A stretch of 64,000 nucleotides of DNA from a virus. The notes under the pieces are model-generated. The model was not told the origin of the DNA. It made no database searches and saw only the letters and a list, made by a program, of their open reading frames with translations. The number at the start of each line of letters is the position of its first letter. The first letter of the stretch is position 1. Where the stretch lies: the IMG/VR virus record IMGVR_UViG_3300009164_000039; one strand, 5' to 3'. Position numbers and translations under genes: made by a program. Positions 1 through 64,000 of the stretch are shown piece by piece.

Positions 1-2
1 AC

Positions 3-3000
3 TGGTGGGTGGCACGTTATGGCAATGCTCCGTACACTGGTGGTAACAATGTATTGTGGGCGGACCTAGAACAAGGTTATATCTACAGCGGCTCACGTAC
101 AGGAATAGATCTGCGTTTTGCAAGACCTGGCTTGAGTAAACTAATCCCTGTTGATGAGTACGGTTTATTGATTAGTCCTGAAAAACTATTTCCTAAACAG
201 TTCAATGGTAGAAACCTTGGCGGAGCATTTGCCATTGGCGATCAAGCACCTGCTGAAACTGCATGGCGTCGTAGCAGTGATTTTCCTTATGCAATGCAAA
301 TTGCATTGATGCTAACAAACCCTGCTTACTATTTTGGTAGCCTGGTCAACACACATGCTTACTATCGTAATATCAACTTGGATCAATTGGTAGTCAGAAA
401 TAACAAACAGCGACTTACTAAAGACACTGTTGAAATCCCTAACGTTGGATCCAATGGAGATCCAGTTGTTCACACCTCAGGTTATATCAATTGGGTGAGA
501 GATTTCTTAGTGAATCGCGGTATTGACCCAGCGCCTAAGATTAAATCATATTTGAAAAATGTCAATGTAAATCTCAGCTATGCAACAGCTGGATTTGCGG
601 ATAAAAATTATCTAAATGTATTGGCAGAACAAGGTTCTCCTACCTACAACAATGAAAGTGTAATCATACCCGACGAAAATTACGAAGTATATCTGCATAA
701 GAGTGCTCCGGTTAATCGTGCGGTTTATAGCGCAGTCATAATTGAAAAAGGCGACAACGGATGGAAAGTAACCGGATATGATTTGGCTAATCCTTACTTT
801 ACTATTGTACCAAGTGAAGCTCAAGGCCGCAGTTATCAAATTAGCGTGGCTGGTACTGGTGCAACAATCTACAGAGATTATCGTTCTGTAAAAATTACTG
901 TGCCTTATGGTCACGAGTTCAACAGTCGTCAACAAGTTGTTGACTTTTTGGTTGCCCACGGTCGTTATATGGTAAGTCAAGGATTTGTGTTTGACACCAT
1001 GAACAACGATATGGCATCCAAGCAAGATTGGATATTGAGTGCAAAAGAATTCCTGACCTGGAGTCAGCAAGGGTGGCAGTCAGGAAACATTCTTGTACTA
1101 AGTCCTGCATTTAACAACCTCAAAGTTCAAGGTGCAATGAGTGTGGTTGACTTTGTTGAGAACCGCACCAGTGGCAGCAAAGTACTAGATCAAAATTTCC
1201 AAATTATTCGAAACAACCAGTTCTCAATCACTAGATCAGACAATGTGTTTACATTCACAGCAAACTTTGGGCAGACCATTGGCTATGCTGAATTTAATCT
1301 AGTGCAGTACGAGCACATCTTGGTGTTTGATAACGAAACAGTGTTCAATGACGTGATCTACAAACCAGCTGAAGGTATCAGACAATTCCGGTTCAAGCTG
1401 GTTGGAAACAAAACTGGTAACTGGACAGGTGCATTGAATCCTCCGGGATTCATGTACAATTCCACTACCATCCAGACCTGGAAAGCTGATATAACATATA
1501 AAAAGGGCGACTTTGTTGATGTCAATGGCATTGTGTACCTTGCATTGATTGACATTGACGCCACGCAAAAATTTGAGTTCAGCAGCAGCTGGCAAGAAGT
1601 AAATCGCAAAGATATCAAAACAGGCTTGCTACCTAACTTTGCATCTCTGGCGCAAAAGTTTGAAAATATCTATGACGTGGACAATTTGCCAGCCGCTGAA
1701 GATCTGCGCAAGTTTAGTAACGGGTTGATTGGATTCCGCCAACGTCAATTCTTTAGTGACTTTAGTCTAAGCGATGAATCTCAAGTGAAGTTTTACCAAG
1801 GCTATATTACACAAAAAGGAACACTAGATTCTATCACTGCACTTACCCGAGCAACTTTTAACAATATCACCAGTGAGATTGAGGTGTTTGAAGAGTGGGC
1901 AGTTCGTGTCGGTGAATATGGTGCGTTAGACAGTGACCAGTCTGTTGAAGTATTATTAAAAGAATCACAACTGACAGATGATCCAACCACACTAATACTA
2001 TTGGATAATGCTGACGCCGACGTGCCAGGCGCAGTGCCTATTCGTACCAACGATATGTATCAAATTCCAGTAGACTACAGTAAAAACATTATTCCTACTA
2101 GAGCCAGTTACCAGCCGCAGATCACTGATTTTGTTACTGCTGGTTATGTTAACCTTGATGATATCAATGGTACTATCTTTGATATACAAAATTTCAGTGA
2201 GTTAGTGAATGTGTTGCCAGACATTGGCAGTGGATATAAACTATGGGTAGCTAAAGATTTCAGCAGTAGCTGGAACGTGTATCGTGTTACAGAAACTAAC
2301 AACCTAGTAACCAGCTTGACATATAACCTAGACAATTTTATGATTGTGGGGTTTGATAACCCGCACGATTTTGTTGTTGGTGAAGTAATGGGTATCAAAG
2401 GATTTGATACAGATTTTGATGGATTCTATCAAGTGATTGGTATCGATGGACTTAAGAGTGTTCTGACTATTGCCACTAGAAATATTGATGTTCTAAAAAG
2501 TGCGCAAACAATAACAGACACAGGTGTGTTGTTTAGATTAAAATCAGTACGATTTAATCTAGCCAGCGACATCAACAACTTCACTCCACCAAACGGGTGG
2601 AAAGATGCTGATCGCGTTTGGATTGATAACAATGATGCGATCAACAGTTGGGCAGTGTACCAAAAAGCCAATGCATGGAAAACTGCTGGAAATCTAGTAC
2701 TACGCCCAGGCGAGTACACATCTGACGAAGGATATGGTCGTGCAGTTTCTACCAACTATGACAACACACTGTTAATGGTTGGATCACCGTTGAACAACTC
2801 TGGACAAGTTGCCAAGATTAATATTTCTGATCCTGGGCAAAACTATGGATCTACTGTAGTTTCTTTCTCTTACCCAGATCGTGAAACTGGTGGAATACGT
2901 GCTCAAGGAACTGCACTTCGCGAGTCCGGCACAATCCTACAAGCCAATTTGGTAACCGGTGGGTCGGGATTTACAAAAATTCCAACAGTGATTATTTCAG

Positions 3001-6000
3001 ATTTTAGCAATCTAACTTCAACCTCTACTAGAGTTGGTTCACCGTATGTTAACGTTGCTAGTACATCAACGCTAAAGGTTCTTGACCGCGTGACATCTGC
3101 AAACCTTGCCAATGTATCTAACACTGTGGTTACAGAGATTGTAAGCACAACAAATGTAAGATTGAATGCCGCTACAACAATTTCTACAGGCGACTGGGTC
3201 AGATTTGATCGTGGCACGAACGGAAACGTACAAGCAAGATTAACTCCGACCAGTATTGCTAGTATTAGCATTATCAATGGTGGGTCGGGTTATGTAACTG
3301 CACCAGCGATTGAAATAATCGGCGGCGGTGGCACAGGCGTGGTTGCCAACACTGTGATCACAGCTGGAGTAATCACTGCTTGCTATGTTATTAGCAACGG
3401 GGCAGGATTCACTGAGCCGCCGGCTGTTCGGGTGATATCACCCACTATTAGTCTTGCCACTAATCTAGTTGCGGTACTGACTTCCACTAGCGTAGCATCA
3501 CTAGAAGTTATTAACAAAGGACTATCTATAGAAAGTTCTTATTCCGGATACAGCTCTAATGCCACAATAGCAATCACTGCGGTAGCAGGAGACACAGGCG
3601 TTGGCGCAACTGGTAATATTCGTGTAAGCTACCTAAGCATTGGTGGAATTGAAATTTCAGTGCAAGGACAGGGTTACCTTGAACCACCGTCTATTACAAT
3701 AACTGACTTGACTGCGGTAGGAACTGGGTTTGCTGCCAACACTGTGTTAACAACCGGTGTAGTTAAAACATTCTTGAGAAATAAAGAAACACTAGCATAT
3801 AGCCAAATTGATACGATTCGTGCATTTGGCCCAGACGCCGGAGAATTTGGCGCAGATATTAAAATGGGAGTTTACTCAAGTGCAATTGGTGCACCGGGTA
3901 GTTTTTCTGATCGGGGTACAGTCACACTATTTCAATTTGCCGGAGGAGTAAGTTGGAATACTCAACAAATTTTACAACCAGTATCAACAAATGCCGGCGC
4001 AAGATTTGGTGAAAGTGTTGCAATGAGCAAAGATGAAAATTGGTTGTATGTTGGCGCACCGGGTATCAACCGAGTGTATGCATACGCACAAAAACAAACA
4101 TCATTGTCTAGAACAACTATTACACTGGCCGGTGGCGCATCTACTTACTTTATAAATCTTCCTGGGGCAACTCAAACAGCTGAAGTTTCTATTGTTGGTG
4201 ACAGTGGTAAAGTGTACCAACCAGGCCTGGAGTTTTCGTTGATTGGTAGCACACTGTCGTTTGTTAGTTTAGCTGTACTAGCAAGAGATACCAAGTTGTT
4301 TGTGGCACAACAGAGCAACACAACAACAATTAGATGCAATACTTCGATCACCACCTATGCACTGTCGAGTCTTCCAGAATCTGTGGACGCAATAACAGTA
4401 ATTGATTCATCGGGCCGCATATTTGTTCCACAAGCCGAATATTATCTAAATGGGCAAAATCTTGTGTTCCGTAACTCTGCCGAGCTTGTTGCAGTAACCA
4501 TCACAGTGCGACCATTATTGACCTACTATACATTGATGGGCACTATTGCACCACCTGAAACAATTGAAAGTTCTGCAAAGTTTGGCGCATCATTGGCAAC
4601 TACAGAATACGGATATCAACTGTTGATTGGTGCACCGGATGCCAGCGTCAATGGCGTTATCCGTGCAGGTCGTGCATATGCGTACGATAGAAATTATGAA
4701 TTGTTCCAGGCATTTGGTAACAATCGAAGCTTTAATGCTCGCGAGGCCCTTAAACAAGTAACACGAGTAACAGTCGACGGCATTGCTAAAGTTGAGTCTG
4801 TTGACTACACTAAATCTGGGTCAACAATCGTGTTTGATGCTATTCCTGACAGCGGAAGTTTGGTTAGAATTGATCTTAACGATTTCAACTTGATCCAAAA
4901 ACTAACTCCACCAGATCCAGTTACACAAGGAAGATTTGGTGCTAGTGTTACCATCTCTGACGATAACACAGGTTTATTTGTTGGATCCCCGGGATACAAC
5001 CTTCCAGGCTACTACTTTGGGTCAGTGTATCGTTATGTCAACCGAGGCAAAGTATACGGTGATGCAGCCAGCACAATCTCAACTGCTAGCATTTTGTTGG
5101 CTGTTGGCGACACTATACGTATCAACGAACAACACGTATCTGTTGGTCTCACATCTGGGGAAGATTTTATCAATCAGATTAATGCTATTGGTATTCCGGG
5201 TGTGGTTGCTGCCAACATCAATGGTAATGTGGTTATCACTGGGGATAATGTTTTAACAAATAACAAACTGGATATTTTACCTAGTGACGGTGCAGTACTG
5301 GCCGACTTAGGATTGTCAGTTTACAGTTACATCCAAGAAATTCGCCACCCAGGTGTGGGTAACCCAGAACGATTTGGCTCTAAGATTAAAATTAGTGACA
5401 ATCTTGAGACATTGGTAATCAGCAGTGAGCAAGGCGCTACTCTTAAGATTACCACGTTTGATGAACTAACAACTACATTTGACAAAACAACCACATCATT
5501 ACTTGACGCACTTAAACAAGCCGGTGCAGTATATGTGTATGATTTCTTGAGCGTACCAAATGACAGTTTAGCGCAACCTTCACAATTTGTTTTTAGTCAG
5601 GTGTTGCAAAATGCGTACATCAATGCAAGAGACAATTTTGGATCAAGTCTTGACATCAACAAAGATGTGATTATCATTGGTGCAGAATTCAACGATAACT
5701 TTGGTAACAACACTGGACTAGTACACATATTCACCAACCCTGACTTGAAGAAAAGCTGGACAGTCACACGCAATCGCACAGACAAAGTTGACACCAATCA
5801 TGTTAACAAGATCTTTGCCTACGACACCCGCACACAAACGATTGTGGCTCAATTTGATTATCTTGATCCTGTTAAAGGAAAAATACTTGGCGTGGCAGAT
5901 CAAGACATTGATTATAAAACAGTAGATGATCCTGCAACATACAATCTTGGCGCCGAAGCTCGCGTGAATATCGACGCTACTGGACCATGGGGTGATTTCC

Positions 6001-9000
6001 AACTTGGACAAGTTTGGTGGGACCTAAGCACAGTCAAGTACATTGACTACGAACAAGATACAGTGAGCTATCGCGCTATCAATTGGGGAGCAACATTCCC
6101 GGGTTCTAGCATTGATGTTTATGAATGGGTGTCTAGCGACTTTTTACCTAGCCAGTATATAACAATCGGCGGCGACGGCGTACCTAAGCACCCAGCTGAC
6201 ACTGCTTACGTTCGTCGTGCATACATTGATGATGCCACTGGATTGGCCAGAGTAAAATATTATTTCTGGGTAAAAAACAAACGCAGTATTACTTTCAATG
6301 CAACCCGCAGAACAAATAGTGTAACTGGTATTGCTGATTTAATCGCCAATCCAGCGTCACAAGACATTCCGTATGTTTCGTTTATTCAAAGCAATGCGTT
6401 CAATGTTTATAACTCTAAATCACTGCTTCAAGGTGATTATATTGCGCTTCACATTGAATACAGCAAAGTACAAAACAGCAACATTGTTCACAGTGAGTTC
6501 CAACTGGTACAACAGAACAATCCCAAGAGCAAGATTCCAACTCGCGTGATTAATAAAATTGTTGACAGTATCTCTGGAGAAGACTCTGTTGGTAACATTG
6601 TTCCAGATTTACGTTTGCCGGCAGCAGGACGAGTTGGCTTGAGTTTGCGCCCTCGACAGACGTTGATACTTGACAACGAAGCAGCCACCAAAGTGTTTGT
6701 GAGTTTTGTAAATTCAGTATTTGCTTCATATCAGGTAGTTGGTAAATTTGATCTGGCAAACATGCTAGATAACGAAGCTATTCCTGCATCGGACTCTGGA
6801 TGGTACCACATCGAAATCGACATCATTGACCAATTGATGTACATTCCAACAGAACAACTATTAGTAGGTACAAGAAGTACTTCTGGGTTCCGGGTGCTAG
6901 TGGATCGCGATTCCACCTACCAAAACTTCTGGACCATTTACGAATGGCAAGGTGTTGTTAAAGGCTGGGTGCTGATTCGTATCCAAAGCTATGATAACAG
7001 TCGTTACTGGAGTTATGTAAACTGGTATGCCACAGGTTACAATGACACTGTGCTGATTGACACAGTGGTTAACACGGTGAATGATATTTCAACTTTGAAC
7101 TTAACGTCTGGACAAATTGTCAAGGTACTAGACAACGGGCTGGGTAATTATGAAATTTATGAAATTGATTCTACTCTACGTGCAATACCGGTCATAAGTG
7201 AAAAAGGAACGATTGAAGTAACTGCTGATGCATTTGATGTTCTTAAAGCCAAAATTGGATTTGATAACTCTGCATTCGACAGTCAAGGGTTTAGCAAAAA
7301 TGCCGCACAAGAGTTGCGTAACATTTTTGTTGCAATCTACAACGAAATTTTTGTAAATGACCTACAAGGTAAAACCAATGAACTGTTCTTTAGTTTAGTT
7401 AACTATATCTTTACTGAGCAACGTAGTCTAGATTGGATCTTAAAGACCAGCTTCTTAACAGTGGCACACAAACTAAGAAAGCTGTTGCAGTTTCCTGCAT
7501 TTATCAAAGACAATCAAGATTACTATCAACAGTACATTGATGAAGTCAAGCCATATCGTTCACAGGTGCGTGAATACGTGCTTAACTACGAAGGAGTTGA
7601 TGAATCATATAGCAAAACCACTGACTTTGATTTTTACAGTTACTACGATAAAGCACAATCAGCTAGAAGAAATCTTGACACAAACAATGCAGATGATCGT
7701 GCAGTTATACGTGCAACCAATCGCAGTGACTGGTACAGTAGTTACAGCTACCAGATACAAGAGATTGTGATCACACGCTCAGGATCAGGATACACAGTTG
7801 CCCCTGCGGTAACTGTGACCGGCGGCGGCGGATCCGGTGCAAAAGCACAAGCAATACTTGGCGCAGTTGGAACAGCAACCGAAGGACAGATTATTGGTGT
7901 AGAGTTGTTGAATGCAGGAACTGGATTCACTAGCACTCCAACAGTTGAATTTGCAATCAGTAGCGGAACTGGCGTGTCAGCCTATGCAAGACTGTCTGTA
8001 CCAGCTGGTACAGTGATAGCACCAAACGACATACGGAATCGCATGGTACGAAATATTTCTACCAAGTTAAAATTTGACCGTGTTTCGTATTATGCAACTG
8101 GGGTGCGTCCTTGGATTTCATACACAACCTACTCCGCTGGTCAAGTTATAACAGTGAACGATCAAAAGACAATTGAGTTTGCAAACTACCCTGGCGATCG
8201 ATTCCCAGGAACTCGTCGCGCATACTTGCTTAACCAAAATTTCTTGGGCGCAAGTATCCTGAACGAAAAAACACTGCAAGACTCCACTCAAGCAACGCTA
8301 CTTGATGGCAGCTATTTTGACAATGCAAACGACCGGTTGATGGCATACTGGCAACCGGGTAGTACAGACCTTGGCACAGTGTTCTGGAGTGAAGATGCGA
8401 TGCGTGTTAGAGAGTCGGACGTCAAGACCAGTCTCCAATCACTTTACACACGTATTGAACGTGTGGCACACAGCACATTGTCTCCTGTGAGTAGCAACTT
8501 TGCCTACATGGCAGTTGGCTTTGATGGTGCGATTCTTGCCAGCGTGGACGGCAAGCACTGGGTAGATGCTAATACTGTAGAAATATCTACAAACCTACGT
8601 GGTGTTGAAAACTACGGTGGTGTGTACTGGGTAGCAGTAGGTGCGCAAGCAACAGTACTACTGTCAGAGAATGGGCTAGACTGGGGATCGTTTGCAGTGC
8701 AATCATTCTACTACAGTCCTGTTGGATCTGGCGCATCAGCACAAACTCCGGCCCTGGGTCTTCCATATGGATTAGTAAGCGAGAACACACAGTCATCGGT
8801 TGACTTTACTGACCTTACTACATTCACCAGCACCGCGGCCACGTATGCAGTTGCGGTAGGAAACAACGGAACTATTTTAATTAACCCGTTTACTACATTC
8901 ACCGGGTTAATTCCTTCTTGGTACAGTGTGACTCCACAAGGAGTAACCTCTGCGCAAAATACACAATACCTGCGTGTGATAAACAAAGCCACCGGATACT

Positions 9001-11189
9001 TGGCCGATCCAAATGGGTTACCATACCTGGTAAAATTATCCGCTGATGGTTATTATTATCTTGATATCAATGGCAAGCCATTGTTAACCGGATATATGAT
9101 GGTTGCTGGTATACAAGGAAAGAGTTCACTGATTCCGTTCAGCGGAGTTGACGCGGCAATGCAAGGTTATGTGTACGGATACAACTATGATAGTCAAGAG
9201 ACTTATCCTTACACAGTATTCAACGAACCTACACAAGTTACTGGGCTAGGATTAGGGTATATTGGTGAACAAGTGAACGGTATAGCATTCACTGACACCA
9301 CTGACTTTGTTGTCATGGTTGGATCGGGTGGAACACTGTTGTGGAACAGTGTTGATACGGCTTACAAGATTCAAAATGGTACTGGTGTTGCTGCCGATAC
9401 AGTTGGACGCATTATTGTAAACTACCAGCCGGTGAGTTACAAAAACTTCAAGTATTTCTCTGACAGTGAATTTGAATACCCATTGAAGAGAGAAGATGTC
9501 AAACACAACTTCCAGGATATTGTGTACGATGGTGAGAAATACATTGTCACCGGCGATAGAGATATTGTGCTATGGGGATACCCAGACACTAAACCAACAG
9601 GAGACTTTGGATTAACCAGCACCACGTTCATCAACATCAATGCTAATATTGCAGCCGGTGCTACCATGACACTACGATCACAGACCAGTAATGTTACTAT
9701 ACAAACCGCTGGTGTGTTATCACGTGGAGCAAGCATAATTACCACAGCCAACTTAAATCTAGTAAACAGCAATTACATGATCACTGCAATTAATGGTAAT
9801 GCCAGTGCAGTGGTTGGAAATGTCGGCTTCACTGGAAAGTTAATTGGATCAGCTGTGTACGGCGCGGCACGTCATGACTTGGTGACATTTACTAATCCAG
9901 TTACCTCAGCATCGTTTAGTCTCAAAACTTCATTGAATAGTGCAAACGGATCAAGCACACTAAGCTTCACGGCAGCAAACTTGTTCTACCCAAATAATAC
10001 CTGTAAGATCACGACTGGCATGATTATTAGTCATGCCAATGTATCTGCAAGTATCGGAGCCTATGCATTTGTTACCAACTACGGCCCAATGGTTGAGTTT
10101 ACAAACAAAGAGCCTGCATTTACTTGGAAGTATGCACCAGGGTTTAATAGAAATCCTGATTTGGATTTTGTGTCAACTGCAATTAACAGAAATACCATTC
10201 AAATTGACCTACCACTTCAAGCTAATCTAGTGGCTGGCACAACTATCACATTCAACGACACTGCTGGTGCCGCATACAACTTTAACCTGTTGAGCAATGT
10301 TTATATTGGTAGCAACATACTGGCTTTTTCAAATCTTGCAGTGACATCAATTGTTCAATCAGGGTGGACCGTGGCCAACACTGTGTATCCTGCTATACAA
10401 CCAAACAGCAATGTAATCTCATCTGGCACTTACTTGTTCAGTGGTGTGCGCAATCGTCAATTCAAAGACATTCCTGACAATATTCCAGGTACAGAGTATG
10501 CCGGAGTCAAAGTACAAGGCAGTGAGTTTGACGATGCTATTCAACTTGATACGGTTATGTCCAGCGAGTTTGGAGATGATGCACTAGGTGTTCGCGCTGA
10601 AGATATTGTTGTTGATGGTGGTCAATTTATTGACACATATTCAAGTTTTGCACCACAGGAATTAATTCCTGGACGATTAACAGACAACTTACAGATCTCA
10701 GTGTTTACCAATAACCCTGCTAATGTGGCAGCAGTTGCTGGTTACAGAATTAGTTACAATGGCCGCGATCCTGCTACATACTATAGAATCAGCGCAGCCA
10801 ACACAACTACACTGGCTGAAGATTTGCCCTACTCGGCATTGAGTATCAAGCTAACTGATGTAAGTGGATTACCAACGCCAAGTCCGGACCAAAACAAGGC
10901 TGGTGTGTTGTTTGTAAATGGCGAGATGATCAATTACTTTACTATCAACCGAGGCAATAACACAGTTGGACAACTTCGCAGAGGTGTAAACCGTACAGGT
11001 ACACCGTTGATACATAAAGTAGGTAGCTTGGTAACGGATTCGTCTAGACTGTCTTATGTGACACAGGACGTGGCAGTTGCAATCACACAAGACTTTACAG
11101 CCAACAACATGATCAACAATGAGAGCTTGTTCCGTGCTGCGATTGACAAAGAAATTGTACAGGGTCAAACCTGGTACATTGTACCATAA
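3..11189 (+). CDS. Giant virion structural protein (baseplate/tail-associated), 5'-truncated; FG-GAP beta-propeller blades, GSG[YF] repeats
   Basis: Frame is open from position 3 (TGG TGG GTG...), so the listed GTG at 9 is not the true start. >3700 aa. Seven FG-GAP-like blades lie between about 2728 and 5730. Repeated 'I.I...GSG[YF]...P.V.I.GGGG.GA.A' units are typical of myovirus baseplate/tail proteins. Followed by fibre genes. Confidence 0.8.
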   Translation, partial: WWVARYGNAPYTGGNNVLWADLEQGYIYSGSRTGIDLRFARPGLSKLIPVDEYGLLISPEKLFPKQFNGRNLGGAFAIGDQAPAETAWRRSSDFPYAMQIALMLTNPAYYFGSLVNTHAYYRNINLDQLVVRNNKQRLTKDTVEIPNVGSNGDPVVHTSGYINWVRDFLVNRGIDPAPKIKSYLKNVNVNLSYATAGFADKNYLNVLAEQGSPTYNNESVIIPDENYEVYLHKSAPVNRAVYSAVIIEKGDNGWKVTGYDLANPYFTIVPSEAQGRSYQISVAGTGATIYRDYRSVKITVPYGHEFNSRQQVVDFLVAHGRYMVSQGFVFDTMNNDMASKQDWILSAKEFLTWSQQGWQSGNILVLSPAFNNLKVQGAMSVVDFVENRTSGSKVLDQNFQIIRNNQFSITRSDNVFTFTANFGQTIGYAEFNLVQYEHILVFDNETVFNDVIYKPAEGIRQFRFKLVGNKTGNWTGALNPPGFMYNSTTIQTWKADITYKKGDFVDVNGIVYLALIDIDATQKFEFSSSWQEVNRKDIKTGLLPNFASLAQKFENIYDVDNLPAAEDLRKFSNGLIGFRQRQFFSDFSLSDESQVKFYQGYITQKGTLDSITALTRATFNNITSEIEVFEEWAVRVGEYGALDSDQSVEVLLKESQLTDDPTTLILLDNADADVPGAVPIRTNDMYQIPVDYSKNIIPTRASYQPQITDFVTAGYVNLDDINGTIFDIQNFSELVNVLPDIGSGYKLWVAKDFSSSWNVYRVTETNNLVTSLTYNLDNFMIVGFDNPHDFVVGEVMGIKGFDTDFDGFYQVIGIDGLKSVLTIATRNIDVLKSAQTITDTGVLFRLKSVRFNLASDINNFTPPNGWKDADRVWIDNNDAINSWAVYQKANAWKTAGNLVLRPGEYTSDEGYGRAVSTNYDNTLLMVGSPLNNSGQVAKINISDPGQNYGSTVVSFSYPDRETGGIRAQGTALRESGTILQANLVTGGSGFTKIPTVIISDFSNLTSTSTRVGSPYVNVASTSTLKVLDRVTSANLANVSNTVVTEIVSTTNVRLNAATTISTGDWVRFDRGTNGNVQARLTPTSIASISIINGGSGYVTAPAIEIIGGGGTGVVANTVITAGVITACYVISNGAGFTEPPAVRVISPTISLATNLVAVLTSTSVASLEVINKGLSIESSYSGYSSNATIAITAVAGDTGVGATGNIRVSYLSIGGIEISVQGQGYLEPPSITITDLTAVGTGFAANTVLTTGVVKTFLRNKETLAYSQIDTIRAFGPDAGEFGADIKMGVYSSAIGAPGSFSDRGTVTLFQFAGGVSWNTQQILQPVSTNAGARFGESVAMSKDENWLYVGAPGINRVYAYAQKQTSLSRTTITLAGGASTYFINLPGATQTAEVSIVGDSGKVYQPGLEFSLIGSTLSFVSLAVLARDTKLFVAQQSNTTTIRCNTSITTYALSSLPESVDAITVIDSSGRIFVPQAEYYLNGQNLVFRNSAELVAVTITVRPLLTYYTLMGTIAPPETIESSAKFGASLATTEYGYQLLIGAPDASVNGVIRAGRAYAYDRNYELFQAFGNNRSFNAREALKQVTRVTVDGIAKVESVDYTKSGSTIVFDAIPDSGSLVRIDLNDFNLIQKLTPPDPVTQGRFGASVTISDDNTGLFVGSPGYNLPGYYFGSVYRYVNRGKVYGDAASTISTASILLAVGDTIRINEQHVSVGLTSGEDFINQINAIGIPGVVAANINGNVVITGDNVLTNNKLDILPSDGAVLADLGLSVYSYIQEIRHPGVGNPERFGSKIKISDNLETLVISSEQGATLKITTFDELTTTFDKTTTSLLDALKQAGAVYVYDFLSVPNDSLAQPSQFVFSQVLQNAYINARDNFGSSLDINKDVIIIGAEFNDNFGNNTGLVHIFTNPDLKKSWTVTRNRTDKVDTNHVNKIFAYDTRTQTIVAQFDYLDPVKGKILGVADQDIDYKTVDDPATYNLGAEARVNIDATGPWGDFQLGQVWWDLSTVKYIDYEQDTVSYRAINWGATFPGSSIDVYEWVSSDFLPSQYITIGGDGVPKHPADTAYVRRAYIDDATGLARVKYYFWVKNKRSITFNATRRTNSVTGIADLIANPASQDIPYVSFIQSNAFNVYNSKSLLQGDYIALHIEYSKVQNSNIVHSEFQLVQQNNPKSKIPTRVINKIVDSISGEDSVGNIVPDLRLPAAGRVGLSLRPRQTLILDNEAATKVFVSFVNSVFASYQVVGKFDLANMLDNEAIPASDSGWYHIEIDIIDQLMYIPTEQLLVGTRSTSGFRVLVDRDSTYQNFWTIYEWQGVVKGWVLIRIQSYDNSRYWSYVNWYATGYNDTVLIDTVVNTVNDISTLNLTSGQIVKVLDNGLGNYEIYEIDSTLRAIPVISEKGTIEVTADAFDVLKAKIGFDNSAFDSQGFSKNAAQELRNIFVAIYNEIFVNDLQGKTNELFFSLVNYIFTEQRSLDWILKTSFLTVAHKLRKLLQFPAFIKDNQDYYQQYIDEVKPYRSQVREYVLNYEGVDESYSKTTDFDFYSYYDKAQSARRNLDTNNADDRAVIRATNRSDWYSSYSYQIQEIVITRSGSGYTVAPAVTVTGGGGSGAKAQAILGAVGTATEGQIIGVELLNAGTGFTSTPTVEFAISSGTGVSAYARLSVPAGTVIAPNDIRNRMVRNISTKLKFDRVSYYATGVRPWISYTTYSAGQVITVNDQKTIEFANYPGDRFPGTRRAYLLNQNFLGASILNEKTLQDSTQATLLDGSYFDNANDRLMAYWQPGSTDLGTVFWSEDAMRVRESDVKTSLQSLYTRIERVAHSTLSPVSSNFAYMAVGFDGAILASVDGKHWVDANTVEISTNLRGVENYGGVYWVAVGAQATVLLSENGLDWGSFAVQSFYYSPVGSGASAQTPALGLPYGLVSENTQSSVDFTDLTTFTSTAATYAVAVGNNGTILINPFTTFTGLIPSWYSVTPQGVTSAQNTQYLRVINKATGYLADPNGLPYLVKLSADGYYYLDINGKPLLTGYMMVAGIQGKSSLIPFSGVDAAMQGYVYGYNYDSQETYPYTVFNEPTQVTGLGLGYIGEQVNGIAFTDTTDFVVMVGSGGTLLWNSVDTAYKIQNGTGVAADTVGRIIVNYQPVSYKNFKYFSDSEFEYPLKREDVKHNFQDIVYDGEKYIVTGDRDIVLWGYPDTKPTGDFGLTSTTFININANIAAGATMTLRSQTSNVTIQTAGVLSRGASIITTANLNLVNSNYMITAINGNASAVVGNVGFTGKLIGSAVYGAARHDLVTFTNPVTSASFSLKTSLNSANGSSTLSFTAANLFYPNNTCKITTGMIISHANVSASIGAYAFVTNYGPMVEFTNKEPAFTWKYAPGFNRNPDLDFVSTAINRNTIQIDLPLQANLVAGTTITFNDTAGAAYNFNLLSNVYIGSNILAFSNLAVTSIVQSGWTVANTVYPAIQPNSNVISSGTYLFSGVRNRQFKDIPDNIPGTEYAGVKVQGSEFDDAIQLDTVMSSEFGDDALGVRAEDIVVDGGQFIDTYSSFAPQELIPGRLTDNLQISVFTNNPANVAAVAGYRISYNGRDPATYYRISAANTTTLAEDLPYSALSIKLTDVSGLPTPSPDQNKAGVLFVNGEMINYFTINRGNNTVGQLRRGVNRTGTPLIHKVGSLVTDSSRLSYVTQDVAVAITQDFTANNMINNESLFRAAIDKEIVQGQTWYIVP

Positions 11190-11198
11190 GGCAAAAAA

Positions 11199-11564
11199 AT
11201 GAGTGTAACCGTATTAGCAACTGGACTTTTTCAAAGCAACACGCTGGCCGCACAAAATGTGCGATCATCATTGAGTTACAGCCCAGACATTGATCCAAGA
11301 CTGCCCAAGCATACTGTGACCAGTTCGTTGCTGGTAGTGACTCCAAACACTGCAATTAGTACAACCCTGGTACTTGGTGATATTAGTTTAGTATCACAGC
11401 CAGCTGTTGGAAACCTAGGCTACCTGCGTGTGGGCGGAACTGTATGGAGTTACGCCAATGTACACACAGCAAATGCCACAGTAAGTGGGCTAGCCAACGT
11501 ACAAGTTCGTCCAGCGTCAAATGTGGCAATCGCCACAGTGGTCAGCGTACTTGGAACCAGGTAA
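11199..11564 (+). CDS. Small beta-rich virion protein (hypothetical)
   Basis: 121-aa ORF tightly packed in the structural operon; T/V/S/A-rich composition. Confidence 0.7.
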   Translation: MSVTVLATGLFQSNTLAAQNVRSSLSYSPDIDPRLPKHTVTSSLLVVTPNTAISTTLVLGDISLVSQPAVGNLGYLRVGGTVWSYANVHTANATVSGLANVQVRPASNVAIATVVSVLGTR

Positions 11565-11574
11565 ACTTTTATGC

Positions 11575-11580
11575 TAAATA
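11575..11580 (+). promoter_or_regulatory. T4-type late promoter core TAAATA
   Basis: CTAAATA 5 nt upstream of ATG 11586; the same core precedes other structural genes. Confidence 0.55.
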
Positions 11581-11585
11581 ACGAT

Positions 11586-12284
11586 ATGAACCCAAAAGTG
11601 GAAAAACTGGACACATCTGAAATGCAAGAACTTGATCAAAACGCGGAACAAAAAAAGCCCGATGACGTAGGTGGTGTACATCTACAGGGCCATATCAAAA
11701 TCTGGAATCCAGAAACTGGCGAAATTTTTGTAAACAAGCGCAATGCTATTCATTATGAAAACATGAGCGAAGCCATTGCCTATGCTCTTAGCCATAGAGA
11801 TGCACGTTTTATGTACGAAATGCACTTTGGTAACGGTGGCACCGCAGTAGACGCAACAGGTGTGATCACCTATTTGCAACCAAACACAACCAGCCAAAAT
11901 GCCGCACTGTACAACCCAACATTTGCAAAAATTGTTGATGACACAGACACAGTAAACAACCCAGACCCAGACAATAACAAAATGGAAATCAGGCATGTGC
12001 CCGGTAACCCATATTCGGATATCTTAATCACGTGTTTGCTGGACTATGGTGAGCCTGCTACTCAAGCAGTGTTTGACAACAGCACTACATTAAACGACAC
12101 ATTCACTTTTGACGAGTTAGGAATCAAGGCAAAATCCACTGACGGTACAACTGGTGTAACATCAACAGGTAAACTACTTACCCATGTTATTTTTCACCCA
12201 GTACAGAAATCACTCAACCGCTTGGTACAAATCGACTATACTGTGAGGATCCAGACTCTAACCAATCTGAGCACAATAGGATAA
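11586..12284 (+). CDS. Conserved structural (baseplate wedge-like) protein
   Basis: ORF track 11571..12284; ATG 11586 preferred because 11571 overlaps the TAAATA core. Motifs 'FGNGGT', 'FDELG', 'LTHVIFHPVQKSLNR' fit phage baseplate-region proteins. Position between baseplate and fibre genes. Confidence 0.6.
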   Translation: MNPKVEKLDTSEMQELDQNAEQKKPDDVGGVHLQGHIKIWNPETGEIFVNKRNAIHYENMSEAIAYALSHRDARFMYEMHFGNGGTAVDATGVITYLQPNTTSQNAALYNPTFAKIVDDTDTVNNPDPDNNKMEIRHVPGNPYSDILITCLLDYGEPATQAVFDNSTTLNDTFTFDELGIKAKSTDGTTGVTSTGKLLTHVIFHPVQKSLNRLVQIDYTVRIQTLTNLSTIG

Positions 12285-12290
12285 TAACAA

Positions 12291-14885
12291 ATGGCAAATT
12301 ACAGTATACGCAACACTAGAGGACAGATTATTGCTAACGTGGCAGATACCACGTTGGATTCAACTACCGCAGTTTATTTGGTAGGTCGTAACTATTCAGG
12401 TTACGGTATCTACTTGAATGACAACAGCGTGAGGTTGATGGAAAACTTTGCATCTAACACTGCTCCAAGCAATCCACTAGAAGGTCAAATCTGGTACAAC
12501 ACCGGCGTTGATCGAATGAAGTGGTGGGATGGAGTAACTTGGAAACAGGTACAAAGTACAGAAGTAGCAGACACAAATCCAACGTCAATTGGCCGTCAAG
12601 ATGGCGACATGTGGTATGATATCACAGCTGAACAGTTGAAAGTTTGGAATGCAAGCCCAAGTGGTAATCTGACCCTGGCACGTTGGGACACAATTGGCCC
12701 GCAGTACACAGCAGGTACACCAAAGTCGGGTGTGTTTGTTGAAACTATTTACGATACTGGCATGATCCCACACTATGTTCTGGCCAGCTATGCCAACGGT
12801 AGCATTGTTACTATCTTGAATCCTGATGCAGAATTTACACCCACGCCAGGCAATGTAGTTGCTGGGTTTGACACAATCAAACGTGGTCTACAAATGACTG
12901 CTAACATTGGTCCATATACTTTTGCTGGCACAGCCAACAACTCAATTGAGCTAGGCAGCATCCACAACAGTTTTTATCTACGCAGTAACGCAACTGCTAA
13001 TTTTTCTAACATTGCACCAGTGTACATTACCAGCAACACTGGATTGACATTTGGCGAAGCAACAACAGCCAATGTGCGAGTAGACTACAGCACAGGCGAT
13101 TTGATTGTGCAAAATATTGGCAGTGGTGGCAAAATAAGTTTGTTGTCGCGTTCAGCAGCCAATGCAGATGTACGTGCTTTGTATATTGACAGCGGTAATG
13201 TTATCCTTAACGATGACCCAACTGGCGACCTACATGCAGTGACCAAGCGTTATGTTGACGTTCGTGTTGCTGCCACAAATCAAAATATTGACAACAACGT
13301 CACGGTGTTAACCTCGTATATTACTGCGGCCAACGCTCAGATTTCACAACAGTGGTCAAATGCCGCAACTCAGCAATCACAAATTAACCTACGTGCAACA
13401 ATTGATAGTCCTGCACTAACAGGTAATCCAACTGCACCAACTCCGTCTATAGGTGACAACGACACCAGCATTGCAACCACTGCATTTGTATTTGAAGCCA
13501 ACGCAGGTGTACGTGCCGCATTGTTAAGCAACACAGCAGCCATTGCCAATGATGTAAAAACAAATTATGCACCATTAGCAAGTCCTGCGTTGATTGGTAC
13601 ACCTACTGCTCCAACTGCCGCAATCAGTGCCAACACCACACAGATTGCAACCACAGCATTTGTGTCAACTTCAGTTGACCAACTAAACAGCACAGTTACA
13701 GCGGCGCTGTCTCTAAAAGCACCACTGGCAAGTCCAGCGTTGACTGGAACTCCTGTTGCGCCGACCGCAACAGCAGGTACAAACACAACACAATTGGCAA
13801 CAACTGCATTTGTGTTCCAAGCCAATGCTGGATTGTTAGCACGTACACTGGCCAACACAGGTGCTATTGCAAACGATTTAAGAACAAACTATGCTCCACT
13901 AGCAAGTCCCGCATTAACAGGCGCACCAACTGCACCTACCGCAAGCTCTGCTACCAACACCACACAAATTGCATCAACTGCATTTGTTGGCACAGCAATT
14001 GATAATTTGAATACTGCGGTACAGAATGCATTGAATTTGAAGGCACCATTGGCAAGTCCTGCATTAACAGGCAACGCAACAGCGCCAACTGCTGCCGCTG
14101 GTACCAACACAACACAATTGGCAACAACTGCATTTGTGTTTCAAGCCAATGCAGGTGTACTAGCTCGTGTGCTAGCAAACACAGGTGCTATTGCCGACGA
14201 CCTAGTAACCAACTATGCTCCACTAGCAAGTCCTGCACTGACAGGAACACCAACTGTACCAACTGCAAGCTCAAGTACCAATACCACACAAGTTGCGAGT
14301 ACTGCGTTTGTAGGCACAGCAATTGACGCATTGAATACCGCAGTGACAAACGCATTGAGTTTGAAAGCACCGCTGGCAAGTCCTGCATTGACAGGTACAC
14401 CAACTGCACCAAATGCCGCAGTTGGTACCAACACCACACAGATTGCAACCACTGCATTTGTACAAACTGCCAACGTTGGACTACGTGCCAACTTGCTGGC
14501 CAACACAGCTCTTATTGCAAGTGATCTAGCAACCAATTATGCATTAAAAGCAAGTCCTGCACTAACAGGTACACCAACTGCTCCAACTGCTACTGCTGGT
14601 ACAAACACCACACAAGTTGCTACCACAGCCTATGCTGACACTGCTGTAAGCACATTGAGTAGTACGGTGACCACGGCATTGAATCTAAAAGCGGCACTAG
14701 CAAGTCCTGCACTGACAGGTACACCAACTGCTCCTACTGCTGATGCATCAGACAAGTCAACAAAAATTGCTACCACTGCATTTGTACAAGCAAACGCAAT
14801 GTGGCAGGGTTCTCGCAAGCTGGTCAGTACTGTAGCACCAGGTGCTGGCGACGGGAACAACGGTGATATTTGGTTCCAGGTGTAA
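12291..14885 (+). CDS. Tail fibre protein 1 with SPALTGTPTAP repeats
   Basis: N-terminal 'GRNYSGYG...ENFA...P..P..GQIWY' domain shared with 16315..18783. Nine SPALTGxPTAP...ATTAFV fibre repeats. C-terminal 'GDGNNGDIWFQV'. Confidence 0.85.
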   Translation: MANYSIRNTRGQIIANVADTTLDSTTAVYLVGRNYSGYGIYLNDNSVRLMENFASNTAPSNPLEGQIWYNTGVDRMKWWDGVTWKQVQSTEVADTNPTSIGRQDGDMWYDITAEQLKVWNASPSGNLTLARWDTIGPQYTAGTPKSGVFVETIYDTGMIPHYVLASYANGSIVTILNPDAEFTPTPGNVVAGFDTIKRGLQMTANIGPYTFAGTANNSIELGSIHNSFYLRSNATANFSNIAPVYITSNTGLTFGEATTANVRVDYSTGDLIVQNIGSGGKISLLSRSAANADVRALYIDSGNVILNDDPTGDLHAVTKRYVDVRVAATNQNIDNNVTVLTSYITAANAQISQQWSNAATQQSQINLRATIDSPALTGNPTAPTPSIGDNDTSIATTAFVFEANAGVRAALLSNTAAIANDVKTNYAPLASPALIGTPTAPTAAISANTTQIATTAFVSTSVDQLNSTVTAALSLKAPLASPALTGTPVAPTATAGTNTTQLATTAFVFQANAGLLARTLANTGAIANDLRTNYAPLASPALTGAPTAPTASSATNTTQIASTAFVGTAIDNLNTAVQNALNLKAPLASPALTGNATAPTAAAGTNTTQLATTAFVFQANAGVLARVLANTGAIADDLVTNYAPLASPALTGTPTVPTASSSTNTTQVASTAFVGTAIDALNTAVTNALSLKAPLASPALTGTPTAPNAAVGTNTTQIATTAFVQTANVGLRANLLANTALIASDLATNYALKASPALTGTPTAPTATAGTNTTQVATTAYADTAVSTLSSTVTTALNLKAALASPALTGTPTAPTADASDKSTKIATTAFVQANAMWQGSRKLVSTVAPGAGDGNNGDIWFQV
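13407..14800 (+). repeat. Coding tandem repeat, alternating 174-nt and 150-nt units
   Basis: SPAL motif starts at 13407, 13581, 13731, 13905, 14055, 14229, 14379, 14553 and 14703. Confidence 0.9.
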
Positions 14886-14888
14886 CAC

Positions 14889-16220
14889 ATGCCTAGATCA
14901 GGACTTACCCGGATTAAGGATAGCGGCACTTGGAAGTCGCTAAAAGGACTTTGGATCAAGGACAAAGGCGCATGGTCGCCTGTTCAAAACGCCTGGACCA
15001 AAGTCAACGGAGTATGGACCAAAGTATATCCTACTCCAATTGCCATTGGGTCAAGTACTCCTACCAGCGCAACGTTTAGTGTTTATACCAGTGAAACATC
15101 TGGGTCACAATCATTTACTATTAACAATACTGGTGACGAAGATCTTATTGTAAAAGCAGTAGCAAATACAGCCACTGGGTTTACCATAAATTTTGACTGG
15201 ACAACATTTGGCGGTGCACCGACTGCACTAAATCAAATTACCATACCTCCAGGCACAACCAAGTCTTTTTCTGTCACTGTCACTGCTGGAGTAAGCACCG
15301 GTGCAAAGTCTGGATCGTTTACATTAACAGCCAATGCAGGTACGCTGGGCGACACTACCATTACTGCAAGTTTGTCAGTAACAGTACTGCAACGATATAG
15401 CCGTGCAAGCTCAGTGGCTTCTTTGAACTTTGCATACGACAGTAACTCAGCATTGCCGGCTCAATTGATACGTATTACAAACATAGGCAATCAAACATTA
15501 AACGTGACCGGAGTAGTTGGAGCAAAGTTTACATACACTGGTGTACCAACAACTATAGCCGCTGGTAGTTTTGCAACATTTACAGCAACGTATATTGCAA
15601 CCAATATAGCTGGTGCCAAATCGGGCACAATAACAATCAACAGTGACAGCGACCAAGGCGCAGTGGTAATTAATTGCACCATGACAGAGGTGCGGCATGC
15701 CACGGTTAGAGATAGTATTGCCGGCACAAGATCGTTTACAGTTCCTTACGGAATCACGTCGTTAACTTACACTCTCAAAGGTGGAGGCGGAGGCGGAGGC
15801 GGCGCAGCCGACAACGAAGAGCCAGTACAACTTGGCGGCGGTGGTGGCGAAGGTGGTACCAGCACAGGTACAATGACAGTTACCGCAGGGCAATCTGTTT
15901 CCTACACAGTGGGTGCTGGTGGTGCTGGTGGCGGAGTTCCTGGAACAGGTGCAACTGGCGTAACATCAACAATGAATTCCACCAATGCACCAGGTGGTGC
16001 TGGTGGTGCCTCCTCGGGTGTGGGCGGCGCAGGCGGTGTGGGTAGTACAAACACCGGCGGTAAAGGCAGTAACGGACAATATTGGACAGATTCATCATCT
16101 GTATCACAAGGTGGCGCAGGAGCTGGAAACGGTGGCGCAGGTGGCGGATATAATGAAAATGCTGAACAGGGATTACCGGGCACAGCAGGCACAGCAGGCT
16201 ATGTGGAAATACGCTATTAA
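14889..16220 (+). CDS. Fibre-associated protein: K..G.W hairpin repeats, two ASH/choice-of-anchor-D-like Ig domains, glycine-rich C-terminal domain
   Basis: 'WIKDKGAWSPVQNAWTKVNGVWTKV'; 'FTINNTGDEDLIV...IPPGTTKSFSVTV'; 'RITNIGNQTLNV...IAAGSFATFTATY...GTITINSD'; 'SFTVPYGITSLTYTLKGGGGGGG...G..GYVEIRY'. Confidence 0.7.
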   Translation: MPRSGLTRIKDSGTWKSLKGLWIKDKGAWSPVQNAWTKVNGVWTKVYPTPIAIGSSTPTSATFSVYTSETSGSQSFTINNTGDEDLIVKAVANTATGFTINFDWTTFGGAPTALNQITIPPGTTKSFSVTVTAGVSTGAKSGSFTLTANAGTLGDTTITASLSVTVLQRYSRASSVASLNFAYDSNSALPAQLIRITNIGNQTLNVTGVVGAKFTYTGVPTTIAAGSFATFTATYIATNIAGAKSGTITINSDSDQGAVVINCTMTEVRHATVRDSIAGTRSFTVPYGITSLTYTLKGGGGGGGGAADNEEPVQLGGGGGEGGTSTGTMTVTAGQSVSYTVGAGGAGGGVPGTGATGVTSTMNSTNAPGGAGGASSGVGGAGGVGSTNTGGKGSNGQYWTDSSSVSQGGAGAGNGGAGGGYNENAEQGLPGTAGTAGYVEIRY

Positions 16221-16250
16221 ATCATAATAATATGCTTTTTAATATGCCCA

Positions 16251-16290
16251 TAAATAACTGTAACCCATGTGCTGAACAAGCAAATAAATA
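16251..16290 (+). promoter_or_regulatory. Two late-promoter cores (TAAATA)
   Basis: TAAATA at 16251-16256 and 16285-16290 in the AT-rich gap before fibre gene 2; SD-like AAGGA immediately before ATG 16315. Confidence 0.55.
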
Positions 16291-16314
16291 CTAGATAAAA
16301 TCGGAGTCTAAGGA

Positions 16315-18783
16315 ATGAGCTATAATTTAACAAGAACTGACGGGACGCCACTGTTGACCCTGGCCGATGGTCAGACCAACACAACAACGACCAGTCTTAC
16401 GCTGATCGGCAAGAACTATGCCGGATATGGCACATTCTTAAACGAAAACTTCGTGAAACTGCTGGAGCATTTTAGCAGTGTCACTGCACCAGACAATCCT
16501 AGTGTGGGACAACTATGGTGGCAGAGTTCAACCAAGATACTTAAGGTATATATTGGTAACAACTCATGGAAAAGTATCACTGGTGCCCAAGCTGAAGCAA
16601 GTTCTCCGACTTATAAAGTAACAGGCGATCTATGGTGGGACACCACAAATCAACAGTTGAAAGTTTGGTCAGGCGCCAGCTGGATCACAATTGGTCCTAG
16701 CTTTACACAAACAACAGGTACATCAGGTGCTGTGGCAGATACCATCGTTGACGATGCCTTGGTCACACACGTGGTAGTTAAATTCTTTGTTAACAATGGC
16801 TTGGTAGCCATGATGAGCAAGGACAGTACATTTACTCCGGGTAACGCTATTCCTGGATTCAGCACAGTCAAACCAGGTATGAACTTGGCCACAGGAACTG
16901 TGCCAGGGTTGAAATATTGGACCACAGCAGAAAATGCTGACTACTTGGGTAACGTGGCAGCAGCCAATTACTTGCGTAGTGATGTGTCGGTTCCACTCAC
17001 AACCCAATTAGAAATTCGTAACCTAAACGGTATCGCAATTGAAGAACCAAACGGTACAATTGACTTTACACTGGGTGTGGCTAGTAACTATGTTAACATG
17101 ATCAGCTTGGTTCGTGGCAATGGTATGAAACTTACTACCAAGCCAGACAACGCTGCCGGCGCCACAATTGACGCACTCACTGTTGATCGCAACAGCGGAT
17201 TGATTCGTGTGTACAACGATCCACAAGATGCACTGGGCATTGCCACAAAGAACTATGTGGATTCTGGTTTGACCACAGTATTATCGGGCACCAATGCCAA
17301 CCTTGTTATTTTAGGAAGTCAGCTGGCATCTAACGTGGCAGCAATCAACAGCAACGTTGGTGATATTCGACTGTTAAAATCCACTGGTACTGTGAGCACA
17401 CCAAACGGTAACGTAGTTGCTAACATTGTGTCATTGAGTGCAAACGTAGGTCCATTCAGTGGAGTTATTGCCAACCAAGGCAGCATCACAGCCAACATCA
17501 AGGCACTAGCAGGCAACATTGGTTGGACTGGCTTGCTGTCAAGTGATGACCTAACAGTGACTGGCAACATTGCCAAGTTTGCAGCCAACGTAGGTGCAAT
17601 GACATTTATTGCGCACCAAGCAGACATTACTTCCAACATCAAATCTATTGCCGGCAATATTGGGTGGACTGGATTATTATCTAGTGACGATCTAACAGTG
17701 ACCGGTAACATTGCCAAGTTTGCAGCCAATGTGGGTGCAATGAGCCGTATTGCCAACCAAGGCAGCATCACAGCCAACATTCAGGCACTAGCAGGTAATA
17801 TTGGTTGGACTGGTAAATTATCCAGTGATGATCTAACAGTTACCGGTAACATTGCCAAGTTTGCTGCCAATGTGGGTCCACTCAACTTGGTTGGCCTACA
17901 AAGCGTCACCGCCAACGTCAATGCACTGTGGGGCAACGTTATCCCTGCAGGTGGTACACCAGGCGGACAAACATTGTCGGCCAACATCACTGCAATCTGG
18001 GGCAACATTGGATCAGTTCCAACAGCCGGTGTAGCTAATTCAGTGTTTGGTGGACAAACCATCACTGCCAACGTCAATGCCATCTGGGGCAACATCGTAT
18101 CCTTGGTCACCACAGCTGGATCTATTTCTGGCAACACAGATTCTGTGTTACGTTCGGGCACACGATCAATGACAGGTAACTTGGTACCAGACGCCGACGG
18201 TACTCGAGCATTGGGCGCACTGGCCACACGTTTTGACTTGCTTGGTGATACTTTTGACTTCACAGGAACAGGACAATTCCATTCCAGTATCACTACCAAA
18301 GCAGGTATCAACATGGGCAACACCAGTGTTAATGGACGCATGGGAACAATCTATGCAACAACGTTTAACGGAACTGCTACCACAGCACAATACGCTGACT
18401 TGGCAGAACGTTTTGAATCAGACTCAGCTTATCCACCGGGCACAGTTGTGATGCTGGGCGGTGTGGCTGAAATCACAGCAGCCATGGATGACGCCAGTGA
18501 TGAAGTGTTTGGGGTTATCAGCACTAGACCTGCGCACTTGATGAACAACCAAGACGGTTACACAGACCAAACACATCCGCCAGTGGCCATGACAGGTCGT
18601 GTGCCAGTTCGTGTGACAGGCACAGTGAAAAAAGGTGATCGATTGATCAGTGCAGGCAACGGTGTTGCACGTGCTGCCAAATCAGGCGAGTACACTGCAT
18701 TTAACACAATTGGTCGTTCACTAGAAAATAAAACTACAACAGACGAAGGCGTTGTAGAAGCAACAGTAAAGTTGAATAGTTAA
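16315..18783 (+). CDS. Tail fibre protein 2 with C-terminal intramolecular-chaperone (Peptidase G2/S74-like) domain
   Basis: Same N-terminal docking domain as 12291..14885. AN[IV]-rich coiled-coil repeats. C-terminal 'YADLAERF...PGTVV.LGG..EIT...GVIST.PA.LMN...PVAMTGRVPV.V.G.VKKGD.L'. Confidence 0.75.
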   Translation: MSYNLTRTDGTPLLTLADGQTNTTTTSLTLIGKNYAGYGTFLNENFVKLLEHFSSVTAPDNPSVGQLWWQSSTKILKVYIGNNSWKSITGAQAEASSPTYKVTGDLWWDTTNQQLKVWSGASWITIGPSFTQTTGTSGAVADTIVDDALVTHVVVKFFVNNGLVAMMSKDSTFTPGNAIPGFSTVKPGMNLATGTVPGLKYWTTAENADYLGNVAAANYLRSDVSVPLTTQLEIRNLNGIAIEEPNGTIDFTLGVASNYVNMISLVRGNGMKLTTKPDNAAGATIDALTVDRNSGLIRVYNDPQDALGIATKNYVDSGLTTVLSGTNANLVILGSQLASNVAAINSNVGDIRLLKSTGTVSTPNGNVVANIVSLSANVGPFSGVIANQGSITANIKALAGNIGWTGLLSSDDLTVTGNIAKFAANVGAMTFIAHQADITSNIKSIAGNIGWTGLLSSDDLTVTGNIAKFAANVGAMSRIANQGSITANIQALAGNIGWTGKLSSDDLTVTGNIAKFAANVGPLNLVGLQSVTANVNALWGNVIPAGGTPGGQTLSANITAIWGNIGSVPTAGVANSVFGGQTITANVNAIWGNIVSLVTTAGSISGNTDSVLRSGTRSMTGNLVPDADGTRALGALATRFDLLGDTFDFTGTGQFHSSITTKAGINMGNTSVNGRMGTIYATTFNGTATTAQYADLAERFESDSAYPPGTVVMLGGVAEITAAMDDASDEVFGVISTRPAHLMNNQDGYTDQTHPPVAMTGRVPVRVTGTVKKGDRLISAGNGVARAAKSGEYTAFNTIGRSLENKTTTDEGVVEATVKLNS
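17440..17865 (+). repeat. Three coding tandem repeats of 47-48 aa
   Basis: Unit ANVG...ITANI.ALAGNIGWTG.LSSDDLTVTGNIAKFA starts at 17440, 17584 and 17725; the next ANVG is at 17866. Confidence 0.9.
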
Positions 18784-18784
18784 T

Positions 18785-20860
18785 ATGGCATACGCATCAG
18801 GCAGCTCAATCGAAGCAATTGATTACAATAACCTAGCATGGGGATCTGATGCTGGTGGCACCTATGTGACCACCAGCACTAATAAAAACATTGCAGTTGT
18901 TTGGGGTGTAGGTACTGGACGATTTGGTTGGGGACAAAACACAAGCTCTATACCCAAAGCAATAATTAATGCAATCACTACTGCAACCGCGTGTACCGGT
19001 TCCACAATCACTGTTGGGGACTCTACCACAATTGGTGTGAATGAAGCAATTAAATTTGGCAGTGCTATTGGGGGGCTAACTGCCGGCGCAACATACTATG
19101 TGTATGACAAGCCAACCACCAATACCTTACGAGTTGCTGCCACAGTTAATGCAACTGCGCCAATTGATCTAACCACACAAAGCAGTTTATCAGTCACAGT
19201 TCTGCCAGTTGATTTTGCCACAGGCAGTCTCACACAAGTTGCAGCCACTAATAATGTAACAGCCGCTCAATGGAACGGTCTCATACTGGCAACAAACAAA
19301 GCATTATATCACACAGGTGGTGCAAACGTTGCAGTGACTGGTGTGTCGGTTGGCACACCAATTGCCTATTACAGTGCTGTATCTACTGCGGTAACCACAG
19401 TGTGGAACAATGCCAACACTGGTTCGGTAGGATTCACCACAGACGATGCGGCCTTGACATCAACCAACACCGTTACCTGGGCCAACAGCATTGGGTTCGT
19501 ATACACTGTGGATTTTGGCAGTGCCGACGAAATGCGGTATTTTTTCAATGCTGGCGGGAAAATAAAATTCAGCCTCACTGGGCCTGCAGGCACAGGACGC
19601 AATCTAGATTGGCGAACACTTTGTACTGCAATGGGTACCATAGTATTTGGATACAACACCACTACCAAATCTGGTGGGTCAGGTACTCCAGATACTCTAC
19701 TAAGCACAGTAGGCAACGGTGGCTTCTGGGGACCTCATACATCAGGAGTGGACCGAGAAGATTTCCAACAGACTTCCACAGGCACTGCATACACAACCAA
19801 TTACATTGAAATTCTTACTAAAGTGTCTGGTGTCACTGCTGGCAGCAGTGGCGGTAAAGGTACTAGATTGACTTTTACTATTAATCTGGTAGATGCTAAT
19901 AGCAACATCTATCAACCTGCGGTGGCAACAGGCACAGTGGCCAGCATGGTGGTTGTTAGACCAACATCAAGTGCAGTGAGTGTGACAGGCCCCAGTGGCA
20001 CTGGCGTGACCAAGACCACAGACGCCGGTACTACCACAGCGTATGCGATTCCAACCGGAAGCCAAACGTTTACCACAGTCGGGGATACCACTTTTACTGT
20101 ACCTGCCGATGTAACATCAGTTAGTGCTTTTGTTGTTGCGCCTGGAGGATTTGCAGGTGCCACCGCAGGTGGTGGCGGTGGCGGCTCAGCTTACATAGGA
20201 ACGGTCACAGTGACTCCGGGCCAAACTCTCTATGTCAGAGTAGGAGATAAAAATGCATCAGGTGCCAGCACTGCGTCGTTGTCTATAGTGTCAACTACTA
20301 CACCAATTGACAGTTCACTTAATTATCTAGTTGCAACTGCTGGTGCAAGCACCGGCACCGGTAATGGTGGCTCTGGCGCAGGTGTTGGTGCGTTTGCCGC
20401 AGGTGTTGGTGCAAATGCTGGGCAAGGTGGGCAGAATCCTCTTGGTGGAGGAGGTGGCGCAGCGGGCTATGGTGGCACTGCTGGTAATGGTGGCTATCCA
20501 TATGTAAGCGGAAACCAACAACTGCAAGGCGCTTATATCTATGGTGCTCAAGGTGGCGGCACCGGTGCTGGTGGTGGTGGCGGTGGTGTACTCTCTGCGT
20601 CAGCGGCTGGAGGTGGTGGTGGTGTGGGACTTAATGGAATTGGTACACCTGGTAGCAGTGGTGGCGGCACAAGTACACCGACCACTCAAACTGCTGGAAC
20701 GCCCGGCGGCGGCGGATCTGGTGGTGCCAGTGGTAGTGTTAAAAATGGTGGAGACTTTGGTGGTGGTGGCGGCGGAACGGCTATCAGCGGCACACCTGGT
20801 GGCGGCGCCGTTAGAATAATCTGGGGGCCAAGCCGAAGTTACCCGAGCCAGGCAGCATAA
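18785..20860 (+). CDS. Virion/fibre protein with glycine-rich C-terminal domain
   Basis: 'RYFFNAGGKI' core, then 'FTVPADVTSVSAFVVAPGG...GGGGG...G..GAVRIIWGP' glycine-rich domain typical of phage fibre-associated proteins. Confidence 0.7.
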   Translation: MAYASGSSIEAIDYNNLAWGSDAGGTYVTTSTNKNIAVVWGVGTGRFGWGQNTSSIPKAIINAITTATACTGSTITVGDSTTIGVNEAIKFGSAIGGLTAGATYYVYDKPTTNTLRVAATVNATAPIDLTTQSSLSVTVLPVDFATGSLTQVAATNNVTAAQWNGLILATNKALYHTGGANVAVTGVSVGTPIAYYSAVSTAVTTVWNNANTGSVGFTTDDAALTSTNTVTWANSIGFVYTVDFGSADEMRYFFNAGGKIKFSLTGPAGTGRNLDWRTLCTAMGTIVFGYNTTTKSGGSGTPDTLLSTVGNGGFWGPHTSGVDREDFQQTSTGTAYTTNYIEILTKVSGVTAGSSGGKGTRLTFTINLVDANSNIYQPAVATGTVASMVVVRPTSSAVSVTGPSGTGVTKTTDAGTTTAYAIPTGSQTFTTVGDTTFTVPADVTSVSAFVVAPGGFAGATAGGGGGGSAYIGTVTVTPGQTLYVRVGDKNASGASTASLSIVSTTTPIDSSLNYLVATAGASTGTGNGGSGAGVGAFAAGVGANAGQGGQNPLGGGGGAAGYGGTAGNGGYPYVSGNQQLQGAYIYGAQGGGTGAGGGGGGVLSASAAGGGGGVGLNGIGTPGSSGGGTSTPTTQTAGTPGGGGSGGASGSVKNGGDFGGGGGGTAISGTPGGGAVRIIWGPSRSYPSQAA

Positions 20861-20869
20861 GGAACATGT

Positions 20870-21199
20870 ATGAAATTTGATATTACATTTATTAATCCGG
20901 TAGGTAATCCAGAAACATACGTTGCTATTGAGGCTGAAAACGAACAAGCGGCTCGAGAAATGAAAGACAGCTTGTTGACAGCAGCCGGATCATTTTGGCC
21001 AGTTGATCAATGGACCATTGCATCAGTGGGACCCACACCAACTGAAACTCCGCCTGCTGATCCAACTCTGATGCCAATGTATTACCCAACAACTGAGCCA
21101 GTTCTAACTCTTGAGCAAATGATGGCCAAGCTGACTGCAGATTCACAAAAGGCCGCGGCAGCCCAACTTGCCGCACAACAAGCAAACCCACCAACTTGA
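20870..21199 (+). CDS. Hypothetical protein (possible fibre assembly factor)
   Basis: 109-aa ORF with SD AAGGA, directly after a fibre-like gene. Confidence 0.6.
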   Translation: MKFDITFINPVGNPETYVAIEAENEQAAREMKDSLLTAAGSFWPVDQWTIASVGPTPTETPPADPTLMPMYYPTTEPVLTLEQMMAKLTADSQKAAAAQLAAQQANPPT

Positions 21200-21205
21200 C
21201 ATAGT

Positions 21206-21238
21206 TTTAAGATAGGGCACACTACTCTATCTTAAATA
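21206..21238 (+). promoter_or_regulatory. Hairpin overlapping a late promoter core at the structural/tailoring module junction
   Basis: TTTAAGATAG (21206-21215) pairs with CTATCTTAAA (21227-21236). TAAATA at 21233-21238, 4 nt before ATG 21243. Confidence 0.5.
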
Positions 21239-21242
21239 CTGT

Positions 21243-21563
21243 ATGGATGTCAATAAACTAAAAATTCAAGCTGATCAGGCATTTGATCGAGACACTGCAC
21301 GACTAGCACTAAAAGAAAAGATTGATGCACGACTGTGTGTGGCCATCAATGGCGGACTGTTTCGAGCCACGCCCGAACTCATTGCATTCCTCAGCACCTG
21401 GCCAATAGAAACTGTTTATCTCCAAGACATACACGATCAGCCCATTGAACTAGATCGTGTGCTTGCGCTGGCCCAGCTGAGCCAAGCATATCAATATGCC
21501 ATGAACTCCTGGCACGAAGAACACACTCAACAGCAAAAAATCAGGAAAGGTCGTCATGCGTGA
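21243..21563 (+). CDS. Hypothetical protein
   Basis: 106-aa ORF, first gene of a chain of overlapping ORFs running to 38040. Confidence 0.7.
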   Translation: MDVNKLKIQADQAFDRDTARLALKEKIDARLCVAINGGLFRATPELIAFLSTWPIETVYLQDIHDQPIELDRVLALAQLSQAYQYAMNSWHEEHTQQQKIRKGRHA

Positions 21564-22356
21564 TGGTGCTCTTGTATTTGCTCATGCCACCGCAGTAGAC
21601 TATCTGCAAATGGCTCAGGTTGCGGCTCGACTAGTACGCAGGCATTTGAACATGCCTGTGTGCCTGGTAACAGATGGTGATGTTGAGTCCACAGCATTTG
21701 ATCAAGTTGTGCATGTACCAAAACCCTTAGCAATGAATCAACGCAACTACTGGGTCAACGGTGTCAAAAAAACAGCACCCTGGTACAACAGTACCAGATC
21801 AATGGCGCTGGATCTGTCACCATGGGATCGCACACTGTTGATTGATGCAGATTACTTTGTGATGTCTGACCAATTGAAACTGCTACAAAAAACAAATCTA
21901 GGTTTTGTGTGTTATACAAATGCACATGACATTCGCGACAACAAACCAATTGATGTCAGTTGTGGCTATCGGCACATGGCCTGGGCCACAGTGTGTTGGT
22001 TTGATAGATCAGAGCATTCGCAAGGTGTGTTTGCCATGTGGAAGCACGTGGTAAAAAATTGGGCCTACTATAATCTTGCCAATGACTTTGGCAAACCGGG
22101 CTTGCGTAACGACCATGCGTTAACTATTGCATTAGAAACAATGAGCGGACATTCTGCCACGTATCCAACCATACCAGGATCAATGGCCACAGTTGTACCC
22201 GGTACACAACTGTATGATATTAGAGCAGATGGCACAGTGTTATTCAAAACACATGATAAATTTTCATTAATCAAAAATCAAGACTTGCACATGGTAGACA
22301 AACAGATTGCATGCGACTCGCAATGGTTAGAATTGTTAGAGGCAGTTCATGCGTGA
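21556..22356 (+). CDS. Glycosyltransferase, GT-A fold (GT8-like)
   Basis: DxD motif in 'RTLLIDADYFV'; 'RNDHALTIA' resembles the GT8 'DQ' region. Confidence 0.6.
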   Translation: MRDGALVFAHATAVDYLQMAQVAARLVRRHLNMPVCLVTDGDVESTAFDQVVHVPKPLAMNQRNYWVNGVKKTAPWYNSTRSMALDLSPWDRTLLIDADYFVMSDQLKLLQKTNLGFVCYTNAHDIRDNKPIDVSCGYRHMAWATVCWFDRSEHSQGVFAMWKHVVKNWAYYNLANDFGKPGLRNDHALTIALETMSGHSATYPTIPGSMATVVPGTQLYDIRADGTVLFKTHDKFSLIKNQDLHMVDKQIACDSQWLELLEAVHA

Positions 22357-23221
22357 GTTTGCAGGAGAGCAAGGCTACTTGACATTTGCACAAAACACTG
22401 ACACAGTTGACTATCTACGACTGGCATACGCACAAGCATTGAGTATCAAATGCACACAGAAGATCAACAGTTATGCAGTGATAGTTGATGCATACACAGC
22501 TGAACAAATACAACACTGCCATAGGAAAGTGTTTGACTACATCATAGTACTAGAGCAAGATGATGCCAAAGAACATGACTGGAAGCTGGCAAACGAATGG
22601 CAAGCATTTGATCTTACACCATTTAGAGAAACGGTCAAACTAGAATCCGACATATTGTTTACCAGGAACATTGACCATTGGTGGACAGGCATGCGATCAC
22701 AAGAAGTCACATTCACTACCTGCATACGCAACTATCGCGGCCAAGTAAGCAACAGTAGAGAATATAGAAGATTGTTTGATGAAAGCAATTTACCTGATAT
22801 CTATACCGGCATGTTTTATTTTAGACACAGTCAAACAGCACGTGATCTATTTAATGCAGCCGCCACAGTGTACCAGCAATGGCCCATGTTTAGGGACAGT
22901 GTGTTAACTAGATGCAATAGCAAACACGCCTCAACAGACGAAGCCTTTGCAGTAGCCGCCAAATTAATCGGTGTAGAACGTGTGACTAATCCTGCACTTG
23001 ATTATCCAAGTTTTGTGCATATGAAAGGTGCAGTCAATGGGTTGGGCGCAAATGACAAGTGGAATGAATTGTTGTTTCATCAATGGACAGATGAAATGGA
23101 TCTAAGCATTGAGTTTCTTCGCCAACAGTATCCAGTACACTATTATCAAAAAGATTTTGTCACAGATAAAACAATAGGTGCATATGAACAAAGATTATCC
23201 AAACTTAATAACAGCGTTTGA
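22349..23221 (+). CDS. Glycosyltransferase-like paralogue (GT8-like)
   Basis: 'DLTPFRETVKLESDILF' aligns with 'DLSPWDRTLLIDADYFV' of the upstream gene; 'TDEAFAVA'. Confidence 0.55.
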   Translation: MREFAGEQGYLTFAQNTDTVDYLRLAYAQALSIKCTQKINSYAVIVDAYTAEQIQHCHRKVFDYIIVLEQDDAKEHDWKLANEWQAFDLTPFRETVKLESDILFTRNIDHWWTGMRSQEVTFTTCIRNYRGQVSNSREYRRLFDESNLPDIYTGMFYFRHSQTARDLFNAAATVYQQWPMFRDSVLTRCNSKHASTDEAFAVAAKLIGVERVTNPALDYPSFVHMKGAVNGLGANDKWNELLFHQWTDEMDLSIEFLRQQYPVHYYQKDFVTDKTIGAYEQRLSKLNNSV

Positions 23222-23531
23222 ATCCTCAACATGGCAACCACCGGTACCTGAATATCGGGTGTACTATGACAAGTCTGGAACCATAACAACCAAAACAACA
23301 GCACCATTGATAGGTGACTATATTGTGGTGTCTAGAGAAATGTATGACAGCATTGTGATGCACACACAGTGGCATGTGATAAATGGACAAGTTGAAATAA
23401 GACCGGTTGTGGAAATCCCACGTCATATGTTACAATACACAGCTGAAGGCCCGTACCGATCACTGCCAGGAAATGCTATATTTTTGGTAGATGACGATTA
23501 TGCTGGCTCCACTGATAATTGGACAATATGA
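23184..23531 (+). CDS. Hypothetical protein
   Basis: ORF overlaps both neighbours in the operon; start could be GTG 23178 or ATG 23184. Confidence 0.6.
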   Translation: MNKDYPNLITAFESSTWQPPVPEYRVYYDKSGTITTKTTAPLIGDYIVVSREMYDSIVMHTQWHVINGQVEIRPVVEIPRHMLQYTAEGPYRSLPGNAIFLVDDDYAGSTDNWTI

Positions 23532-24418
23532 AAACTGTAGACATTGCAGACCTAGATGTAATTTTTCTAACCTACGACGAACCTCGCAGAGAAGAGTCAT
23601 GGGCCAAAATCAAAAACATGGTACCTTGGGCCAAGCGTGTGGATGGCATAAAAGGCAGTGATGCCGCACACAAAGCCGCAGGTGCGGCCAGCGATACAGA
23701 TCGCTTTATACTAATTGACGGCGACAATATTCCTGACCCAGAGTTCTTTAACAAACAAATCACACTGGATCCACATCATGAAAGATGTGTGTTGCGTTGG
23801 AGAGCAAGAAACGCCATCAACGGACTCATGTACGGCAATGGTGGACTCAGCTCGTGGACCAAAAGTTTTGTAGAAAGCATGCGCACACACGAAGCCACTG
23901 ATGGTCGTAATGAAACACTGGTGGAGTTTTGCTTTGAACCTGACTACTGGGCCATGCATGACTGCTACTCAACCACGTATCCTAATGCCAGTCCATTTCA
24001 GGCCTGGCGAGCAGGCTTCCGTGAAGGTGTTAAAATGTGTCTGGATCGCGGAGCAAGACCCAACTTGGACGAGTTTGAAAAACGTGCCCACAATCGTAAT
24101 CTTGATCATTTGACCATTTGGCAAAGTGTGGGTGCTGATGCAGAGAATGGCTTCTGGGCCATATACGGTGCTAGACGTGGCACACAAATGACCATGCTTA
24201 CAGACTGGGATTACACCCAGGTACAAGACTTTGATGAACTGGCAAAACTTTGGACTGTGTACCAAAATGACGGCCCTGACGAATGCACTGAAGTAGGCAA
24301 CATGCTACGCAAACGCCTGGGACTTAACATTGTGGATCTAGACCCCGAACCCAGTGCATTTTTCAAACATCACTACAAGTCAAATTTTGTCAATAGAGGA
24401 ATAATGAGTCGTGAGTAA
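23528..24418 (+). CDS. Glycosyltransferase-like protein (GT2-like fold)
   Basis: 'DVIFLTYDEP...RVDGIKG...AHKAA...RFILIDGDN' with DxD; ATGA-coupled to the upstream gene. Confidence 0.6.
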   Translation: MKTVDIADLDVIFLTYDEPRREESWAKIKNMVPWAKRVDGIKGSDAAHKAAGAASDTDRFILIDGDNIPDPEFFNKQITLDPHHERCVLRWRARNAINGLMYGNGGLSSWTKSFVESMRTHEATDGRNETLVEFCFEPDYWAMHDCYSTTYPNASPFQAWRAGFREGVKMCLDRGARPNLDEFEKRAHNRNLDHLTIWQSVGADAENGFWAIYGARRGTQMTMLTDWDYTQVQDFDELAKLWTVYQNDGPDECTEVGNMLRKRLGLNIVDLDPEPSAFFKHHYKSNFVNRGIMSRE

Positions 24419-25793
24419 AAGTGATTTCATGACAGCCGCAGAACAAATGCGCCACACACTAGGCGAAGGTCTTTGCTTGGCCAAATGGAAACAGGTTAGC
24501 TTGCACTTGCCCACAGGATTGAACAATTCATGCTATCATCCTCCACTACACAAGATTCCTGTGGAACTGCTAGCAGGCAATCCTGGCGCACTGCACAATA
24601 CTCCACATAAAAAAGCTCAGCGCAAGATCATGTTGAAACATGAACGTCCAGACGAGTGTAGTTACTGCTGGTCAGCAGAAGACAATGGACAACTCAGTGA
24701 CAGGCACTACAGGTCAGGCGAGGAGTGGGCCGCAGAGGATCTTGACAAGATATTGGCCTCAACCGGAGACGAAGATGCATTACCTAGCTATGTGGAAGTT
24801 AATTTTAATCATGCTTGTAATCTTAAATGTAGCTATTGCAGTCCGCAATTTAGTTCAAGCTGGGCCGCTGAAGTTGCACAACATGGCGGATTCCCTACGT
24901 CCAGCCCTCACAATAGTCCTGAGTATTTTACTGGTAGTCGTCGCCCTATTCCTGCCCGAGAACACAACCCCTACGTTGATACCTTCTGGGAATGGTGGCC
25001 AGAGCTGTACCCCAAGCTAAGACATTTTAGAATGACAGGTGGTGAGCCACTGATGGATCACAATACCTATCGTGTGTTTGAATACGTGCTGACCTTGCCG
25101 CATCCATTGTTGCATTTGGATGTGACCAGCAACTTCAGTGTGGAGCCTGTGTTGTTTGAAAAGTATCTTGGCTATGTCAAACAGTTATGCAACACACAGA
25201 TTGAACACTTCATGCAGTATGTGAGCCTGGACACCTGGGGCAGTCAAGCAGAGTACATACGCAATGGCATGGACTTTGTGAGAGTGTGTGACTATGTGGA
25301 ACGCTATTTAGAGGAAGTACCCAATCGCAACAGCCTTACGTTTATCATGACCATGAACAATCTCAGTGTCACGGGCATGCATGACATGCTGGATTGGATA
25401 CTGGAACTACGTGCCAAGTACAGTAAAACATATCAGCGTGTGTGGTTTGACACACCGTTGCTGAGACAACCACGTTGGCAAAGCCTGCAGATACTGCCGC
25501 CTGCGTATGCCAACAGAATGAAAATAAACCTAGAGTTCATGCGAGCACACCTAATCACAGATGATAGTTTTGTGGGATTCAAAGATTATGAAATACAGCG
25601 CATGGAACGAGACATTGCCTGGATGACTGAGCCACAAGACGCACAAGAAGTCAATCATGCACGTGCTGACTTCTATAGATTCTTCAACGAACACGACCGT
25701 AGACGCGGTACTAACTTTTTACAAACATTTCCAGAGATGAGCCATTTCTGGTGGGAATGCAAACATCATGCCGAAACTGAACAACGAAACTGA
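24411..25793 (+). CDS. Radical SAM protein with N-terminal twitch/SPASM-like domain (1 of 6)
   Basis: CNLKCSYC motif; 'TGGEPL'; N-terminal 'CLAKW...SCYHP...ECSYCW'. Confidence 0.9.
   Translation: MSKSDFMTAAEQMRHTLGEGLCLAKWKQVSLHLPTGLNNSCYHPPLHKIPVELLAGNPGALHNTPHKKAQRKIMLKHERPDECSYCWSAEDNGQLSDRHYRSGEEWAAEDLDKILASTGDEDALPSYVEVNFNHACNLKCSYCSPQFSSSWAAEVAQHGGFPTSSPHNSPEYFTGSRRPIPAREHNPYVDTFWEWWPELYPKLRHFRMTGGEPLMDHNTYRVFEYVLTLPHPLLHLDVTSNFSVEPVLFEKYLGYVKQLCNTQIEHFMQYVSLDTWGSQAEYIRNGMDFVRVCDYVERYLEEVPNRNSLTFIMTMNNLSVTGMHDMLDWILELRAKYSKTYQRVWFDTPLLRQPRWQSLQILPPAYANRMKINLEFMRAHLITDDSFVGFKDYEIQRMERDIAWMTEPQDAQEVNHARADFYRFFNEHDRRRGTNFLQTFPEMSHFWWECKHHAETEQRN
24775..25020 (+). CDS. Overprinted 81-aa two-TM membrane protein (+1 frame inside radical SAM gene 1)
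   Basis: GGAG at 24765-24768, 6 nt before ATG 24775. Hydrophobic segments 'LILIMLVILNVAIAV' and 'ALTIVLSILLVVVALFL'. Local switch of the host gene to T-ending codons. Confidence 0.55.
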   Translation: MHYLAMWKLILIMLVILNVAIAVRNLVQAGPLKLHNMADSLRPALTIVLSILLVVVALFLPENTTPTLIPSGNGGQSCTPS

Positions 25794-27123
25794 TATAGAA
25801 TTCAAACGCAGAGTGATTGACATCAAGTCAACCAGCTTCTGCGGAGCCAAATGGTACAATGCTACCATATGGTTGGGTAGTGGACAAACAACCAGCTGCC
25901 ACCACCCACCTGCACACTCAATTGACTTGCAAGAAATAAAAACCAATCCTGCCGCACTGCACAATACCACTCGTAAAAAAGCTGATCGTGAAATGATGCA
26001 AAAAGGTGAACGCCCAGCAGGCTGTGAATACTGCTGGAAGATAGAAGACATGGGCCCTGAGTCTGTCAGTGACCGTGTGTACAAAACTGTAATACATTCC
26101 GAGGAGGACCTAAATGTTGCATTTGCCAGACCCAGCTACACAGACTTCAACCTTCGCACGTTGGAAATTGCGTTTGACAGAACTTGTCAGTTCGCTTGTT
26201 CTTATTGCAACCCTGCTTTTAGTAGCACATGGGTTAAGGACATTGGTAATAACGGGCCATACACAGGATTGGTATCTGACGGCAGGAACCATTTTACTCA
26301 CGCTCATGATAGTAGTCAACTGTATAAATTCAATGAAGTTAATCCGTACGTGGAAGCATTCTTCCAGTGGTGGGAAACAGATCTCCACCAGACACTAACA
26401 GAGCTTCGCATCACCGGAGGCGAGCCACTCATGTCAGGCTACACCTGGCAGCTGATTGACTGGTTCAAAGCCAATCAAGGCAAGAGCCATACCAAACTGG
26501 CCATCAACAGCAATCTTGGCATGGAGCCGGTCAAGATGCTGGATTTTATTCGGCGTGTGGAAGGTATTCCGCATCTGGAAATCTACACCAGCAACGAAGC
26601 ACTGGGCGCACAAGCAGAGTATATTCGTGACGGATTGAATTACCGGCAATGGCTCAGCAACATGGAGATGTTGATCAATTCAGGCGCAGTAAATCAAATG
26701 CATGTGATGTGTACAGTCAATGCATTGTGTCTGGAAAGCCTGCCTGAATTTTTAGATGAATTGGTTGTGTTGAAGAAAAAGTACAGCAGAGACTTTCCTA
26801 ACTTCACGTTGAACATCTTGCGTTTTCCTAGTTTTCAAAGTCCACTGGTATTACCATATGAGATTAGACAAAAGCATGCAGACCGCCTGGCACAGTTTTT
26901 GGTACGCCACAAAGGACAAAACTACTTGCATGAGCATGAGATAAACCACGTGGAACGTCTAGTAAAGTATTTGCTTGAAGTAGATACACCTCATGCAGAA
27001 GCATTTGAAATGCCTAAATTGTTGAATGACTTCCGACAGTTTTATATCCAATATGATCAGCGCCGCGGAAAAAACTTTGTAAATACATTCCCGGCTCTCA
27101 AGGATTGGTATGAAACACTCTAA
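25768..27123 (+). CDS. Radical SAM protein with N-terminal twitch-like domain (2 of 6)
   Basis: CQFACSYC; 'ITGGEPL'; N-terminal 'FCGAKW...SCHHP...GCEYCW'; close paralogue of 24411..25793. Confidence 0.9.
   Translation: MPKLNNETDIEFKRRVIDIKSTSFCGAKWYNATIWLGSGQTTSCHHPPAHSIDLQEIKTNPAALHNTTRKKADREMMQKGERPAGCEYCWKIEDMGPESVSDRVYKTVIHSEEDLNVAFARPSYTDFNLRTLEIAFDRTCQFACSYCNPAFSSTWVKDIGNNGPYTGLVSDGRNHFTHAHDSSQLYKFNEVNPYVEAFFQWWETDLHQTLTELRITGGEPLMSGYTWQLIDWFKANQGKSHTKLAINSNLGMEPVKMLDFIRRVEGIPHLEIYTSNEALGAQAEYIRDGLNYRQWLSNMEMLINSGAVNQMHVMCTVNALCLESLPEFLDELVVLKKKYSRDFPNFTLNILRFPSFQSPLVLPYEIRQKHADRLAQFLVRHKGQNYLHEHEINHVERLVKYLLEVDTPHAEAFEMPKLLNDFRQFYIQYDQRRGKNFVNTFPALKDWYETL
26114..26398 (+). CDS. Overprinted 94-aa two-TM membrane protein (+1 frame inside radical SAM gene 2)
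   Basis: GAGGAGG at 26101-26107, 6 nt before ATG 26114, which follows an in-frame TAA. TM-like 'LVSSLVLIATLLLVAHGL' and 'YLTAGTILLTLMIVVNCI'. Confidence 0.6.
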   Translation: MLHLPDPATQTSTFARWKLRLTELVSSLVLIATLLLVAHGLRTLVITGHTQDWYLTAGTILLTLMIVVNCINSMKLIRTWKHSSSGGKQISTRH

Positions 27124-28324
27124 GACATTTTGCATATTGCCATGGATACATCTTCATGCATTCCCTGATGGCCGTGCGTATCCTTGTTGTATGGGAGAAT
27201 ATCACTCACCCATTGGCGATCTTAAAACACACACAATGGAGCAGGTGTGGAATCAAGCGCCACTAGCTACCATGCGAAAGAACATGCTACAGAATGTCAA
27301 GTCCAAAGAGTGTGTCAAATGCTATGAGCTAGAAGAAAATGGTTTTGTCGGCATGCGACAAAGCATGAACCGTGCGTTTGCACATCACATGCCATTGGCA
27401 GATCAAACACTTCCTGATGGCACACTGCCTGACTTTCGACTACGCTACTATGACATTAGATTTAGTAATCTGTGTAATTTCCGTTGCCGCAGTTGTGGCA
27501 GTGTGTTTTCCAGCAACTGGTATGATGACGAAGTTGCCGCACATGGTCAAGTACAGCATCCCAAGATCATGTTTGCTGGCCAACACAAACAAGACATGTG
27601 GGAGCAAATGCAACCGCATATACCACATCTAGAACAAGTGTACTTTGCAGGCGGCGAACCCTTGATCATGGAAGAACATTATCGTGTGCTAAAAGAACTA
27701 GTACAGAGAGAAATGTTTGATGTCAGACTGGTATACAACACCAACTTTAGTGAATTAGATTTCAAAGATGAAAGTGTACTGGAGTTATGGAAACTGTTTA
27801 AGAATGTCAGCGTTGGTGCTAGTCTAGACGCCAGCGGCACACGAGCAGAGTACATTCGCAAAGGCACAGTATGGCACAAGATTGTACACAATAGAGAACG
27901 CATGTTGTCTGTGTGCCCTCAAGTTGACTTCTATATAAGTAGTACCGTGGGCATACTAAATGTATGGCACTTGCCAGACTTTCATCGTGAATGGGTTGAC
28001 TTGGGATTGATACGCCCGCAAGATTTCAACATCAACATGTTACAATCACCTGAATGGCAACGTGCAAATCATCTGTCACCGGAGTTGAAACAACAAGTGA
28101 AAGAACGCATACACAATCACCTTGAGTGGCTTGGTCCATTGGATCACATGAATCGTGCAACCAATGGTTATCGGAGTATTATAAAGTTTATTGATCAACC
28201 TGCTGATGCAGATCAACTAAAAGAGTTTTTTAGAGAAACTGATCAATTTGATCAAATACGCAATGAGAGTTTTGATGCTACCTTTCCTGAACTGACTGGA
28301 TTGAGAGACCATGCTACCAAATAA
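27110..28324 (+). CDS. Radical SAM protein with N-terminal twitch domain (3 of 6)
   Basis: 'FCILPW.H...DGRAYPCC...IGDL...ECVKC', then CNFRCRSC and 'FAGGEPL'. Confidence 0.9.
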   Translation: MKHSKTFCILPWIHLHAFPDGRAYPCCMGEYHSPIGDLKTHTMEQVWNQAPLATMRKNMLQNVKSKECVKCYELEENGFVGMRQSMNRAFAHHMPLADQTLPDGTLPDFRLRYYDIRFSNLCNFRCRSCGSVFSSNWYDDEVAAHGQVQHPKIMFAGQHKQDMWEQMQPHIPHLEQVYFAGGEPLIMEEHYRVLKELVQREMFDVRLVYNTNFSELDFKDESVLELWKLFKNVSVGASLDASGTRAEYIRKGTVWHKIVHNRERMLSVCPQVDFYISSTVGILNVWHLPDFHREWVDLGLIRPQDFNINMLQSPEWQRANHLSPELKQQVKERIHNHLEWLGPLDHMNRATNGYRSIIKFIDQPADADQLKEFFRETDQFDQIRNESFDATFPELTGLRDHATK

Positions 28325-29525
28325 CAATATATGTGTGCTACCGTGGATGAGCATAGAAGTAACCCCAATGGGTAACAGTCGCCCGTGTTGTTTGGCCATT
28401 GATGAAATACCAGACAACACTGGTAAATCCTACGACCTTACCGCAGTGCCTATTCGTGAAGTATATCACAGCAAATACATGCAGGATCTAAGGCAACAGT
28501 TTCGTGCAGGAGAAAAACCCAGCACATGCACACGATGCTGGACAGAAGAATCTGCAGGACGTACCAGCAAACGTATGAACATGTTGGCCAAATTCAACAA
28601 TGATATCCAATCAATTGAATGGGACACAGACACCCCTGAACAATTATGGTTCTTGGATCTTAAACTAGGCAACATCTGTAATCTCAAATGTCGTATCTGT
28701 GGATCCTGGAGCAGTAGTAAATGGGCACAAGAAGAACTAGACTACTACCCAACAGCCACTAGAGAAGAACGCAAAAAACATTCAGCGTATGTATGGCTAC
28801 GTCAGGGTCAGTGGCCACGTGAAAGCATTGACTTTTGGAACAACATTGATCAAGTGCTGCCTGGTGTGCGCTACTATGAATTTACCGGTGGCGAACCATT
28901 CTTGATTCAAGAACATTTTGATTTGTTACAACGCACAGTAGATCAAGGCTATGCATATCTTGTGGATGTACACTACAACACCAATGGCACACAGTATCCA
29001 GAAGCCGCAGTGGAGATGTGGAAAAAGTTCAAGCATGTGAACATTGCATTCAGCATTGACGATCTTGGCGCACGATTTGAATATCAGCGTTATGGCGCCA
29101 ACTGGGCAGAAGTGGAACAAAATCTAGACCGTTACTTAGAGTTAAGCAAAACACACACCAACATCACGCTACAAATGTGTATAACTGCAAATATACAAAA
29201 CGTATTGTACTTGCCTGAAGTCATGGACCATGTGTGGGCAAAAGGTTTTCGTGACGTATACATCAACATGTTACATGATCCAATTCAACTCAACATCAAG
29301 CAAATGACTCCAGTGGCGATTGAACTGGTATGTAACAGACTAAATCAAGTTCCGACCAGCAACAGATTCTATCGTGATTTCCAACAGTTAATAACGGTGA
29401 TACAAACAGGTACTGGTAGTGATGGTCAAGAGTTTTGCAAAACTATCAAACAAGGTGACGTGTATCGCAAACAAAATTTTGCTGACCATCACCCAGACAT
29501 AGCAAAGGCCATGGGATATGAATAA
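28311..29525 (+). CDS. Radical SAM protein with N-terminal twitch domain (4 of 6)
   Basis: 'ICVLPW...RPCC...CTRCW', then CNLKCRIC and 'FTGGEPF'. Confidence 0.9.
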   Translation: MLPNNNICVLPWMSIEVTPMGNSRPCCLAIDEIPDNTGKSYDLTAVPIREVYHSKYMQDLRQQFRAGEKPSTCTRCWTEESAGRTSKRMNMLAKFNNDIQSIEWDTDTPEQLWFLDLKLGNICNLKCRICGSWSSSKWAQEELDYYPTATREERKKHSAYVWLRQGQWPRESIDFWNNIDQVLPGVRYYEFTGGEPFLIQEHFDLLQRTVDQGYAYLVDVHYNTNGTQYPEAAVEMWKKFKHVNIAFSIDDLGARFEYQRYGANWAEVEQNLDRYLELSKTHTNITLQMCITANIQNVLYLPEVMDHVWAKGFRDVYINMLHDPIQLNIKQMTPVAIELVCNRLNQVPTSNRFYRDFQQLITVIQTGTGSDGQEFCKTIKQGDVYRKQNFADHHPDIAKAMGYE

Positions 29526-30675
29526 AGTTATCCCGTTGGTTAATGTTAGTGCATTGCAAGCCCTGACGCCCGCACCTCTTGGTCGCGCAGAGGTTGACTC
29601 TGACTACATGACACGGTATATACAAACTGGAATGGATTTTAACAAGGATCTTGGACTAGCAGGCAAATATTGTTATCACCCATTTAACACAGTCACGATA
29701 GACCATCGAGGTCGTTGCTATGTATGCACCTGTCAGGCATGGTTACCAATCAGCGTAGGTAACATTTTAGATTTTAATTCGCTGAGTGAAATTGTTCACA
29801 GCTCACGTGCTAGAGAGATACAACGAAGTATCGTAGATGGCAGTTATCGTTACTGTGACAATAAAACTTGCGGGTTATTAATCAGCGACGCAATGGAAAC
29901 TAGAATTGAGCACAAACCAGACACTGTGAATTGGATCAATTTCTGTATCGATGACAGTTGCAACTTACAGTGTCCTAGCTGTCGCACAGATTTAATATTT
30001 CATAAACAAGGTCCAGAATTTGATCTACGTATGAAAATATCACAGCATGTGAGCAAGCTGATCAGCGAACACAATCATTTTTTACGATTTACACTAAGCA
30101 ACGATGGGGATCCATTTGCTAGTCATGTGTACAGAAACCTAATGACAACTATTGCGCCACAACTGGTCAATCAGCTGGAGATTGAAATAGTAACTAACGG
30201 CATATTAATGAAGTCACATTGGCACGAAATTGAAAACATATACCCTAACCTCACACTAATCAAAGTCAGTTTTGATGCTGCCACCGAACAAACATACAAC
30301 AAAACACGATGCGGCGGCAGTTGGAACAAAGTAACTGAAAGCACTAGATTTGTAGCTGATTGGCTGGCTCAACGCAAAGCACAGCATCTCAATGCATATA
30401 CTAGATTGGTAGCTAATTTTGTAGTGCAACAAACAAACTATCATGAGATGATTGACTTTGTAACACTGTGCAATTCGTTGGGTGTTGATCAGATCTTGTT
30501 TCAAAAAGTAACTAACTGGAATACGTGGATTGATGCCAACGGCACAGATCAGTACAGCGCACATGCAGTATGGCAACAGTCGCATCCTGAATATCACAAG
30601 CTGAAAGAAATACTAAAAGATCCTGTGTTTCAACAGCACAATGTTAAACTAACTAACCTAGCGGATCTACTATGA
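29518..30675 (+). CDS. Radical SAM protein with N-terminal twitch domain (5 of 6), divergent
   Basis: 'YCYHPF...GRCYVCTC...GNIL...YCDNKTC', then CNLQCPSC; the GGE motif is replaced by 'NDGDPF'. Confidence 0.85.
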   Translation: MNKVIPLVNVSALQALTPAPLGRAEVDSDYMTRYIQTGMDFNKDLGLAGKYCYHPFNTVTIDHRGRCYVCTCQAWLPISVGNILDFNSLSEIVHSSRAREIQRSIVDGSYRYCDNKTCGLLISDAMETRIEHKPDTVNWINFCIDDSCNLQCPSCRTDLIFHKQGPEFDLRMKISQHVSKLISEHNHFLRFTLSNDGDPFASHVYRNLMTTIAPQLVNQLEIEIVTNGILMKSHWHEIENIYPNLTLIKVSFDAATEQTYNKTRCGGSWNKVTESTRFVADWLAQRKAQHLNAYTRLVANFVVQQTNYHEMIDFVTLCNSLGVDQILFQKVTNWNTWIDANGTDQYSAHAVWQQSHPEYHKLKEILKDPVFQQHNVKLTNLADLL

Positions 30676-31961
30676 ACAAACCTGATTCGTTATGCTTGGC
30701 TCCTTGGACACACACATATCTTAGTCCGCAGACTGAGCGCCGCATGTGTTGTGCAAGTCGCGAGCCTGCACAAAACTTTCAACAGTATATTGACACCAGC
30801 GCCGGTTCTGGCAAGTATATACCTATCACTCTGGACGAACATTGGAACGGTGACCACATGCGCTCCGTACGAAAACGCATGCTGTCCGGCGAAACATTAC
30901 CCGAGTGCGAAGTATGTAATGATAAACTGTTGAATACCTCTGTGTATAGAGATTACTTCACGCACTTGTTTGCACACAAACTTGACCAAGTACATGCCAG
31001 TACAGATGACACCGGGCACACTACAATGCAACCGATCAGCTGGGACTATAGATTTAGTAATCTTTGTAATTTCAAATGTCGCATGTGTGGAGACATGTTG
31101 AGCAGTGCATGGGAAAGCGAGCAACGTGTACATGGCATGATAGATTGGAACAATCCAAAGAACAACTGGATGAAGCCAGTCATACGCGATGAAATACATC
31201 AGTTTCAAACCACGCAGGTTGAACATGAGTTCAGTCAGGCAGTTGAAGAACATCGTGTTGAGGAGATATATTGGGTGGGTGGCGAACCCTTGATGTACGA
31301 ACAACATTGGAAGTACATGAAAAGAATAATTGAATTAGGGGACGGACCAAATGTCTATGCAAGATATAATACAAATCTCAGCCGTGTTGATTATCGCGGT
31401 GTCAATCTTTATCGGGATATTTTATCTGGGTTACGGGATTGGCAAATCTGCGCATCGCTCGACGGAACAGGTAAAATTGGTGAGTACATTAGATCAGGTC
31501 TCGACTTCGATGCTTGGCTTGAGAACTTCGCTCAAGGAGTTGCGATTGCGACTAATCCTAGACAGATGCGAATCGACTACACCCTTACCCTGCCAGGAAT
31601 GTTTGAGGTTGAACGGATTGAACGACTGTCCGCAACCTACGGAGTACAAGTTCTGGCGAAGGTAGTTTTTAGTTTCAGTCCGGACATAGTTATGTCACCT
31701 TTAGCCCTACCTCGGGACATGTTACACTCTTGGGTAGATGAAATACTTTCTGTGGTGAAGACCGACTCGTTAAAGGATATCTTGGTTCAGCTGAAAACTA
31801 GACCTACGTTTGCGGAACAGTGGCCCGACCAATATCAAACAGCACTGCGCCGTGGTAAAGACCGTGTGTTGAAATTAGAAAGCATACGAGACAATCCTAT
31901 CACAATGGCAGAGATATTGAGTGAACGATCGGATGTATTGCACTGGTGGAATAACATATGA
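30672..31961 (+). CDS. Radical SAM protein with N-terminal twitch domain (6 of 6)
   Basis: 'LCLAPW.H...RRMCC...ECEVC', then CNFKCRMC and 'WVGGEPL'. Confidence 0.9.
   Translation: MNKPDSLCLAPWTHTYLSPQTERRMCCASREPAQNFQQYIDTSAGSGKYIPITLDEHWNGDHMRSVRKRMLSGETLPECEVCNDKLLNTSVYRDYFTHLFAHKLDQVHASTDDTGHTTMQPISWDYRFSNLCNFKCRMCGDMLSSAWESEQRVHGMIDWNNPKNNWMKPVIRDEIHQFQTTQVEHEFSQAVEEHRVEEIYWVGGEPLMYEQHWKYMKRIIELGDGPNVYARYNTNLSRVDYRGVNLYRDILSGLRDWQICASLDGTGKIGEYIRSGLDFDAWLENFAQGVAIATNPRQMRIDYTLTLPGMFEVERIERLSATYGVQVLAKVVFSFSPDIVMSPLALPRDMLHSWVDEILSVVKTDSLKDILVQLKTRPTFAEQWPDQYQTALRRGKDRVLKLESIRDNPITMAEILSERSDVLHWWNNI
31351..31665 (+). CDS. Overprinted 104-aa TM + coiled-coil protein (+1 frame inside radical SAM gene 6), i-spanin-like architecture
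   Basis: AGGGGA about 8-9 nt before ATG 31351. N-terminal TM 'ISAVLIIAVSIFIGIFYLGYGIG'. 4-3 heptad L43/L47/V50/M54/L57/L61/L64/L68. Four Cys in the tail. Confidence 0.55.
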   Translation: MSMQDIIQISAVLIIAVSIFIGIFYLGYGIGKSAHRSTEQVKLVSTLDQVSTSMLGLRTSLKELRLRLILDRCESTTPLPCQECLRLNGLNDCPQPTEYKFWRR

Positions 31962-32719
31962 TATTATTAAGTTCTGGCGATAGCTTTACATATGGCAACG
32001 AGCTCAGTGATGACAACCCTGCACGTGCTAGTAACAACACATGGTCGGCGAACCTAGCAAAACATTTTGGGTTTGAGCACCAGTGTGTGGCCAAAGGCGG
32101 CGCCGGCAACGACTATATTTCTAGATCACTCATAACACAGGCCAATGAACTTCGTAAAAAAAGCAAACAGTTTGCAGTAGCGGTAATGTGGACCTATCCT
32201 GGACGCATTGAATTAAAAGTTCAGTCCGAGTGGCACCAACTAAACGATTATGTATTTTGGGATTCGACTGAAAAACTACAAGCACAGTGGCCCGATAAAG
32301 GTGAAAAATTTTATGCATCAATACTAGACAGAATTCAAAAAGACCGAGAAGCAAATCGATTGGATTTGTTCAGAGACTATATGAAATTTACGGTGTTAAC
32401 TGGTGACTATGCAATAGTAAAATCTTATCAAAGTATATTTGTTACCGCACAATATCTAATGCATCATGAAATTCCTTTCTTTTTTGTAAATGCAGTTGAC
32501 GAGGCAAACATCACTGGAAATTACATACCTCAGGACAGTTTGCCTTACCTGGACAGCATTGACCAGCAAGACTGGATGCCTGTTCCTAGTTTCTATTCCT
32601 GGGCAAAAGAAAATAATTATAAATTTGGGTCAGCACACCCATTGGATCGAGCACACACAGATTACGCTAAACTGATACTAGCTACAGGATTGGTAGAAAC
32701 AAAATGGCAATTAAAGTAG
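31958..32719 (+). CDS. SGNH/GDSL-like hydrolase or acyltransferase
   Basis: Block I 'SGDSFTYG', block II 'AKGGAGN', C-terminal 'HP...H'. Confidence 0.6.
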   Translation: MILLSSGDSFTYGNELSDDNPARASNNTWSANLAKHFGFEHQCVAKGGAGNDYISRSLITQANELRKKSKQFAVAVMWTYPGRIELKVQSEWHQLNDYVFWDSTEKLQAQWPDKGEKFYASILDRIQKDREANRLDLFRDYMKFTVLTGDYAIVKSYQSIFVTAQYLMHHEIPFFFVNAVDEANITGNYIPQDSLPYLDSIDQQDWMPVPSFYSWAKENNYKFGSAHPLDRAHTDYAKLILATGLVETKWQLK

Positions 32720-33798
32720 TATTACGAAACCCATTGGATCAGCAAGATCTAATAGACTATGACATTGTGCCCGATGACACATTGTTGGCACATGACTGGC
32801 AACAGGCACTAAAAGAACTGTTAGTGCAAGGTCGCATGCTGGAAAAGAACTTTTGTTTTCTCGGCTTTCCTGGCACTGCACGTACACTTGATTACATCTG
32901 CAAAGAATTAAACGAATGCGTGTACGATGTCAATGCTATGGATTGGCAGTCAGTTGGACTTGCACCGTATATAATTGAAGAGTGGTTCACACCTGACTCA
33001 GTTAGATTTGGTTTAGAATATCCCTGTGAGCTAACCGATACCAGCCTAGGATTATCAGTCAAACACGAAGTAATGAACAAACTGCACAATCATTTTGAGA
33101 GACTTCAAGGCACTGTATGGTCACCTAGTGAGTATTATACTCAGGCCACTCCAACTGTTAAGTATGCAATTAGACAACTCAACACACTGTGCCATGAAAT
33201 TGAATCTCTGGTGCTGAGCCAACGCAAGGCATATCGTTTGCCAGAATGGGTACGCCCAAGCCAAATTACTACGTTTATCAGCGCACCAAGATACGATCTT
33301 AAAGATCGGCATCGTGAAGGATTTGTTACCAATGGATATGACAGAAAATTTGGACATGTGTACATGCACTGGGCACAAATTGGCAAAACACTGTTTGAAG
33401 TATTTCGTGATGAGCATGCACCAGAACTAACTGATACTGTATGTGAAGCAATCACTCAATTGAAATACTATTCCGGTGAATTTGACATTGAATGGGGACG
33501 AGATGTAGTACGTACAGGCGACTTTCCGTGGCACGTGGAAGAACAGGATCGTTTTGAAAAATGGTTGATACAAAACAACATAGATCCAAAAAATCCTGCA
33601 ATGAGCTCAGGATATTTGCCATTGGGACAGGTAGAATTACAACAGAGTTTTGGCACAACCGATATTGGCACCATTTGGCAAATACTCAGCACACACCTGG
33701 ATATATACAGTATCGAGGTAGACGGAGTTGTTCAAACATATGATTACTGTTGGAGCGATACTGACTACAAGCAGTCGCAGATCAGGAGACTACTATGA
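32704..33798 (+). CDS. Hypothetical protein (364 aa)
   Basis: Long ORF coupled to both neighbours; no motif recognised. Confidence 0.75.
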   Translation: MAIKVVLRNPLDQQDLIDYDIVPDDTLLAHDWQQALKELLVQGRMLEKNFCFLGFPGTARTLDYICKELNECVYDVNAMDWQSVGLAPYIIEEWFTPDSVRFGLEYPCELTDTSLGLSVKHEVMNKLHNHFERLQGTVWSPSEYYTQATPTVKYAIRQLNTLCHEIESLVLSQRKAYRLPEWVRPSQITTFISAPRYDLKDRHREGFVTNGYDRKFGHVYMHWAQIGKTLFEVFRDEHAPELTDTVCEAITQLKYYSGEFDIEWGRDVVRTGDFPWHVEEQDRFEKWLIQNNIDPKNPAMSSGYLPLGQVELQQSFGTTDIGTIWQILSTHLDIYSIEVDGVVQTYDYCWSDTDYKQSQIRRLL

Positions 33799-33893
33799 GT
33801 TGGCTTAAAAAAATATACAACAGAATTAAAATGGAAATTGCTTATCGCAAGCGATTAAAAGAGTTGCGTAAACGAGATCCATTTATCTACTGA
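33795..33893 (+). CDS. 32-aa basic peptide MSWLKKIYNRIKMEIAYRKRLKELRKRDPFIY (not in the ORF track)
   Basis: SD AGGAGA at 33784-33789; ATGA overlap with the upstream stop; TGA at 33891-33893, 1 nt before the next ATG. Confidence 0.7.
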   Translation: MSWLKKIYNRIKMEIAYRKRLKELRKRDPFIY

Positions 33894-33894
33894 C

Positions 33895-34587
33895 ATGAAA
33901 AAAATACTTGTTCTAGCCTGTAGTAGCGGATTGGGCGTCGAATGCGAAGATGTAATCAATCATTGCTGGCCCAACATACTAGGAGACCTTACTAACACCG
34001 CAGTAACCAATGCCTCTGAAGCTGGCGGTAGCAATGACATGATGTATCGCAAAGCACTGTCAATGACTGCAACTGAATCGTATGACCTGGTATTGATTGC
34101 ATGGACAAACATTGATCGCATGGAAGTGTATTTTAACGAAGAGATTGTGTCTAATAGATTACCTGACGTACTAATCAGTGAAAAATTTCCTCGTGTGCAA
34201 GGACCTGGGCCAGTCAGTGTGTCTCATCATTGGAGTGACTTGCCTTGGATTGAAAAATACTATGGCATGCACTATAATGAACGTTACTTACTAGAGCGAT
34301 GGTTGCACCAAGCAATCACACTTCAAGAATATTTCAAAGCCAAAAAACAGCCATTTGCTTACATATCAAACTTTGGAAACACTCAGTATCTAAAAAATCA
34401 TACAGACATTCCTATGTTAAAGATGCTGGATGTAAAATCTTGGATTGGTAACTGGCCTGGGTCAACTTTACGCGACTGGGGTGCACCAATTGGCGTACAC
34501 AAATATGGTCATTTTACGTTAGACGCACATAAATTTATTGCAGAAAAAATACATGAGCATATTAGGAATCGCGGCTGGCTTTCATGA
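33895..34587 (+). CDS. Divergent SGNH-like protein
   Basis: 'LVLACSSGLG', 'NASEAGGSN', 'VLIAWTNIDRME', C-terminal 'GHF...AH'; same layout as 31958..32719. Confidence 0.5.
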   Translation: MKKILVLACSSGLGVECEDVINHCWPNILGDLTNTAVTNASEAGGSNDMMYRKALSMTATESYDLVLIAWTNIDRMEVYFNEEIVSNRLPDVLISEKFPRVQGPGPVSVSHHWSDLPWIEKYYGMHYNERYLLERWLHQAITLQEYFKAKKQPFAYISNFGNTQYLKNHTDIPMLKMLDVKSWIGNWPGSTLRDWGAPIGVHKYGHFTLDAHKFIAEKIHEHIRNRGWLS

Positions 34588-36034
34588 TGCCGCACTAGCG
34601 GTAATTGACAAGCATGGGGACATTGTATTTGCTGGACACAGTGAGCGTTACAGCAAAATCAAACACGACAAAAATTTATCGCCAGGCTTGATTGCCGAAG
34701 TATGCAAATTTGATATACATGAAATAGCATATTATGAACGTCCTTGGGCACAACAGTTGCGTAGATTGTACACCGGCGAAGGAGTAGAGTGGAACAAGCT
34801 CACAGTCCGGCAGATATTAAAAAAACAAATTAACGAGTTCAGTGCATTCTCTGGACCAGTAGTAGCATATCCGCATCATCTGAGTCATGCGGCAGCAGGA
34901 TTTCAAACAAGCCCATTTACCCGTGCCACAGTGGTTGTGATAGACGCTGTAGGTGAATGGGACACAATAACCATCTGGGGCGCAGAATACGATCGCAATG
35001 GACACGCACAGTACAAGAAGTTATGGCAACAAGGTTACCCGCATAGTATAGGATTGTTCTACAGTGCAATGACCCAGCGAGTAGGGTTGAAGCCCCTGGA
35101 CGAAGAATACATTTTGATGGGCATGGCAGCGTATGGTGAGCGTGGCTTTGGTGACCTATTAAAAATGGACATGATAGAATCAGAATTTGACATTCGATTC
35201 AAACACAATCTACACACTGGTATAGATAAAAAATATCTAGCCTACATCAGTGACTTTGATATAGCTGCCGGCGCACAAGATCTTGTGGAAACACTCATAC
35301 TCAATGTTATGCTACGTGCTAAGAAGTTTGGGTGGAGTAGCAATCTGGTGTACGGTGGAGGTGTTGCGCTCAACTGTGCCGCCAATAGATTTTTAGGAGA
35401 ATATTTTGATAACATTTGGATTATGCCTTGTCCTGGTGATGCTGGTTCTAGTCTGGGGGCCGCCGCTGTTAGTTTCCGTGGTTGTATTAATTGGACTGAT
35501 GCTTGTCTTGGGCATGATATACCTGGCGACTATCCTGTTAATGATGCCGTGGCTGCTCTTTTGCGTGGTGATATTATTGGTGTGGCGAGCGGTCGAGCCG
35601 AGTTCGGCCCGAGAGCGTTGGGAAACAGAAGTCTCCTCGCAGACCCAAGAGGAACAGAAATCAAAGACAAAGTAAATGAAATCAAACGTAGACAAAAGTT
35701 TAGACCCTTTGCACCCGTTGTATTGGAAGAGATGGCTGATCAGTATTTTACTATGCCTCGCGGGTGGGATCGCAGTCGGTACATGCAGTCAGTCGCTGAC
35801 TGTAGGCATCCTGAGTTATTTCCTGCTATTGTTCACGCTGACGGAACTAGTCGTGTTCAGACCGTACCGAAAGATGGAAGCGGAATTAGAGAGCTCCTTG
35901 AAAAATGGTTCGTGTTAACTGATTGTCCTATGTTGCTAAACACCAGCCTAAACATACGTGGCGAACCTATGGTCAATGATCGTGCTGACGCAGACCGCTT
36001 TGAAAAGTTATATGGCATAAAGGTCTACAGTTAA
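34553..36034 (+). CDS. O-carbamoyltransferase, NodU/CmcH/TobZ family
   Basis: 'GFHDAA', 'HHLSHAA', 'VIDAVGE', 'EYILMGMAAYG', 'GRAEFGPRALGNRSLLADP', 'FRPFAP', 'HADGTSRVQTV', 'LLNTSLN'. Confidence 0.95.
   Translation: MSILGIAAGFHDAALAVIDKHGDIVFAGHSERYSKIKHDKNLSPGLIAEVCKFDIHEIAYYERPWAQQLRRLYTGEGVEWNKLTVRQILKKQINEFSAFSGPVVAYPHHLSHAAAGFQTSPFTRATVVVIDAVGEWDTITIWGAEYDRNGHAQYKKLWQQGYPHSIGLFYSAMTQRVGLKPLDEEYILMGMAAYGERGFGDLLKMDMIESEFDIRFKHNLHTGIDKKYLAYISDFDIAAGAQDLVETLILNVMLRAKKFGWSSNLVYGGGVALNCAANRFLGEYFDNIWIMPCPGDAGSSLGAAAVSFRGCINWTDACLGHDIPGDYPVNDAVAALLRGDIIGVASGRAEFGPRALGNRSLLADPRGTEIKDKVNEIKRRQKFRPFAPVVLEEMADQYFTMPRGWDRSRYMQSVADCRHPELFPAIVHADGTSRVQTVPKDGSGIRELLEKWFVLTDCPMLLNTSLNIRGEPMVNDRADADRFEKLYGIKVYS
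35406..35675 (+). CDS. Overprinted 89-aa multi-TM protein (+1 frame inside the carbamoyltransferase), holin-like architecture
   Basis: AGGAGA at 35395-35400, 5 nt before TTG 35406. First 60 residues contain no charged amino acid; charged C-terminal tail. Confidence 0.6.
   Translation: MITFGLCLVLVMLVLVWGPPLLVSVVVLIGLMLVLGMIYLATILLMMPWLLFCVVILLVWRAVEPSSARERWETEVSSQTQEEQKSKTK
35676..35918 (+). CDS. Overprinted 80-aa two-TM protein coupled to 35406..35675
   Basis: TAA (35673-35675) is directly followed by ATG (35676). TM-like 'WLISILLCLAGGIAVG' and 'LTVGILSYFLLLFTLTELVVF'. Confidence 0.5.
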   Translation: MKSNVDKSLDPLHPLYWKRWLISILLCLAGGIAVGTCSQSLTVGILSYFLLLFTLTELVVFRPYRKMEAELESSLKNGSC

Positions 36035-38040
36035 TGTATGATGTATTTTATACCGGCACAGCACCTGGCGTGTTTGCACACGAACGCAGTGCCAACAACA
36101 TTGAACACGCACAGCAACTGAGTCGTACACGTTACTTCTGGTGGGTAACTGCACATTGTGACTACACCGACTTTGATTTTTACTTCACACCTGTACCTTG
36201 GCAAGGAGACTTCACGCATGTATGGCCCACACAATGGAAAGAGTTCTTTGGTGCATACCTTGTGCCCACCAACAGTAAACAACTAAACTATCACCACCAC
36301 AGTGAAGTGTTACCTCCGCGGCAGCATCCAGAGCACTATACAAAACTAATCAACTGCGAGTTTGATACTGAGTGGGTTCCGCATCCTTGGGACCCACCTT
36401 ACATCTATGTGTTTGGTAACCAGTGGTACCCAGCAGAGAAAATGCCCACTGTTGAATATCATGCGCCGGGTGCAACTGAGCGCAAGTTCATGCCGTGGCC
36501 ACGTGCGCAACTGGTTCCTGACACTACATTATGGACAGTGCCAGAAGGCATTGATCCCGGCGACGTGGATTTTTCATGGGTGCCCGATCCGGGCTCACCT
36601 CCATATATCTATCAGTTTGCCACACAGCATCAGAAAACAGGTGGCCCACAATATCGTATGCCCGGTGCAACTGAAGTAAAGTATGTGGAACAAGTAAAGG
36701 TACGCACCAGTCGTGTGGCTACAGCCGTTTATGAAATTGATCACAGTGACGGCAACACCGGGTATGTTCCAAACATTACTCGACGTATTCGATTCTTTGA
36801 CAACTACAAGGACACACTGATACGTCTGGCAACCAGTATAGGCGATGAACATGACTTTGTGTGGATATGTAGCAGTGCGTGTGACTACACAAACTTTGAC
36901 TTCACATGGCACCCAGAACAATGGCAAGCTACTATGTTGCATGTGTTCCCAAGCAACGACCAAAAGTTTGGAGACACATTCTTCATGCATGTGCCCACCT
37001 TTAGAGCACGTGCTGAACAGTACGAATTGTTAGATTGGTATGACCTAAACTTCTGCACCGACCAGTTAGTGCCACGCAGACCATTTCCATGTGTTGAATA
37101 TTCTGGATCCAGTGTTGTACCAGTTATTCGCGAGCATGAGTTTTTGGCCCCGTATACGTTATTTCAGCATACCTTGTACAGTTCAACACAAGTACATGCT
37201 AGTCCGAGCCTGTGGAGTAAAAAACACCGTGAACTGATTACATTTAGCGCAGGAAACAGCGCCGCACTAGTGCCTAAAGATGTAAAACAACACCTTGAGA
37301 CACAGGTTTATGACTACCCTTGGATCAAGAAAAGTAACGATCGCTTGCCCGAACTGCCACAAGACATTGTGTTTATCAGTTACGATGAATTGAATGCAGA
37401 TCAAAACTATCACAATCTTGTGAGCCGTTTTTCAAATGCCAAACGAGTACACGGTGTTGAAGGAATGGTTGCGGCACTAGAAGCAGCCGCACGTGCTAGC
37501 ACAACTGATTGGTTCTATGCAGTGTTTGCCAAGACACAGGTACATGAGTCATTTGTGTTTGACTTTGCACCAGATCGTTTCCAACAACCCAAGCATTACA
37601 TATTCTATGCTATCAATGCAGTGAATGATCTAGTGTATGGAGAAATGGGCATCATCTTATACAACCGTCAAATGGTACTGGACGGTCCTGCTGAACTGGG
37701 CATTGACTATACCATGAGCTTTCCAAATGAAACCATACCGCAAATCAGTGCTTACGGTAACTTCAACACAGATCCATATCAGACCTGGCGTACTGCATTC
37801 CGTGAAACTGCAAAACTATGTTTGTTCCAGTATCAGACACCCAGCGTGGAAACAGAACACAGACTTGGTACATGGTTGTCACACGCACGTGGTGCGCATG
37901 CTGAGTGGGCATTGCGTGGTGCGCAGGACGGAAAACAATTCTTTGAAGAAGTAGGTGCAGACGAAGCGCAACTAAAAGCAATGTTTAGTTGGAAATGGTT
38001 ACGTGAACGCTACTGTAGTCTTTACGAAAAAACTTCTTGA
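36034..38040 (+). CDS. Modular glycosyltransferase-like protein (668 aa)
   Basis: C-terminal domain from about 37363 is paralogous to 23528..24418 ('DIVFISYDE...KRVHGVEG...AA.AS.TDWF', 'TWRTAFRE..K'); repeated N-terminal modules. Confidence 0.6.
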   Translation: MYDVFYTGTAPGVFAHERSANNIEHAQQLSRTRYFWWVTAHCDYTDFDFYFTPVPWQGDFTHVWPTQWKEFFGAYLVPTNSKQLNYHHHSEVLPPRQHPEHYTKLINCEFDTEWVPHPWDPPYIYVFGNQWYPAEKMPTVEYHAPGATERKFMPWPRAQLVPDTTLWTVPEGIDPGDVDFSWVPDPGSPPYIYQFATQHQKTGGPQYRMPGATEVKYVEQVKVRTSRVATAVYEIDHSDGNTGYVPNITRRIRFFDNYKDTLIRLATSIGDEHDFVWICSSACDYTNFDFTWHPEQWQATMLHVFPSNDQKFGDTFFMHVPTFRARAEQYELLDWYDLNFCTDQLVPRRPFPCVEYSGSSVVPVIREHEFLAPYTLFQHTLYSSTQVHASPSLWSKKHRELITFSAGNSAALVPKDVKQHLETQVYDYPWIKKSNDRLPELPQDIVFISYDELNADQNYHNLVSRFSNAKRVHGVEGMVAALEAAARASTTDWFYAVFAKTQVHESFVFDFAPDRFQQPKHYIFYAINAVNDLVYGEMGIILYNRQMVLDGPAELGIDYTMSFPNETIPQISAYGNFNTDPYQTWRTAFRETAKLCLFQYQTPSVETEHRLGTWLSHARGAHAEWALRGAQDGKQFFEEVGADEAQLKAMFSWKWLRERYCSLYEKTS

Positions 38041-39100
38041 TATAGTCGCACACAGAAATCACATCACGGTGGCTCATTTGTGCATGTACAGGCAAACTCA
38101 AGCAACTGGCAGCTAGGTTTTCACTCACTGGTAAACTGAGATTGGTTAGGTATACCGGCTGTTGATGCATGGCACGTGGAAACTGTATGCCTGTTTCTAC
38201 GCCATGGTATGCCAGATACTGTTTCAATTCATCACGTTCATTGGTAGTGATCACAAACTGATTGTACACATGACTGCTCACAGGGTTAGTTGCTGGCAAA
38301 TCAATTTCTGTCACAAATGCCAGCTCTCCGCGATATACACTGGCATGCTCTTGCCTACGTAGATTCCAATCATGCAAGTACGGTATCTTGGCATGTAGCA
38401 CAGCCGCTTGCAAGCCATCCAAGCGTTCATTCCAACCACGCACAAGATGCTTGTACTTTTCCAGCCTTCCGTGATCACGTAGCATCCTGACCAAGTGACA
38501 CATCTCCTCACTGCCTGTTACTGCACCAGCATCGCCCATGGCACTGAGATTCTTGCCTGGATAAAAACTAAAGCAAGTGGCATACACTAGGTCACCAACA
38601 AAACGATCAATATATTGGCACCCTGCACTTTGTGCGGCATCTTCAATGAGTGGGATATCCCCGGCGATAGTCTTGAGTGCATCAATGTCTAGTGTTTGTC
38701 CGTACAAGTCAACAAACACAATAGCCTTGGTACTGGTATTGAGTAACCCAGCCACGGCGGCTAGGTCTAGAGTGTAGTAACGTGGATCAATATCAACAAA
38801 CACAGGCGTAGCACCCAATTGGCTGACCACTTCAGCAGTGCTGATAAAACTCATTGTTGGCACAATCACTTCATCACCGGGCCCTATGCCCAAGCTATCC
38901 AATGCCAGCATCAGCGCACTGGTACCACTGCTGACTCCAGCGCAGGCTCTGCTTTGTGTGTGCTCTGCCCAGTCCTGTTCAAATGCCAGTACCTCTGGAC
39001 CATTGATGTAACTGCTGTTCTTGATGCAACGGGCCATGGCAGTGTCCACGTCCTTGCGACACTCTAGGTACTCTTTGTGTAGGTCTGCGTACTTGATCAT
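37985..39100 (-). CDS. DegT/DnrJ/EryC1/StrS PLP sugar aminotransferase, DesV/FdtB-like (3-aminotransferase group)
   Basis: 'SSGTSAL', 'GDEVIVP', 'EDAAQ', 'FSFYPGKNLSAMGDAGAV', 'KYKH...GWNERLDGLQAAVL'. ATG 39100 is ATGA-coupled to the upstream gene. Confidence 0.85.
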   Translation of the reverse strand: MIKYADLHKEYLECRKDVDTAMARCIKNSSYINGPEVLAFEQDWAEHTQSRACAGVSSGTSALMLALDSLGIGPGDEVIVPTMSFISTAEVVSQLGATPVFVDIDPRYYTLDLAAVAGLLNTSTKAIVFVDLYGQTLDIDALKTIAGDIPLIEDAAQSAGCQYIDRFVGDLVYATCFSFYPGKNLSAMGDAGAVTGSEEMCHLVRMLRDHGRLEKYKHLVRGWNERLDGLQAAVLHAKIPYLHDWNLRRQEHASVYRGELAFVTEIDLPATNPVSSHVYNQFVITTNERDELKQYLAYHGVETGIQFPRAMHQQPVYLTNLSLPVSENLAASCLSLPVHAQMSHRDVISVCDYIKKFFRKDYSSVHVTISN

Positions 39101-40470
39101 GCTCGTGACACCACTGGGCCTTGACTCCAAGGAATGCCAAAATCCAAATCGTCTCTTGCTTGATTTATCAGTATGCTAACCACATGATCAAATGCATCCA
39201 AAAAGCCCACATCCATTGGCATGGGCTTGACTGTCTTGTGTTGATCGACCCAGTGTTGCGTCACACGGGTAACACTGCTGTCTTCTACGTTGCCAATGAT
39301 GTAACGGTCAGCACCTGGGCGATCCAGGAACCCTGTTTCGTGATACATGTACACATCACCTTTTACATCCACTGCCACGCTCACTTGCGGAAAGCCGTGT
39401 GGCACCAGTTCCTGCCAGTCTATCATACGCAGTTGCCCAACATCACGACCGTAACGCAAGGGTTCTAGCGCATAGCCAAAATCAAAATGTGTGGGCCACT
39501 GGTGTTGAAACTCGCTTACTTGTGCAAACATACCCATGAGCTTTTCACGTTCTTCTGCACCCAGCACACGTATGTTCTGACTGAAGTCTTCACGTAGTGT
39601 AACAAAGTCCACGGGCCTGTTGGCAGTGCGATTGATATGTTCTATTACCTTTAGCAGTTCTAATACGTCTTGACTGTGGCCTGGCAGGATGATGTAGTTG
39701 ACGCCGACCTTGACTCCGGGTGCGGCATTGATATATCCAATGATGTTTTTGATCACGTGATCAAAACTCTGACGATTCTTGGTAACTGCAAATGCTTTGT
39801 TTGCCGTGGTACCGTATAAACTAAAACGCACAGCTTCTAGATCTCGCATGCCTGGGTGCTTGTGCAGATACGCATCAGTCATCATGTTGCCATTGGTATA
39901 CAACTGCATCTTGAATCCACGGCCAGCACCGTAACTGATAATCTCTCCAAGGTACGGATTGGTTAACGGCTCTAGGCCGCCGCTGATGCGAAAGCGGTCC
40001 TGCCACATGGGATCGGTTTTGGGGTCTTGGTCAATTATTTGAAAGAACAAGTCACGGCCGATTTGTGCATAGTCTGTGTCATACTTGGCCACAGGGTTAC
40101 GTCCACAAAAGCCACAATAGAACATGCAACTGAGTCCTGTATAAAGACCCACACGATTAGGATATGCCCAGTGATGATTGAATGCTGCCTGTAGTGTGCC
40201 AGATGCCAGCAACGGTGCAATGGTATTGGTCCAGTACTTGGTGCCTACACCACTGTGCAGTATCTGTTGTTGTGCCCACGCACTGGCACGTATTTCTGCA
40301 ATGGCTGATAGGTGACTTTGTTTGTCAATTGCAAAACGTTCAGCAATGGATCGTTGAGTAACAAACGGATCGTTACTCATTGCATCTACAATTATTTTTG
40401 CATGATAGCTCAGTTCAGTTGGCGCAACTAAATCTGATACTGCGCTGTGGTGTTGATAACCTAAGCGCAT
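39097..40470 (-). CDS. desII: Radical SAM dTDP-4-amino-4,6-dideoxy-D-glucose ammonia-lyase homologue (DesII)
   Basis: 'YW.NTI.PL', 'VGLY.G.SCMFYCGFC', 'SGGLEPLTNP', 'LYTN', 'SLYG', 'YIILPG', 'DFVTLREDFS', 'DFGYAL', 'PQV.V.VD..GDVY.Y.E.GF...GA.RYI.G', 'D.FD.VV' match Streptomyces DesII motifs in order over the whole length. Confidence 0.85.
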   Translation of the reverse strand: MRLGYQHHSAVSDLVAPTELSYHAKIIVDAMSNDPFVTQRSIAERFAIDKQSHLSAIAEIRASAWAQQQILHSGVGTKYWTNTIAPLLASGTLQAAFNHHWAYPNRVGLYTGLSCMFYCGFCGRNPVAKYDTDYAQIGRDLFFQIIDQDPKTDPMWQDRFRISGGLEPLTNPYLGEIISYGAGRGFKMQLYTNGNMMTDAYLHKHPGMRDLEAVRFSLYGTTANKAFAVTKNRQSFDHVIKNIIGYINAAPGVKVGVNYIILPGHSQDVLELLKVIEHINRTANRPVDFVTLREDFSQNIRVLGAEEREKLMGMFAQVSEFQHQWPTHFDFGYALEPLRYGRDVGQLRMIDWQELVPHGFPQVSVAVDVKGDVYMYHETGFLDRPGADRYIIGNVEDSSVTRVTQHWVDQHKTVKPMPMDVGFLDAFDHVVSILINQARDDLDFGIPWSQGPVVSRA

Positions 40471-40473
40471 GAC

Positions 40474-41433
40474 TTATCCTTGATGGTAAGGAAAGTTTTT
40501 AAGCCAGTTGTAGTACAGTTGAAATCCTTCTTCAATGTCTACCTTGGGATCAAACCCAAAGTCTTGTCTTGCGGCATTGATGTTCAGCGCACCACGGCTA
40601 GGGAAGTCTGCATCTTTTTCACGCACTTCAATTGTGCCACGGCCAACAATCTTGCATGCCAGTTGTGCGGCCTCGTACAAGGTCTTGCTGTGGCTCTTGG
40701 TAATGTTGTAGATCCGGTTGTTGGATTCTTTGCTGACAGTGGCAGCAACAATACCGTCAGCGGCATCTCCCACATAGGTAAAATCCAGGGTTTCATTCAT
40801 GCCGTTGACCTTTAGTGTACCACCGCGCATGGCAGTGAGCACAAACTTGCTGATCACACGGTCCTCCACATCCAGTTCACCGTACACAGCACTGGGTCGA
40901 ATAACAGTGTATACCATGCCGGTCTTGCGAGCATAATCTTTAACCAACCATTCTCCGGCCAGCTTCATGATACCGTACTGTCCTTGTGGCTGACAGAGGT
41001 AGTCTTCTGTGACATCGTTATCAAAGTCTCCGTAGACCATGCTAGAGCTGATGTACACAAATTTGCACACTTGAAAATCTTTTGCACATTCCAACAGGTT
41101 AAGCAAACCTTCACTCATGGTTCTAGAACCCAGTTGTGGATTGACGTTGACTACTTTCTGGCGCGGGAAACTTGCAAGATGAATCACTGTGTCTGGCCGG
41201 TAGGTTTCAAAGATCCAACGCATGCCATCACGGTCACTGATGTCCACAGCATGTATACGAGTTGTGGCAATCTTCTTTAGTCGTTCAGGCATTAGGCTGT
41301 TGAGTTCAGCTTGTGGCACAAGTCCATACGTGGTACGTGTGTCTGTAATAAACACTTCGTGCCCTTGGGCTTCAAGTCGTTGCACCACATTGTGCCCAAT
41401 CAATCCCAATCCGCCAGTTACTAGTATTCTCAT
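40474..41433 (-). CDS. NAD-dependent epimerase/dehydratase (extended SDR)
   Basis: 'TGGLGLIG', 'HLAS', 'SSSMVYG', 'YGIMK' (YxxxK), 'LDFTYVGD'. Confidence 0.9.
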   Translation of the reverse strand: MRILVTGGLGLIGHNVVQRLEAQGHEVFITDTRTTYGLVPQAELNSLMPERLKKIATTRIHAVDISDRDGMRWIFETYRPDTVIHLASFPRQKVVNVNPQLGSRTMSEGLLNLLECAKDFQVCKFVYISSSMVYGDFDNDVTEDYLCQPQGQYGIMKLAGEWLVKDYARKTGMVYTVIRPSAVYGELDVEDRVISKFVLTAMRGGTLKVNGMNETLDFTYVGDAADGIVAATVSKESNNRIYNITKSHSKTLYEAAQLACKIVGRGTIEVREKDADFPSRGALNINAARQDFGFDPKVDIEEGFQLYYNWLKNFPYHQG

Positions 41434-41434
41434 A

Positions 41435-41674
41435 TCACATCCATTTCAACCTATAATAGGTTGCATATTTTTCTTCACGGAACTCGCCTACAATACGCAC
41501 ACGATACCCATAGCTGATAGCATCGGGATCGCAGTAGAATGTGGGTGGCTCTTTGGCATGTTCCATCACAAACTTGCCTTGCTCGGTATCCTGCCATTCG
41601 CCAAGAGGAAATGCCGCATACAAATACGGATCCTCTACATCTCCCATGGTGAACTCATGCAAGAGCATTTTCAT
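41435..41674 (-). CDS. Hypothetical protein
   Basis: 79-aa ORF ATGA-coupled to thyA. Confidence 0.7.
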   Translation of the reverse strand: MKMLLHEFTMGDVEDPYLYAAFPLGEWQDTEQGKFVMEHAKEPPTFYCDPDAISYGYRVRIVGEFREEKYATYYRLKWM

Positions 41675-42585
41675 ACTGCCATTGGAGCTGAAATGGGCTC
41701 GTGATACGTGTAGTCACGCAGTTCAATGTCTGCCATGGTGAACTTGGTGATGTCTTTCACAGCAGGGTTTAACCATAAGGTCGGAAGCGGGTATGGTTCG
41801 CGTTCTAGTTGTGTCTTTACCTGCTCCACGTGATTGAGATATATGTGAGCGTCTCCGAGAACGTGAACGAACTCGCCTACTTCAAAACCGCACACTTGAG
41901 CAATCATATGTGTGAGTAGGGAATAGGACGCTATGTTGAAAGGCACGCCTAAGAACATGTCGCAGGAACGCTGATACATTTGACAACTCAACCGACCTTT
42001 GGAATCGACGTAAAACTGTGACAAGACGTGGCACGGTGGCAAGGCCATAGATTCTAATTCTCCAGGGTTCCAAGCAGATAATATATGTCGTCGTCCGTAC
42101 GGGTCTCTATATAGACCGTCTATTAACAGTTTCAATTGATCAGTTTCAGTTTCGTGTACACCACCGGCCACACTGAAGTAGCTGCCGTAGCTGTCTTTGA
42201 AACTGCCTGCACGTGCATGTCGTGCAGTTTTCCAGTGGCGCCATTGTACCCCATACACACGGCCTAGGTCGCCTGGAAACTGTGCTTTGGGTTTCCAGTA
42301 GTCTGCTGTGGCATTGGCAGACCAGATGGTTGTCTTGCTAGACTCGGCGCTACCATGTAATATCTCTCGCAGCCGCTTCTCGTCCCCTGATCCTTCAATG
42401 AACCACAGCAGTTCTGAAACCACGCTTTTCCAAGCCAGCTTCTTTGTTGTCACAGCAGGAAAGCCGTGTGCTAGATTGTATCGTTGTTGCATGCCAAATA
42501 GGCCAATGGTACCTGTACCGGTGCGATCTTGTCGCTCTTCGCCAGTGTCAAGTATCTGTTGTAGGGCGTTGTGGTAAGTCTTCAT
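41671..42585 (-). CDS. thyA: Thymidylate synthase
   Basis: 'DRTGTGT', 'ELLWFIEGS', 'DLGRVYGVQWR', 'AWNP', 'LPPCH', 'YQRSCDMFLGVPFNIASY', 'GDAHIYLNH'. Confidence 0.98.
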   Translation of the reverse strand: MKTYHNALQQILDTGEERQDRTGTGTIGLFGMQQRYNLAHGFPAVTTKKLAWKSVVSELLWFIEGSGDEKRLREILHGSAESSKTTIWSANATADYWKPKAQFPGDLGRVYGVQWRHWKTARHARAGSFKDSYGSYFSVAGGVHETETDQLKLLIDGLYRDPYGRRHILSAWNPGELESMALPPCHVLSQFYVDSKGRLSCQMYQRSCDMFLGVPFNIASYSLLTHMIAQVCGFEVGEFVHVLGDAHIYLNHVEQVKTQLEREPYPLPTLWLNPAVKDITKFTMADIELRDYTYHEPISAPMAV

Positions 42586-43081
42586 ATAGTGGTAAAATGT
42601 TCCTGTATGTCATGAAATTGCAAGACCGGTCTTCACTGGGACATGCACTGGTTGCACGAAAGCCAATCAGGAAGTCTCGCATGTTTATCCTGGTGTCTGA
42701 TCTGTAATTGCCTTTTATGTGTGTGACATATAGATTATTACATATAACGCGACAAACTTCAAGTATTTCTTTACCACCAATCACCCAAATTGTTTTACCA
42801 GAGAACTCTTTGTGTAGTGCAAGAACTTCGCTTAGTACATCGCCTGAGATTGTGCGTACACCAAGTCGACGTGGGTTGGTAGTGACAACTACATTTATTC
42901 TGTTTGGGAGTGGTCGATATTTTGCTGGCAAGCTATCCCAGGTGCGACGGCCCATTACAACAACTCCATTGCTAGTGAGTTCTTGAAAACGGGCCATGTC
43001 TTCGGATATGTTGGGCCAGGGCAAGGCTTGGTTAAAGCCTATACTGCCATTATAGTCAACAGCGAAGATAGCATTGATCAT
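42548..43081 (-). CDS. folA: Dihydrofolate reductase
   Basis: 'IG...LPW...ED...F...T', 'VVMGRRTWDSLP', 'PLPNRINVV', 'WVIGG'. Confidence 0.95.
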   Translation of the reverse strand: MINAIFAVDYNGSIGFNQALPWPNISEDMARFQELTSNGVVVMGRRTWDSLPAKYRPLPNRINVVVTTNPRRLGVRTISGDVLSEVLALHKEFSGKTIWVIGGKEILEVCRVICNNLYVTHIKGNYRSDTRINMRDFLIGFRATSACPSEDRSCNFMTYRNILPLYEDLPQRPTTDT

Positions 43082-43404
43082 AAGTTTTTAAGAAAGTCGT
43101 CAGTGATTGGTTGAACTGTTTGGGCCACACTGTCAAGGCTGATGTGAAAATCCACGTCCTTGATAATGTTGTCCAATGCTGCCAATCGAGTGTTGAGCAT
43201 TTGCTCTAGTTCATTTGGGTCAACACCTTCATCCAATAACTCTCTAATGTTAACATCTACTTGGGTACCATCTACTAGATTCACTACCACGTGATCCAGC
43301 ATTGTGACTGGTACTTCTTTTTTGTTAATCCCTCGAACAATCTGTTCCCATCTTTCTCTGTCGTTTATTTTAATCCGCTTTGACTTTTTTCTTGGTGGCG
43401 GCAT
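43078..43404 (-). CDS. Hypothetical protein
   Basis: 108-aa ORF ATGA-coupled to folA. Confidence 0.7.
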   Translation of the reverse strand: MPPPRKKSKRIKINDRERWEQIVRGINKKEVPVTMLDHVVVNLVDGTQVDVNIRELLDEGVDPNELEQMLNTRLAALDNIIKDVDFHISLDSVAQTVQPITDDFLKNL

Positions 43405-44026
43405 TTTTTACCTTAGGCGTTGGTACAAGTTGAGAAGCTTCAGTAACTAAACGTTCTGCTTCGGCGATTAACATGGCAGCTTCTTTTTTCATTTTATCTG
43501 CTTGTGACAAACGCTGGGCGGCAAGGTCGGCATCACTTAGTGTTTCTACCACAGTGCCAGGAATAGCCTTGTCTGCTGTTCTAGCAGTGTCGCCTAGGTC
43601 TCTACCTGGTCTGGCCTTTTGCTTGCCTGTTGCGCCTTGAGCGGCATCAAGTTCGGCAAGTCGTTTGATTGCACTTTCGCCTTGCTCCATCTCTTTAAGG
43701 ATTTTGTTCAGTTCGTCAAGACGAACATTTGATTTGCCTGTTGGTGTGACAATAACTTGATTTGTGGGCACCTTCTTGATCATGCCTTCTTTGTGCAACA
43801 CTTCAAGACAGTTACGACCGTCTGCCATGGTCACGCGGAATAGAGCATCTGAAAATTCCTTGGCCTGTTGACCTACTGGACTTTCCAAACACTTCATGAT
43901 CTCGTCATGAATCAAACGGGGAAGTACTTCACCGTATGTTACCAGGGCCATGTGATCTTCGCCTGGTACCTCTCTGAATAGAATTACGACCTTACGGTCG
44001 TTGTGTTTACCGACGTGCTTTAGCAT
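43370..44026 (-). CDS. Hypothetical protein with C-terminal coiled coil
   Basis: ATG 44026 preceded by AGGAGA; the ORF-track start at 44137 lies inside the upstream gene. Confidence 0.7.
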   Translation of the reverse strand: MLKHVGKHNDRKVVILFREVPGEDHMALVTYGEVLPRLIHDEIMKCLESPVGQQAKEFSDALFRVTMADGRNCLEVLHKEGMIKKVPTNQVIVTPTGKSNVRLDELNKILKEMEQGESAIKRLAELDAAQGATGKQKARPGRDLGDTARTADKAIPGTVVETLSDADLAAQRLSQADKMKKEAAMLIAEAERLVTEASQLVPTPKVKNAATKKKVKAD

Positions 44027-44303
44027 TTGATTTCTCCTTGGTGTTTGTGGCAACTGGTGCAGGTGCAGGCACAGGGGCCTCTTCTGCTGGTGCTGGTAGT
44101 GTTTTGCTAATTGCTCCTGTGCCTTCAAGGAATGCAATTAGGCGTGTGTATAGGGATCCAACTTGAAGCAAGTCTTCAGCGCGGAACACACCTCTGCCAG
44201 TACTCATTTGAATGATCTGTGCAACCAGCACTAGATCTTGCAAGGTAAGGCCTTGCGGTTGTGTTTGAGCCTGGGGCTCGTTTTGAACGGTTTGCTCGGG
44301 CAT
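44007..44303 (-). CDS. Hypothetical protein
   Basis: ATG 44303 preceded by GGAGA; TAAATA at 44333-44338 upstream. Confidence 0.65.
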   Translation of the reverse strand: MPEQTVQNEPQAQTQPQGLTLQDLVLVAQIIQMSTGRGVFRAEDLLQVGSLYTRLIAFLEGTGAISKTLPAPAEEAPVPAPAPVATNTKEKSNAKARR

Positions 44304-44332
44304 TGATATCTCCAAATATTTTGAATGCAAAG

Positions 44333-44338
44333 TATTTA
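44333..44338 (-). promoter_or_regulatory. Late promoter core TAAATA
   Basis: Intergenic CTTAAATA on the - strand, upstream of the operon that runs through folA/thyA and the sugar genes. Confidence 0.5.
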
Positions 44339-44367
44339 AGATATCGATTAAGTGCTAATAAATTTTC

Positions 44368-44652
44368 TTACCAAGATGTATTTGGTTGATTTATCTGATC
44401 CAGGAACAGCCCAAAATAACTGGCTTCGCTATGCAGTTCAAAACTTACTTTGGCACTTTTATGAACATGCTGTTTGTCGTCTAGGTAATAGTGTTCGCCA
44501 AAGAAGAAACGACCATACAGATTTTCATAGATCCAATCTGTAATGATCTTTTCTGTTGTGCGCAGGTCAAACACCACACTTTCAAAGTGAGGCGGCGCAT
44601 GCTCTATGCGGCGCAGTCCAAACACGTTCAACGGGTTGACATCTTGTAGCAT
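44368..44652 (-). CDS. Hypothetical protein
   Basis: 94-aa ORF abutting its neighbour. Confidence 0.65.
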   Translation of the reverse strand: MLQDVNPLNVFGLRRIEHAPPHFESVVFDLRTTEKIITDWIYENLYGRFFFGEHYYLDDKQHVHKSAKVSFELHSEASYFGLFLDQINQPNTSW

Positions 44653-44909
44653 TATTTTTGCGACAAGATATCAACTACCTGGCGCTTTTCCTTTTGGTAA
44701 CGTAGCCAAGCATCTCGGACACCGTCCCAGAACATCCATTTCAGCATGTAGCTAAAAATAAAAAGCAATGGCGCAACTATTAGGTAGGGCTTGTAAGGCT
44801 CAGAGGCCGAAACACCTGCTCCAAAAATAAAGGCGCACACGATCCAGCCCTTTTGCCAGAACTCCCACTTGCGCCATTGCCACAGCAAAAAGTAAAATAC
44901 TTCTTTCAT
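44652..44909 (-). CDS. Small membrane protein
   Basis: Two hydrophobic segments; TAATG coupling to the VWA gene. Confidence 0.65.
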   Translation of the reverse strand: MKEVFYFLLWQWRKWEFWQKGWIVCAFIFGAGVSASEPYKPYLIVAPLLFIFSYMLKWMFWDGVRDAWLRYQKEKRQVVDILSQK

Positions 44910-46189
44910 TAGTTCTCCACTTGTTCGTAGTGTGCCCAGATACCAAACTCAGGTTCTGCACTGGTGTTGCCTTTGATGATCCATACCGTGTCACAGTAGT
45001 TCTCAACTTCCTCGGGGCTCCACCCAAAGAAGCAGAAGTCAGTGAACATGATCAGCTTGTTGGGCTCAATTTCGTTTTCACGCAAGAACTCCCAAACACA
45101 GTGAGGATCAGTACCACCACCACCACCTGGCTCATACTCCATGATATCTGCCATGTTGTCGCTTGTGAACTCTTGCAAGTTGTACACCGCAGTGTCCCAA
45201 GTGATAACACGAATGCGATACTCGTCATAGCTCTCCATGATACCTTTCACTTCACTCAGGAAGATCTTGATATCGTTTTCGCTAATTGAACCCGAAGTGT
45301 CAATTGCCACAACCACATCCACAGTGTTACCTGGCTTCATGCCTGGCATGATAGCATCCATGTGCCAGCTCTTGCGGTTGGGACGAGACCATGTAAAGTC
45401 GTTCTTGAATGTGCTTTCAATTTGCATTTGTAGCAGTTCGCGCCAGTCCATCTTGGACTCAGTCAAGTCTTTGATCAGACGTTGAACACCTGCGGGCAAG
45501 TTACCTGCACCTGCTTGTTGTGCGGCATTGAGCACAGCCTGACGGATCTCGTCTTTGATCTCTTGCTTTTCCTCTTCGGTCAGTCGTGGGCGGCCGTTAC
45601 CTGGCTTGTCACCATCTCCGTCTCCGTCTCCGTCACCTTCGCCTTCACCGTTGCCGTCCAAGTGTTCGTCCAACAGCATGCCTGCCAATTGATCCAGTGT
45701 GACTTGTTTCACGTTCTTCATCAAGTCATCATACACTTCTTCATATGCCATGCCGCGGTACTTGGGCTCATACAGCATGGGTACCACGTTGATGCGCTCG
45801 CCAACCTTTTGGTCAATCAAGTCTGCATTAACGCAATAGTCTGCGGCAATGTTAGAGATCTTAGGATGACGATCCTGACGTCGGCCCATGTGATCGTATA
45901 CAGCATGGAGCACCTCGTGTCCAAACAAGAACTCCACTTGTTTGGCAGGCAGTTTGTTGATGAACTCACTGCAATAGTAGAAGTTACGTCCGTCTGTGGC
46001 CGCAGTGCTCAACCAGTCGTCGGCATTGATCAGCTTCATACGTGTGGCAAGGTTGCCAAAGAACGGCGCCTTGAGTAACAGTGCAATACGAGCAGTGATC
46101 AGCTTCTCACGTGCAATCAGATCAATCTTGGGATCTGTTACAATCTTTGCTTTGGTTTTTTCTGTTGCTGTGGTTGTGTTATTAGACAT
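44909..46189 (-). CDS. DUF2201-type putative metallopeptidase with C-terminal VWA domain
   Basis: 'TAATDG', HExxH 'HEVLH', 'A.DY.VN', GE/GD-rich linker, MIDAS-like 'AIDTSGSI', 'GGGGTD', 'FTD'. Confidence 0.9.
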   Translation of the reverse strand: MSNNTTTATEKTKAKIVTDPKIDLIAREKLITARIALLLKAPFFGNLATRMKLINADDWLSTAATDGRNFYYCSEFINKLPAKQVEFLFGHEVLHAVYDHMGRRQDRHPKISNIAADYCVNADLIDQKVGERINVVPMLYEPKYRGMAYEEVYDDLMKNVKQVTLDQLAGMLLDEHLDGNGEGEGDGDGDGDGDKPGNGRPRLTEEEKQEIKDEIRQAVLNAAQQAGAGNLPAGVQRLIKDLTESKMDWRELLQMQIESTFKNDFTWSRPNRKSWHMDAIMPGMKPGNTVDVVVAIDTSGSISENDIKIFLSEVKGIMESYDEYRIRVITWDTAVYNLQEFTSDNMADIMEYEPGGGGGTDPHCVWEFLRENEIEPNKLIMFTDFCFFGWSPEEVENYCDTVWIIKGNTSAEPEFGIWAHYEQVEN

Positions 46190-46214
46190 TCAGGCTCCTG
46201 TGTTGTATATAGTT

Positions 46215-46243
46215 ATTATACAATTTACTGCAATTTACGTCAA
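46215..46243 (-). promoter_or_regulatory. sigma70-type promoter
   Basis: TTGACG-17 nt-TATAAT; SD AGGAG before ATG 46189. Confidence 0.8.
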
Positions 46244-46268
46244 CACAGGGGCCTCGGCCCCTGTGTTG
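46241..46268. terminator. 12-bp GC-rich hairpin after the AAA gene stop, overlapping the -35 box
   Basis: CAACACAGGGGC-CTCG-GCCCCTGTGTTG; no clear U tract on the - strand. Confidence 0.55.
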
Positions 46269-46269
46269 T

Positions 46270-47394
46270 TTAACGTGTCTCTTTGGCACTTGCCGCCAAG
46301 ATGTACTTGCCAAAACGCTTGTGGAACTCGTCGAAGTTCTTGAGCTTGTTGGGAATCAATGGCAAGTTGTATGTGGTAAGTGCAACACGAGCACCCATAA
46401 CAACCAGCTCAGTTGTAAAGTTATCCATCATGAAACGGATAAAGTTATCGCACATGCCATGGAAACCATCCATCTTGGTCTTGTCATTGCCAGCGGCAGT
46501 GTAGTGATCTTTCAGCTCGTAGCACAGGCTAATTGCCAAGGAGTACTGAGCACTGACCTCTTTGGTTTGCAGTGTAGTGACTTTGCCACTGAGCACTTCT
46601 TCAGGCTTGGGCATCTGTCCTGCAATCTTGCGGTGAGCCATGAACTTGATAGCAACACCTTCACCTACAGTACCTGCAATCAAGTCTACCAACTCTGCGT
46701 CAGGAGTGCCGTCATCCAACAGCTCGCTCACAAAAGTCCAAGAGCGTGGAGTAGCAAAACTGCGACCAGAACTACGTGGCTCAAAGTCAAACAGGTCCTG
46801 CTTGGCAAAGCCCAAGTAACCAACCACGTCCTTGTGCATCTTGTTCTTCACAGCCCAGGTCTCCCAAGACTGATAGTCCACACGCATTTCCAAGTGAACG
46901 AAACGGTTTGCCAACGGTGCTGGCATGCGGTATGTGATACCTTTGTCGCTTTCACGGTTACCAGCCGCAACAATTACCACATTGTCTGGCAAGCGATAGT
47001 TGCCAACACGGCGGTTCAAAATAAGTTGATAACCAGATGCTTGCACAGCCGGAGCCGCGGCATTCATCTCGTCCAAGAACAACACCACGATAGGATACTT
47101 TGCGGCAGTTTCTTCGCTGGGCAAGTCAATCGGAGGTGCCCAGTTCATCACGCCTTTGTCACGATCAAAGTAGGGGATGCCCTTCAGGTCAGTGGGCTCA
47201 AGCAAAGGCATGCGCAAGTCAATCATCAAACCATCCATCTCACTGGTAATGCCAGCAATCAGTTCGGACTTGCCGATCCCAGGAGGGCCCCAAAGGAACA
47301 GCGGACGCTTTTTGTCAAAGCACCGTAGAATGCTTTTACGTGCAGTGGTGCTGGTGACTGTACGATTTTCTGTAAGTTTCTCTTTTGTTGCCAT
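46270..47394 (-). CDS. MoxR-like AAA+ ATPase
   Basis: Walker A 'GPPGIGKS', Walker B 'LFLDEMN', 'AAGN', 'PAPLANRF', 'TPRSW'; adjacent to the VWA gene. Confidence 0.92.
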   Translation of the reverse strand: MATKEKLTENRTVTSTTARKSILRCFDKKRPLFLWGPPGIGKSELIAGITSEMDGLMIDLRMPLLEPTDLKGIPYFDRDKGVMNWAPPIDLPSEETAAKYPIVVLFLDEMNAAAPAVQASGYQLILNRRVGNYRLPDNVVIVAAGNRESDKGITYRMPAPLANRFVHLEMRVDYQSWETWAVKNKMHKDVVGYLGFAKQDLFDFEPRSSGRSFATPRSWTFVSELLDDGTPDAELVDLIAGTVGEGVAIKFMAHRKIAGQMPKPEEVLSGKVTTLQTKEVSAQYSLAISLCYELKDHYTAAGNDKTKMDGFHGMCDNFIRFMMDNFTTELVVMGARVALTTYNLPLIPNKLKNFDEFHKRFGKYILAASAKETR

Positions 47395-47426
47395 TGTGAA
47401 CTCCTAGTTGATGAATTTGTATACGT

Positions 47427-47455
47427 AGTATACGATTAAACTGAATTATTGTCTA
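47427..47455 (-). promoter_or_regulatory. sigma70-type promoter
   Basis: TAGACA-17 nt-TATACT; SD AGGAG before ATG 47394. Confidence 0.75.
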
Positions 47456-47464
47456 TTTGTTTGT

Positions 47465-47482
47465 TGTTGTATTTTCACAACA
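47465..47482. promoter_or_regulatory. Palindromic operator-like site TGTTG-N8-CAACA (copy 1)
   Basis: TGTTGTATTTTCACAACA, 9 nt upstream of the -35 box. Confidence 0.55.
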
Positions 47483-47484
47483 CA

Positions 47485-47733
47485 TCACAAATAGCCCCTG
47501 TAGCCAAAGCGATTGCTAATAGCATACCACTGGAAGAAGATGCTTTCGTATTCTGCCCATGTGCATGAACTCCATTCTTCTTCCTGTTCAAGTTGGTAAG
47601 GTTTAAGTGTGTTACCAAGCAAGGCCAACATGAGCTTTTTGTTGTGCTTAGTAACCTGAGCTCGTGCTGAGCCTTCCTTGGCATACATGCCAATCAACTC
47701 ACCTGAACCTTTTTTGTACACTATAAACTTCAT
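47485..47733 (-). CDS. Hypothetical early protein
   Basis: ATG 47733 (MKFIVYKKG...) 1 nt after the upstream stop. Confidence 0.6.
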   Translation of the reverse strand: MKFIVYKKGSGELIGMYAKEGSARAQVTKHNKKLMLALLGNTLKPYQLEQEEEWSSCTWAEYESIFFQWYAISNRFGYRGYL

Positions 47734-47734
47734 T

Positions 47735-48130
47735 TTACCAACTCGAATTATAAAACACTCGCCAGCCACGGGTTATTTCTGCCCGGGCCTCATTAATGAA
47801 CTTCAGGTCCTCGGCCTGGTAGTGATCGTCGGCGTCATTGCCAAAGAAAAATCCAGACGTGCCGGGTAGTTCCTTATGCTTGACCACGTATTCCAATCTG
47901 TCCAGATCTTCCCAAGTGAGCTCCAGCTCATCGCCATTGAAGCTACCTGAGTGGCCTTTTTCTTCCCACAGCTTGTGCATCCAACCATGCAGGTTAGGAT
48001 GCTTGCGCCAGTAGGCAATCTCACGAGGCTTGGCCACAGGACCAGAGTCCGTTTCGTAGTCATAGCTCTCGTAGTACTCTTTCATCTCATCTTTTTTCTT
48101 TGCCACGTAGGCGTACATATCTAGTCCCAT
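47735..48130 (-). CDS. Conserved phage hypothetical protein (MGLDMY...YWRK.PNLHGW type)
   Basis: 131 aa; the sequence pattern is common among phage early genes. Confidence 0.7.
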   Translation of the reverse strand: MGLDMYAYVAKKKDEMKEYYESYDYETDSGPVAKPREIAYWRKHPNLHGWMHKLWEEKGHSGSFNGDELELTWEDLDRLEYVVKHKELPGTSGFFFGNDADDHYQAEDLKFINEARAEITRGWRVFYNSSW

Positions 48131-48131
48131 A

Positions 48132-48356
48132 TCAACTCCATGCTTTAACTAAACCTGCCACACAAACCAACACACCCACTGAGTTCACGATCAGTTGCGG
48201 GCGATTGGCTACCCTAATGCTCCATGCAAAAAACAGCACACCGCCTGCACAACCCATCACAATGTTCCACGGGTGCAAGTGTGGAAAGAAACTCATTATA
48301 GAGTACATGGTGATGAAACAGGCAGTACCTGTCCATTGTAGCACATTATTAATCAT
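48132..48356 (-). CDS. Small membrane protein
   Basis: ATG 48356 with AGGAG; three hydrophobic segments. Confidence 0.6.
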   Translation of the reverse strand: MINNVLQWTGTACFITMYSIMSFFPHLHPWNIVMGCAGGVLFFAWSIRVANRPQLIVNSVGVLVCVAGLVKAWS

Positions 48357-48561
48357 ACGCAACTCCTGGCATCTTCTTTTTACCTTCCCAATGATCCCTT
48401 GTGACACAAAGGCCCTTGTGCTTGATGCCCAGTGGACTGTCTAGAACTGGTAATTGCACACGAACGCTTTCGCAAGCCTTTTGTGTGGGAAATTGCACAG
48501 TCTCCTTGCCAAGGAAGTCTCCGCCCGGGCTGGTCATAAAAATAATAAGAATCCAGTTCAT
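48349..48561 (-). CDS. Hypothetical protein
   Basis: ATG 48561, ATGA-coupled to the upstream stop. Confidence 0.6.
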   Translation of the reverse strand: MNWILIIFMTSPGGDFLGKETVQFPTQKACESVRVQLPVLDSPLGIKHKGLCVTRDHWEGKKKMPGVAYD

Positions 48562-48842
48562 GCTGTCTCCCAATCTAGAGTTTTTACGCCACACTCGGCC
48601 AGTCTGTCAATGCCCTCATGCGGGCAGTAGATTTCGCTGGCAATAAAACACGCTCTGAATTCTTTGCCATTTTCTGGTTTGGTCCACCAACTCACTGTTT
48701 TACTTGACAGGCGTTGTGCAATCTTTCTGGGTGCGTCCAGTTCAAATATGCATTCAGCAGGGTGCAAGGCCAACACACCTCTCACGTGCTTCTCGTCAAA
48801 GTATGAGTGTGGATCTAGGTATATGGTTGCCATGGTGTTCAC
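48558..48842 (-). CDS. Hypothetical protein
   Basis: GTGA coupling at 48839-48842. Confidence 0.6.
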   Translation of the reverse strand: MNTMATIYLDPHSYFDEKHVRGVLALHPAECIFELDAPRKIAQRLSSKTVSWWTKPENGKEFRACFIASEIYCPHEGIDRLAECGVKTLDWETA

Positions 48843-49087
48843 CCGTATTGTGTAAAGCCAAAGGTTTCAAGATCTTCCCAGGTCAGCTCACGGTTCAGTG
48901 CCAACACTGCATTGAACTTTTGTTCAGCTTCAGGACCTGTGTAGGAACATTCCCAGTCATCGCATCCGGATAGATGACAGCATGGATCGCCATCGTCGTA
49001 GCTGATCAAGCTGAGCTGGATGTATCGATCGTCATTGAGAACGTGCAGGTCCTCGTAGAATCTAATGTAACAACTTTTTTCAATCAT
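48839..49087 (-). CDS. Hypothetical protein
   Basis: 82-aa ORF in the early gene chain. Confidence 0.6.
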   Translation of the reverse strand: MIEKSCYIRFYEDLHVLNDDRYIQLSLISYDDGDPCCHLSGCDDWECSYTGPEAEQKFNAVLALNRELTWEDLETFGFTQYG

Positions 49088-49096
49088 TTTACTGCC

Positions 49097-49234
49097 TTAA
49101 ACGTGCAATGGGTTACGACGGCGCAGATGTGCAAGTGCCAATTCCCGGCTGTCAAAGCGACCCGAGATGGGTGTCTGGTGTGCGCCACGCACAATGTACC
49201 AACCACCTAGTACTGCATTATACACTACTTTCAT
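49097..49234 (-). CDS. 45-aa peptide MKVVYNAVLGGWYIVRGAHQTPISGRFDSRELALAHLRRRNPLHV (not in the ORF track)
   Basis: TAATG coupling at 49232-49236; fills the gap exactly. Confidence 0.6.
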   Translation of the reverse strand: MKVVYNAVLGGWYIVRGAHQTPISGRFDSRELALAHLRRRNPLHV

Positions 49235-49515
49235 TATGCGGCCTCCAACATGTTGGCTGGCACTTTCCACAGGCCTTGCTGAGTTGCCACTGTGACGTAC
49301 TTGATAGCAACCTTGCTCACGGTACCCTGCATTGTGACACCACGTTTCACAGAGTGGAACTTGACCATGTCACCTTTGGTGAATTCACGGATCTTGGTTG
49401 CACGAAGCTGGGCACGAGCATAGTTCACAGCATCGCTGATGCTGGTCAGTTGTTCGTTGGTAAAGTTGCTGAACATGATAGAAGTGTTAACTTCCTGAAT
49501 GGTTGCGTATGACAT
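49234..49515 (-). CDS. Hypothetical early protein (SH3-like C-terminus possible)
   Basis: ATG 49515 with AAGGAG; own promoter. Confidence 0.7.
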   Translation of the reverse strand: MSYATIQEVNTSIMFSNFTNEQLTSISDAVNYARAQLRATKIREFTKGDMVKFHSVKRGVTMQGTVSKVAIKYVTVATQQGLWKVPANMLEAA

Positions 49516-49546
49516 CTCTGGCTCCTTTTTGTTTAACAATACATGT

Positions 49547-49575
49547 ATTATGCATTAAATGGGTTTTTTGGTCAA
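49547..49575 (-). promoter_or_regulatory. sigma70-type promoter
   Basis: TTGACC-17 nt-CATAAT. Confidence 0.7.
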
Positions 49576-49586
49576 CCGTTTTTGTG

Positions 49587-49604
49587 TGTTGCTTTTACGC
49601 AACA
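49587..49604. promoter_or_regulatory. Palindromic operator-like site TGTTG-N8-CAACA (copy 2)
   Basis: TGTTGCTTTTACGCAACA, 11 nt upstream of the -35 box. Confidence 0.55.
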
Positions 49605-49876
49605 TTTTGCTCCAAAAACTTGAACACACGGCGTTGTATTTTTACAACAACAGAATTGCTGTTATTTTGAGCTCTAAAATACTCAATTTTTGCTTGCAGT
49701 AGCTCGTGAGTGGTATCTTGCAAAGACAACTCTGCATAATACATGGCTTTGTTTGAAGCACAGCCCTCAAAATTGTCCGCAACAATGTGTATGGCTACGG
49801 GCGTGTTTGCGTAAGGTGTTACTTTAACACTTACGTTTACAAAAAGGCAATTGCTTGCTTTAGTATTAAATTGCAC
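49595..49876 (-). CDS. Hypothetical early protein
   Basis: GTG 49876 with AAGGAG and a consensus promoter upstream; AT-rich. Confidence 0.6.
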   Translation of the reverse strand: MQFNTKASNCLFVNVSVKVTPYANTPVAIHIVADNFEGCASNKAMYYAELSLQDTTHELLQAKIEYFRAQNNSNSVVVKIQRRVFKFLEQNVA

Positions 49877-49906
49877 GTTGAGCTCCTTTTTTGCTATTGA
49901 GCCTAA

Positions 49907-49935
49907 ATTATAGCAAAACGGGCAGATGCTGTCAA
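49907..49935 (-). promoter_or_regulatory. Perfect-consensus sigma70 promoter
   Basis: TTGACA-17 nt-TATAAT. Confidence 0.85.
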
Positions 49936-49937
49936 CC

Positions 49938-49961
49938 CAAAACCCTGGGCTGTGCAGGGTC
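49938..49961 (-). terminator. Intrinsic terminator
   Basis: GACCCTG-cacagcc-CAGGGT followed by TTT on the - strand, just downstream of the stop at 49972. Confidence 0.6.
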
Positions 49962-49971
49962 TTTATGGCAG

Positions 49972-50394
49972 TTAGAAATCCAACACAATTCGGCCGTTGA
50001 TGATGTTCAGAGCACACTGCAACCGGTCCCGTTTGCCCCAGTGCATGCGACCCAGTTGGTAAACTTCGGTCCTGAAGTTTTTACGTACCTTGGTCTTGTT
50101 GCTGACCACAACCACCTGTCCCCATCTGGCGTCCTGGAATGTGTAGCGACCATCAGGAGTGAGATAACTCCACTTGTTGTGCATCTCTGTGTCGCCACCC
50201 ACTGGATCAAACTTGATGGTTTCTGCAAGGGTGCGGTTGCTCTTGGCTTCCTCGGTTTTCTGGGCTCGATCAATGTGGCCGCCCAGACTCACCAGGTCCC
50301 GGCCACTCAGGCCCATCATCTGGCTCCAGGCAATCAACTGTTCCAGCTGATCGTGCTTGTCTTTGTCAAATCTTTTTAGTCTAGTCAGGTCCAT
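49972..50394 (-). CDS. Hypothetical protein
   Basis: ATG 50394 with GAGG, 1 nt after the upstream stop. Confidence 0.65.
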   Translation of the reverse strand: MDLTRLKRFDKDKHDQLEQLIAWSQMMGLSGRDLVSLGGHIDRAQKTEEAKSNRTLAETIKFDPVGGDTEMHNKWSYLTPDGRYTFQDARWGQVVVVSNKTKVRKNFRTEVYQLGRMHWGKRDRLQCALNIINGRIVLDF

Positions 50395-50395
50395 A

Positions 50396-50818
50396 CTACA
50401 CCTCTTGAAATAATTCCGAAAACATTTTGTTCTGGTATGTGTAGCGATTTCGATAATCGCCAAACAGTTTGGTTTTTTGTTTGTGGCACGTGGCGCATAT
50501 TGCTCTTAGATTGTCTTGATCATTGTTGTCACGATCGCCATCCCAGTGATCAATTTCTAGCAAGGATCTATCAATGTCCGGTGCCGCACATGAAAATCCA
50601 AGATCCAATGCACCATCTCGATTTTCACATCCACCGCGAAGGCACTTGAATATGAGAACTGCTTCCTTGCCCACAGTCCTGTGATGATTACAAAAAGTTT
50701 TCCAATCATACCCTGTGGTACCGTTGAGTTTTTTGTATCTGTGATGATAGCTGACCTGTTGGTTGCAGTCAGGTAACGCACACTGGGGTGCATATAGTTT
50801 ATAGGCGGCTGTTTTCAT
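50396..50818 (-). CDS. HNH endonuclease with Cys-rich N-terminal region
   Basis: 'LEIDHWDGDRDNNDQDNLRAICATCH..KT'. Confidence 0.8.
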   Translation of the reverse strand: MKTAAYKLYAPQCALPDCNQQVSYHHRYKKLNGTTGYDWKTFCNHHRTVGKEAVLIFKCLRGGCENRDGALDLGFSCAAPDIDRSLLEIDHWDGDRDNNDQDNLRAICATCHKQKTKLFGDYRNRYTYQNKMFSELFQEV

Positions 50819-51333
50819 TGTGGTTCCCTGTATTCTTTAATCATTTTGCATAAAGTTTTGTAGTCTTTGACTTTGTAATCCCACCAGTCTGGCAGGTACG
50901 AGTCGCTTCTTCCTTTTCCAACACGCGGTGATCCGTCAGCGTTGAAGGTGAACTTGATACAATGTGCCTTTTGCGCATCAGCCAACGGAATCCAAAAATA
51001 CCATTGTTTGTCAGTTATTGTTTCTGTGACTGTAACTGAAAGTGGTCCTTTAGAACTTGTTGGCGAAAGGCTAGCTCTAATGCCTGTGTGTTTAGGTTCG
51101 GGCCAGGTTTTAACATGCTTGCACTGAACACCGTTTACAAAATCCTTACCAGGAGTGTTTCTTTTACACAAAGCAATACCTGAAGTCTTTGACTTTGCTT
51201 GTTCTGCTACCTCACCAATATGCAATAGCTTCATGTCGTCAAGCAACCGCAATAACTTGCCTACACTCATGCGCTTCTTCAGCATCTCTCGGCCAAATAT
51301 CGCTATTGTGTGATCATTAATTAAAGGCTTCAT
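50815..51333 (-). CDS. Hypothetical protein, possible PD-(D/E)XK-like nuclease
   Basis: ATG 51333 with GGAG. 'GKDFVNGVQCK' resembles a D...QxK core; weak. Confidence 0.5.
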   Translation of the reverse strand: MKPLINDHTIAIFGREMLKKRMSVGKLLRLLDDMKLLHIGEVAEQAKSKTSGIALCKRNTPGKDFVNGVQCKHVKTWPEPKHTGIRASLSPTSSKGPLSVTVTETITDKQWYFWIPLADAQKAHCIKFTFNADGSPRVGKGRSDSYLPDWWDYKVKDYKTLCKMIKEYREPQ

Positions 51334-51334
51334 T

Positions 51335-51886
51335 TCAAACTCCAAAATGTTTGTAGTGTTTATCCAGTGTCCAACCATGCATGTTTGCAATGGTTGGACC
51401 ATTGTATACGGAAAAAGTATTTCCTGTCAAGACATTATAACGATCAAAGAAATGCCAGTAGCTGGGACTTGTGCTCGCATGTCCTGCCCGGCGCAGTACG
51501 TCATCGTTTGCCTTGCTGATCAAACAAGTTGGAGCATTGAGAGCTTGATCGACTGTCAACGCACCAGCCAACATCATATCGCGAATTTTGCTCGCAGGAA
51601 TGATATGTTCGAATATACAGTCACGTGAGTTTACTCCCACTTGAATGTAATGCGATCCTATGCCGCCGCCAATGGTATAACCATGGTAACGACGGATCCA
51701 ATGGTCAATGCTGTCTCGCAGGAGACGCAAGTGTTGCAACCCACCACCGGCCTTGTACATTGTGACCAGGCGATCAAGCTCAGTCACTGTGAGTGCCAGC
51801 GTTTCAGCATAAGCAGATTCATTGCGAGTGACTCGCCCGTAATCAGCTTCGCTAAAATTCTCAACCAATGTTTTTAAGTGTTGCAT
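51335..51886 (-). CDS. Hypothetical protein with His-Me-finger-like 'FEHIIP' motif
   Basis: ATG 51886, 6 nt after TATACT, no SD. 'FEHIIP...LISKAND' resembles degenerate HNH cores. Confidence 0.55.
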   Translation of the reverse strand: MQHLKTLVENFSEADYGRVTRNESAYAETLALTVTELDRLVTMYKAGGGLQHLRLLRDSIDHWIRRYHGYTIGGGIGSHYIQVGVNSRDCIFEHIIPASKIRDMMLAGALTVDQALNAPTCLISKANDDVLRRAGHASTSPSYWHFFDRYNVLTGNTFSVYNGPTIANMHGWTLDKHYKHFGV

Positions 51887-51919
51887 GACCTTAGTATAAC
51901 ACAAAACCTGTCAAGTGGA

Positions 51920-51937
51920 TGTTGTGTTTACGCAACA
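51920..51937. promoter_or_regulatory. Palindromic operator-like site TGTTG-N8-CAACA (copy 3)
   Basis: TGTTGTGTTTACGCAACA upstream of TTGACA (51909-51914) and TATACT (51893-51898). Confidence 0.55.
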
Positions 51938-51938
51938 C

Positions 51939-52334
51939 TTACTCGATTACTTGTGTGCGTCTACTGACTCTGTCGCTGTAGAGCTGGGTGCCACGTTCAC
52001 GTATTAAGTCAGCCGCCGACTGTGGATCATTGGTAAACATGTCCCACATGTCTTGCTCTGTGATGCCCGGTGTGGTCTGGATAGTGTAGACTTCGTAGTG
52101 ACGTTGGCTGTTGGCACGTGCTCGCAGTAGAACATGCTGGACCATTTGATTCAGCATGCTGGCACTTTGATTGCCAGGGTCACGAGCATCTGGATCACTG
52201 AGTATTTGCCACATGCGTTTCTTTTCACCAGCCTCAACCAGCTTTTCTAGGTTGGTGACGTCAATGCAAGATTCCAGGCCAGTCATGTCCCAGCTGAGTA
52301 AGAATGCGTTATGCTTTGATTTGCGCTTTACCAT
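51939..52334 (-). CDS. Hypothetical protein
   Basis: ATG 52334 (MVKRKSKH...). Confidence 0.65.
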   Translation of the reverse strand: MVKRKSKHNAFLLSWDMTGLESCIDVTNLEKLVEAGEKKRMWQILSDPDARDPGNQSASMLNQMVQHVLLRARANSQRHYEVYTIQTTPGITEQDMWDMFTNDPQSAADLIRERGTQLYSDRVSRRTQVIE

Positions 52335-52485
52335 GTTGATGCCTGTATTCACGTTTGAGCCAGTACTTGTAACGATTCCAGTATTCTTGTAACGAGTACG
52401 GTAACTGTCCGTAGTCTTCGTACTCGCGGCAATTCTCTCTCCAGACGTCGTTAAGCCATTTGCGGAAAAGAGTGTGCTTTGACAT
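52309..52485 (-). CDS. 58-aa aromatic-rich peptide (not in the ORF track)
   Basis: MSKHTLFRKWLNDVWRENCREYEDYGQLPYSLQEYWNRYKYWLKREYRHQHGKAQIKA; SD AGGAGA. Confidence 0.65.
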   Translation of the reverse strand: MSKHTLFRKWLNDVWRENCREYEDYGQLPYSLQEYWNRYKYWLKREYRHQHGKAQIKA

Positions 52486-52493
52486 AGTGTCTC

Positions 52494-52985
52494 CTAGACA
52501 ATAGCACGGGTCAGCATGTCAAATGCTTTTTGCTGTGCTTCAAGTTCTTCAGGCGAGAGTGGAACTGCCTTCAGTCCATGCTTGGGTGCATAGCCTTCTT
52601 CGGGCAGTTGTTCGGTCAAAGTAAGCAACAGTCGATATTGTTCCCATGCTGCCTTGACAGCAACAGAATCAGCACCTGACGCCGCAGTTGGAAACAGGTC
52701 CATCCACAAGTAATCACGTGGAACACTCACGCCTGCACCAATGTTGTTGCTACGTGGTTCCAGGATGCGACCGGTATTGAACAATTCAAGTCCCACACGT
52801 TCACATTCGGCTTGATCCAGTCCCTGTAGGTAACCCGGACGGTGTAGGTACTCTGCAATCACTTCCTGAACATGTTCTTCTTTAGGCATGTGAGTACGTG
52901 CAATGATGACCAATACGTCATCAAGTGCAACTTCTCCACGCACAATGCTACCAAGGCAACGGCCAAAACTAAATCCGATTTTCAT
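52494..52985 (-). CDS. Hypothetical early protein
   Basis: 163 aa under a consensus promoter. Confidence 0.75.
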   Translation of the reverse strand: MKIGFSFGRCLGSIVRGEVALDDVLVIIARTHMPKEEHVQEVIAEYLHRPGYLQGLDQAECERVGLELFNTGRILEPRSNNIGAGVSVPRDYLWMDLFPTAASGADSVAVKAAWEQYRLLLTLTEQLPEEGYAPKHGLKAVPLSPEELEAQQKAFDMLTRAIV

Positions 52986-53011
52986 AATAGATCCTTGAGT
53001 GTAATAGTTAA

Positions 53012-53040
53012 ATTATACAGTTAATGCAATTACATGTCAA
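53012..53040 (-). promoter_or_regulatory. Perfect-consensus sigma70 promoter
   Basis: TTGACA-17 nt-TATAAT. Confidence 0.85.
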
Positions 53041-53422
53041 GACTATTTAGGTAAGATTCCAAATTTCCTGCATGCAGTTCCAGCATGATTGCATCCTGCT
53101 CACCAATCAACTTGATGGCATTGCGACTGACTAAGCAATAGGGAGCAGTCATGAGATGATCCAGTTGTAACAACACCAGGTTGGTCATGCGTCGGGTGAC
53201 CTTGATGTTGTAGGCAGTGAGTTTGCAGTGTTTGATTACCCAGGCATAGCCGCCATTGGTCAGTCGCAGACTGTTGGGATTTGTGATGTTGTGCCAGAGA
53301 GAATGCCGGAATGATTCTTCTGAGTGTTCAGTGCCCTTGAAGGTAACAGGAGGTGGCGCAATGCTGGTAAAACGTTTTTGCCACTCCAGTTGGAGACTAG
53401 ACTTTGGGGTAGATTTGGTCAC
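53030..53422 (-). CDS. Hypothetical protein
   Basis: 130-aa ORF. Confidence 0.65.
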   Translation of the reverse strand: MTKSTPKSSLQLEWQKRFTSIAPPPVTFKGTEHSEESFRHSLWHNITNPNSLRLTNGGYAWVIKHCKLTAYNIKVTRRMTNLVLLQLDHLMTAPYCLVSRNAIKLIGEQDAIMLELHAGNLESYLNSLDM

Positions 53423-53690
53423 CTTGTTTAAGGATCACTACTGTGAACTTGTCTGTTTTGAACAAGGTATTGAGTTTCTTGGCAAGGTTGATTGCATGGC
53501 CGGGATTACTGAAGCTTACCTTCTTGTACTTTGGCCCAGGATAGCTGACCAAAATATTATGTGACTTGAGATTGATAGGTTTACTGTCGTAAAACACCGC
53601 CCAGATACCTTCGCTACTTAGAACCTGATCACTCTTGTAGTTGGATTTGTTTACATGCTCTAAGAGCACTGTTGGCTTTGGTCTTGACAT
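53397..53690 (-). CDS. Hypothetical protein (likely late-expressed)
   Basis: 97 aa; AGGA SD; TATAAATA upstream. Confidence 0.7.
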   Translation of the reverse strand: MSRPKPTVLLEHVNKSNYKSDQVLSSEGIWAVFYDSKPINLKSHNILVSYPGPKYKKVSFSNPGHAINLAKKLNTLFKTDKFTVVILKQGDQIYPKV

Positions 53691-53712
53691 ATCATTGTTT
53701 TCCTGGTATGTT

Positions 53713-53720
53713 TATTTATA
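53713..53720 (-). promoter_or_regulatory. T4-consensus late promoter TATAAATA
   Basis: Exact TATAAATA in the intergenic gap. Confidence 0.7.
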
Positions 53721-53737
53721 CCTCAAATAGACGTATA

Positions 53738-53959
53738 TTACTTAAAACCTCCGCCATCCATACTTACTTGTACAGTGGCTTCGGGTTTGCTTTCAAGTGC
53801 TTGGCTGAGAATGGCCACGTGAGCTAGTAATGCATAGATATCGCTTTGTAGTGCTCTAGCACTGTCTGCAGGCAATACTAACTGTGTGGCACGTGTTTGG
53901 CTCATGGTGGCCACACGCTCATTGAACGTGCGGATATGTAGGCCATAATTATTGTCCAT
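53738..53959 (-). CDS. Hypothetical protein
   Basis: 73-aa ORF. Confidence 0.6.
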   Translation of the reverse strand: MDNNYGLHIRTFNERVATMSQTRATQLVLPADSARALQSDIYALLAHVAILSQALESKPEATVQVSMDGGGFK

Positions 53960-54467
53960 TTACAATCCTCAGTTGTTCTGTCATGTGTTCTTTGGTGCAG
54001 AATGGTCCTTGGAATTCATAACGCTGTAGTGTGATTAGTTTTGGACAATAGGCCTTGGCCCAGTTGTTGGCAAATTTTACCAGGTAGTAGCCTGCACAGA
54101 AATAACTTTTGCTTTTGCTTGTTTTGGCATAGATAGGCAATCGTTTGGGCACATCATACAAAGGATTGTATGGTTGGTGACTGCATGGCCAACCATACAC
54201 ATCAAACTCTGCTGGCTTTTCTTTTTTGACCTTGCCTGGCTTTACAAATTCAATGTTGTAGTGATTCTTCAACATCTTGACTGTGGGAAACGTTTCACGC
54301 TTGTTGTTGTGAACATACACAAAGCCGCCTTCTTCCACTGCCAGGATAGTAGCAATTTTGCCGCCTTCATCTTCAACGATCCAGTACTTGTCCTTGACAA
54401 CCGGAGTAGCACGTAGTTCAGTCATGACTTCCAGTATCCTCGCTGATGAATTGATAGTTGAGTTCAT
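53949..54467 (-). CDS. Hypothetical protein
   Basis: ATG 54467 with AAGGA (or 54425). Confidence 0.65.
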   Translation of the reverse strand: MNSTINSSARILEVMTELRATPVVKDKYWIVEDEGGKIATILAVEEGGFVYVHNNKRETFPTVKMLKNHYNIEFVKPGKVKKEKPAEFDVYGWPCSHQPYNPLYDVPKRLPIYAKTSKSKSYFCAGYYLVKFANNWAKAYCPKLITLQRYEFQGPFCTKEHMTEQLRIVNGQ

Positions 54468-54936
54468 TTTTAGTTTCCTTTTTTGTTTCGTACTCTGCTG
54501 TTTGTCTAGCATACTCTGCCGCACGTTTGGCCTCGCATGGTTTGCATGTGGTCTTGATCCATCCACCGTGTGTTTGCTCGCCGGGATTACCGCATGTTTC
54601 GCAAGTGACAGCACTCATGCTTTCTGCCATGCTAACCATGCCGTCAATCACATCATCACCACCTGTGTAGTAGAAACGCAATGTGCCAAACTTTTCCTTA
54701 ACTTGGTCCAGAGTCACTTGAGGTACTTGTTTGTACTGCTTGTAACCTTTTTCAAAGTTCTTGTTGTTCCAGTCAATATGATGCTGGATATTGCTCATGA
54801 GCAGATTCAAGATGTTGTACCAACCATCGCCGCATTCAAAGCCCCAGCACATGCAAGTTTCCTTCATGTCTTTGTTGCGATTAACCATCATCTTAGGATA
54901 CTTCTCGCACAGCTTTTGGTCTAGTTCTTGTCTCAT
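54418..54936 (-). CDS. Conserved phage hypothetical protein with CxxC ('QVKEKFGTLRFY...CETCG')
   Basis: 172 aa; pattern common in phage genomes. Confidence 0.7.
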   Translation of the reverse strand: MRQELDQKLCEKYPKMMVNRNKDMKETCMCWGFECGDGWYNILNLLMSNIQHHIDWNNKNFEKGYKQYKQVPQVTLDQVKEKFGTLRFYYTGGDDVIDGMVSMAESMSAVTCETCGNPGEQTHGGWIKTTCKPCEAKRAAEYARQTAEYETKKETKNELNYQFISEDTGSHD

Positions 54937-54940
54937 ATTA

Positions 54941-55186
54941 TCACCAGTTAGAAACGTCAGTCACGTCAGTTTTAATTTCGGTGTTGTCACCACCTAGGTT
55001 GAGTGTAAAACGCAAACTCATACTTGATCCAATGCCAGACTCATTGCTGATATGCAATTCAAAGTCATTGATATCTTGGAAGTGTTCAGCCATCTCACTC
55101 ATTTGTATGATCTGCTTGCGTGTGAGATGTATCACCGTGGGTGAGCTGTATGTGGTTTGCACAAACCCTTTGTCTTTTTTAGTCAT
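54941..55186 (-). CDS. Hypothetical protein
   Basis: ATG 55186 with GGAGG. Confidence 0.6.
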   Translation of the reverse strand: MTKKDKGFVQTTYSSPTVIHLTRKQIIQMSEMAEHFQDINDFELHISNESGIGSSMSLRFTLNLGGDNTEIKTDVTDVSNW

Positions 55187-55418
55187 GTTCGCCTCCGTAG
55201 TATTTGATAATTTCACCCATGGCTCTGATCAGCACAGTGTTGTTTACCACATCCTCTGGATGCAACCAAACACCGTCGGGATTGCTGTCAGTCTTGGGAT
55301 TCTTTTCCCAGTTCTTTAGTTCTGTCTTTAGATATCGGCGTTGCTCTTGCAATGATGCAAGCACAATGCCATCAGCCACTTCAAATGGTATTTCAAGACC
55401 AGTTGCTTTTTTACTCAT
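55179..55418 (-). CDS. Hypothetical protein
   Basis: 79 aa, ATGA coupling. Confidence 0.6.
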   Translation of the reverse strand: MSKKATGLEIPFEVADGIVLASLQEQRRYLKTELKNWEKNPKTDSNPDGVWLHPEDVVNNTVLIRAMGEIIKYYGGEHD

Positions 55419-55987
55419 ACAGTATCCTTACAGTCGTCGGGCCATTCACTAGGAACCCATCCTAGCACATACATATCGTTTTCAATCTCTTCCGTTACAG
55501 TACCTTCTGGCACAAAACCTTTTGCTTCAAGAGTTGCACTGCCGTCATCTGCATCGTCATCACTTAGATGATTTCCTATACCAGAGCAGTACCAGTCAAT
55601 ATAGTCGCCCTTGCCCTGCAGATCTGCAACGATTCCACCTGAACTGCGCCAGCTACACGACCAGTATTGATCCTTGAGGATAGGTATTACTTCGCGCTTC
55701 TGCCAACGCATGTTACACAATGCCGCATACAAATGCTGTGCATAAACATCACTGCGACATTTTTCAATCACCCATTTGGTAGTACGCAGATCAAACTCTA
55801 GATTCTGTTGTTGCCATTCAGGATCAGCTTCAAGTTCGTTGGCACGAGTGTTCCAGTCGTCGTAGAACTTGATCATGCGTTTGACTTCTGGATCATCTAG
55901 ACTCTTGCCAGCTTCAAGAGTTCGTTGGATGTAGCCTTCTTTTTGGAAGGTGCCGCGGTCTGGGCTGGATGCTAGTTCAGTGTTCAC
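55415..55987 (-). CDS. Hypothetical protein
   Basis: 190 aa; 'YA..LYAALCN', 'SCSWRSSGGIVA', 'DWYCSG'. Confidence 0.7.
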   Translation of the reverse strand: MNTELASSPDRGTFQKEGYIQRTLEAGKSLDDPEVKRMIKFYDDWNTRANELEADPEWQQQNLEFDLRTTKWVIEKCRSDVYAQHLYAALCNMRWQKREVIPILKDQYWSCSWRSSGGIVADLQGKGDYIDWYCSGIGNHLSDDDADDGSATLEAKGFVPEGTVTEEIENDMYVLGWVPSEWPDDCKDTV

Positions 55988-56207
55988 TTAGTTTATCCCA
56001 CATTAGTTCATAGTCTTTTACATTGGCCGCACATCTAATGTAACCTTGCGCGATTGCCCAGTCTAGCGTTGTGGCAACATTAGACGGAGCGCCGGGCATG
56101 ACCACAATCTCAGCACGAGGATACACACATATACCATCAATGATGTTGAAGTCAGGCTCGCCTGCTTGTATAGTGCGAACAATGCTTTTATGTACGGTGT
56201 AGGTCAT
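55977..56207 (-). CDS. Hypothetical protein
   Basis: ATG 56207, ATGA-coupled. Confidence 0.6.
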   Translation of the reverse strand: MTYTVHKSIVRTIQAGEPDFNIIDGICVYPRAEIVVMPGAPSNVATTLDWAIAQGYIRCAANVKDYELMWDKLSEH

Positions 56208-56386
56208 GCGTAATCCTTTGAAAGAGCATCCAGCACATCTTGCCGATCTTGATTGATATAGCACATGGCCACATGCAACATCTGATGAGCATGATCAATG
56301 TCGTGTGGAATAACTACCCGTCGACCTTGATACAGATCTTTGAGTGTTGTTTCAAGTTCCTGAATACGTTCATACATGATATTCAT
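56204..56386 (-). CDS. Hypothetical protein
   Basis: 60 aa coupled to the rnh stop. Confidence 0.6.
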   Translation of the reverse strand: MNIMYERIQELETTLKDLYQGRRVVIPHDIDHAHQMLHVAMCYINQDRQDVLDALSKDYA

Positions 56387-57384
56387 GCTACAACTGCCTC
56401 CGGATATGCGGCACTCAAAAACTCTGCATAGTTCTGTGCTTGATCACCAATCTTGACCAACTGATGCTTGCCACAGAACTTCATAAACTTGACGCCAATT
56501 TGTGGAATGTCTTTGGGCACACTGCCGCCAGCAATGGTCTCTGCAATCTGCACTTTGACATCAACAGGCTGTGCTCGAAGGTCCACCAGCGTTACATTGC
56601 GTTCATAGTCATCCAGCACACGATGCTCATCGCCATTATGGTCCACCCAACGTTGCAACATGAGATTGTTCCAATTGAACCCTTTGGCTTTGCGATCGTC
56701 AAATGCTTCTTGCAAACCCACTTTGTTCTTGCTACCTTTGGTACGCACACCTGGATATGCAGAGAACACATTGTCAGTAGGATCGCCACGCATGCACTTC
56801 TCAAACAAGATCCATTCAGGTGCAGGAACAACTTTGGGTTCCTTGGTCTTCTTGTCCATCACACGTTTGCCTTTGTGATCAAAGATACCTTGTAGCGTGT
56901 GCAGTTGATCTGCCACACCGTTGTACTGATTCACATTGTCGGCCAGCAACTGATAGAAGTCAGTGTCTGAACTTACTATGGTGTGGTGATCGTCAGGGTG
57001 ACTTTGTATCCATCCTGCCACCAAGTCATCTGCTTCGAGGTTGGCGTGTTGGAGAACTGTACAATTTGATTTTTCTGTAAAGAAGGATTTAAGGTCGTCG
57101 AATGCTTCCCAGAAGAGACGATCCTCTTCCAGCTCTGCGTCACTAAGTGCGGCACGTGCAACTGCCCGGTTTTTCTTGTAGGGTGCATAAAAGTCCTTTC
57201 GCCAGCTTCGACCTTCCAAACAGATTACCACATGATTGGCACGTTGATCACGCCAGGCCTTGTGGATGCTTGCAAGTGTTACGTGAATAGCAAAGCCAAC
57301 CTTTTCTTCGGGTGTGGCTGCTCGGTGTGCCGCATGACGGGCACGGAAGAATGTATTAGCGGTGTCTACGATTAGATAGTTCAT
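56383..57384 (-). CDS. rnh: 5'-3' exonuclease / T4-type RNase H
   Basis: 'LIVD..N', 'EADD', 'IVSSDTDFYQL', 'GDPTDNV'. Confidence 0.85.
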   Translation of the reverse strand: MNYLIVDTANTFFRARHAAHRAATPEEKVGFAIHVTLASIHKAWRDQRANHVVICLEGRSWRKDFYAPYKKNRAVARAALSDAELEEDRLFWEAFDDLKSFFTEKSNCTVLQHANLEADDLVAGWIQSHPDDHHTIVSSDTDFYQLLADNVNQYNGVADQLHTLQGIFDHKGKRVMDKKTKEPKVVPAPEWILFEKCMRGDPTDNVFSAYPGVRTKGSKNKVGLQEAFDDRKAKGFNWNNLMLQRWVDHNGDEHRVLDDYERNVTLVDLRAQPVDVKVQIAETIAGGSVPKDIPQIGVKFMKFCGKHQLVKIGDQAQNYAEFLSAAYPEAVVA

Positions 57385-57390
57385 GCAGTA

Positions 57391-57419
57391 ATAATAGCAT
57401 ATTATTTACCCCATGTCAA
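57391..57419 (-). promoter_or_regulatory. sigma70-type promoter, leaderless mRNA likely
   Basis: TTGACA-17 nt-TATTAT, 6 nt before ATG 57384; no SD. Confidence 0.7.
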
Positions 57420-57458
57420 GCGGTTTAGCAAGCTGAATTTGGAAAAGTTAGTCCAAAA

Positions 57459-57842
57459 TCAAGAGATTTCACTGCGACCATTACCTAGATCTTTTCGATT
57501 CACGCCACGTGGGTTCATGGCTTCGTATTGTTCCCACGTTTCCAAAGCTACGTTTTTGCACACATCCTGGAACCAACGGTCGATAATCTGTTCATCATCT
57601 CGGCCAGCATAACCAGACTTGATCAGTTGCGCAATAAAGAACTCGTTCCAGTCCAGTTCAAATGCACCTTGACCAATGTTGTCTGCATCCAGTTCAATGC
57701 CCACAATGTTCACATAAGGTTTGCCTGCTTTGGTAGCTATCTCTTTTGGTGACAGTGTTTTCTTCACAGGTGCTTTTTTAGCCGCTGTTTTTTTTGCCGG
57801 AGCTGGTTCGGCTTCAACTGGTTTTGGTTTTTTAGTTGCCAT
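57459..57842 (-). CDS. Hypothetical protein with K/A-rich N-terminus
   Basis: ATG 57842, TAATG-coupled to queE. Confidence 0.7.
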   Translation of the reverse strand: MATKKPKPVEAEPAPAKKTAAKKAPVKKTLSPKEIATKAGKPYVNIVGIELDADNIGQGAFELDWNEFFIAQLIKSGYAGRDDEQIIDRWFQDVCKNVALETWEQYEAMNPRGVNRKDLGNGRSEIS

Positions 57843-58714
57843 TATTTTCCCCATCCATTGCCCCACAAGTCCACATGTAGACGAGGGCTGTAGTAGTAAC
57901 CACGTTTCATTGCTTCGTCTGCCACATGCACACGATTGGCATTGTATCCATTGGTAGTGCCGCCCACAGGCATCACATACACAGGACCCATGAATCCATT
58001 GCGTCGATATTCGTCAACTGCCTGGTCTACTTCTTCAAAGTCCACCAGCTTCTCAACCACAAACTTGAGATAGGTTACGCCGTATTCTTGATAGCCACAC
58101 ACAACATCAGGCTTGATGGCTTCTTCCCATGCTTCGCCACTTACACTTAGTTTGGGACTAACACTGAATTGCAGTTCACGGAACTGTCCCAGGTGATCTT
58201 CACGGAACTCACGATGCCATGCATCAATGCCTTCTCGAAAATCATCTGCTAGATCTTGGGTGCCATTGGTTTCAAATGTCACAAAGTTAAGATCCAGCAT
58301 ACGCTGATCTTGCAACAGTTCTGTGTATGCACGTTGCCACCCTAACAATGGTTCACCACCTGTGATGACCAAGTGTACGTCATTGCCATTGCCCTGCCGC
58401 CAGTTACCATTGGGACACAACTGTAATACTCTGTCAATAACAGCAGGTATCTCCAACATGGGGCTCAGGTCCTTGAACGCTGGATCCCAACTGGCATAGC
58501 TGTCACAACCTGTGTGTACCAGCGGCAGTTCTTCAAATGTCTTGTACTTGGTGGCATCTACCAAAGCACGTTCTGTGCTGAGTTCACCTGGCTTCATGCC
58601 AAAGCCTTCGCATTTGAAGTTGCATCCGAACGTGCGCAGGAACACACTGGGTACTCCTACATAGCGGCCTTCGCCTTGTGCTGAATAAAAAATTTCGCTA
58701 ACTTTAAGTTTCAT
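57842..58714 (-). CDS. queE: 7-carboxy-7-deazaguanine synthase (radical SAM)
   Basis: 'VSEIFYSAQGEG...G.PSVFLRTFGCNFKC...GCDSY', 'VITGGEPL', 'TFETNGT', 'SPK', 'LKFVV', 'RLHVDLWG'. Confidence 0.9.
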   Translation of the reverse strand: MKLKVSEIFYSAQGEGRYVGVPSVFLRTFGCNFKCEGFGMKPGELSTERALVDATKYKTFEELPLVHTGCDSYASWDPAFKDLSPMLEIPAVIDRVLQLCPNGNWRQGNGNDVHLVITGGEPLLGWQRAYTELLQDQRMLDLNFVTFETNGTQDLADDFREGIDAWHREFREDHLGQFRELQFSVSPKLSVSGEAWEEAIKPDVVCGYQEYGVTYLKFVVEKLVDFEEVDQAVDEYRRNGFMGPVYVMPVGGTTNGYNANRVHVADEAMKRGYYYSPRLHVDLWGNGWGK

Positions 58715-58731
58715 GTTTCACCTCTTTTGTC

Positions 58732-58760
58732 ATTATAACACTTCTGCAATAGCATTGCAA
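58732..58760 (-). promoter_or_regulatory. sigma70-type promoter for queE
   Basis: TTGCAA-17 nt-TATAAT with TG extended -10; SD GAGGTG. Confidence 0.7.
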
Positions 58761-59848
58761 ACAGTTTGCATATCATCCTTGCTCATTTCTAACCAGAACG
58801 GAATTGTTAGAGTTTGATCAGCAATGAGTTCTGCATTTACTATGCGTTCTGCGTTTGCTGACCAAAAGCCTGGATGTTTATTTACTAGCGGCTGATAAGG
58901 ACGTTTAGTTTGTATTCCTTTATCTGCTAGATGTTGTTCGACTCGATTTCTAACAGTCGTAGATTCAAATCGCACCACAAACATCTGTCGGATGTAATCT
59001 CTACAGCCAGTTTGGAATCGCATTTGTTCACCAAACGGTGAATCACCAAACCGATATTCTAACAGGTCTTGATATGCATTGAGTTGCATGCGGAATTGTT
59101 GCAGTCTAGCGGGCCAACGATCCAGCATGATATTAGCCACCGCCGCATGCAACTCACTTAGTTTTGCATTGGTTCCGTAGTCTTCTACAACCAACATACG
59201 ATCTGTTGTGGACCGACCTAAGTTTTGGCCAAAGCTGGTCATTGATCGTTGCACACCTTGCAGTTCCTTGGTAGTGACAATGAATCCACCTTCGCCTGCT
59301 GGCAGTGCTTTTGTGGCATGCATACTGAACATGGCAGTACATGTCCCAACATCTGGTTGACTGCCGAACGCTTGAGCACAGTCCATCACAACAGGAATGC
59401 CTGTTTCTTTTGCAAACTCACTCCACTCATCTGCTGGCAGGGTATGTCCAAACGTGGCCACGGGAATGACCATCTTGATTTCACCAGGATACTTGTTCAC
59501 AAGATCTCTGGCACGTGCGGGTGTTAGGATCCAATGATCAAGATCAATGTCACTTACTAACACACGATGTCCACAGCGTCTAACTGCGGTAGCAGTGGCA
59601 ATGTATGTGAGTGCTGGTACCAGGATATAACTGTTAACTGGGAGATAGTGGCTGGCAATGGCAACCTCAAGAGCAGTGGTTCCACTGGATGCAGTGACAA
59701 TTGGCTTGTTAAAGATCTGGGTCAGTCTGCTCTCAAGGATGTTATTGATAGGACCAAAGTTGCTGTAATGCCCAGACTCATTCATCTGATTAATATAAGG
59801 GGCCAACTCATCAGCAGTTGGCAACAGTGGTTTCATCACATTCATCAA
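58733..59848 (-). CDS. DegT-family PLP sugar aminotransferase, DesI/VioA-like (4-aminotransferase group)
   Basis: 'KPLLP..DEL...YSNFGP', 'SSGTTAL', 'DCAQAFG', 'FSMHATK...GEGG', 'GTNAKLSELHAA'. Confidence 0.8.
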   Translation of the reverse strand: MMNVMKPLLPTADELAPYINQMNESGHYSNFGPINNILESRLTQIFNKPIVTASSGTTALEVAIASHYLPVNSYILVPALTYIATATAVRRCGHRVLVSDIDLDHWILTPARARDLVNKYPGEIKMVIPVATFGHTLPADEWSEFAKETGIPVVMDCAQAFGSQPDVGTCTAMFSMHATKALPAGEGGFIVTTKELQGVQRSMTSFGQNLGRSTTDRMLVVEDYGTNAKLSELHAAVANIMLDRWPARLQQFRMQLNAYQDLLEYRFGDSPFGEQMRFQTGCRDYIRQMFVVRFESTTVRNRVEQHLADKGIQTKRPYQPLVNKHPGFWSANAERIVNAELIADQTLTIPFWLEMSKDDMQTVCNAIAEVL

Positions 59849-60273
59849 ATGTGATCGCCTTGAAAGTTACTTTGTTTTGGAGCCTCAGTAGGCCATTTCT
59901 TGTAGTTTCCTTTGCCTGGAATAGTGTTACGCACACCACCAACTGGATCTTCTACATCACCTGTTCTGCGAGGAATAAGATGAATGTGTGGCCAATTCAC
60001 AGTCTGTCCTGCGGCACTGCCGTAGTTGAGACCAACATTGAACCCATCACATTCACCATTGTGTATCATGCGCTTGCCTTCACGCACAGCATCCTCAAAG
60101 GCCTGAGCCAGTATAGACAAACTGTTGTATTGTGGAACAAACAACTTGTGCCCTGGTGTGCAAGGATACCGATCATTGAACACCGCAACATGAAAGTCTT
60201 GTTTAACAGTATCGTCCCACGGAGCAGAACTGTCGTCAATATGTTCTGGGCCTTCGAATATTTCTTCAACCAT
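59845..60273 (-). CDS. HIT-family nucleotide hydrolase
   Basis: 'D.YP..PGH.LFVP', 'GFNVGLN.G.AAGQTV.WPHIHLIPR..GD'; start may be 60273 or 60285. Confidence 0.88.
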   Translation of the reverse strand: MVEEIFEGPEHIDDSSAPWDDTVKQDFHVAVFNDRYPCTPGHKLFVPQYNSLSILAQAFEDAVREGKRMIHNGECDGFNVGLNYGSAAGQTVNWPHIHLIPRRTGDVEDPVGGVRNTIPGKGNYKKWPTEAPKQSNFQGDHI

Positions 60274-60274
60274 A

Positions 60275-60820
60275 TTAACCTTCATAGATTGCAGAATTGC
60301 CTGCGTGTTCAAAGCATTCCACACTCAACAATTTAACGCGAGCGTGTTCATCACCCAGCAAGTTTTTGTACTTGTTGGTAGGGTCATCATTGAGCCAATC
60401 GTTTGTCCAAGCATACACAAATTCTGCAAACTTTTCACAACCCACAGCAGGCAGTGTGATTAGATTGATAACACCTTTGTTGCCTACAGGATGTGCTTGA
60501 ACTTCTTCTGGCTTGCCGTTTAGTTCAGCATCTGCACTCCAACCTGACATGGCTTGAAACTGCTCAAGCATGGGATCATCTTGTGCCACAACCATGGTGT
60601 GATCAAATGTTTTTTCCAGGAATGCTTTGAGCTCGGCCAGGCCGCCAAAGTCTTGTACCCAGTTGCGCTCGTCCAGTTCTTCTGCTTCAAACACAAACTT
60701 GAAACCCAAACTGTATCCATGTAGCAAACTGCAATGACTGTGCGTGGCACGCCATTGTCTAAAAGTGCAACTCAGTCCACGATCGTTACCATAAGTTTTG
60801 GTACTAAAGCGTCTTGCCAT
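60275..60820 (-). CDS. queD: 6-carboxytetrahydropterin synthase-like (QueD/PTPS), copy B
   Basis: 'C.FRQW.A..SHC..LHGYS', 'D..NWV.DFGGL..LK.FL...FDHT..VA.DDP', 'GCEKFAE', 'E...NSAI'. Confidence 0.85.
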   Translation of the reverse strand: MARRFSTKTYGNDRGLSCTFRQWRATHSHCSLLHGYSLGFKFVFEAEELDERNWVQDFGGLAELKAFLEKTFDHTMVVAQDDPMLEQFQAMSGWSADAELNGKPEEVQAHPVGNKGVINLITLPAVGCEKFAEFVYAWTNDWLNDDPTNKYKNLLGDEHARVKLLSVECFEHAGNSAIYEG

Positions 60821-60841
60821 TTGAATCTCCTGATTGAAAGT

Positions 60842-61012
60842 TTACCAATGATGAATTACGCCAGCCACAATAAAGCAGTTGGTCAGTACATAGCATAACA
60901 CAATTACTGTACGAATGCAAGCAATTCGGTCTGCTTCAGCATCCGAATCGCCTGTTTTTTCGCCCAAACTTTTTGCCCAAAGGCGCCAAATTTTACGCAA
61001 ATAGATCTTCAT
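60842..61012 (-). CDS. 56-aa single-TM membrane protein
   Basis: ATG 61012; 'WRLWAKSLGEK...EAD.IA.IRT.I...Y.LTN.FIVAGVI.HW'. Confidence 0.6.
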   Translation of the reverse strand: MKIYLRKIWRLWAKSLGEKTGDSDAEADRIACIRTVIVLCYVLTNCFIVAGVIHHW

Positions 61013-61499
61013 TCCATTCACGATGGCCTTCACGGAACGCCATGTTTGATTGGGTTTCACGTACTTCCACACGATAGCACCACAGTCGCTTGGCTTCACC
61101 TTCACCCCACATTTCGGGAATGTACACACCATTCACATACTTGTACAGCATGTCGCTTAGGCCTTCGCAACCTAGTCGTGGTAACACCACAACCTTGGCC
61201 ATGTTGCGCTCTTGCAACAGTTTGTATATTTCCATTTCTGGATCATCTTGTGCCACGATCAAGGTATGGTCAAATTGGTCTTCAAGGATCTTCTTGAGTT
61301 CTTTGAGTCCGCCGTAGTCTGCGGCCCAGTTGCGCACGTCTAGGTCATTGGTTCCAAAATAGAACTTCATTGAGAATGAGTAACCATGTATTAGATTACA
61401 ATGACTATCACTCCTCCATTGACGGTAGGCGCATGGAAATGCGTCGTGATACTCTTTGGTACTTTGGTATTTGTATACCACTGGTTGTAGTGCTGACAT
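60993..61499 (-). CDS. queD: 6-carboxytetrahydropterin synthase-like (QueD/PTPS), copy A
   Basis: 'CAYRQW...SHCNLIHGYS', 'NWAADYGGLK.LK..LE..FDHT', 'GCEGL', 'VEVRET..N'. Confidence 0.88.
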   Translation of the reverse strand: MSALQPVVYKYQSTKEYHDAFPCAYRQWRSDSHCNLIHGYSFSMKFYFGTNDLDVRNWAADYGGLKELKKILEDQFDHTLIVAQDDPEMEIYKLLQERNMAKVVVLPRLGCEGLSDMLYKYVNGVYIPEMWGEGEAKRLWCYRVEVRETQSNMAFREGHREWNEDLFA

Positions 61500-61580
61500 G
61501 CTGTTTCTCCTATGTTGTTTAGCATAGGCTGGCAGAGTTTGATATAGCGGGATGAAGCCAAGGCCGCTTACAACTATTTA
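61500..61580 (-). ncRNA. Candidate cis-regulatory leader of queD: H-type pseudoknot plus SD-sequestering hairpin, starting at a TAAATA promoter core
   Basis: P1 AGCGG/CCGCU (61568-61564 with 61550-61546). Loop UUGGC pairs with GCCAG (61533-61529). Hairpin CCUAUG/CAUAGG (61528-61509) covers AGG of the SD. TAAATA at 61580-61575. Confidence 0.5.
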
Positions 61581-62069
61581 TTTTTGGCTAGGTCCGCCGG
61601 TGTCGTCTGATCCTGTCGGCTCATATAATTGTATCTTCTTTTTCAAGTCTTCTGCATTGGCCACACGCTGGCGAAGTTCACTAGAACTAAAACTGTGATC
61701 ACGACCGTTAAAGTATAGATCAATGTTTCGCTTGTGACAAATCTCACGACCAGTAAACTCTTTACCTTCGTACTCTACCCCCAGGATACGCATGTCAATT
61801 GGCAGGATAAGAAGCAAGTCTTCAAGATCTTTTTCTGTGTTGTAGACCCATACTTCGTCCACGTACTTGCAACCTACCAGTTGTAGTTGACGTTCCACTA
61901 CACTTTGTACCGGACGATTCTTGTTAGGGCGATCCAAGGTTGGGTCGTTTTGTAGAGCACAAATCAGGTACTCGCATTGTTCTTTTGACTCGCGAAGCAT
62001 GGCAATGTGCCCTGCATGTAGCAAGTCAAATGTTGAGGCTGTGAAGCCTACTCGTTTTCCATTCATCAT
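61578..62069 (-). CDS. Cytidylyltransferase (TagD/RfaE-like, HxGH family)
   Basis: 'GFTASTFDLLHAGH', 'ER..QL...KYVDEV', 'G..Y', 'R.H.FSSS.LR'. Confidence 0.9.
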   Translation of the reverse strand: MMNGKRVGFTASTFDLLHAGHIAMLRESKEQCEYLICALQNDPTLDRPNKNRPVQSVVERQLQLVGCKYVDEVWVYNTEKDLEDLLLILPIDMRILGVEYEGKEFTGREICHKRNIDLYFNGRDHSFSSSELRQRVANAEDLKKKIQLYEPTGSDDTGGPSQK

Positions 62070-62464
62070 TTTAGTTCTCTCTTAAATCCCTTGAATTCTC
62101 CAGATGCAGTTGATATCAACGTGCTTTCTGAATTGAATAATTCTATGTCAATGGTCCAAACATCGTCAACAATTGACTTTACTAAACCTCTGCCCGTGAT
62201 AGTAGGGGTACGATATGTCTTAACAAGATCTATGTTTAGATTCTTTGTTAGTCCGTTGTATCCTGCCTGTCCTAATAGCATACTACCAACCATGTCTGCA
62301 CACAACCAAGTGTACCATCCTGCTACAATTCTAACCTCGGGACGTATTACAAACTTCGGGTCTACAGCAGACAGTTTCACAACAATAGATTTGTCAGGCA
62401 CATGCTCTAGTATACTGTACGACAGTATGTTAGTGCAATAGTCAAGTGATTTTATTTCTCCCAC
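62066..62464 (-). CDS. Hotdog-fold (PaaI-like thioesterase) protein; start uncertain
   Basis: 'GW...LCADMVG', 'T.NLNIDL', 'ITGRG.V', 'ELFN...LISTASGEF'. Candidate GTG starts at 62464 or 62401. Confidence 0.5.
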   Translation of the reverse strand: MGEIKSLDYCTNILSYSILEHVPDKSIVVKLSAVDPKFVIRPEVRIVAGWYTWLCADMVGSMLLGQAGYNGLTKNLNIDLVKTYRTPTITGRGLVKSIVDDVWTIDIELFNSESTLISTASGEFKGFKRELK

Positions 62465-63027
62465 CAGCACTCCCACGGAAACACCACCCACGATGGTTCC
62501 TCTAGTTTGTTAATAGTTAGTCCTACGTAATCCACGTTCTTAAATTCACTGGCCTCATTGTTTACGACAGTGGCAAAGCGAACAGTGTTGTGCCAGATAT
62601 CTGCCCAGTCTGGATCATTGGGCAAGCAACCACTTGGCCAGTCTTCCTTGATCCAGTTCAGTGTGCGACCTGAATCGTTGATGTCATCCACAATCAAGAT
62701 CTTCTTGCGTAGTGCAGGTTCAGTTGTTACCCGATCAGGGTCACGAGCCACAGGAAGCTCAGTGCCTTCGTAGGGAACATAACCATACGCATCTTCTGCC
62801 ATCCACAAGTTACTTTCAGGGCCAGATTCAGCGTCACGGAAACTGATGTGTAGGGTGTACATGGGCACGTCAAGATACTGACTGATCATCACAGCAGGAA
62901 CCAATCCTCCACGTGTGATGCCTACCACATAGTCAGGCCGCCAATCACCCAGCTCACGAATGATATTTCGCACATGCTTTCGTATGTGTTTGTTGTTTAA
63001 TTCAATAAGTTTGTTCTTCGTAATCAT
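62452..63027 (-). CDS. Type I phosphoribosyltransferase (Gpt-like)
   Basis: 'VVGITRGGLVPA', PRPP loop 'ILIVDDINDSGRTL', 'WVVFPWE'. Confidence 0.9.
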   Translation of the reverse strand: MITKNKLIELNNKHIRKHVRNIIRELGDWRPDYVVGITRGGLVPAVMISQYLDVPMYTLHISFRDAESGPESNLWMAEDAYGYVPYEGTELPVARDPDRVTTEPALRKKILIVDDINDSGRTLNWIKEDWPSGCLPNDPDWADIWHNTVRFATVVNNEASEFKNVDYVGLTINKLEEPSWVVFPWECWWEK

Positions 63028-63358
63028 TTTTTGGTACCTTTATGTCATGGTCGATAATGTTGTCTGGCCATTTTAATATGAACAGACTGGCTTCTGGTGC
63101 AAACTCTTCTCTCATGTGTAGCATGTATGTGCCACTACCGTCGTTGAACTTGTGGCTCCACTTGGCGCCCACACCTGGCATGCGAACACGATAGTGTTTT
63201 TCTACCTTGTGCCCACCACGCATGGTATAGTGTGGATCTGCAATCTCCTGGGCTTCTGCGCCCATCATGACCCACCAGTCAACCATCTCTTGGGTGAGCG
63301 CATAGCAAACAACTCTAAATGGCCTTAGCGCCACCACGCCGGGTGAGATAACTTTCAT
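63002..63358 (-). CDS. Hypothetical protein
   Basis: 118-aa ORF overlapping both neighbours. Confidence 0.55.
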   Translation of the reverse strand: MKVISPGVVALRPFRVVCYALTQEMVDWWVMMGAEAQEIADPHYTMRGGHKVEKHYRVRMPGVGAKWSHKFNDGSGTYMLHMREEFAPEASLFILKWPDNIIDHDIKVPKNDYEEQTY

Positions 63359-63788
63359 TGTGTTCCCAATCTGTTCGTGGATTCTTACCTGTCAAGAATC
63401 CCCATTCTCGTTTGTGTGGTCCGGGCATGAACAAGGTCCAGGCAGTCACGCCAGGATCCAATTCGATGCGATGATAACTGCCAGCACTGCAAGTGCGAAA
63501 GTGTCCGGGCCCACGCCAGTAACGAATCTCGTTGATTTTCTCGCCAATTGTATTAAAAACTGGAACCCATTCATAATAGCCACCTTTCAGTATTAGCGTT
63601 GCATACGGCCACGGATGATCATGAACATCATCTGGATCGCCTTTCAGGAACTTGTGTAAAAACACATTGAACGGAAAACGCTCTCGTTCTTTCAAGAACA
63701 AGTAATAGCGTTCCAAGTAAGGTTCGTTGGCAATCCTGTCATAGATCACACGCTTACGACCCAACCGTTCAAGCAATTTAAGAAACAT
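63315..63788 (-). CDS. Cupin-fold metalloprotein
   Basis: 'FLHKF...D.DDVHDHPW...LILKGGY.E', 'YHRIEL', 'WTLF..G...REWGF'. Confidence 0.65.
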   Translation of the reverse strand: MFLKLLERLGRKRVIYDRIANEPYLERYYLFLKERERFPFNVFLHKFLKGDPDDVHDHPWPYATLILKGGYYEWVPVFNTIGEKINEIRYWRGPGHFRTCSAGSYHRIELDPGVTAWTLFMPGPHKREWGFLTGKNPRTDWEHNESYLTRRGGAKAI

Positions 63789-63789
63789 G

Positions 63790-63999
63790 TTATTCCTTAT
63801 CGTTGGCACCAACAGAGCTGCCTTTGTAGTTAGGTGATTTTAACAGATCTTGCACACGTTCTGCAACCATTGATGTTGCCGAACTTGGAGGAACTGCACC
63901 GTATCCTGGGTCTAGCCGTGTCGTGCCTGTGGATGTTTGATTTTGTGCCCAGATTGTGCCGGGTGGATAAGTAATAGGATGCGTTGGCCAACCAGTGCC
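63790..63999 (-). CDS. C-terminal end of a hypothetical protein running in from beyond the window
   Basis: Open frame GTGWPTHPITYPPG...ANDKE* ending 1 nt before ATG 63788. Confidence 0.55.
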   Translation of the reverse strand, partial: GTGWPTHPITYPPGTIWAQNQTSTGTTRLDPGYGAVPPSSATSMVAERVQDLLKSPNYKGSSVGANDKE

Positions 64000-64000
64000 T

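What the first reader, a model, noticed from the sequence alone, without database searches (positions are those of the whole stretch)
37985..41433. Phage-encoded DesII with a coupled DesV-like aminotransferase: a desosamine-type deoxyamino-sugar route
Seen: 39097..40470 carries the DesII motif series end to end (CMFYCGFC, SGGLEPLTNP, REDFS, DFGYAL, PQV.V.VD..GDVY) and is ATGA-coupled to an aminotransferase with FSFYPGKNL and N.RLD.LQAAVL signatures. Established: in Streptomyces, DesI makes dTDP-4-amino-4,6-dideoxyglucose, DesII deaminates it to the 3-keto-4,6-dideoxy sugar, DesV aminates C3 and DesVI dimethylates. DesII is known from macrolide clusters, and I know of no phage example. Inference: the phage makes an NDP-3-amino-3,4,6-trideoxyhexose as donor for its GTs. 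No DesVI-like methyltransferase or RmlA/RmlB is in the window, so the end product may be unmethylated, acylated or carbamoylated.
Basis: partly seen in the sequence, partly recalled or inferred. Interest (0 to 1): 0.88.

Follow-up and report, generated by a model that had tools for sequence, protein, structure and literature searches.

The report
Phage DesII-type amino-sugar gene cassette

Summary
On the minus strand, 39097-40470 encodes a full-length DesII-family radical SAM protein. It scores 343.5 bits on TIGR04426, against 29 or less for any other radical SAM family. It matches the solved S. venezuelae DesII at E 4e-69, and every reported cluster, SAM-binding and active-site residue is kept. 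It is ATGA-coupled to a DegT aminotransferase whose closest named solved relatives act at C3 (DesV, QdtB, WbpE).

- The third gene is a GalE-like SDR, with SSSMVYG where 4,6-dehydratases have TDEVYG, so it is not an RmlB/DesIV-type dehydratase.
- Eight contigs from seven relatives carry SDR-DegT1-DesII-DegT2. This window lacks DegT1, the aminotransferase in the DesI position.
- That three-gene form recurs in an independent sample, where DesII is under purifying selection (dN/dS 0.05). It is therefore functional.
- Either a 4-amino precursor comes from elsewhere (a distant DegT at 58733-59848, or the host), or the enzyme oxidises a 4-hydroxy sugar.

No GenBank phage, PHROG family or paper holds a phage DesII. 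The gene is nevertheless common in uncultured large phages, always beside a module of radical SAM genes, a carbamoyltransferase and a protein with a GT-A-like domain. The scan noted this same stretch once before, and no other DNA. I rate it a new variant of a known kind, of moderately high interest.

The parts
39097..40470 (-). DesII-family radical SAM enzyme (P0002, 457 aa)
   Evidence: TIGR04426 343.5 bits, E 1.8e-102, below the curated cut-off of 450. PDB DesII 8hzv E 4.3e-69 over the full length. Kept residues: C115/C119/C122, GGLE, R-x-S-x-Y, D-F, E378 (=E408) and D425 (=D456), set against PMC11434129. It is 36.5-38.5% identical to three PGAP-named Streptomyces desII genes. dN/dS is 0.05 against L023.
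37985..39100 (-). DegT/DnrJ/EryC1 PLP aminotransferase of the C3 (DesV/QdtB/WbpE) type, 'DegT2'; start ATG at 39100 overlaps the DesII stop (ATGA)
   Evidence: PF01041 E 2.3e-95. PDB hits: 7b0d 3.4e-80, DesV 2oga 6.2e-77, QdtB 1.6e-67, WbpE 8.6e-67, DesI 5.8e-26. The Schiff-base Lys in FSFYPGKNL is kept. ATGA overlap read.
40474..41433 (-). Extended SDR, GalE-like (P0003, 319 aa); not an RmlB/DesIV-type 4,6-dehydratase
   Evidence: PF01370 E 4e-45. TIGR01181 gives 118.5 bits against a cut-off of 365. The best PDB hit is UDP-glucose 4-epimerase 4zrm. It has GxxGxxG, SSSMVYG and YGIMK, with Ser-Met where dehydratases have Asp-Glu; this is invariant in 8 phage orthologues.
41435..41674 (-). 79-aa ORF between ThyA and the SDR, tightly packed (TGAtATG); function unknown
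   Evidence: ORF list and sequence. No Pfam hit. Relatives have 69-111-aa ORFs in the same position; homology was not tested.
36034..38040 (+). 668-aa protein, convergent with the cassette. It has N-terminal tandem repeats and a C-terminal domain (about residues 441-579) with the nucleotide-diphospho-sugar-transferase (GT-A-like) fold
   Evidence: Model of residues 250-668: pLDDT 92.6. Foldseek finds GT-A enzymes (WrtF 1.4e-5, SunS, pp-GalNAc-T). VIA gives Z 8-9.3, tied with IspD/MobA. A homologue lies beside the cassette in most contigs examined and inside the operon in L020.
34538..36034 (+). NodU/CmcH-type carbamoyltransferase
   Evidence: PF16861 and PF02543; phrog_1601. It is linked to the cassette in L007, L008, L019 and L020, and lies directly upstream of the SDR in L020.
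23519..24418 (+). 299-aa paralogue of the GT-A-like domain of the 668-aa protein
   Evidence: blastp: 29% identity over 214-217 aa, E about 1e-14.
58733..59848 (-). Second DegT aminotransferase of the window ('DegT3'); a possible but unproven supplier of the 4-amino precursor
   Evidence: PF01041 E 2.3e-55. The DesI model TIGR04427 ties for best NCBIfam hit at 119.8 bits, against a cut-off of 650. Only 7 close clusters exist; the next relatives are about 40% identical, and those with names are Burkholderiales. In L021 it again sits between the HIT gene and a following gene, after PRTase, CTP_transf_like and PTPS genes.

Best explanation
The three genes SDR, DesII-like and DegT2 form a tightly coupled phage operon that tailors a nucleotide-activated sugar.

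Proposed steps (inferred from homology):
1. The DesII-family radical SAM enzyme uses its [4Fe-4S] cluster and SAM to abstract the C3 hydrogen of an NDP-hexose. This leaves a 3-keto sugar.
2. The DesV/QdtB-type PLP aminotransferase converts that sugar into an NDP-3-amino sugar.
3. The GalE-like SDR prepares the precursor by epimerisation or oxidoreduction. It is not a 4,6-dehydratase (sequence result).
4. The product is passed to the convergent late module, which holds proteins with a GT-A-like domain, a carbamoyltransferase and six radical SAM paralogues. I think it ends on a virion or cell-surface glycan, but that target is a guess.

Whether C4 is also deoxygenated is open. Unlike most relatives examined, this phage lacks the aminotransferase between the SDR and DesII. 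Two routes remain:
- A 4-amino precursor comes from DegT3 or the host, and the enzyme deaminates it as DesII does (about 0.35).
- The enzyme acts on a 4-hydroxy sugar as a C3 dehydrogenase (about 0.3).

Shown here: family membership, gene coupling, synteny and purifying selection. Inferred: substrate, regiochemistry, product and target.
For: - DesII membership by HMM, by the solved structure and by residues. No other radical SAM family scores above 29 bits.
- DegT2 is closest to named C3 aminotransferases and keeps the catalytic Lys.
- ATGA overlap and a 3-nt gap couple the genes.
- The cassette is conserved in eleven further contigs of related phages. Eight of them, from seven relatives, show SDR-DegT1-DesII-DegT2. 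Three more (L019, L020, L023) add variants.
- The DegT1-less junction recurs in the independent sample L023, where DesII has dN/dS 0.05 and dS 0.61.
- The other one-aminotransferase form, L019, also keeps a C3-type enzyme.
- The GT-A-like gene and the carbamoyltransferase are embedded in the same operon in L020.
- The GT-A-like fold is seen.
- S. venezuelae DesII turns a 4-amino substrate into the 3-keto-4-deoxy sugar and a 4-hydroxy substrate into the 3-keto sugar (PMC11434129).
Against: - P0002 is below the NCBIfam equivalog cut-off (343.5 against 450) and only 36-38% identical to named DesII. Substrate and chemistry could therefore differ.
- No nucleotidyltransferase, 4,6-dehydratase or DesI-clade enzyme is in the cassette.
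- The role of the SDR is unexplained.
- Aminotransferase regiochemistry rests on similarity only.
- The glycosyltransferase assignment is at fold level, ties with nucleotidyltransferases, and the domain lacks a DxD motif.
- No acceptor is known.
- The cassette lies in an apparently early, nucleotide-metabolism gene block next to ThyA and DHFR.
Confidence: 0.6

Rival explanations
1. This is the first reader's exact route, the full desosamine-type logic. A C4 aminotransferase outside the cassette (DegT3 at 58733-59848, or a host enzyme) makes NDP-4-amino-4,6-dideoxyglucose from host NDP-4-keto-6-deoxyglucose. The DesII-like enzyme deaminates it to the 3-keto-4,6-dideoxy sugar. DegT2 then gives NDP-3-amino-3,4,6-trideoxyhexose.
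For: - This is the native chemistry of the family, and E378 and D425 are kept.
- The four-gene relatives fit DesI-DesII-DesV gene order.
- DegT3 is a rare, lineage-restricted gene.
- The DesI model is DegT3's joint best NCBIfam hit, whereas it ranks 4th to 7th for DegT2-type proteins.
Against: - DegT3 scores 119.8 bits against a cut-off of 650 and is only about 27% identical to Streptomyces DesI, like the other DegTs.
- It sits in a separate module that recurs in L021, with PRTase, CTP_transf_like, PTPS and HIT genes.
- No 4,6-dehydratase is encoded; the SDR lacks Asp-Glu.
- The second one-aminotransferase lineage (L019) shows no such extra gene in its 21-kb contig.
Confidence: 0.35
2. The cassette is self-sufficient and runs the enzyme in dehydrogenase mode. 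Without a 4-amino group on the substrate, the DesII-like enzyme oxidises C3-OH of an NDP-hexose or NDP-6-deoxyhexose to the 3-keto sugar. DegT2 then makes an NDP-3-amino-3-deoxy (or 3,6-dideoxy) sugar that keeps its 4-hydroxyl.
For: - S. venezuelae DesII converts TDP-quinovose to the 3-keto sugar, and the outcome is set by the substrate (PMC11434129).
- Two independent lineages lost one aminotransferase, and both kept the C3-type one together with DesII and the SDR.
- The three-gene form is under strong purifying selection.
- No further enzyme is needed.
Against: - To my knowledge no natural pathway uses a DesII-type enzyme as a dehydrogenase.
- SAM-stoichiometric oxidation is costly compared with NAD-dependent C3 dehydrogenases.
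- The SDR's role stays unexplained.
- Relatives with DegT1 are the rule.
Confidence: 0.3
3. This is chalcose-type logic. The single remaining aminotransferase works at C4 as the DesI equivalent. The DesII-like enzyme makes the 3-keto-4-deoxy sugar, and the SDR reduces C3. The product is a neutral 4-deoxy or 4,6-dideoxy sugar.
For: - The Streptomyces plasmid clusters in L011 and L012 pair DesI and DesII with an SDR and a Gfo/Idh/MocA oxidoreductase; L011 also holds a methyltransferase. No second DegT lies within the flanks fetched.
- The thaumarchaeal cluster has a similar composition with one DegT.
- It would explain why the aminotransferase kept with DesII is indispensable.
Against: - DegT2 and the L019 enzyme are firmly closest to C3 aminotransferases. 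DesV, QdtB and WbpE score 214-262 bits against 95-150 for DesI, ArnB and Per.
- The phage SDR is unrelated to the Streptomyces cluster SDR.
- It leaves the SDR or DegT1 redundant in the four-gene form.
Confidence: 0.1
4. The enzymes do not act on a glycan precursor at all. They might act on a nucleotide or DNA-linked substrate, given the ThyA/DHFR neighbourhood. Alternatively the cassette is a decaying remnant after loss of DegT1.
For: - The cassette always follows thymidylate synthase (ThyA or ThyX) in relatives.
- The score is below the equivalog threshold.
- DegT1 is missing here.
Against: - dN/dS of 0.05 across dS 0.61 argues against decay.
- All three proteins belong to nucleotide-sugar enzyme families.
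- The cassette is linked to GT-A-like and carbamoyltransferase genes, even within one operon.
- ThyA scores as an ordinary thymidylate synthase (359 bits).
Confidence: 0.08

Closest known systems
DesI/DesII/DesV steps of TDP-desosamine biosynthesis, Streptomyces venezuelae (DesII structure 8HZV/8HZY, PMC11434129; DesV 2OGA)
   Same: - The radical SAM enzyme has the same three-part layout.
- It has the same cluster and SAM motifs and keeps the E408 and D456 equivalents.
- It is directly coupled to a DesV-like PLP aminotransferase.
- Relatives have aminotransferases on both sides of DesII, as in DesI then DesII then DesV.
   Different: - Identity to named DesII is 36-38%, and the score is below the TIGR04426 cut-off.
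- There is no DesI-clade aminotransferase, and in this window no upstream aminotransferase at all.
- The SDR is GalE-like, not the DesIV 4,6-dehydratase.
- There is no DesIII, DesVI, or DesVII/VIII.
- The host is a large phage, not an actinomycete macrolide cluster.
DesI + DesII without DesV in macrolide clusters on Streptomyces linear plasmids (L011, L012; by my knowledge chalcose-type deoxysugar routes)
   Same: One aminotransferase plus DesII plus an SDR-type oxidoreductase lie in a single locus.
   Different: There the aminotransferase is a true DesI, named by PGAP. It precedes DesII and sits with PKS, P450 and macrolide glycosyltransferase genes. Here the aminotransferase is C3-type.
3-amino-sugar routes using QdtB/FdtB or WbpE-type aminotransferases
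   Same: DegT2 is closest to these C3 enzymes. The end product is probably a 3-amino sugar.
   Different: By textbook knowledge, those routes make the 3-keto sugar with a cupin 3,4-ketoisomerase or an NAD-dependent Gfo/Idh/MocA dehydrogenase. Here the only candidate is a radical SAM enzyme.
DesII-like genes in marine Thaumarchaeota glycan clusters (L010)
   Same: It is the same family (44% identity) and is set among sugar-modifying genes.
   Different: It is cellular and sits with GT4 glycosyltransferases, an FkbM methyltransferase and a Gfo/Idh/MocA enzyme. Its DegT leans toward the C4 type, with ArnB and Per ranking high.

Membership tests
DesII (TIGR04426, dTDP-4-amino-4,6-dideoxy-D-glucose ammonia-lyase) | CX3CX2C motif binding the radical SAM [4Fe-4S] cluster | tested here: met
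   C115, C119 and C122 align with DesII C141, C145 and C148 (PMC11434129).
DesII (TIGR04426, dTDP-4-amino-4,6-dideoxy-D-glucose ammonia-lyase) | SAM-binding motifs: GGE (G187-E190), ribose motif (R238/S240/Y242) and beta-6 motif (D323/Y324) | tested here: met
   SGGLEP, R-F-S-L-Y and RED-F align to the DesII motifs. The only change is Tyr to Phe at 324.
DesII (TIGR04426, dTDP-4-amino-4,6-dideoxy-D-glucose ammonia-lyase) | Active-site acids E408 and D456 (the D456A mutant is inactive) | tested here: met
   E378 and D425 align with them. Both are invariant in 12 diverse homologues.
DesII (TIGR04426, dTDP-4-amino-4,6-dideoxy-D-glucose ammonia-lyase) | Full-length three-domain layout: N-terminal helical domain, radical SAM core, C-terminal domain | tested here: met
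   The alignment covers residues 12-445 against 36-476 of DesII and 37-459 of 468 model positions. No structure model of P0002 was made.
DesII (TIGR04426, dTDP-4-amino-4,6-dideoxy-D-glucose ammonia-lyase) | Score above the curated equivalog cut-off | tested here: not met
   343.5 bits against a cut-off of 450.
DesII (TIGR04426, dTDP-4-amino-4,6-dideoxy-D-glucose ammonia-lyase) | Adjacent DesI-type C4 aminotransferase supplying the 4-amino substrate | tested here: not met
   No gene lies between the SDR and DesII. DegT2 scores 155 bits on TIGR04427 against a cut-off of 650. Relatives have a DegT there, but it is not DesI-clade either.
DesII (TIGR04426, dTDP-4-amino-4,6-dideoxy-D-glucose ammonia-lyase) | Deamination of TDP-4-amino-4,6-dideoxy-D-glucose | not testable with these tools
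   This needs an anaerobic enzyme assay.
DesV/QdtB/WbpE-type C3 sugar aminotransferase (DegT/DnrJ/EryC1) | PF01041 fold with the Schiff-base lysine | tested here: met
   PF01041 E 2.3e-95. The Lys in FSFYPGKNL aligns with the Lys of all compared DegTs.
DesV/QdtB/WbpE-type C3 sugar aminotransferase (DegT/DnrJ/EryC1) | Closer to C3 than to C4 aminotransferases | tested here: met
   DesV 262.6, QdtB 231.6 and WbpE 229.2 bits, against Per 149.2, ArnB 115.7-140.4, DesI 94.9 and 2fn6 80.5.
DesV/QdtB/WbpE-type C3 sugar aminotransferase (DegT/DnrJ/EryC1) | Amination at C3 of a 3-keto NDP-sugar | not testable with these tools
   This needs an enzyme assay.
RmlB/DesIV-type NDP-hexose 4,6-dehydratase | Asp-Glu acid/base pair after the catalytic Thr (TDEVYG) | tested here: not met
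   The motif is SSSMVYG in the window and in 8 phage orthologues. TIGR01181 gives 118.5 bits against a cut-off of 365.
GalE-like NDP-sugar 4-epimerase (extended SDR) | GxxGxxG, a Ser-Tyr-Lys triad, and SSS-x-VYG | tested here: met
   GGLGLIG, SSSMVYG and YGIMK are present. The best solved relatives are epimerases: 4zrm, the SSSSVYG-type 5u4q, and 6zl6.
GalE-like NDP-sugar 4-epimerase (extended SDR) | Score above the GalE equivalog cut-off | tested here: not met
   TIGR01179 gives 97.3 bits against a cut-off of 262.3, over residues 2-184 only.
GT-A glycosyltransferase (for the 668-aa neighbour) | GT-A fold | tested here: inconclusive
   Foldseek gives E 1.4e-5 and probability about 1 to WrtF, SunS and pp-GalNAc-T, but TM is only 0.23-0.36. 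VIA gives Z 8-9.3 over model residues 192-330, tied with IspD/MobA nucleotidyltransferases.
GT-A glycosyltransferase (for the 668-aa neighbour) | DxD metal-binding motif | tested here: inconclusive
   By eye, a nearly invariant AVFAK stands where I would expect the DxD. No structural superposition was inspected residue by residue.

The most novel reading that the evidence does not exclude
In this phage lineage, and independently in the L019 lineage, loss of the upstream aminotransferase turned a DesI/DesII/DesV-type 4-deoxygenating route into a two-step route. The DesII-family enzyme now serves physiologically as a radical SAM C3 dehydrogenase, feeding a C3 aminotransferase. This would be the first natural use of an activity known only as an in vitro side reaction of DesII. 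It would give phages a modular way to vary the sugar they display by gaining or losing one gene.
Probability: 0.3. Interest if true: 0.8.

Novelty: new variant of a known kind. Interest (0 to 1): 0.65.

Why it matters
DesII is a mechanistic model enzyme of radical SAM chemistry, so far studied only in actinomycete macrolide pathways. This result shows the family is common in a lineage of large uncultured phages. There it sits in natural cassette variants with two or one aminotransferases, all under selection.

That provides a ready-made comparative system for two questions:
- What decides deamination versus dehydrogenation in this enzyme.
- What rare amino sugar these phages make, and on what target.

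The cassette is also the best-annotated entry point into a much larger unexplained module: six more radical SAM paralogues, a carbamoyltransferase, repeat-bearing proteins with a GT-A-like domain, and a 364-aa protein family with more than 4000 homologues and no clear match to a solved fold. That module lies next to the tail-fibre genes and may modify the virion surface.

Tried and rejected
- blastn of the cassette and megablast of 11500-31000 against GenBank phages gave no match. tblastn of P0002 against the same phages gave no match, and there is no PHROG family for it.
- No whole genome is held for the window.
It says nothing about the family's cellular range.
- Literature searches for DesII or desosamine with phage or virus returned only irrelevant papers.
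- The T4 late-promoter motif TATAAATA occurs once, against 1.7 expected. Sigma-70 and terminator scans over 36-48 kb were not above shuffles. The only strong site is TTGACG-17-TATAAT at 46243-46215, minus strand.
- Pfam at E up to 5 gave nothing for the 266-, 290-, 299-, 253-, 364- and 668-aa ORFs. The ESM Atlas gave only weak glycosyltransferase leads.
- For the 364-aa protein model, Foldseek found nothing. VIA gave only Z 7-9 matches to helical bundles and cyclophilin-like barrels.
- DegT3, the QueE-like gene and the PTPS gene were sought in the IMG/VR records G001 and G003 and are absent. Those records are only 17-33% complete. The metagenome records behind L006-L009 cannot be searched.
- I first read the 459-aa gene of L020 as a second DesII copy. 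tblastn showed it is a homologue of the 668-aa protein. That reading was rejected, and the notebook carries the correction.
- The idea that the SDR is the missing 4,6-dehydratase was rejected on its catalytic motif.

Full report
**1. What is there**

The interval holds three minus-strand genes:
- an extended SDR, 40474-41433, 319 aa (P0003);
- a radical SAM protein, 39097-40470, 457 aa (P0002);
- a DegT-family aminotransferase, 37985-39100 (P0001).

The DesII stop and the aminotransferase ATG overlap as ATGA at 39100-39097. The real start is therefore the ATG at 39100, not the TTG at 39130. The SDR stop is 3 nt from the DesII ATG. Upstream, a 79-aa ORF and ThyA/DHFR are equally tightly packed.

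The window is phage DNA:
- It holds a 3726-aa virion structural protein, tail fibres and a phage ATPase.
- The ATPase's closest cultured relative is Pseudomonas jumbo phage PA5oct, at 49% identity.
- Earlier notes of this scan call the genome T4-like with many tRNAs. I did not check that.

**2. The radical SAM protein is a DesII-family member**

- TIGR04426 gives 343.5 bits (E 1.8e-102) over nearly the whole model. The next radical SAM family gives 29 bits.
- The solved S. venezuelae DesII (8hzv, 8hzy) matches at E 4e-69 over residues 12-445.
- I set the alignment against the structure paper (PMC11434129). P0002 keeps the cluster cysteines (C115/C119/C122), the GGLE motif, the R-x-S-x-Y ribose motif, the beta-6 Asp (followed by Phe in place of Tyr), and the two active-site acids. 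These are E378 (=E408) and D425 (=D456, whose alanine mutant is inactive). Both acids are invariant in 12 diverse homologues.
- Three PGAP-named desII genes on Streptomyces plasmids are 36.5-38.5% identical.

The score is below the curated equivalog cut-off of 450. I therefore file it as a family member whose exact substrate is unproven.

**3. The partners**

P0001:
- It is a DegT aminotransferase (PF01041, E 2e-95) with the Schiff-base lysine.
- Its best hit, 7b0d (273 bits), carries only an automatic name. Its best named solved relatives are C3 aminotransferases: DesV 263 bits, QdtB 232, WbpE 229.
- C4 enzymes score far lower: Per 149, ArnB 116-140, DesI 95.
- 'DesV-like' is therefore a fair description.

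The SDR:
- It is not the expected 4,6-dehydratase. Where RmlB/DesIV have TDEVYG, it has SSSMVYG.
- That motif, together with YxxxK, is invariant in eight phage orthologues.
- Its best solved relatives are 4-epimerases.

No RmlA-type nucleotidyltransferase, 4,6-dehydratase or methyltransferase was found among the window ORFs scanned.

**4. Relatives**

P0002 has 694 homologues in metagenome proteins. In a tree of 127, a well-supported clade of 59 clusters contains every protein whose phage context I saw. Sister groups include another phage clade, a thaumarchaeal clade and, as outgroup, Streptomyces DesII.

| Cassette form | Contigs |
|---|---|
| SDR-DegT1-DesII-DegT2, downstream of ThyA or ThyX | L001/L002, L006, L007, L008, L009 and the contigs of P0009 and P0068 (14-342 kb) |
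| CarbT-SDR-DegT1-[668-aa-like]-DesII-DegT2, one operon | L020 |
| SDR-DegT-DesII, no second aminotransferase | L019 |
| SDR-DesII-DegT2, no DegT1 | this window and L023 |

In L019 the single DegT is 42% identical to the window's DegT2, but only 27-30% identical to DegT1 proteins. It is again closest to C3 enzymes.

The window has no DegT1. This is not an assembly oddity. L023 comes from an independent sample and is 88.6% identical in nucleotides. It shows the same SDR-to-DesII junction and the same ATGA into DegT2. DesII differs between the two with dN/dS 0.05 at dS 0.61.

One aminotransferase has therefore been lost at least twice. The C3-type enzyme was kept both times, and the three-gene form is maintained by selection.

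**5. What this means for the pathway**

In this phage nothing in the cassette can make it.

The other DegT of the window (58733-59848) was proposed as DesI-like in another reading.
- It is a rare, lineage-restricted gene.
- The DesI model is its joint best NCBIfam hit, but at 120 bits against a cut-off of 650.
- It is no closer to Streptomyces DesI than the other DegTs are.
- It lies in a separate module of PRTase, CTP_transf_like, PTPS and HIT genes, followed by a QueE-like gene, and most of that order recurs in L021.

The alternative is that the enzyme acts on a 4-hydroxy sugar. S. venezuelae DesII oxidises TDP-quinovose to the 3-keto sugar, and the outcome is set by the substrate. That product is exactly what a C3 aminotransferase needs, so the three genes would suffice.

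I cannot separate these two routes by computation, and I give them about 0.35 and 0.3. A chalcose-type route, in which the remaining aminotransferase acts at C4 and the SDR reduces C3, has precedent in gene content in the Streptomyces plasmid clusters and the thaumarchaeal cluster. It conflicts with the C3-type similarity of DegT2 (about 0.1).

**6. Where the sugar goes**

- The cassette is convergent with a late-looking block that follows the tail fibres. The block holds six radical SAM/SPASM paralogues, several ORFs without families, a carbamoyltransferase and a 668-aa protein.
- Homologues of the 668-aa protein, the 364-aa protein and the radical SAM genes lie beside the cassette in most relatives examined.
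- In L020 the 668-aa-like gene and the carbamoyltransferase lie inside the cassette operon. That is good evidence of a shared function.
- A confident model of residues 250-668 (pLDDT 92.6) has a domain that Foldseek matches to GT-A glycosyltransferases. VIA gives Z 8-9.3, tied with IspD/MobA nucleotidyltransferases.
- The 299-aa ORF at 23519-24418 shares this domain.
- A glycosyltransferase role is therefore plausible but not shown, and the acceptor is unknown.

**7. Novelty**

- No GenBank phage (50,697 records) encodes a detectable DesII homologue, and no PHROG family matches it.
- No paper in the library links DesII or desosamine biosynthesis to a phage.
- The surrounding module has only weak matches in cultured phages: Ralstonia RsoM2USA and Vibrio K566/K567.
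- The enzyme family and the pathway logic are known. The context, the partner set and the natural one- and two-aminotransferase variants are new.

I rate it a new variant of a known kind, with interest 0.65.

Noticed in passing
window 24411-31961 (+), with 39097-40470 (-) and 57842-58714 (-): Six tandem, overlapping radical SAM paralogues of 385-460 aa. Three of them have a SPASM-like Cys-rich domain at the N-terminus, before the radical SAM core, which is an unusual order. With DesII and a QueE-like gene this makes eight radical-SAM-type genes in 64 kb.
   Followed up: partly
window 32704-33798 (+): A 364-aa protein with no Pfam or PHROG family but 4167 homologues, the closest listed at about 60-67% identity. 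That is far more than DesII has. A confident model (pLDDT 87) has no Foldseek match in the PDB. VIA suggests only a cyclophilin-like barrel with a helical insert, at Z 7-9.
   Followed up: partly
window 36034-38040 (+): The N-terminal part of the 668-aa protein consists of repeats of about 110 aa with a W-x-P-x-P-x-(D/S)-P-P-Y-I-Y motif. The family has 1207 representatives, up to 2248 aa long, with as many as 22 matched stretches in front of one conserved C-terminal module.
   Followed up: partly
window 57842-63027 (-): A module of PRTase, CTP_transf_like, two PTPS (QueD-like) genes, HIT, the DegT aminotransferase and a QueE-like radical SAM gene. The order from PRTase to DegT recurs in L021, with one PTPS. 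A DegT inside a 7-deazapurine-like gene set is, to my knowledge, unusual, and its product is unknown.
   Followed up: partly
L007 6809-7474 and L008 6996-7667, versus window 41671-42585: At the same syntenic position upstream of the cassette, some relatives carry ThyX (PF02511) instead of ThyA plus DHFR. This is a non-homologous replacement of thymidylate synthase within one phage lineage.
   Followed up: no
L003 1326-2819 and 4528-5787; L020 8001-9203: One IMG/VR contig carries two divergent DesII-like ORFs flanking a DegT on the other strand. A Tara Oceans contig (by its record name) carries a 400-aa form that aligns only with about the C-terminal 80% of P0002.
   Followed up: partly
L010 (Marine Group I thaumarchaeote) 7887-9302 and flanks: A DesII-like gene lies in an archaeal glycan cluster with two GT4 glycosyltransferases, a Gfo/Idh/MocA enzyme, one DegT, an FkbM methyltransferase, an SDR and a polysaccharide deacetylase. 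The family is therefore not confined to macrolide clusters.
   Followed up: partly
window 9-11189 (+): A single ORF of 3726 aa that runs off the window start. It matches PHROG 10938 (virion structural protein) and, at residues 2514-2652, a head-closure Hc2 family.
   Followed up: no
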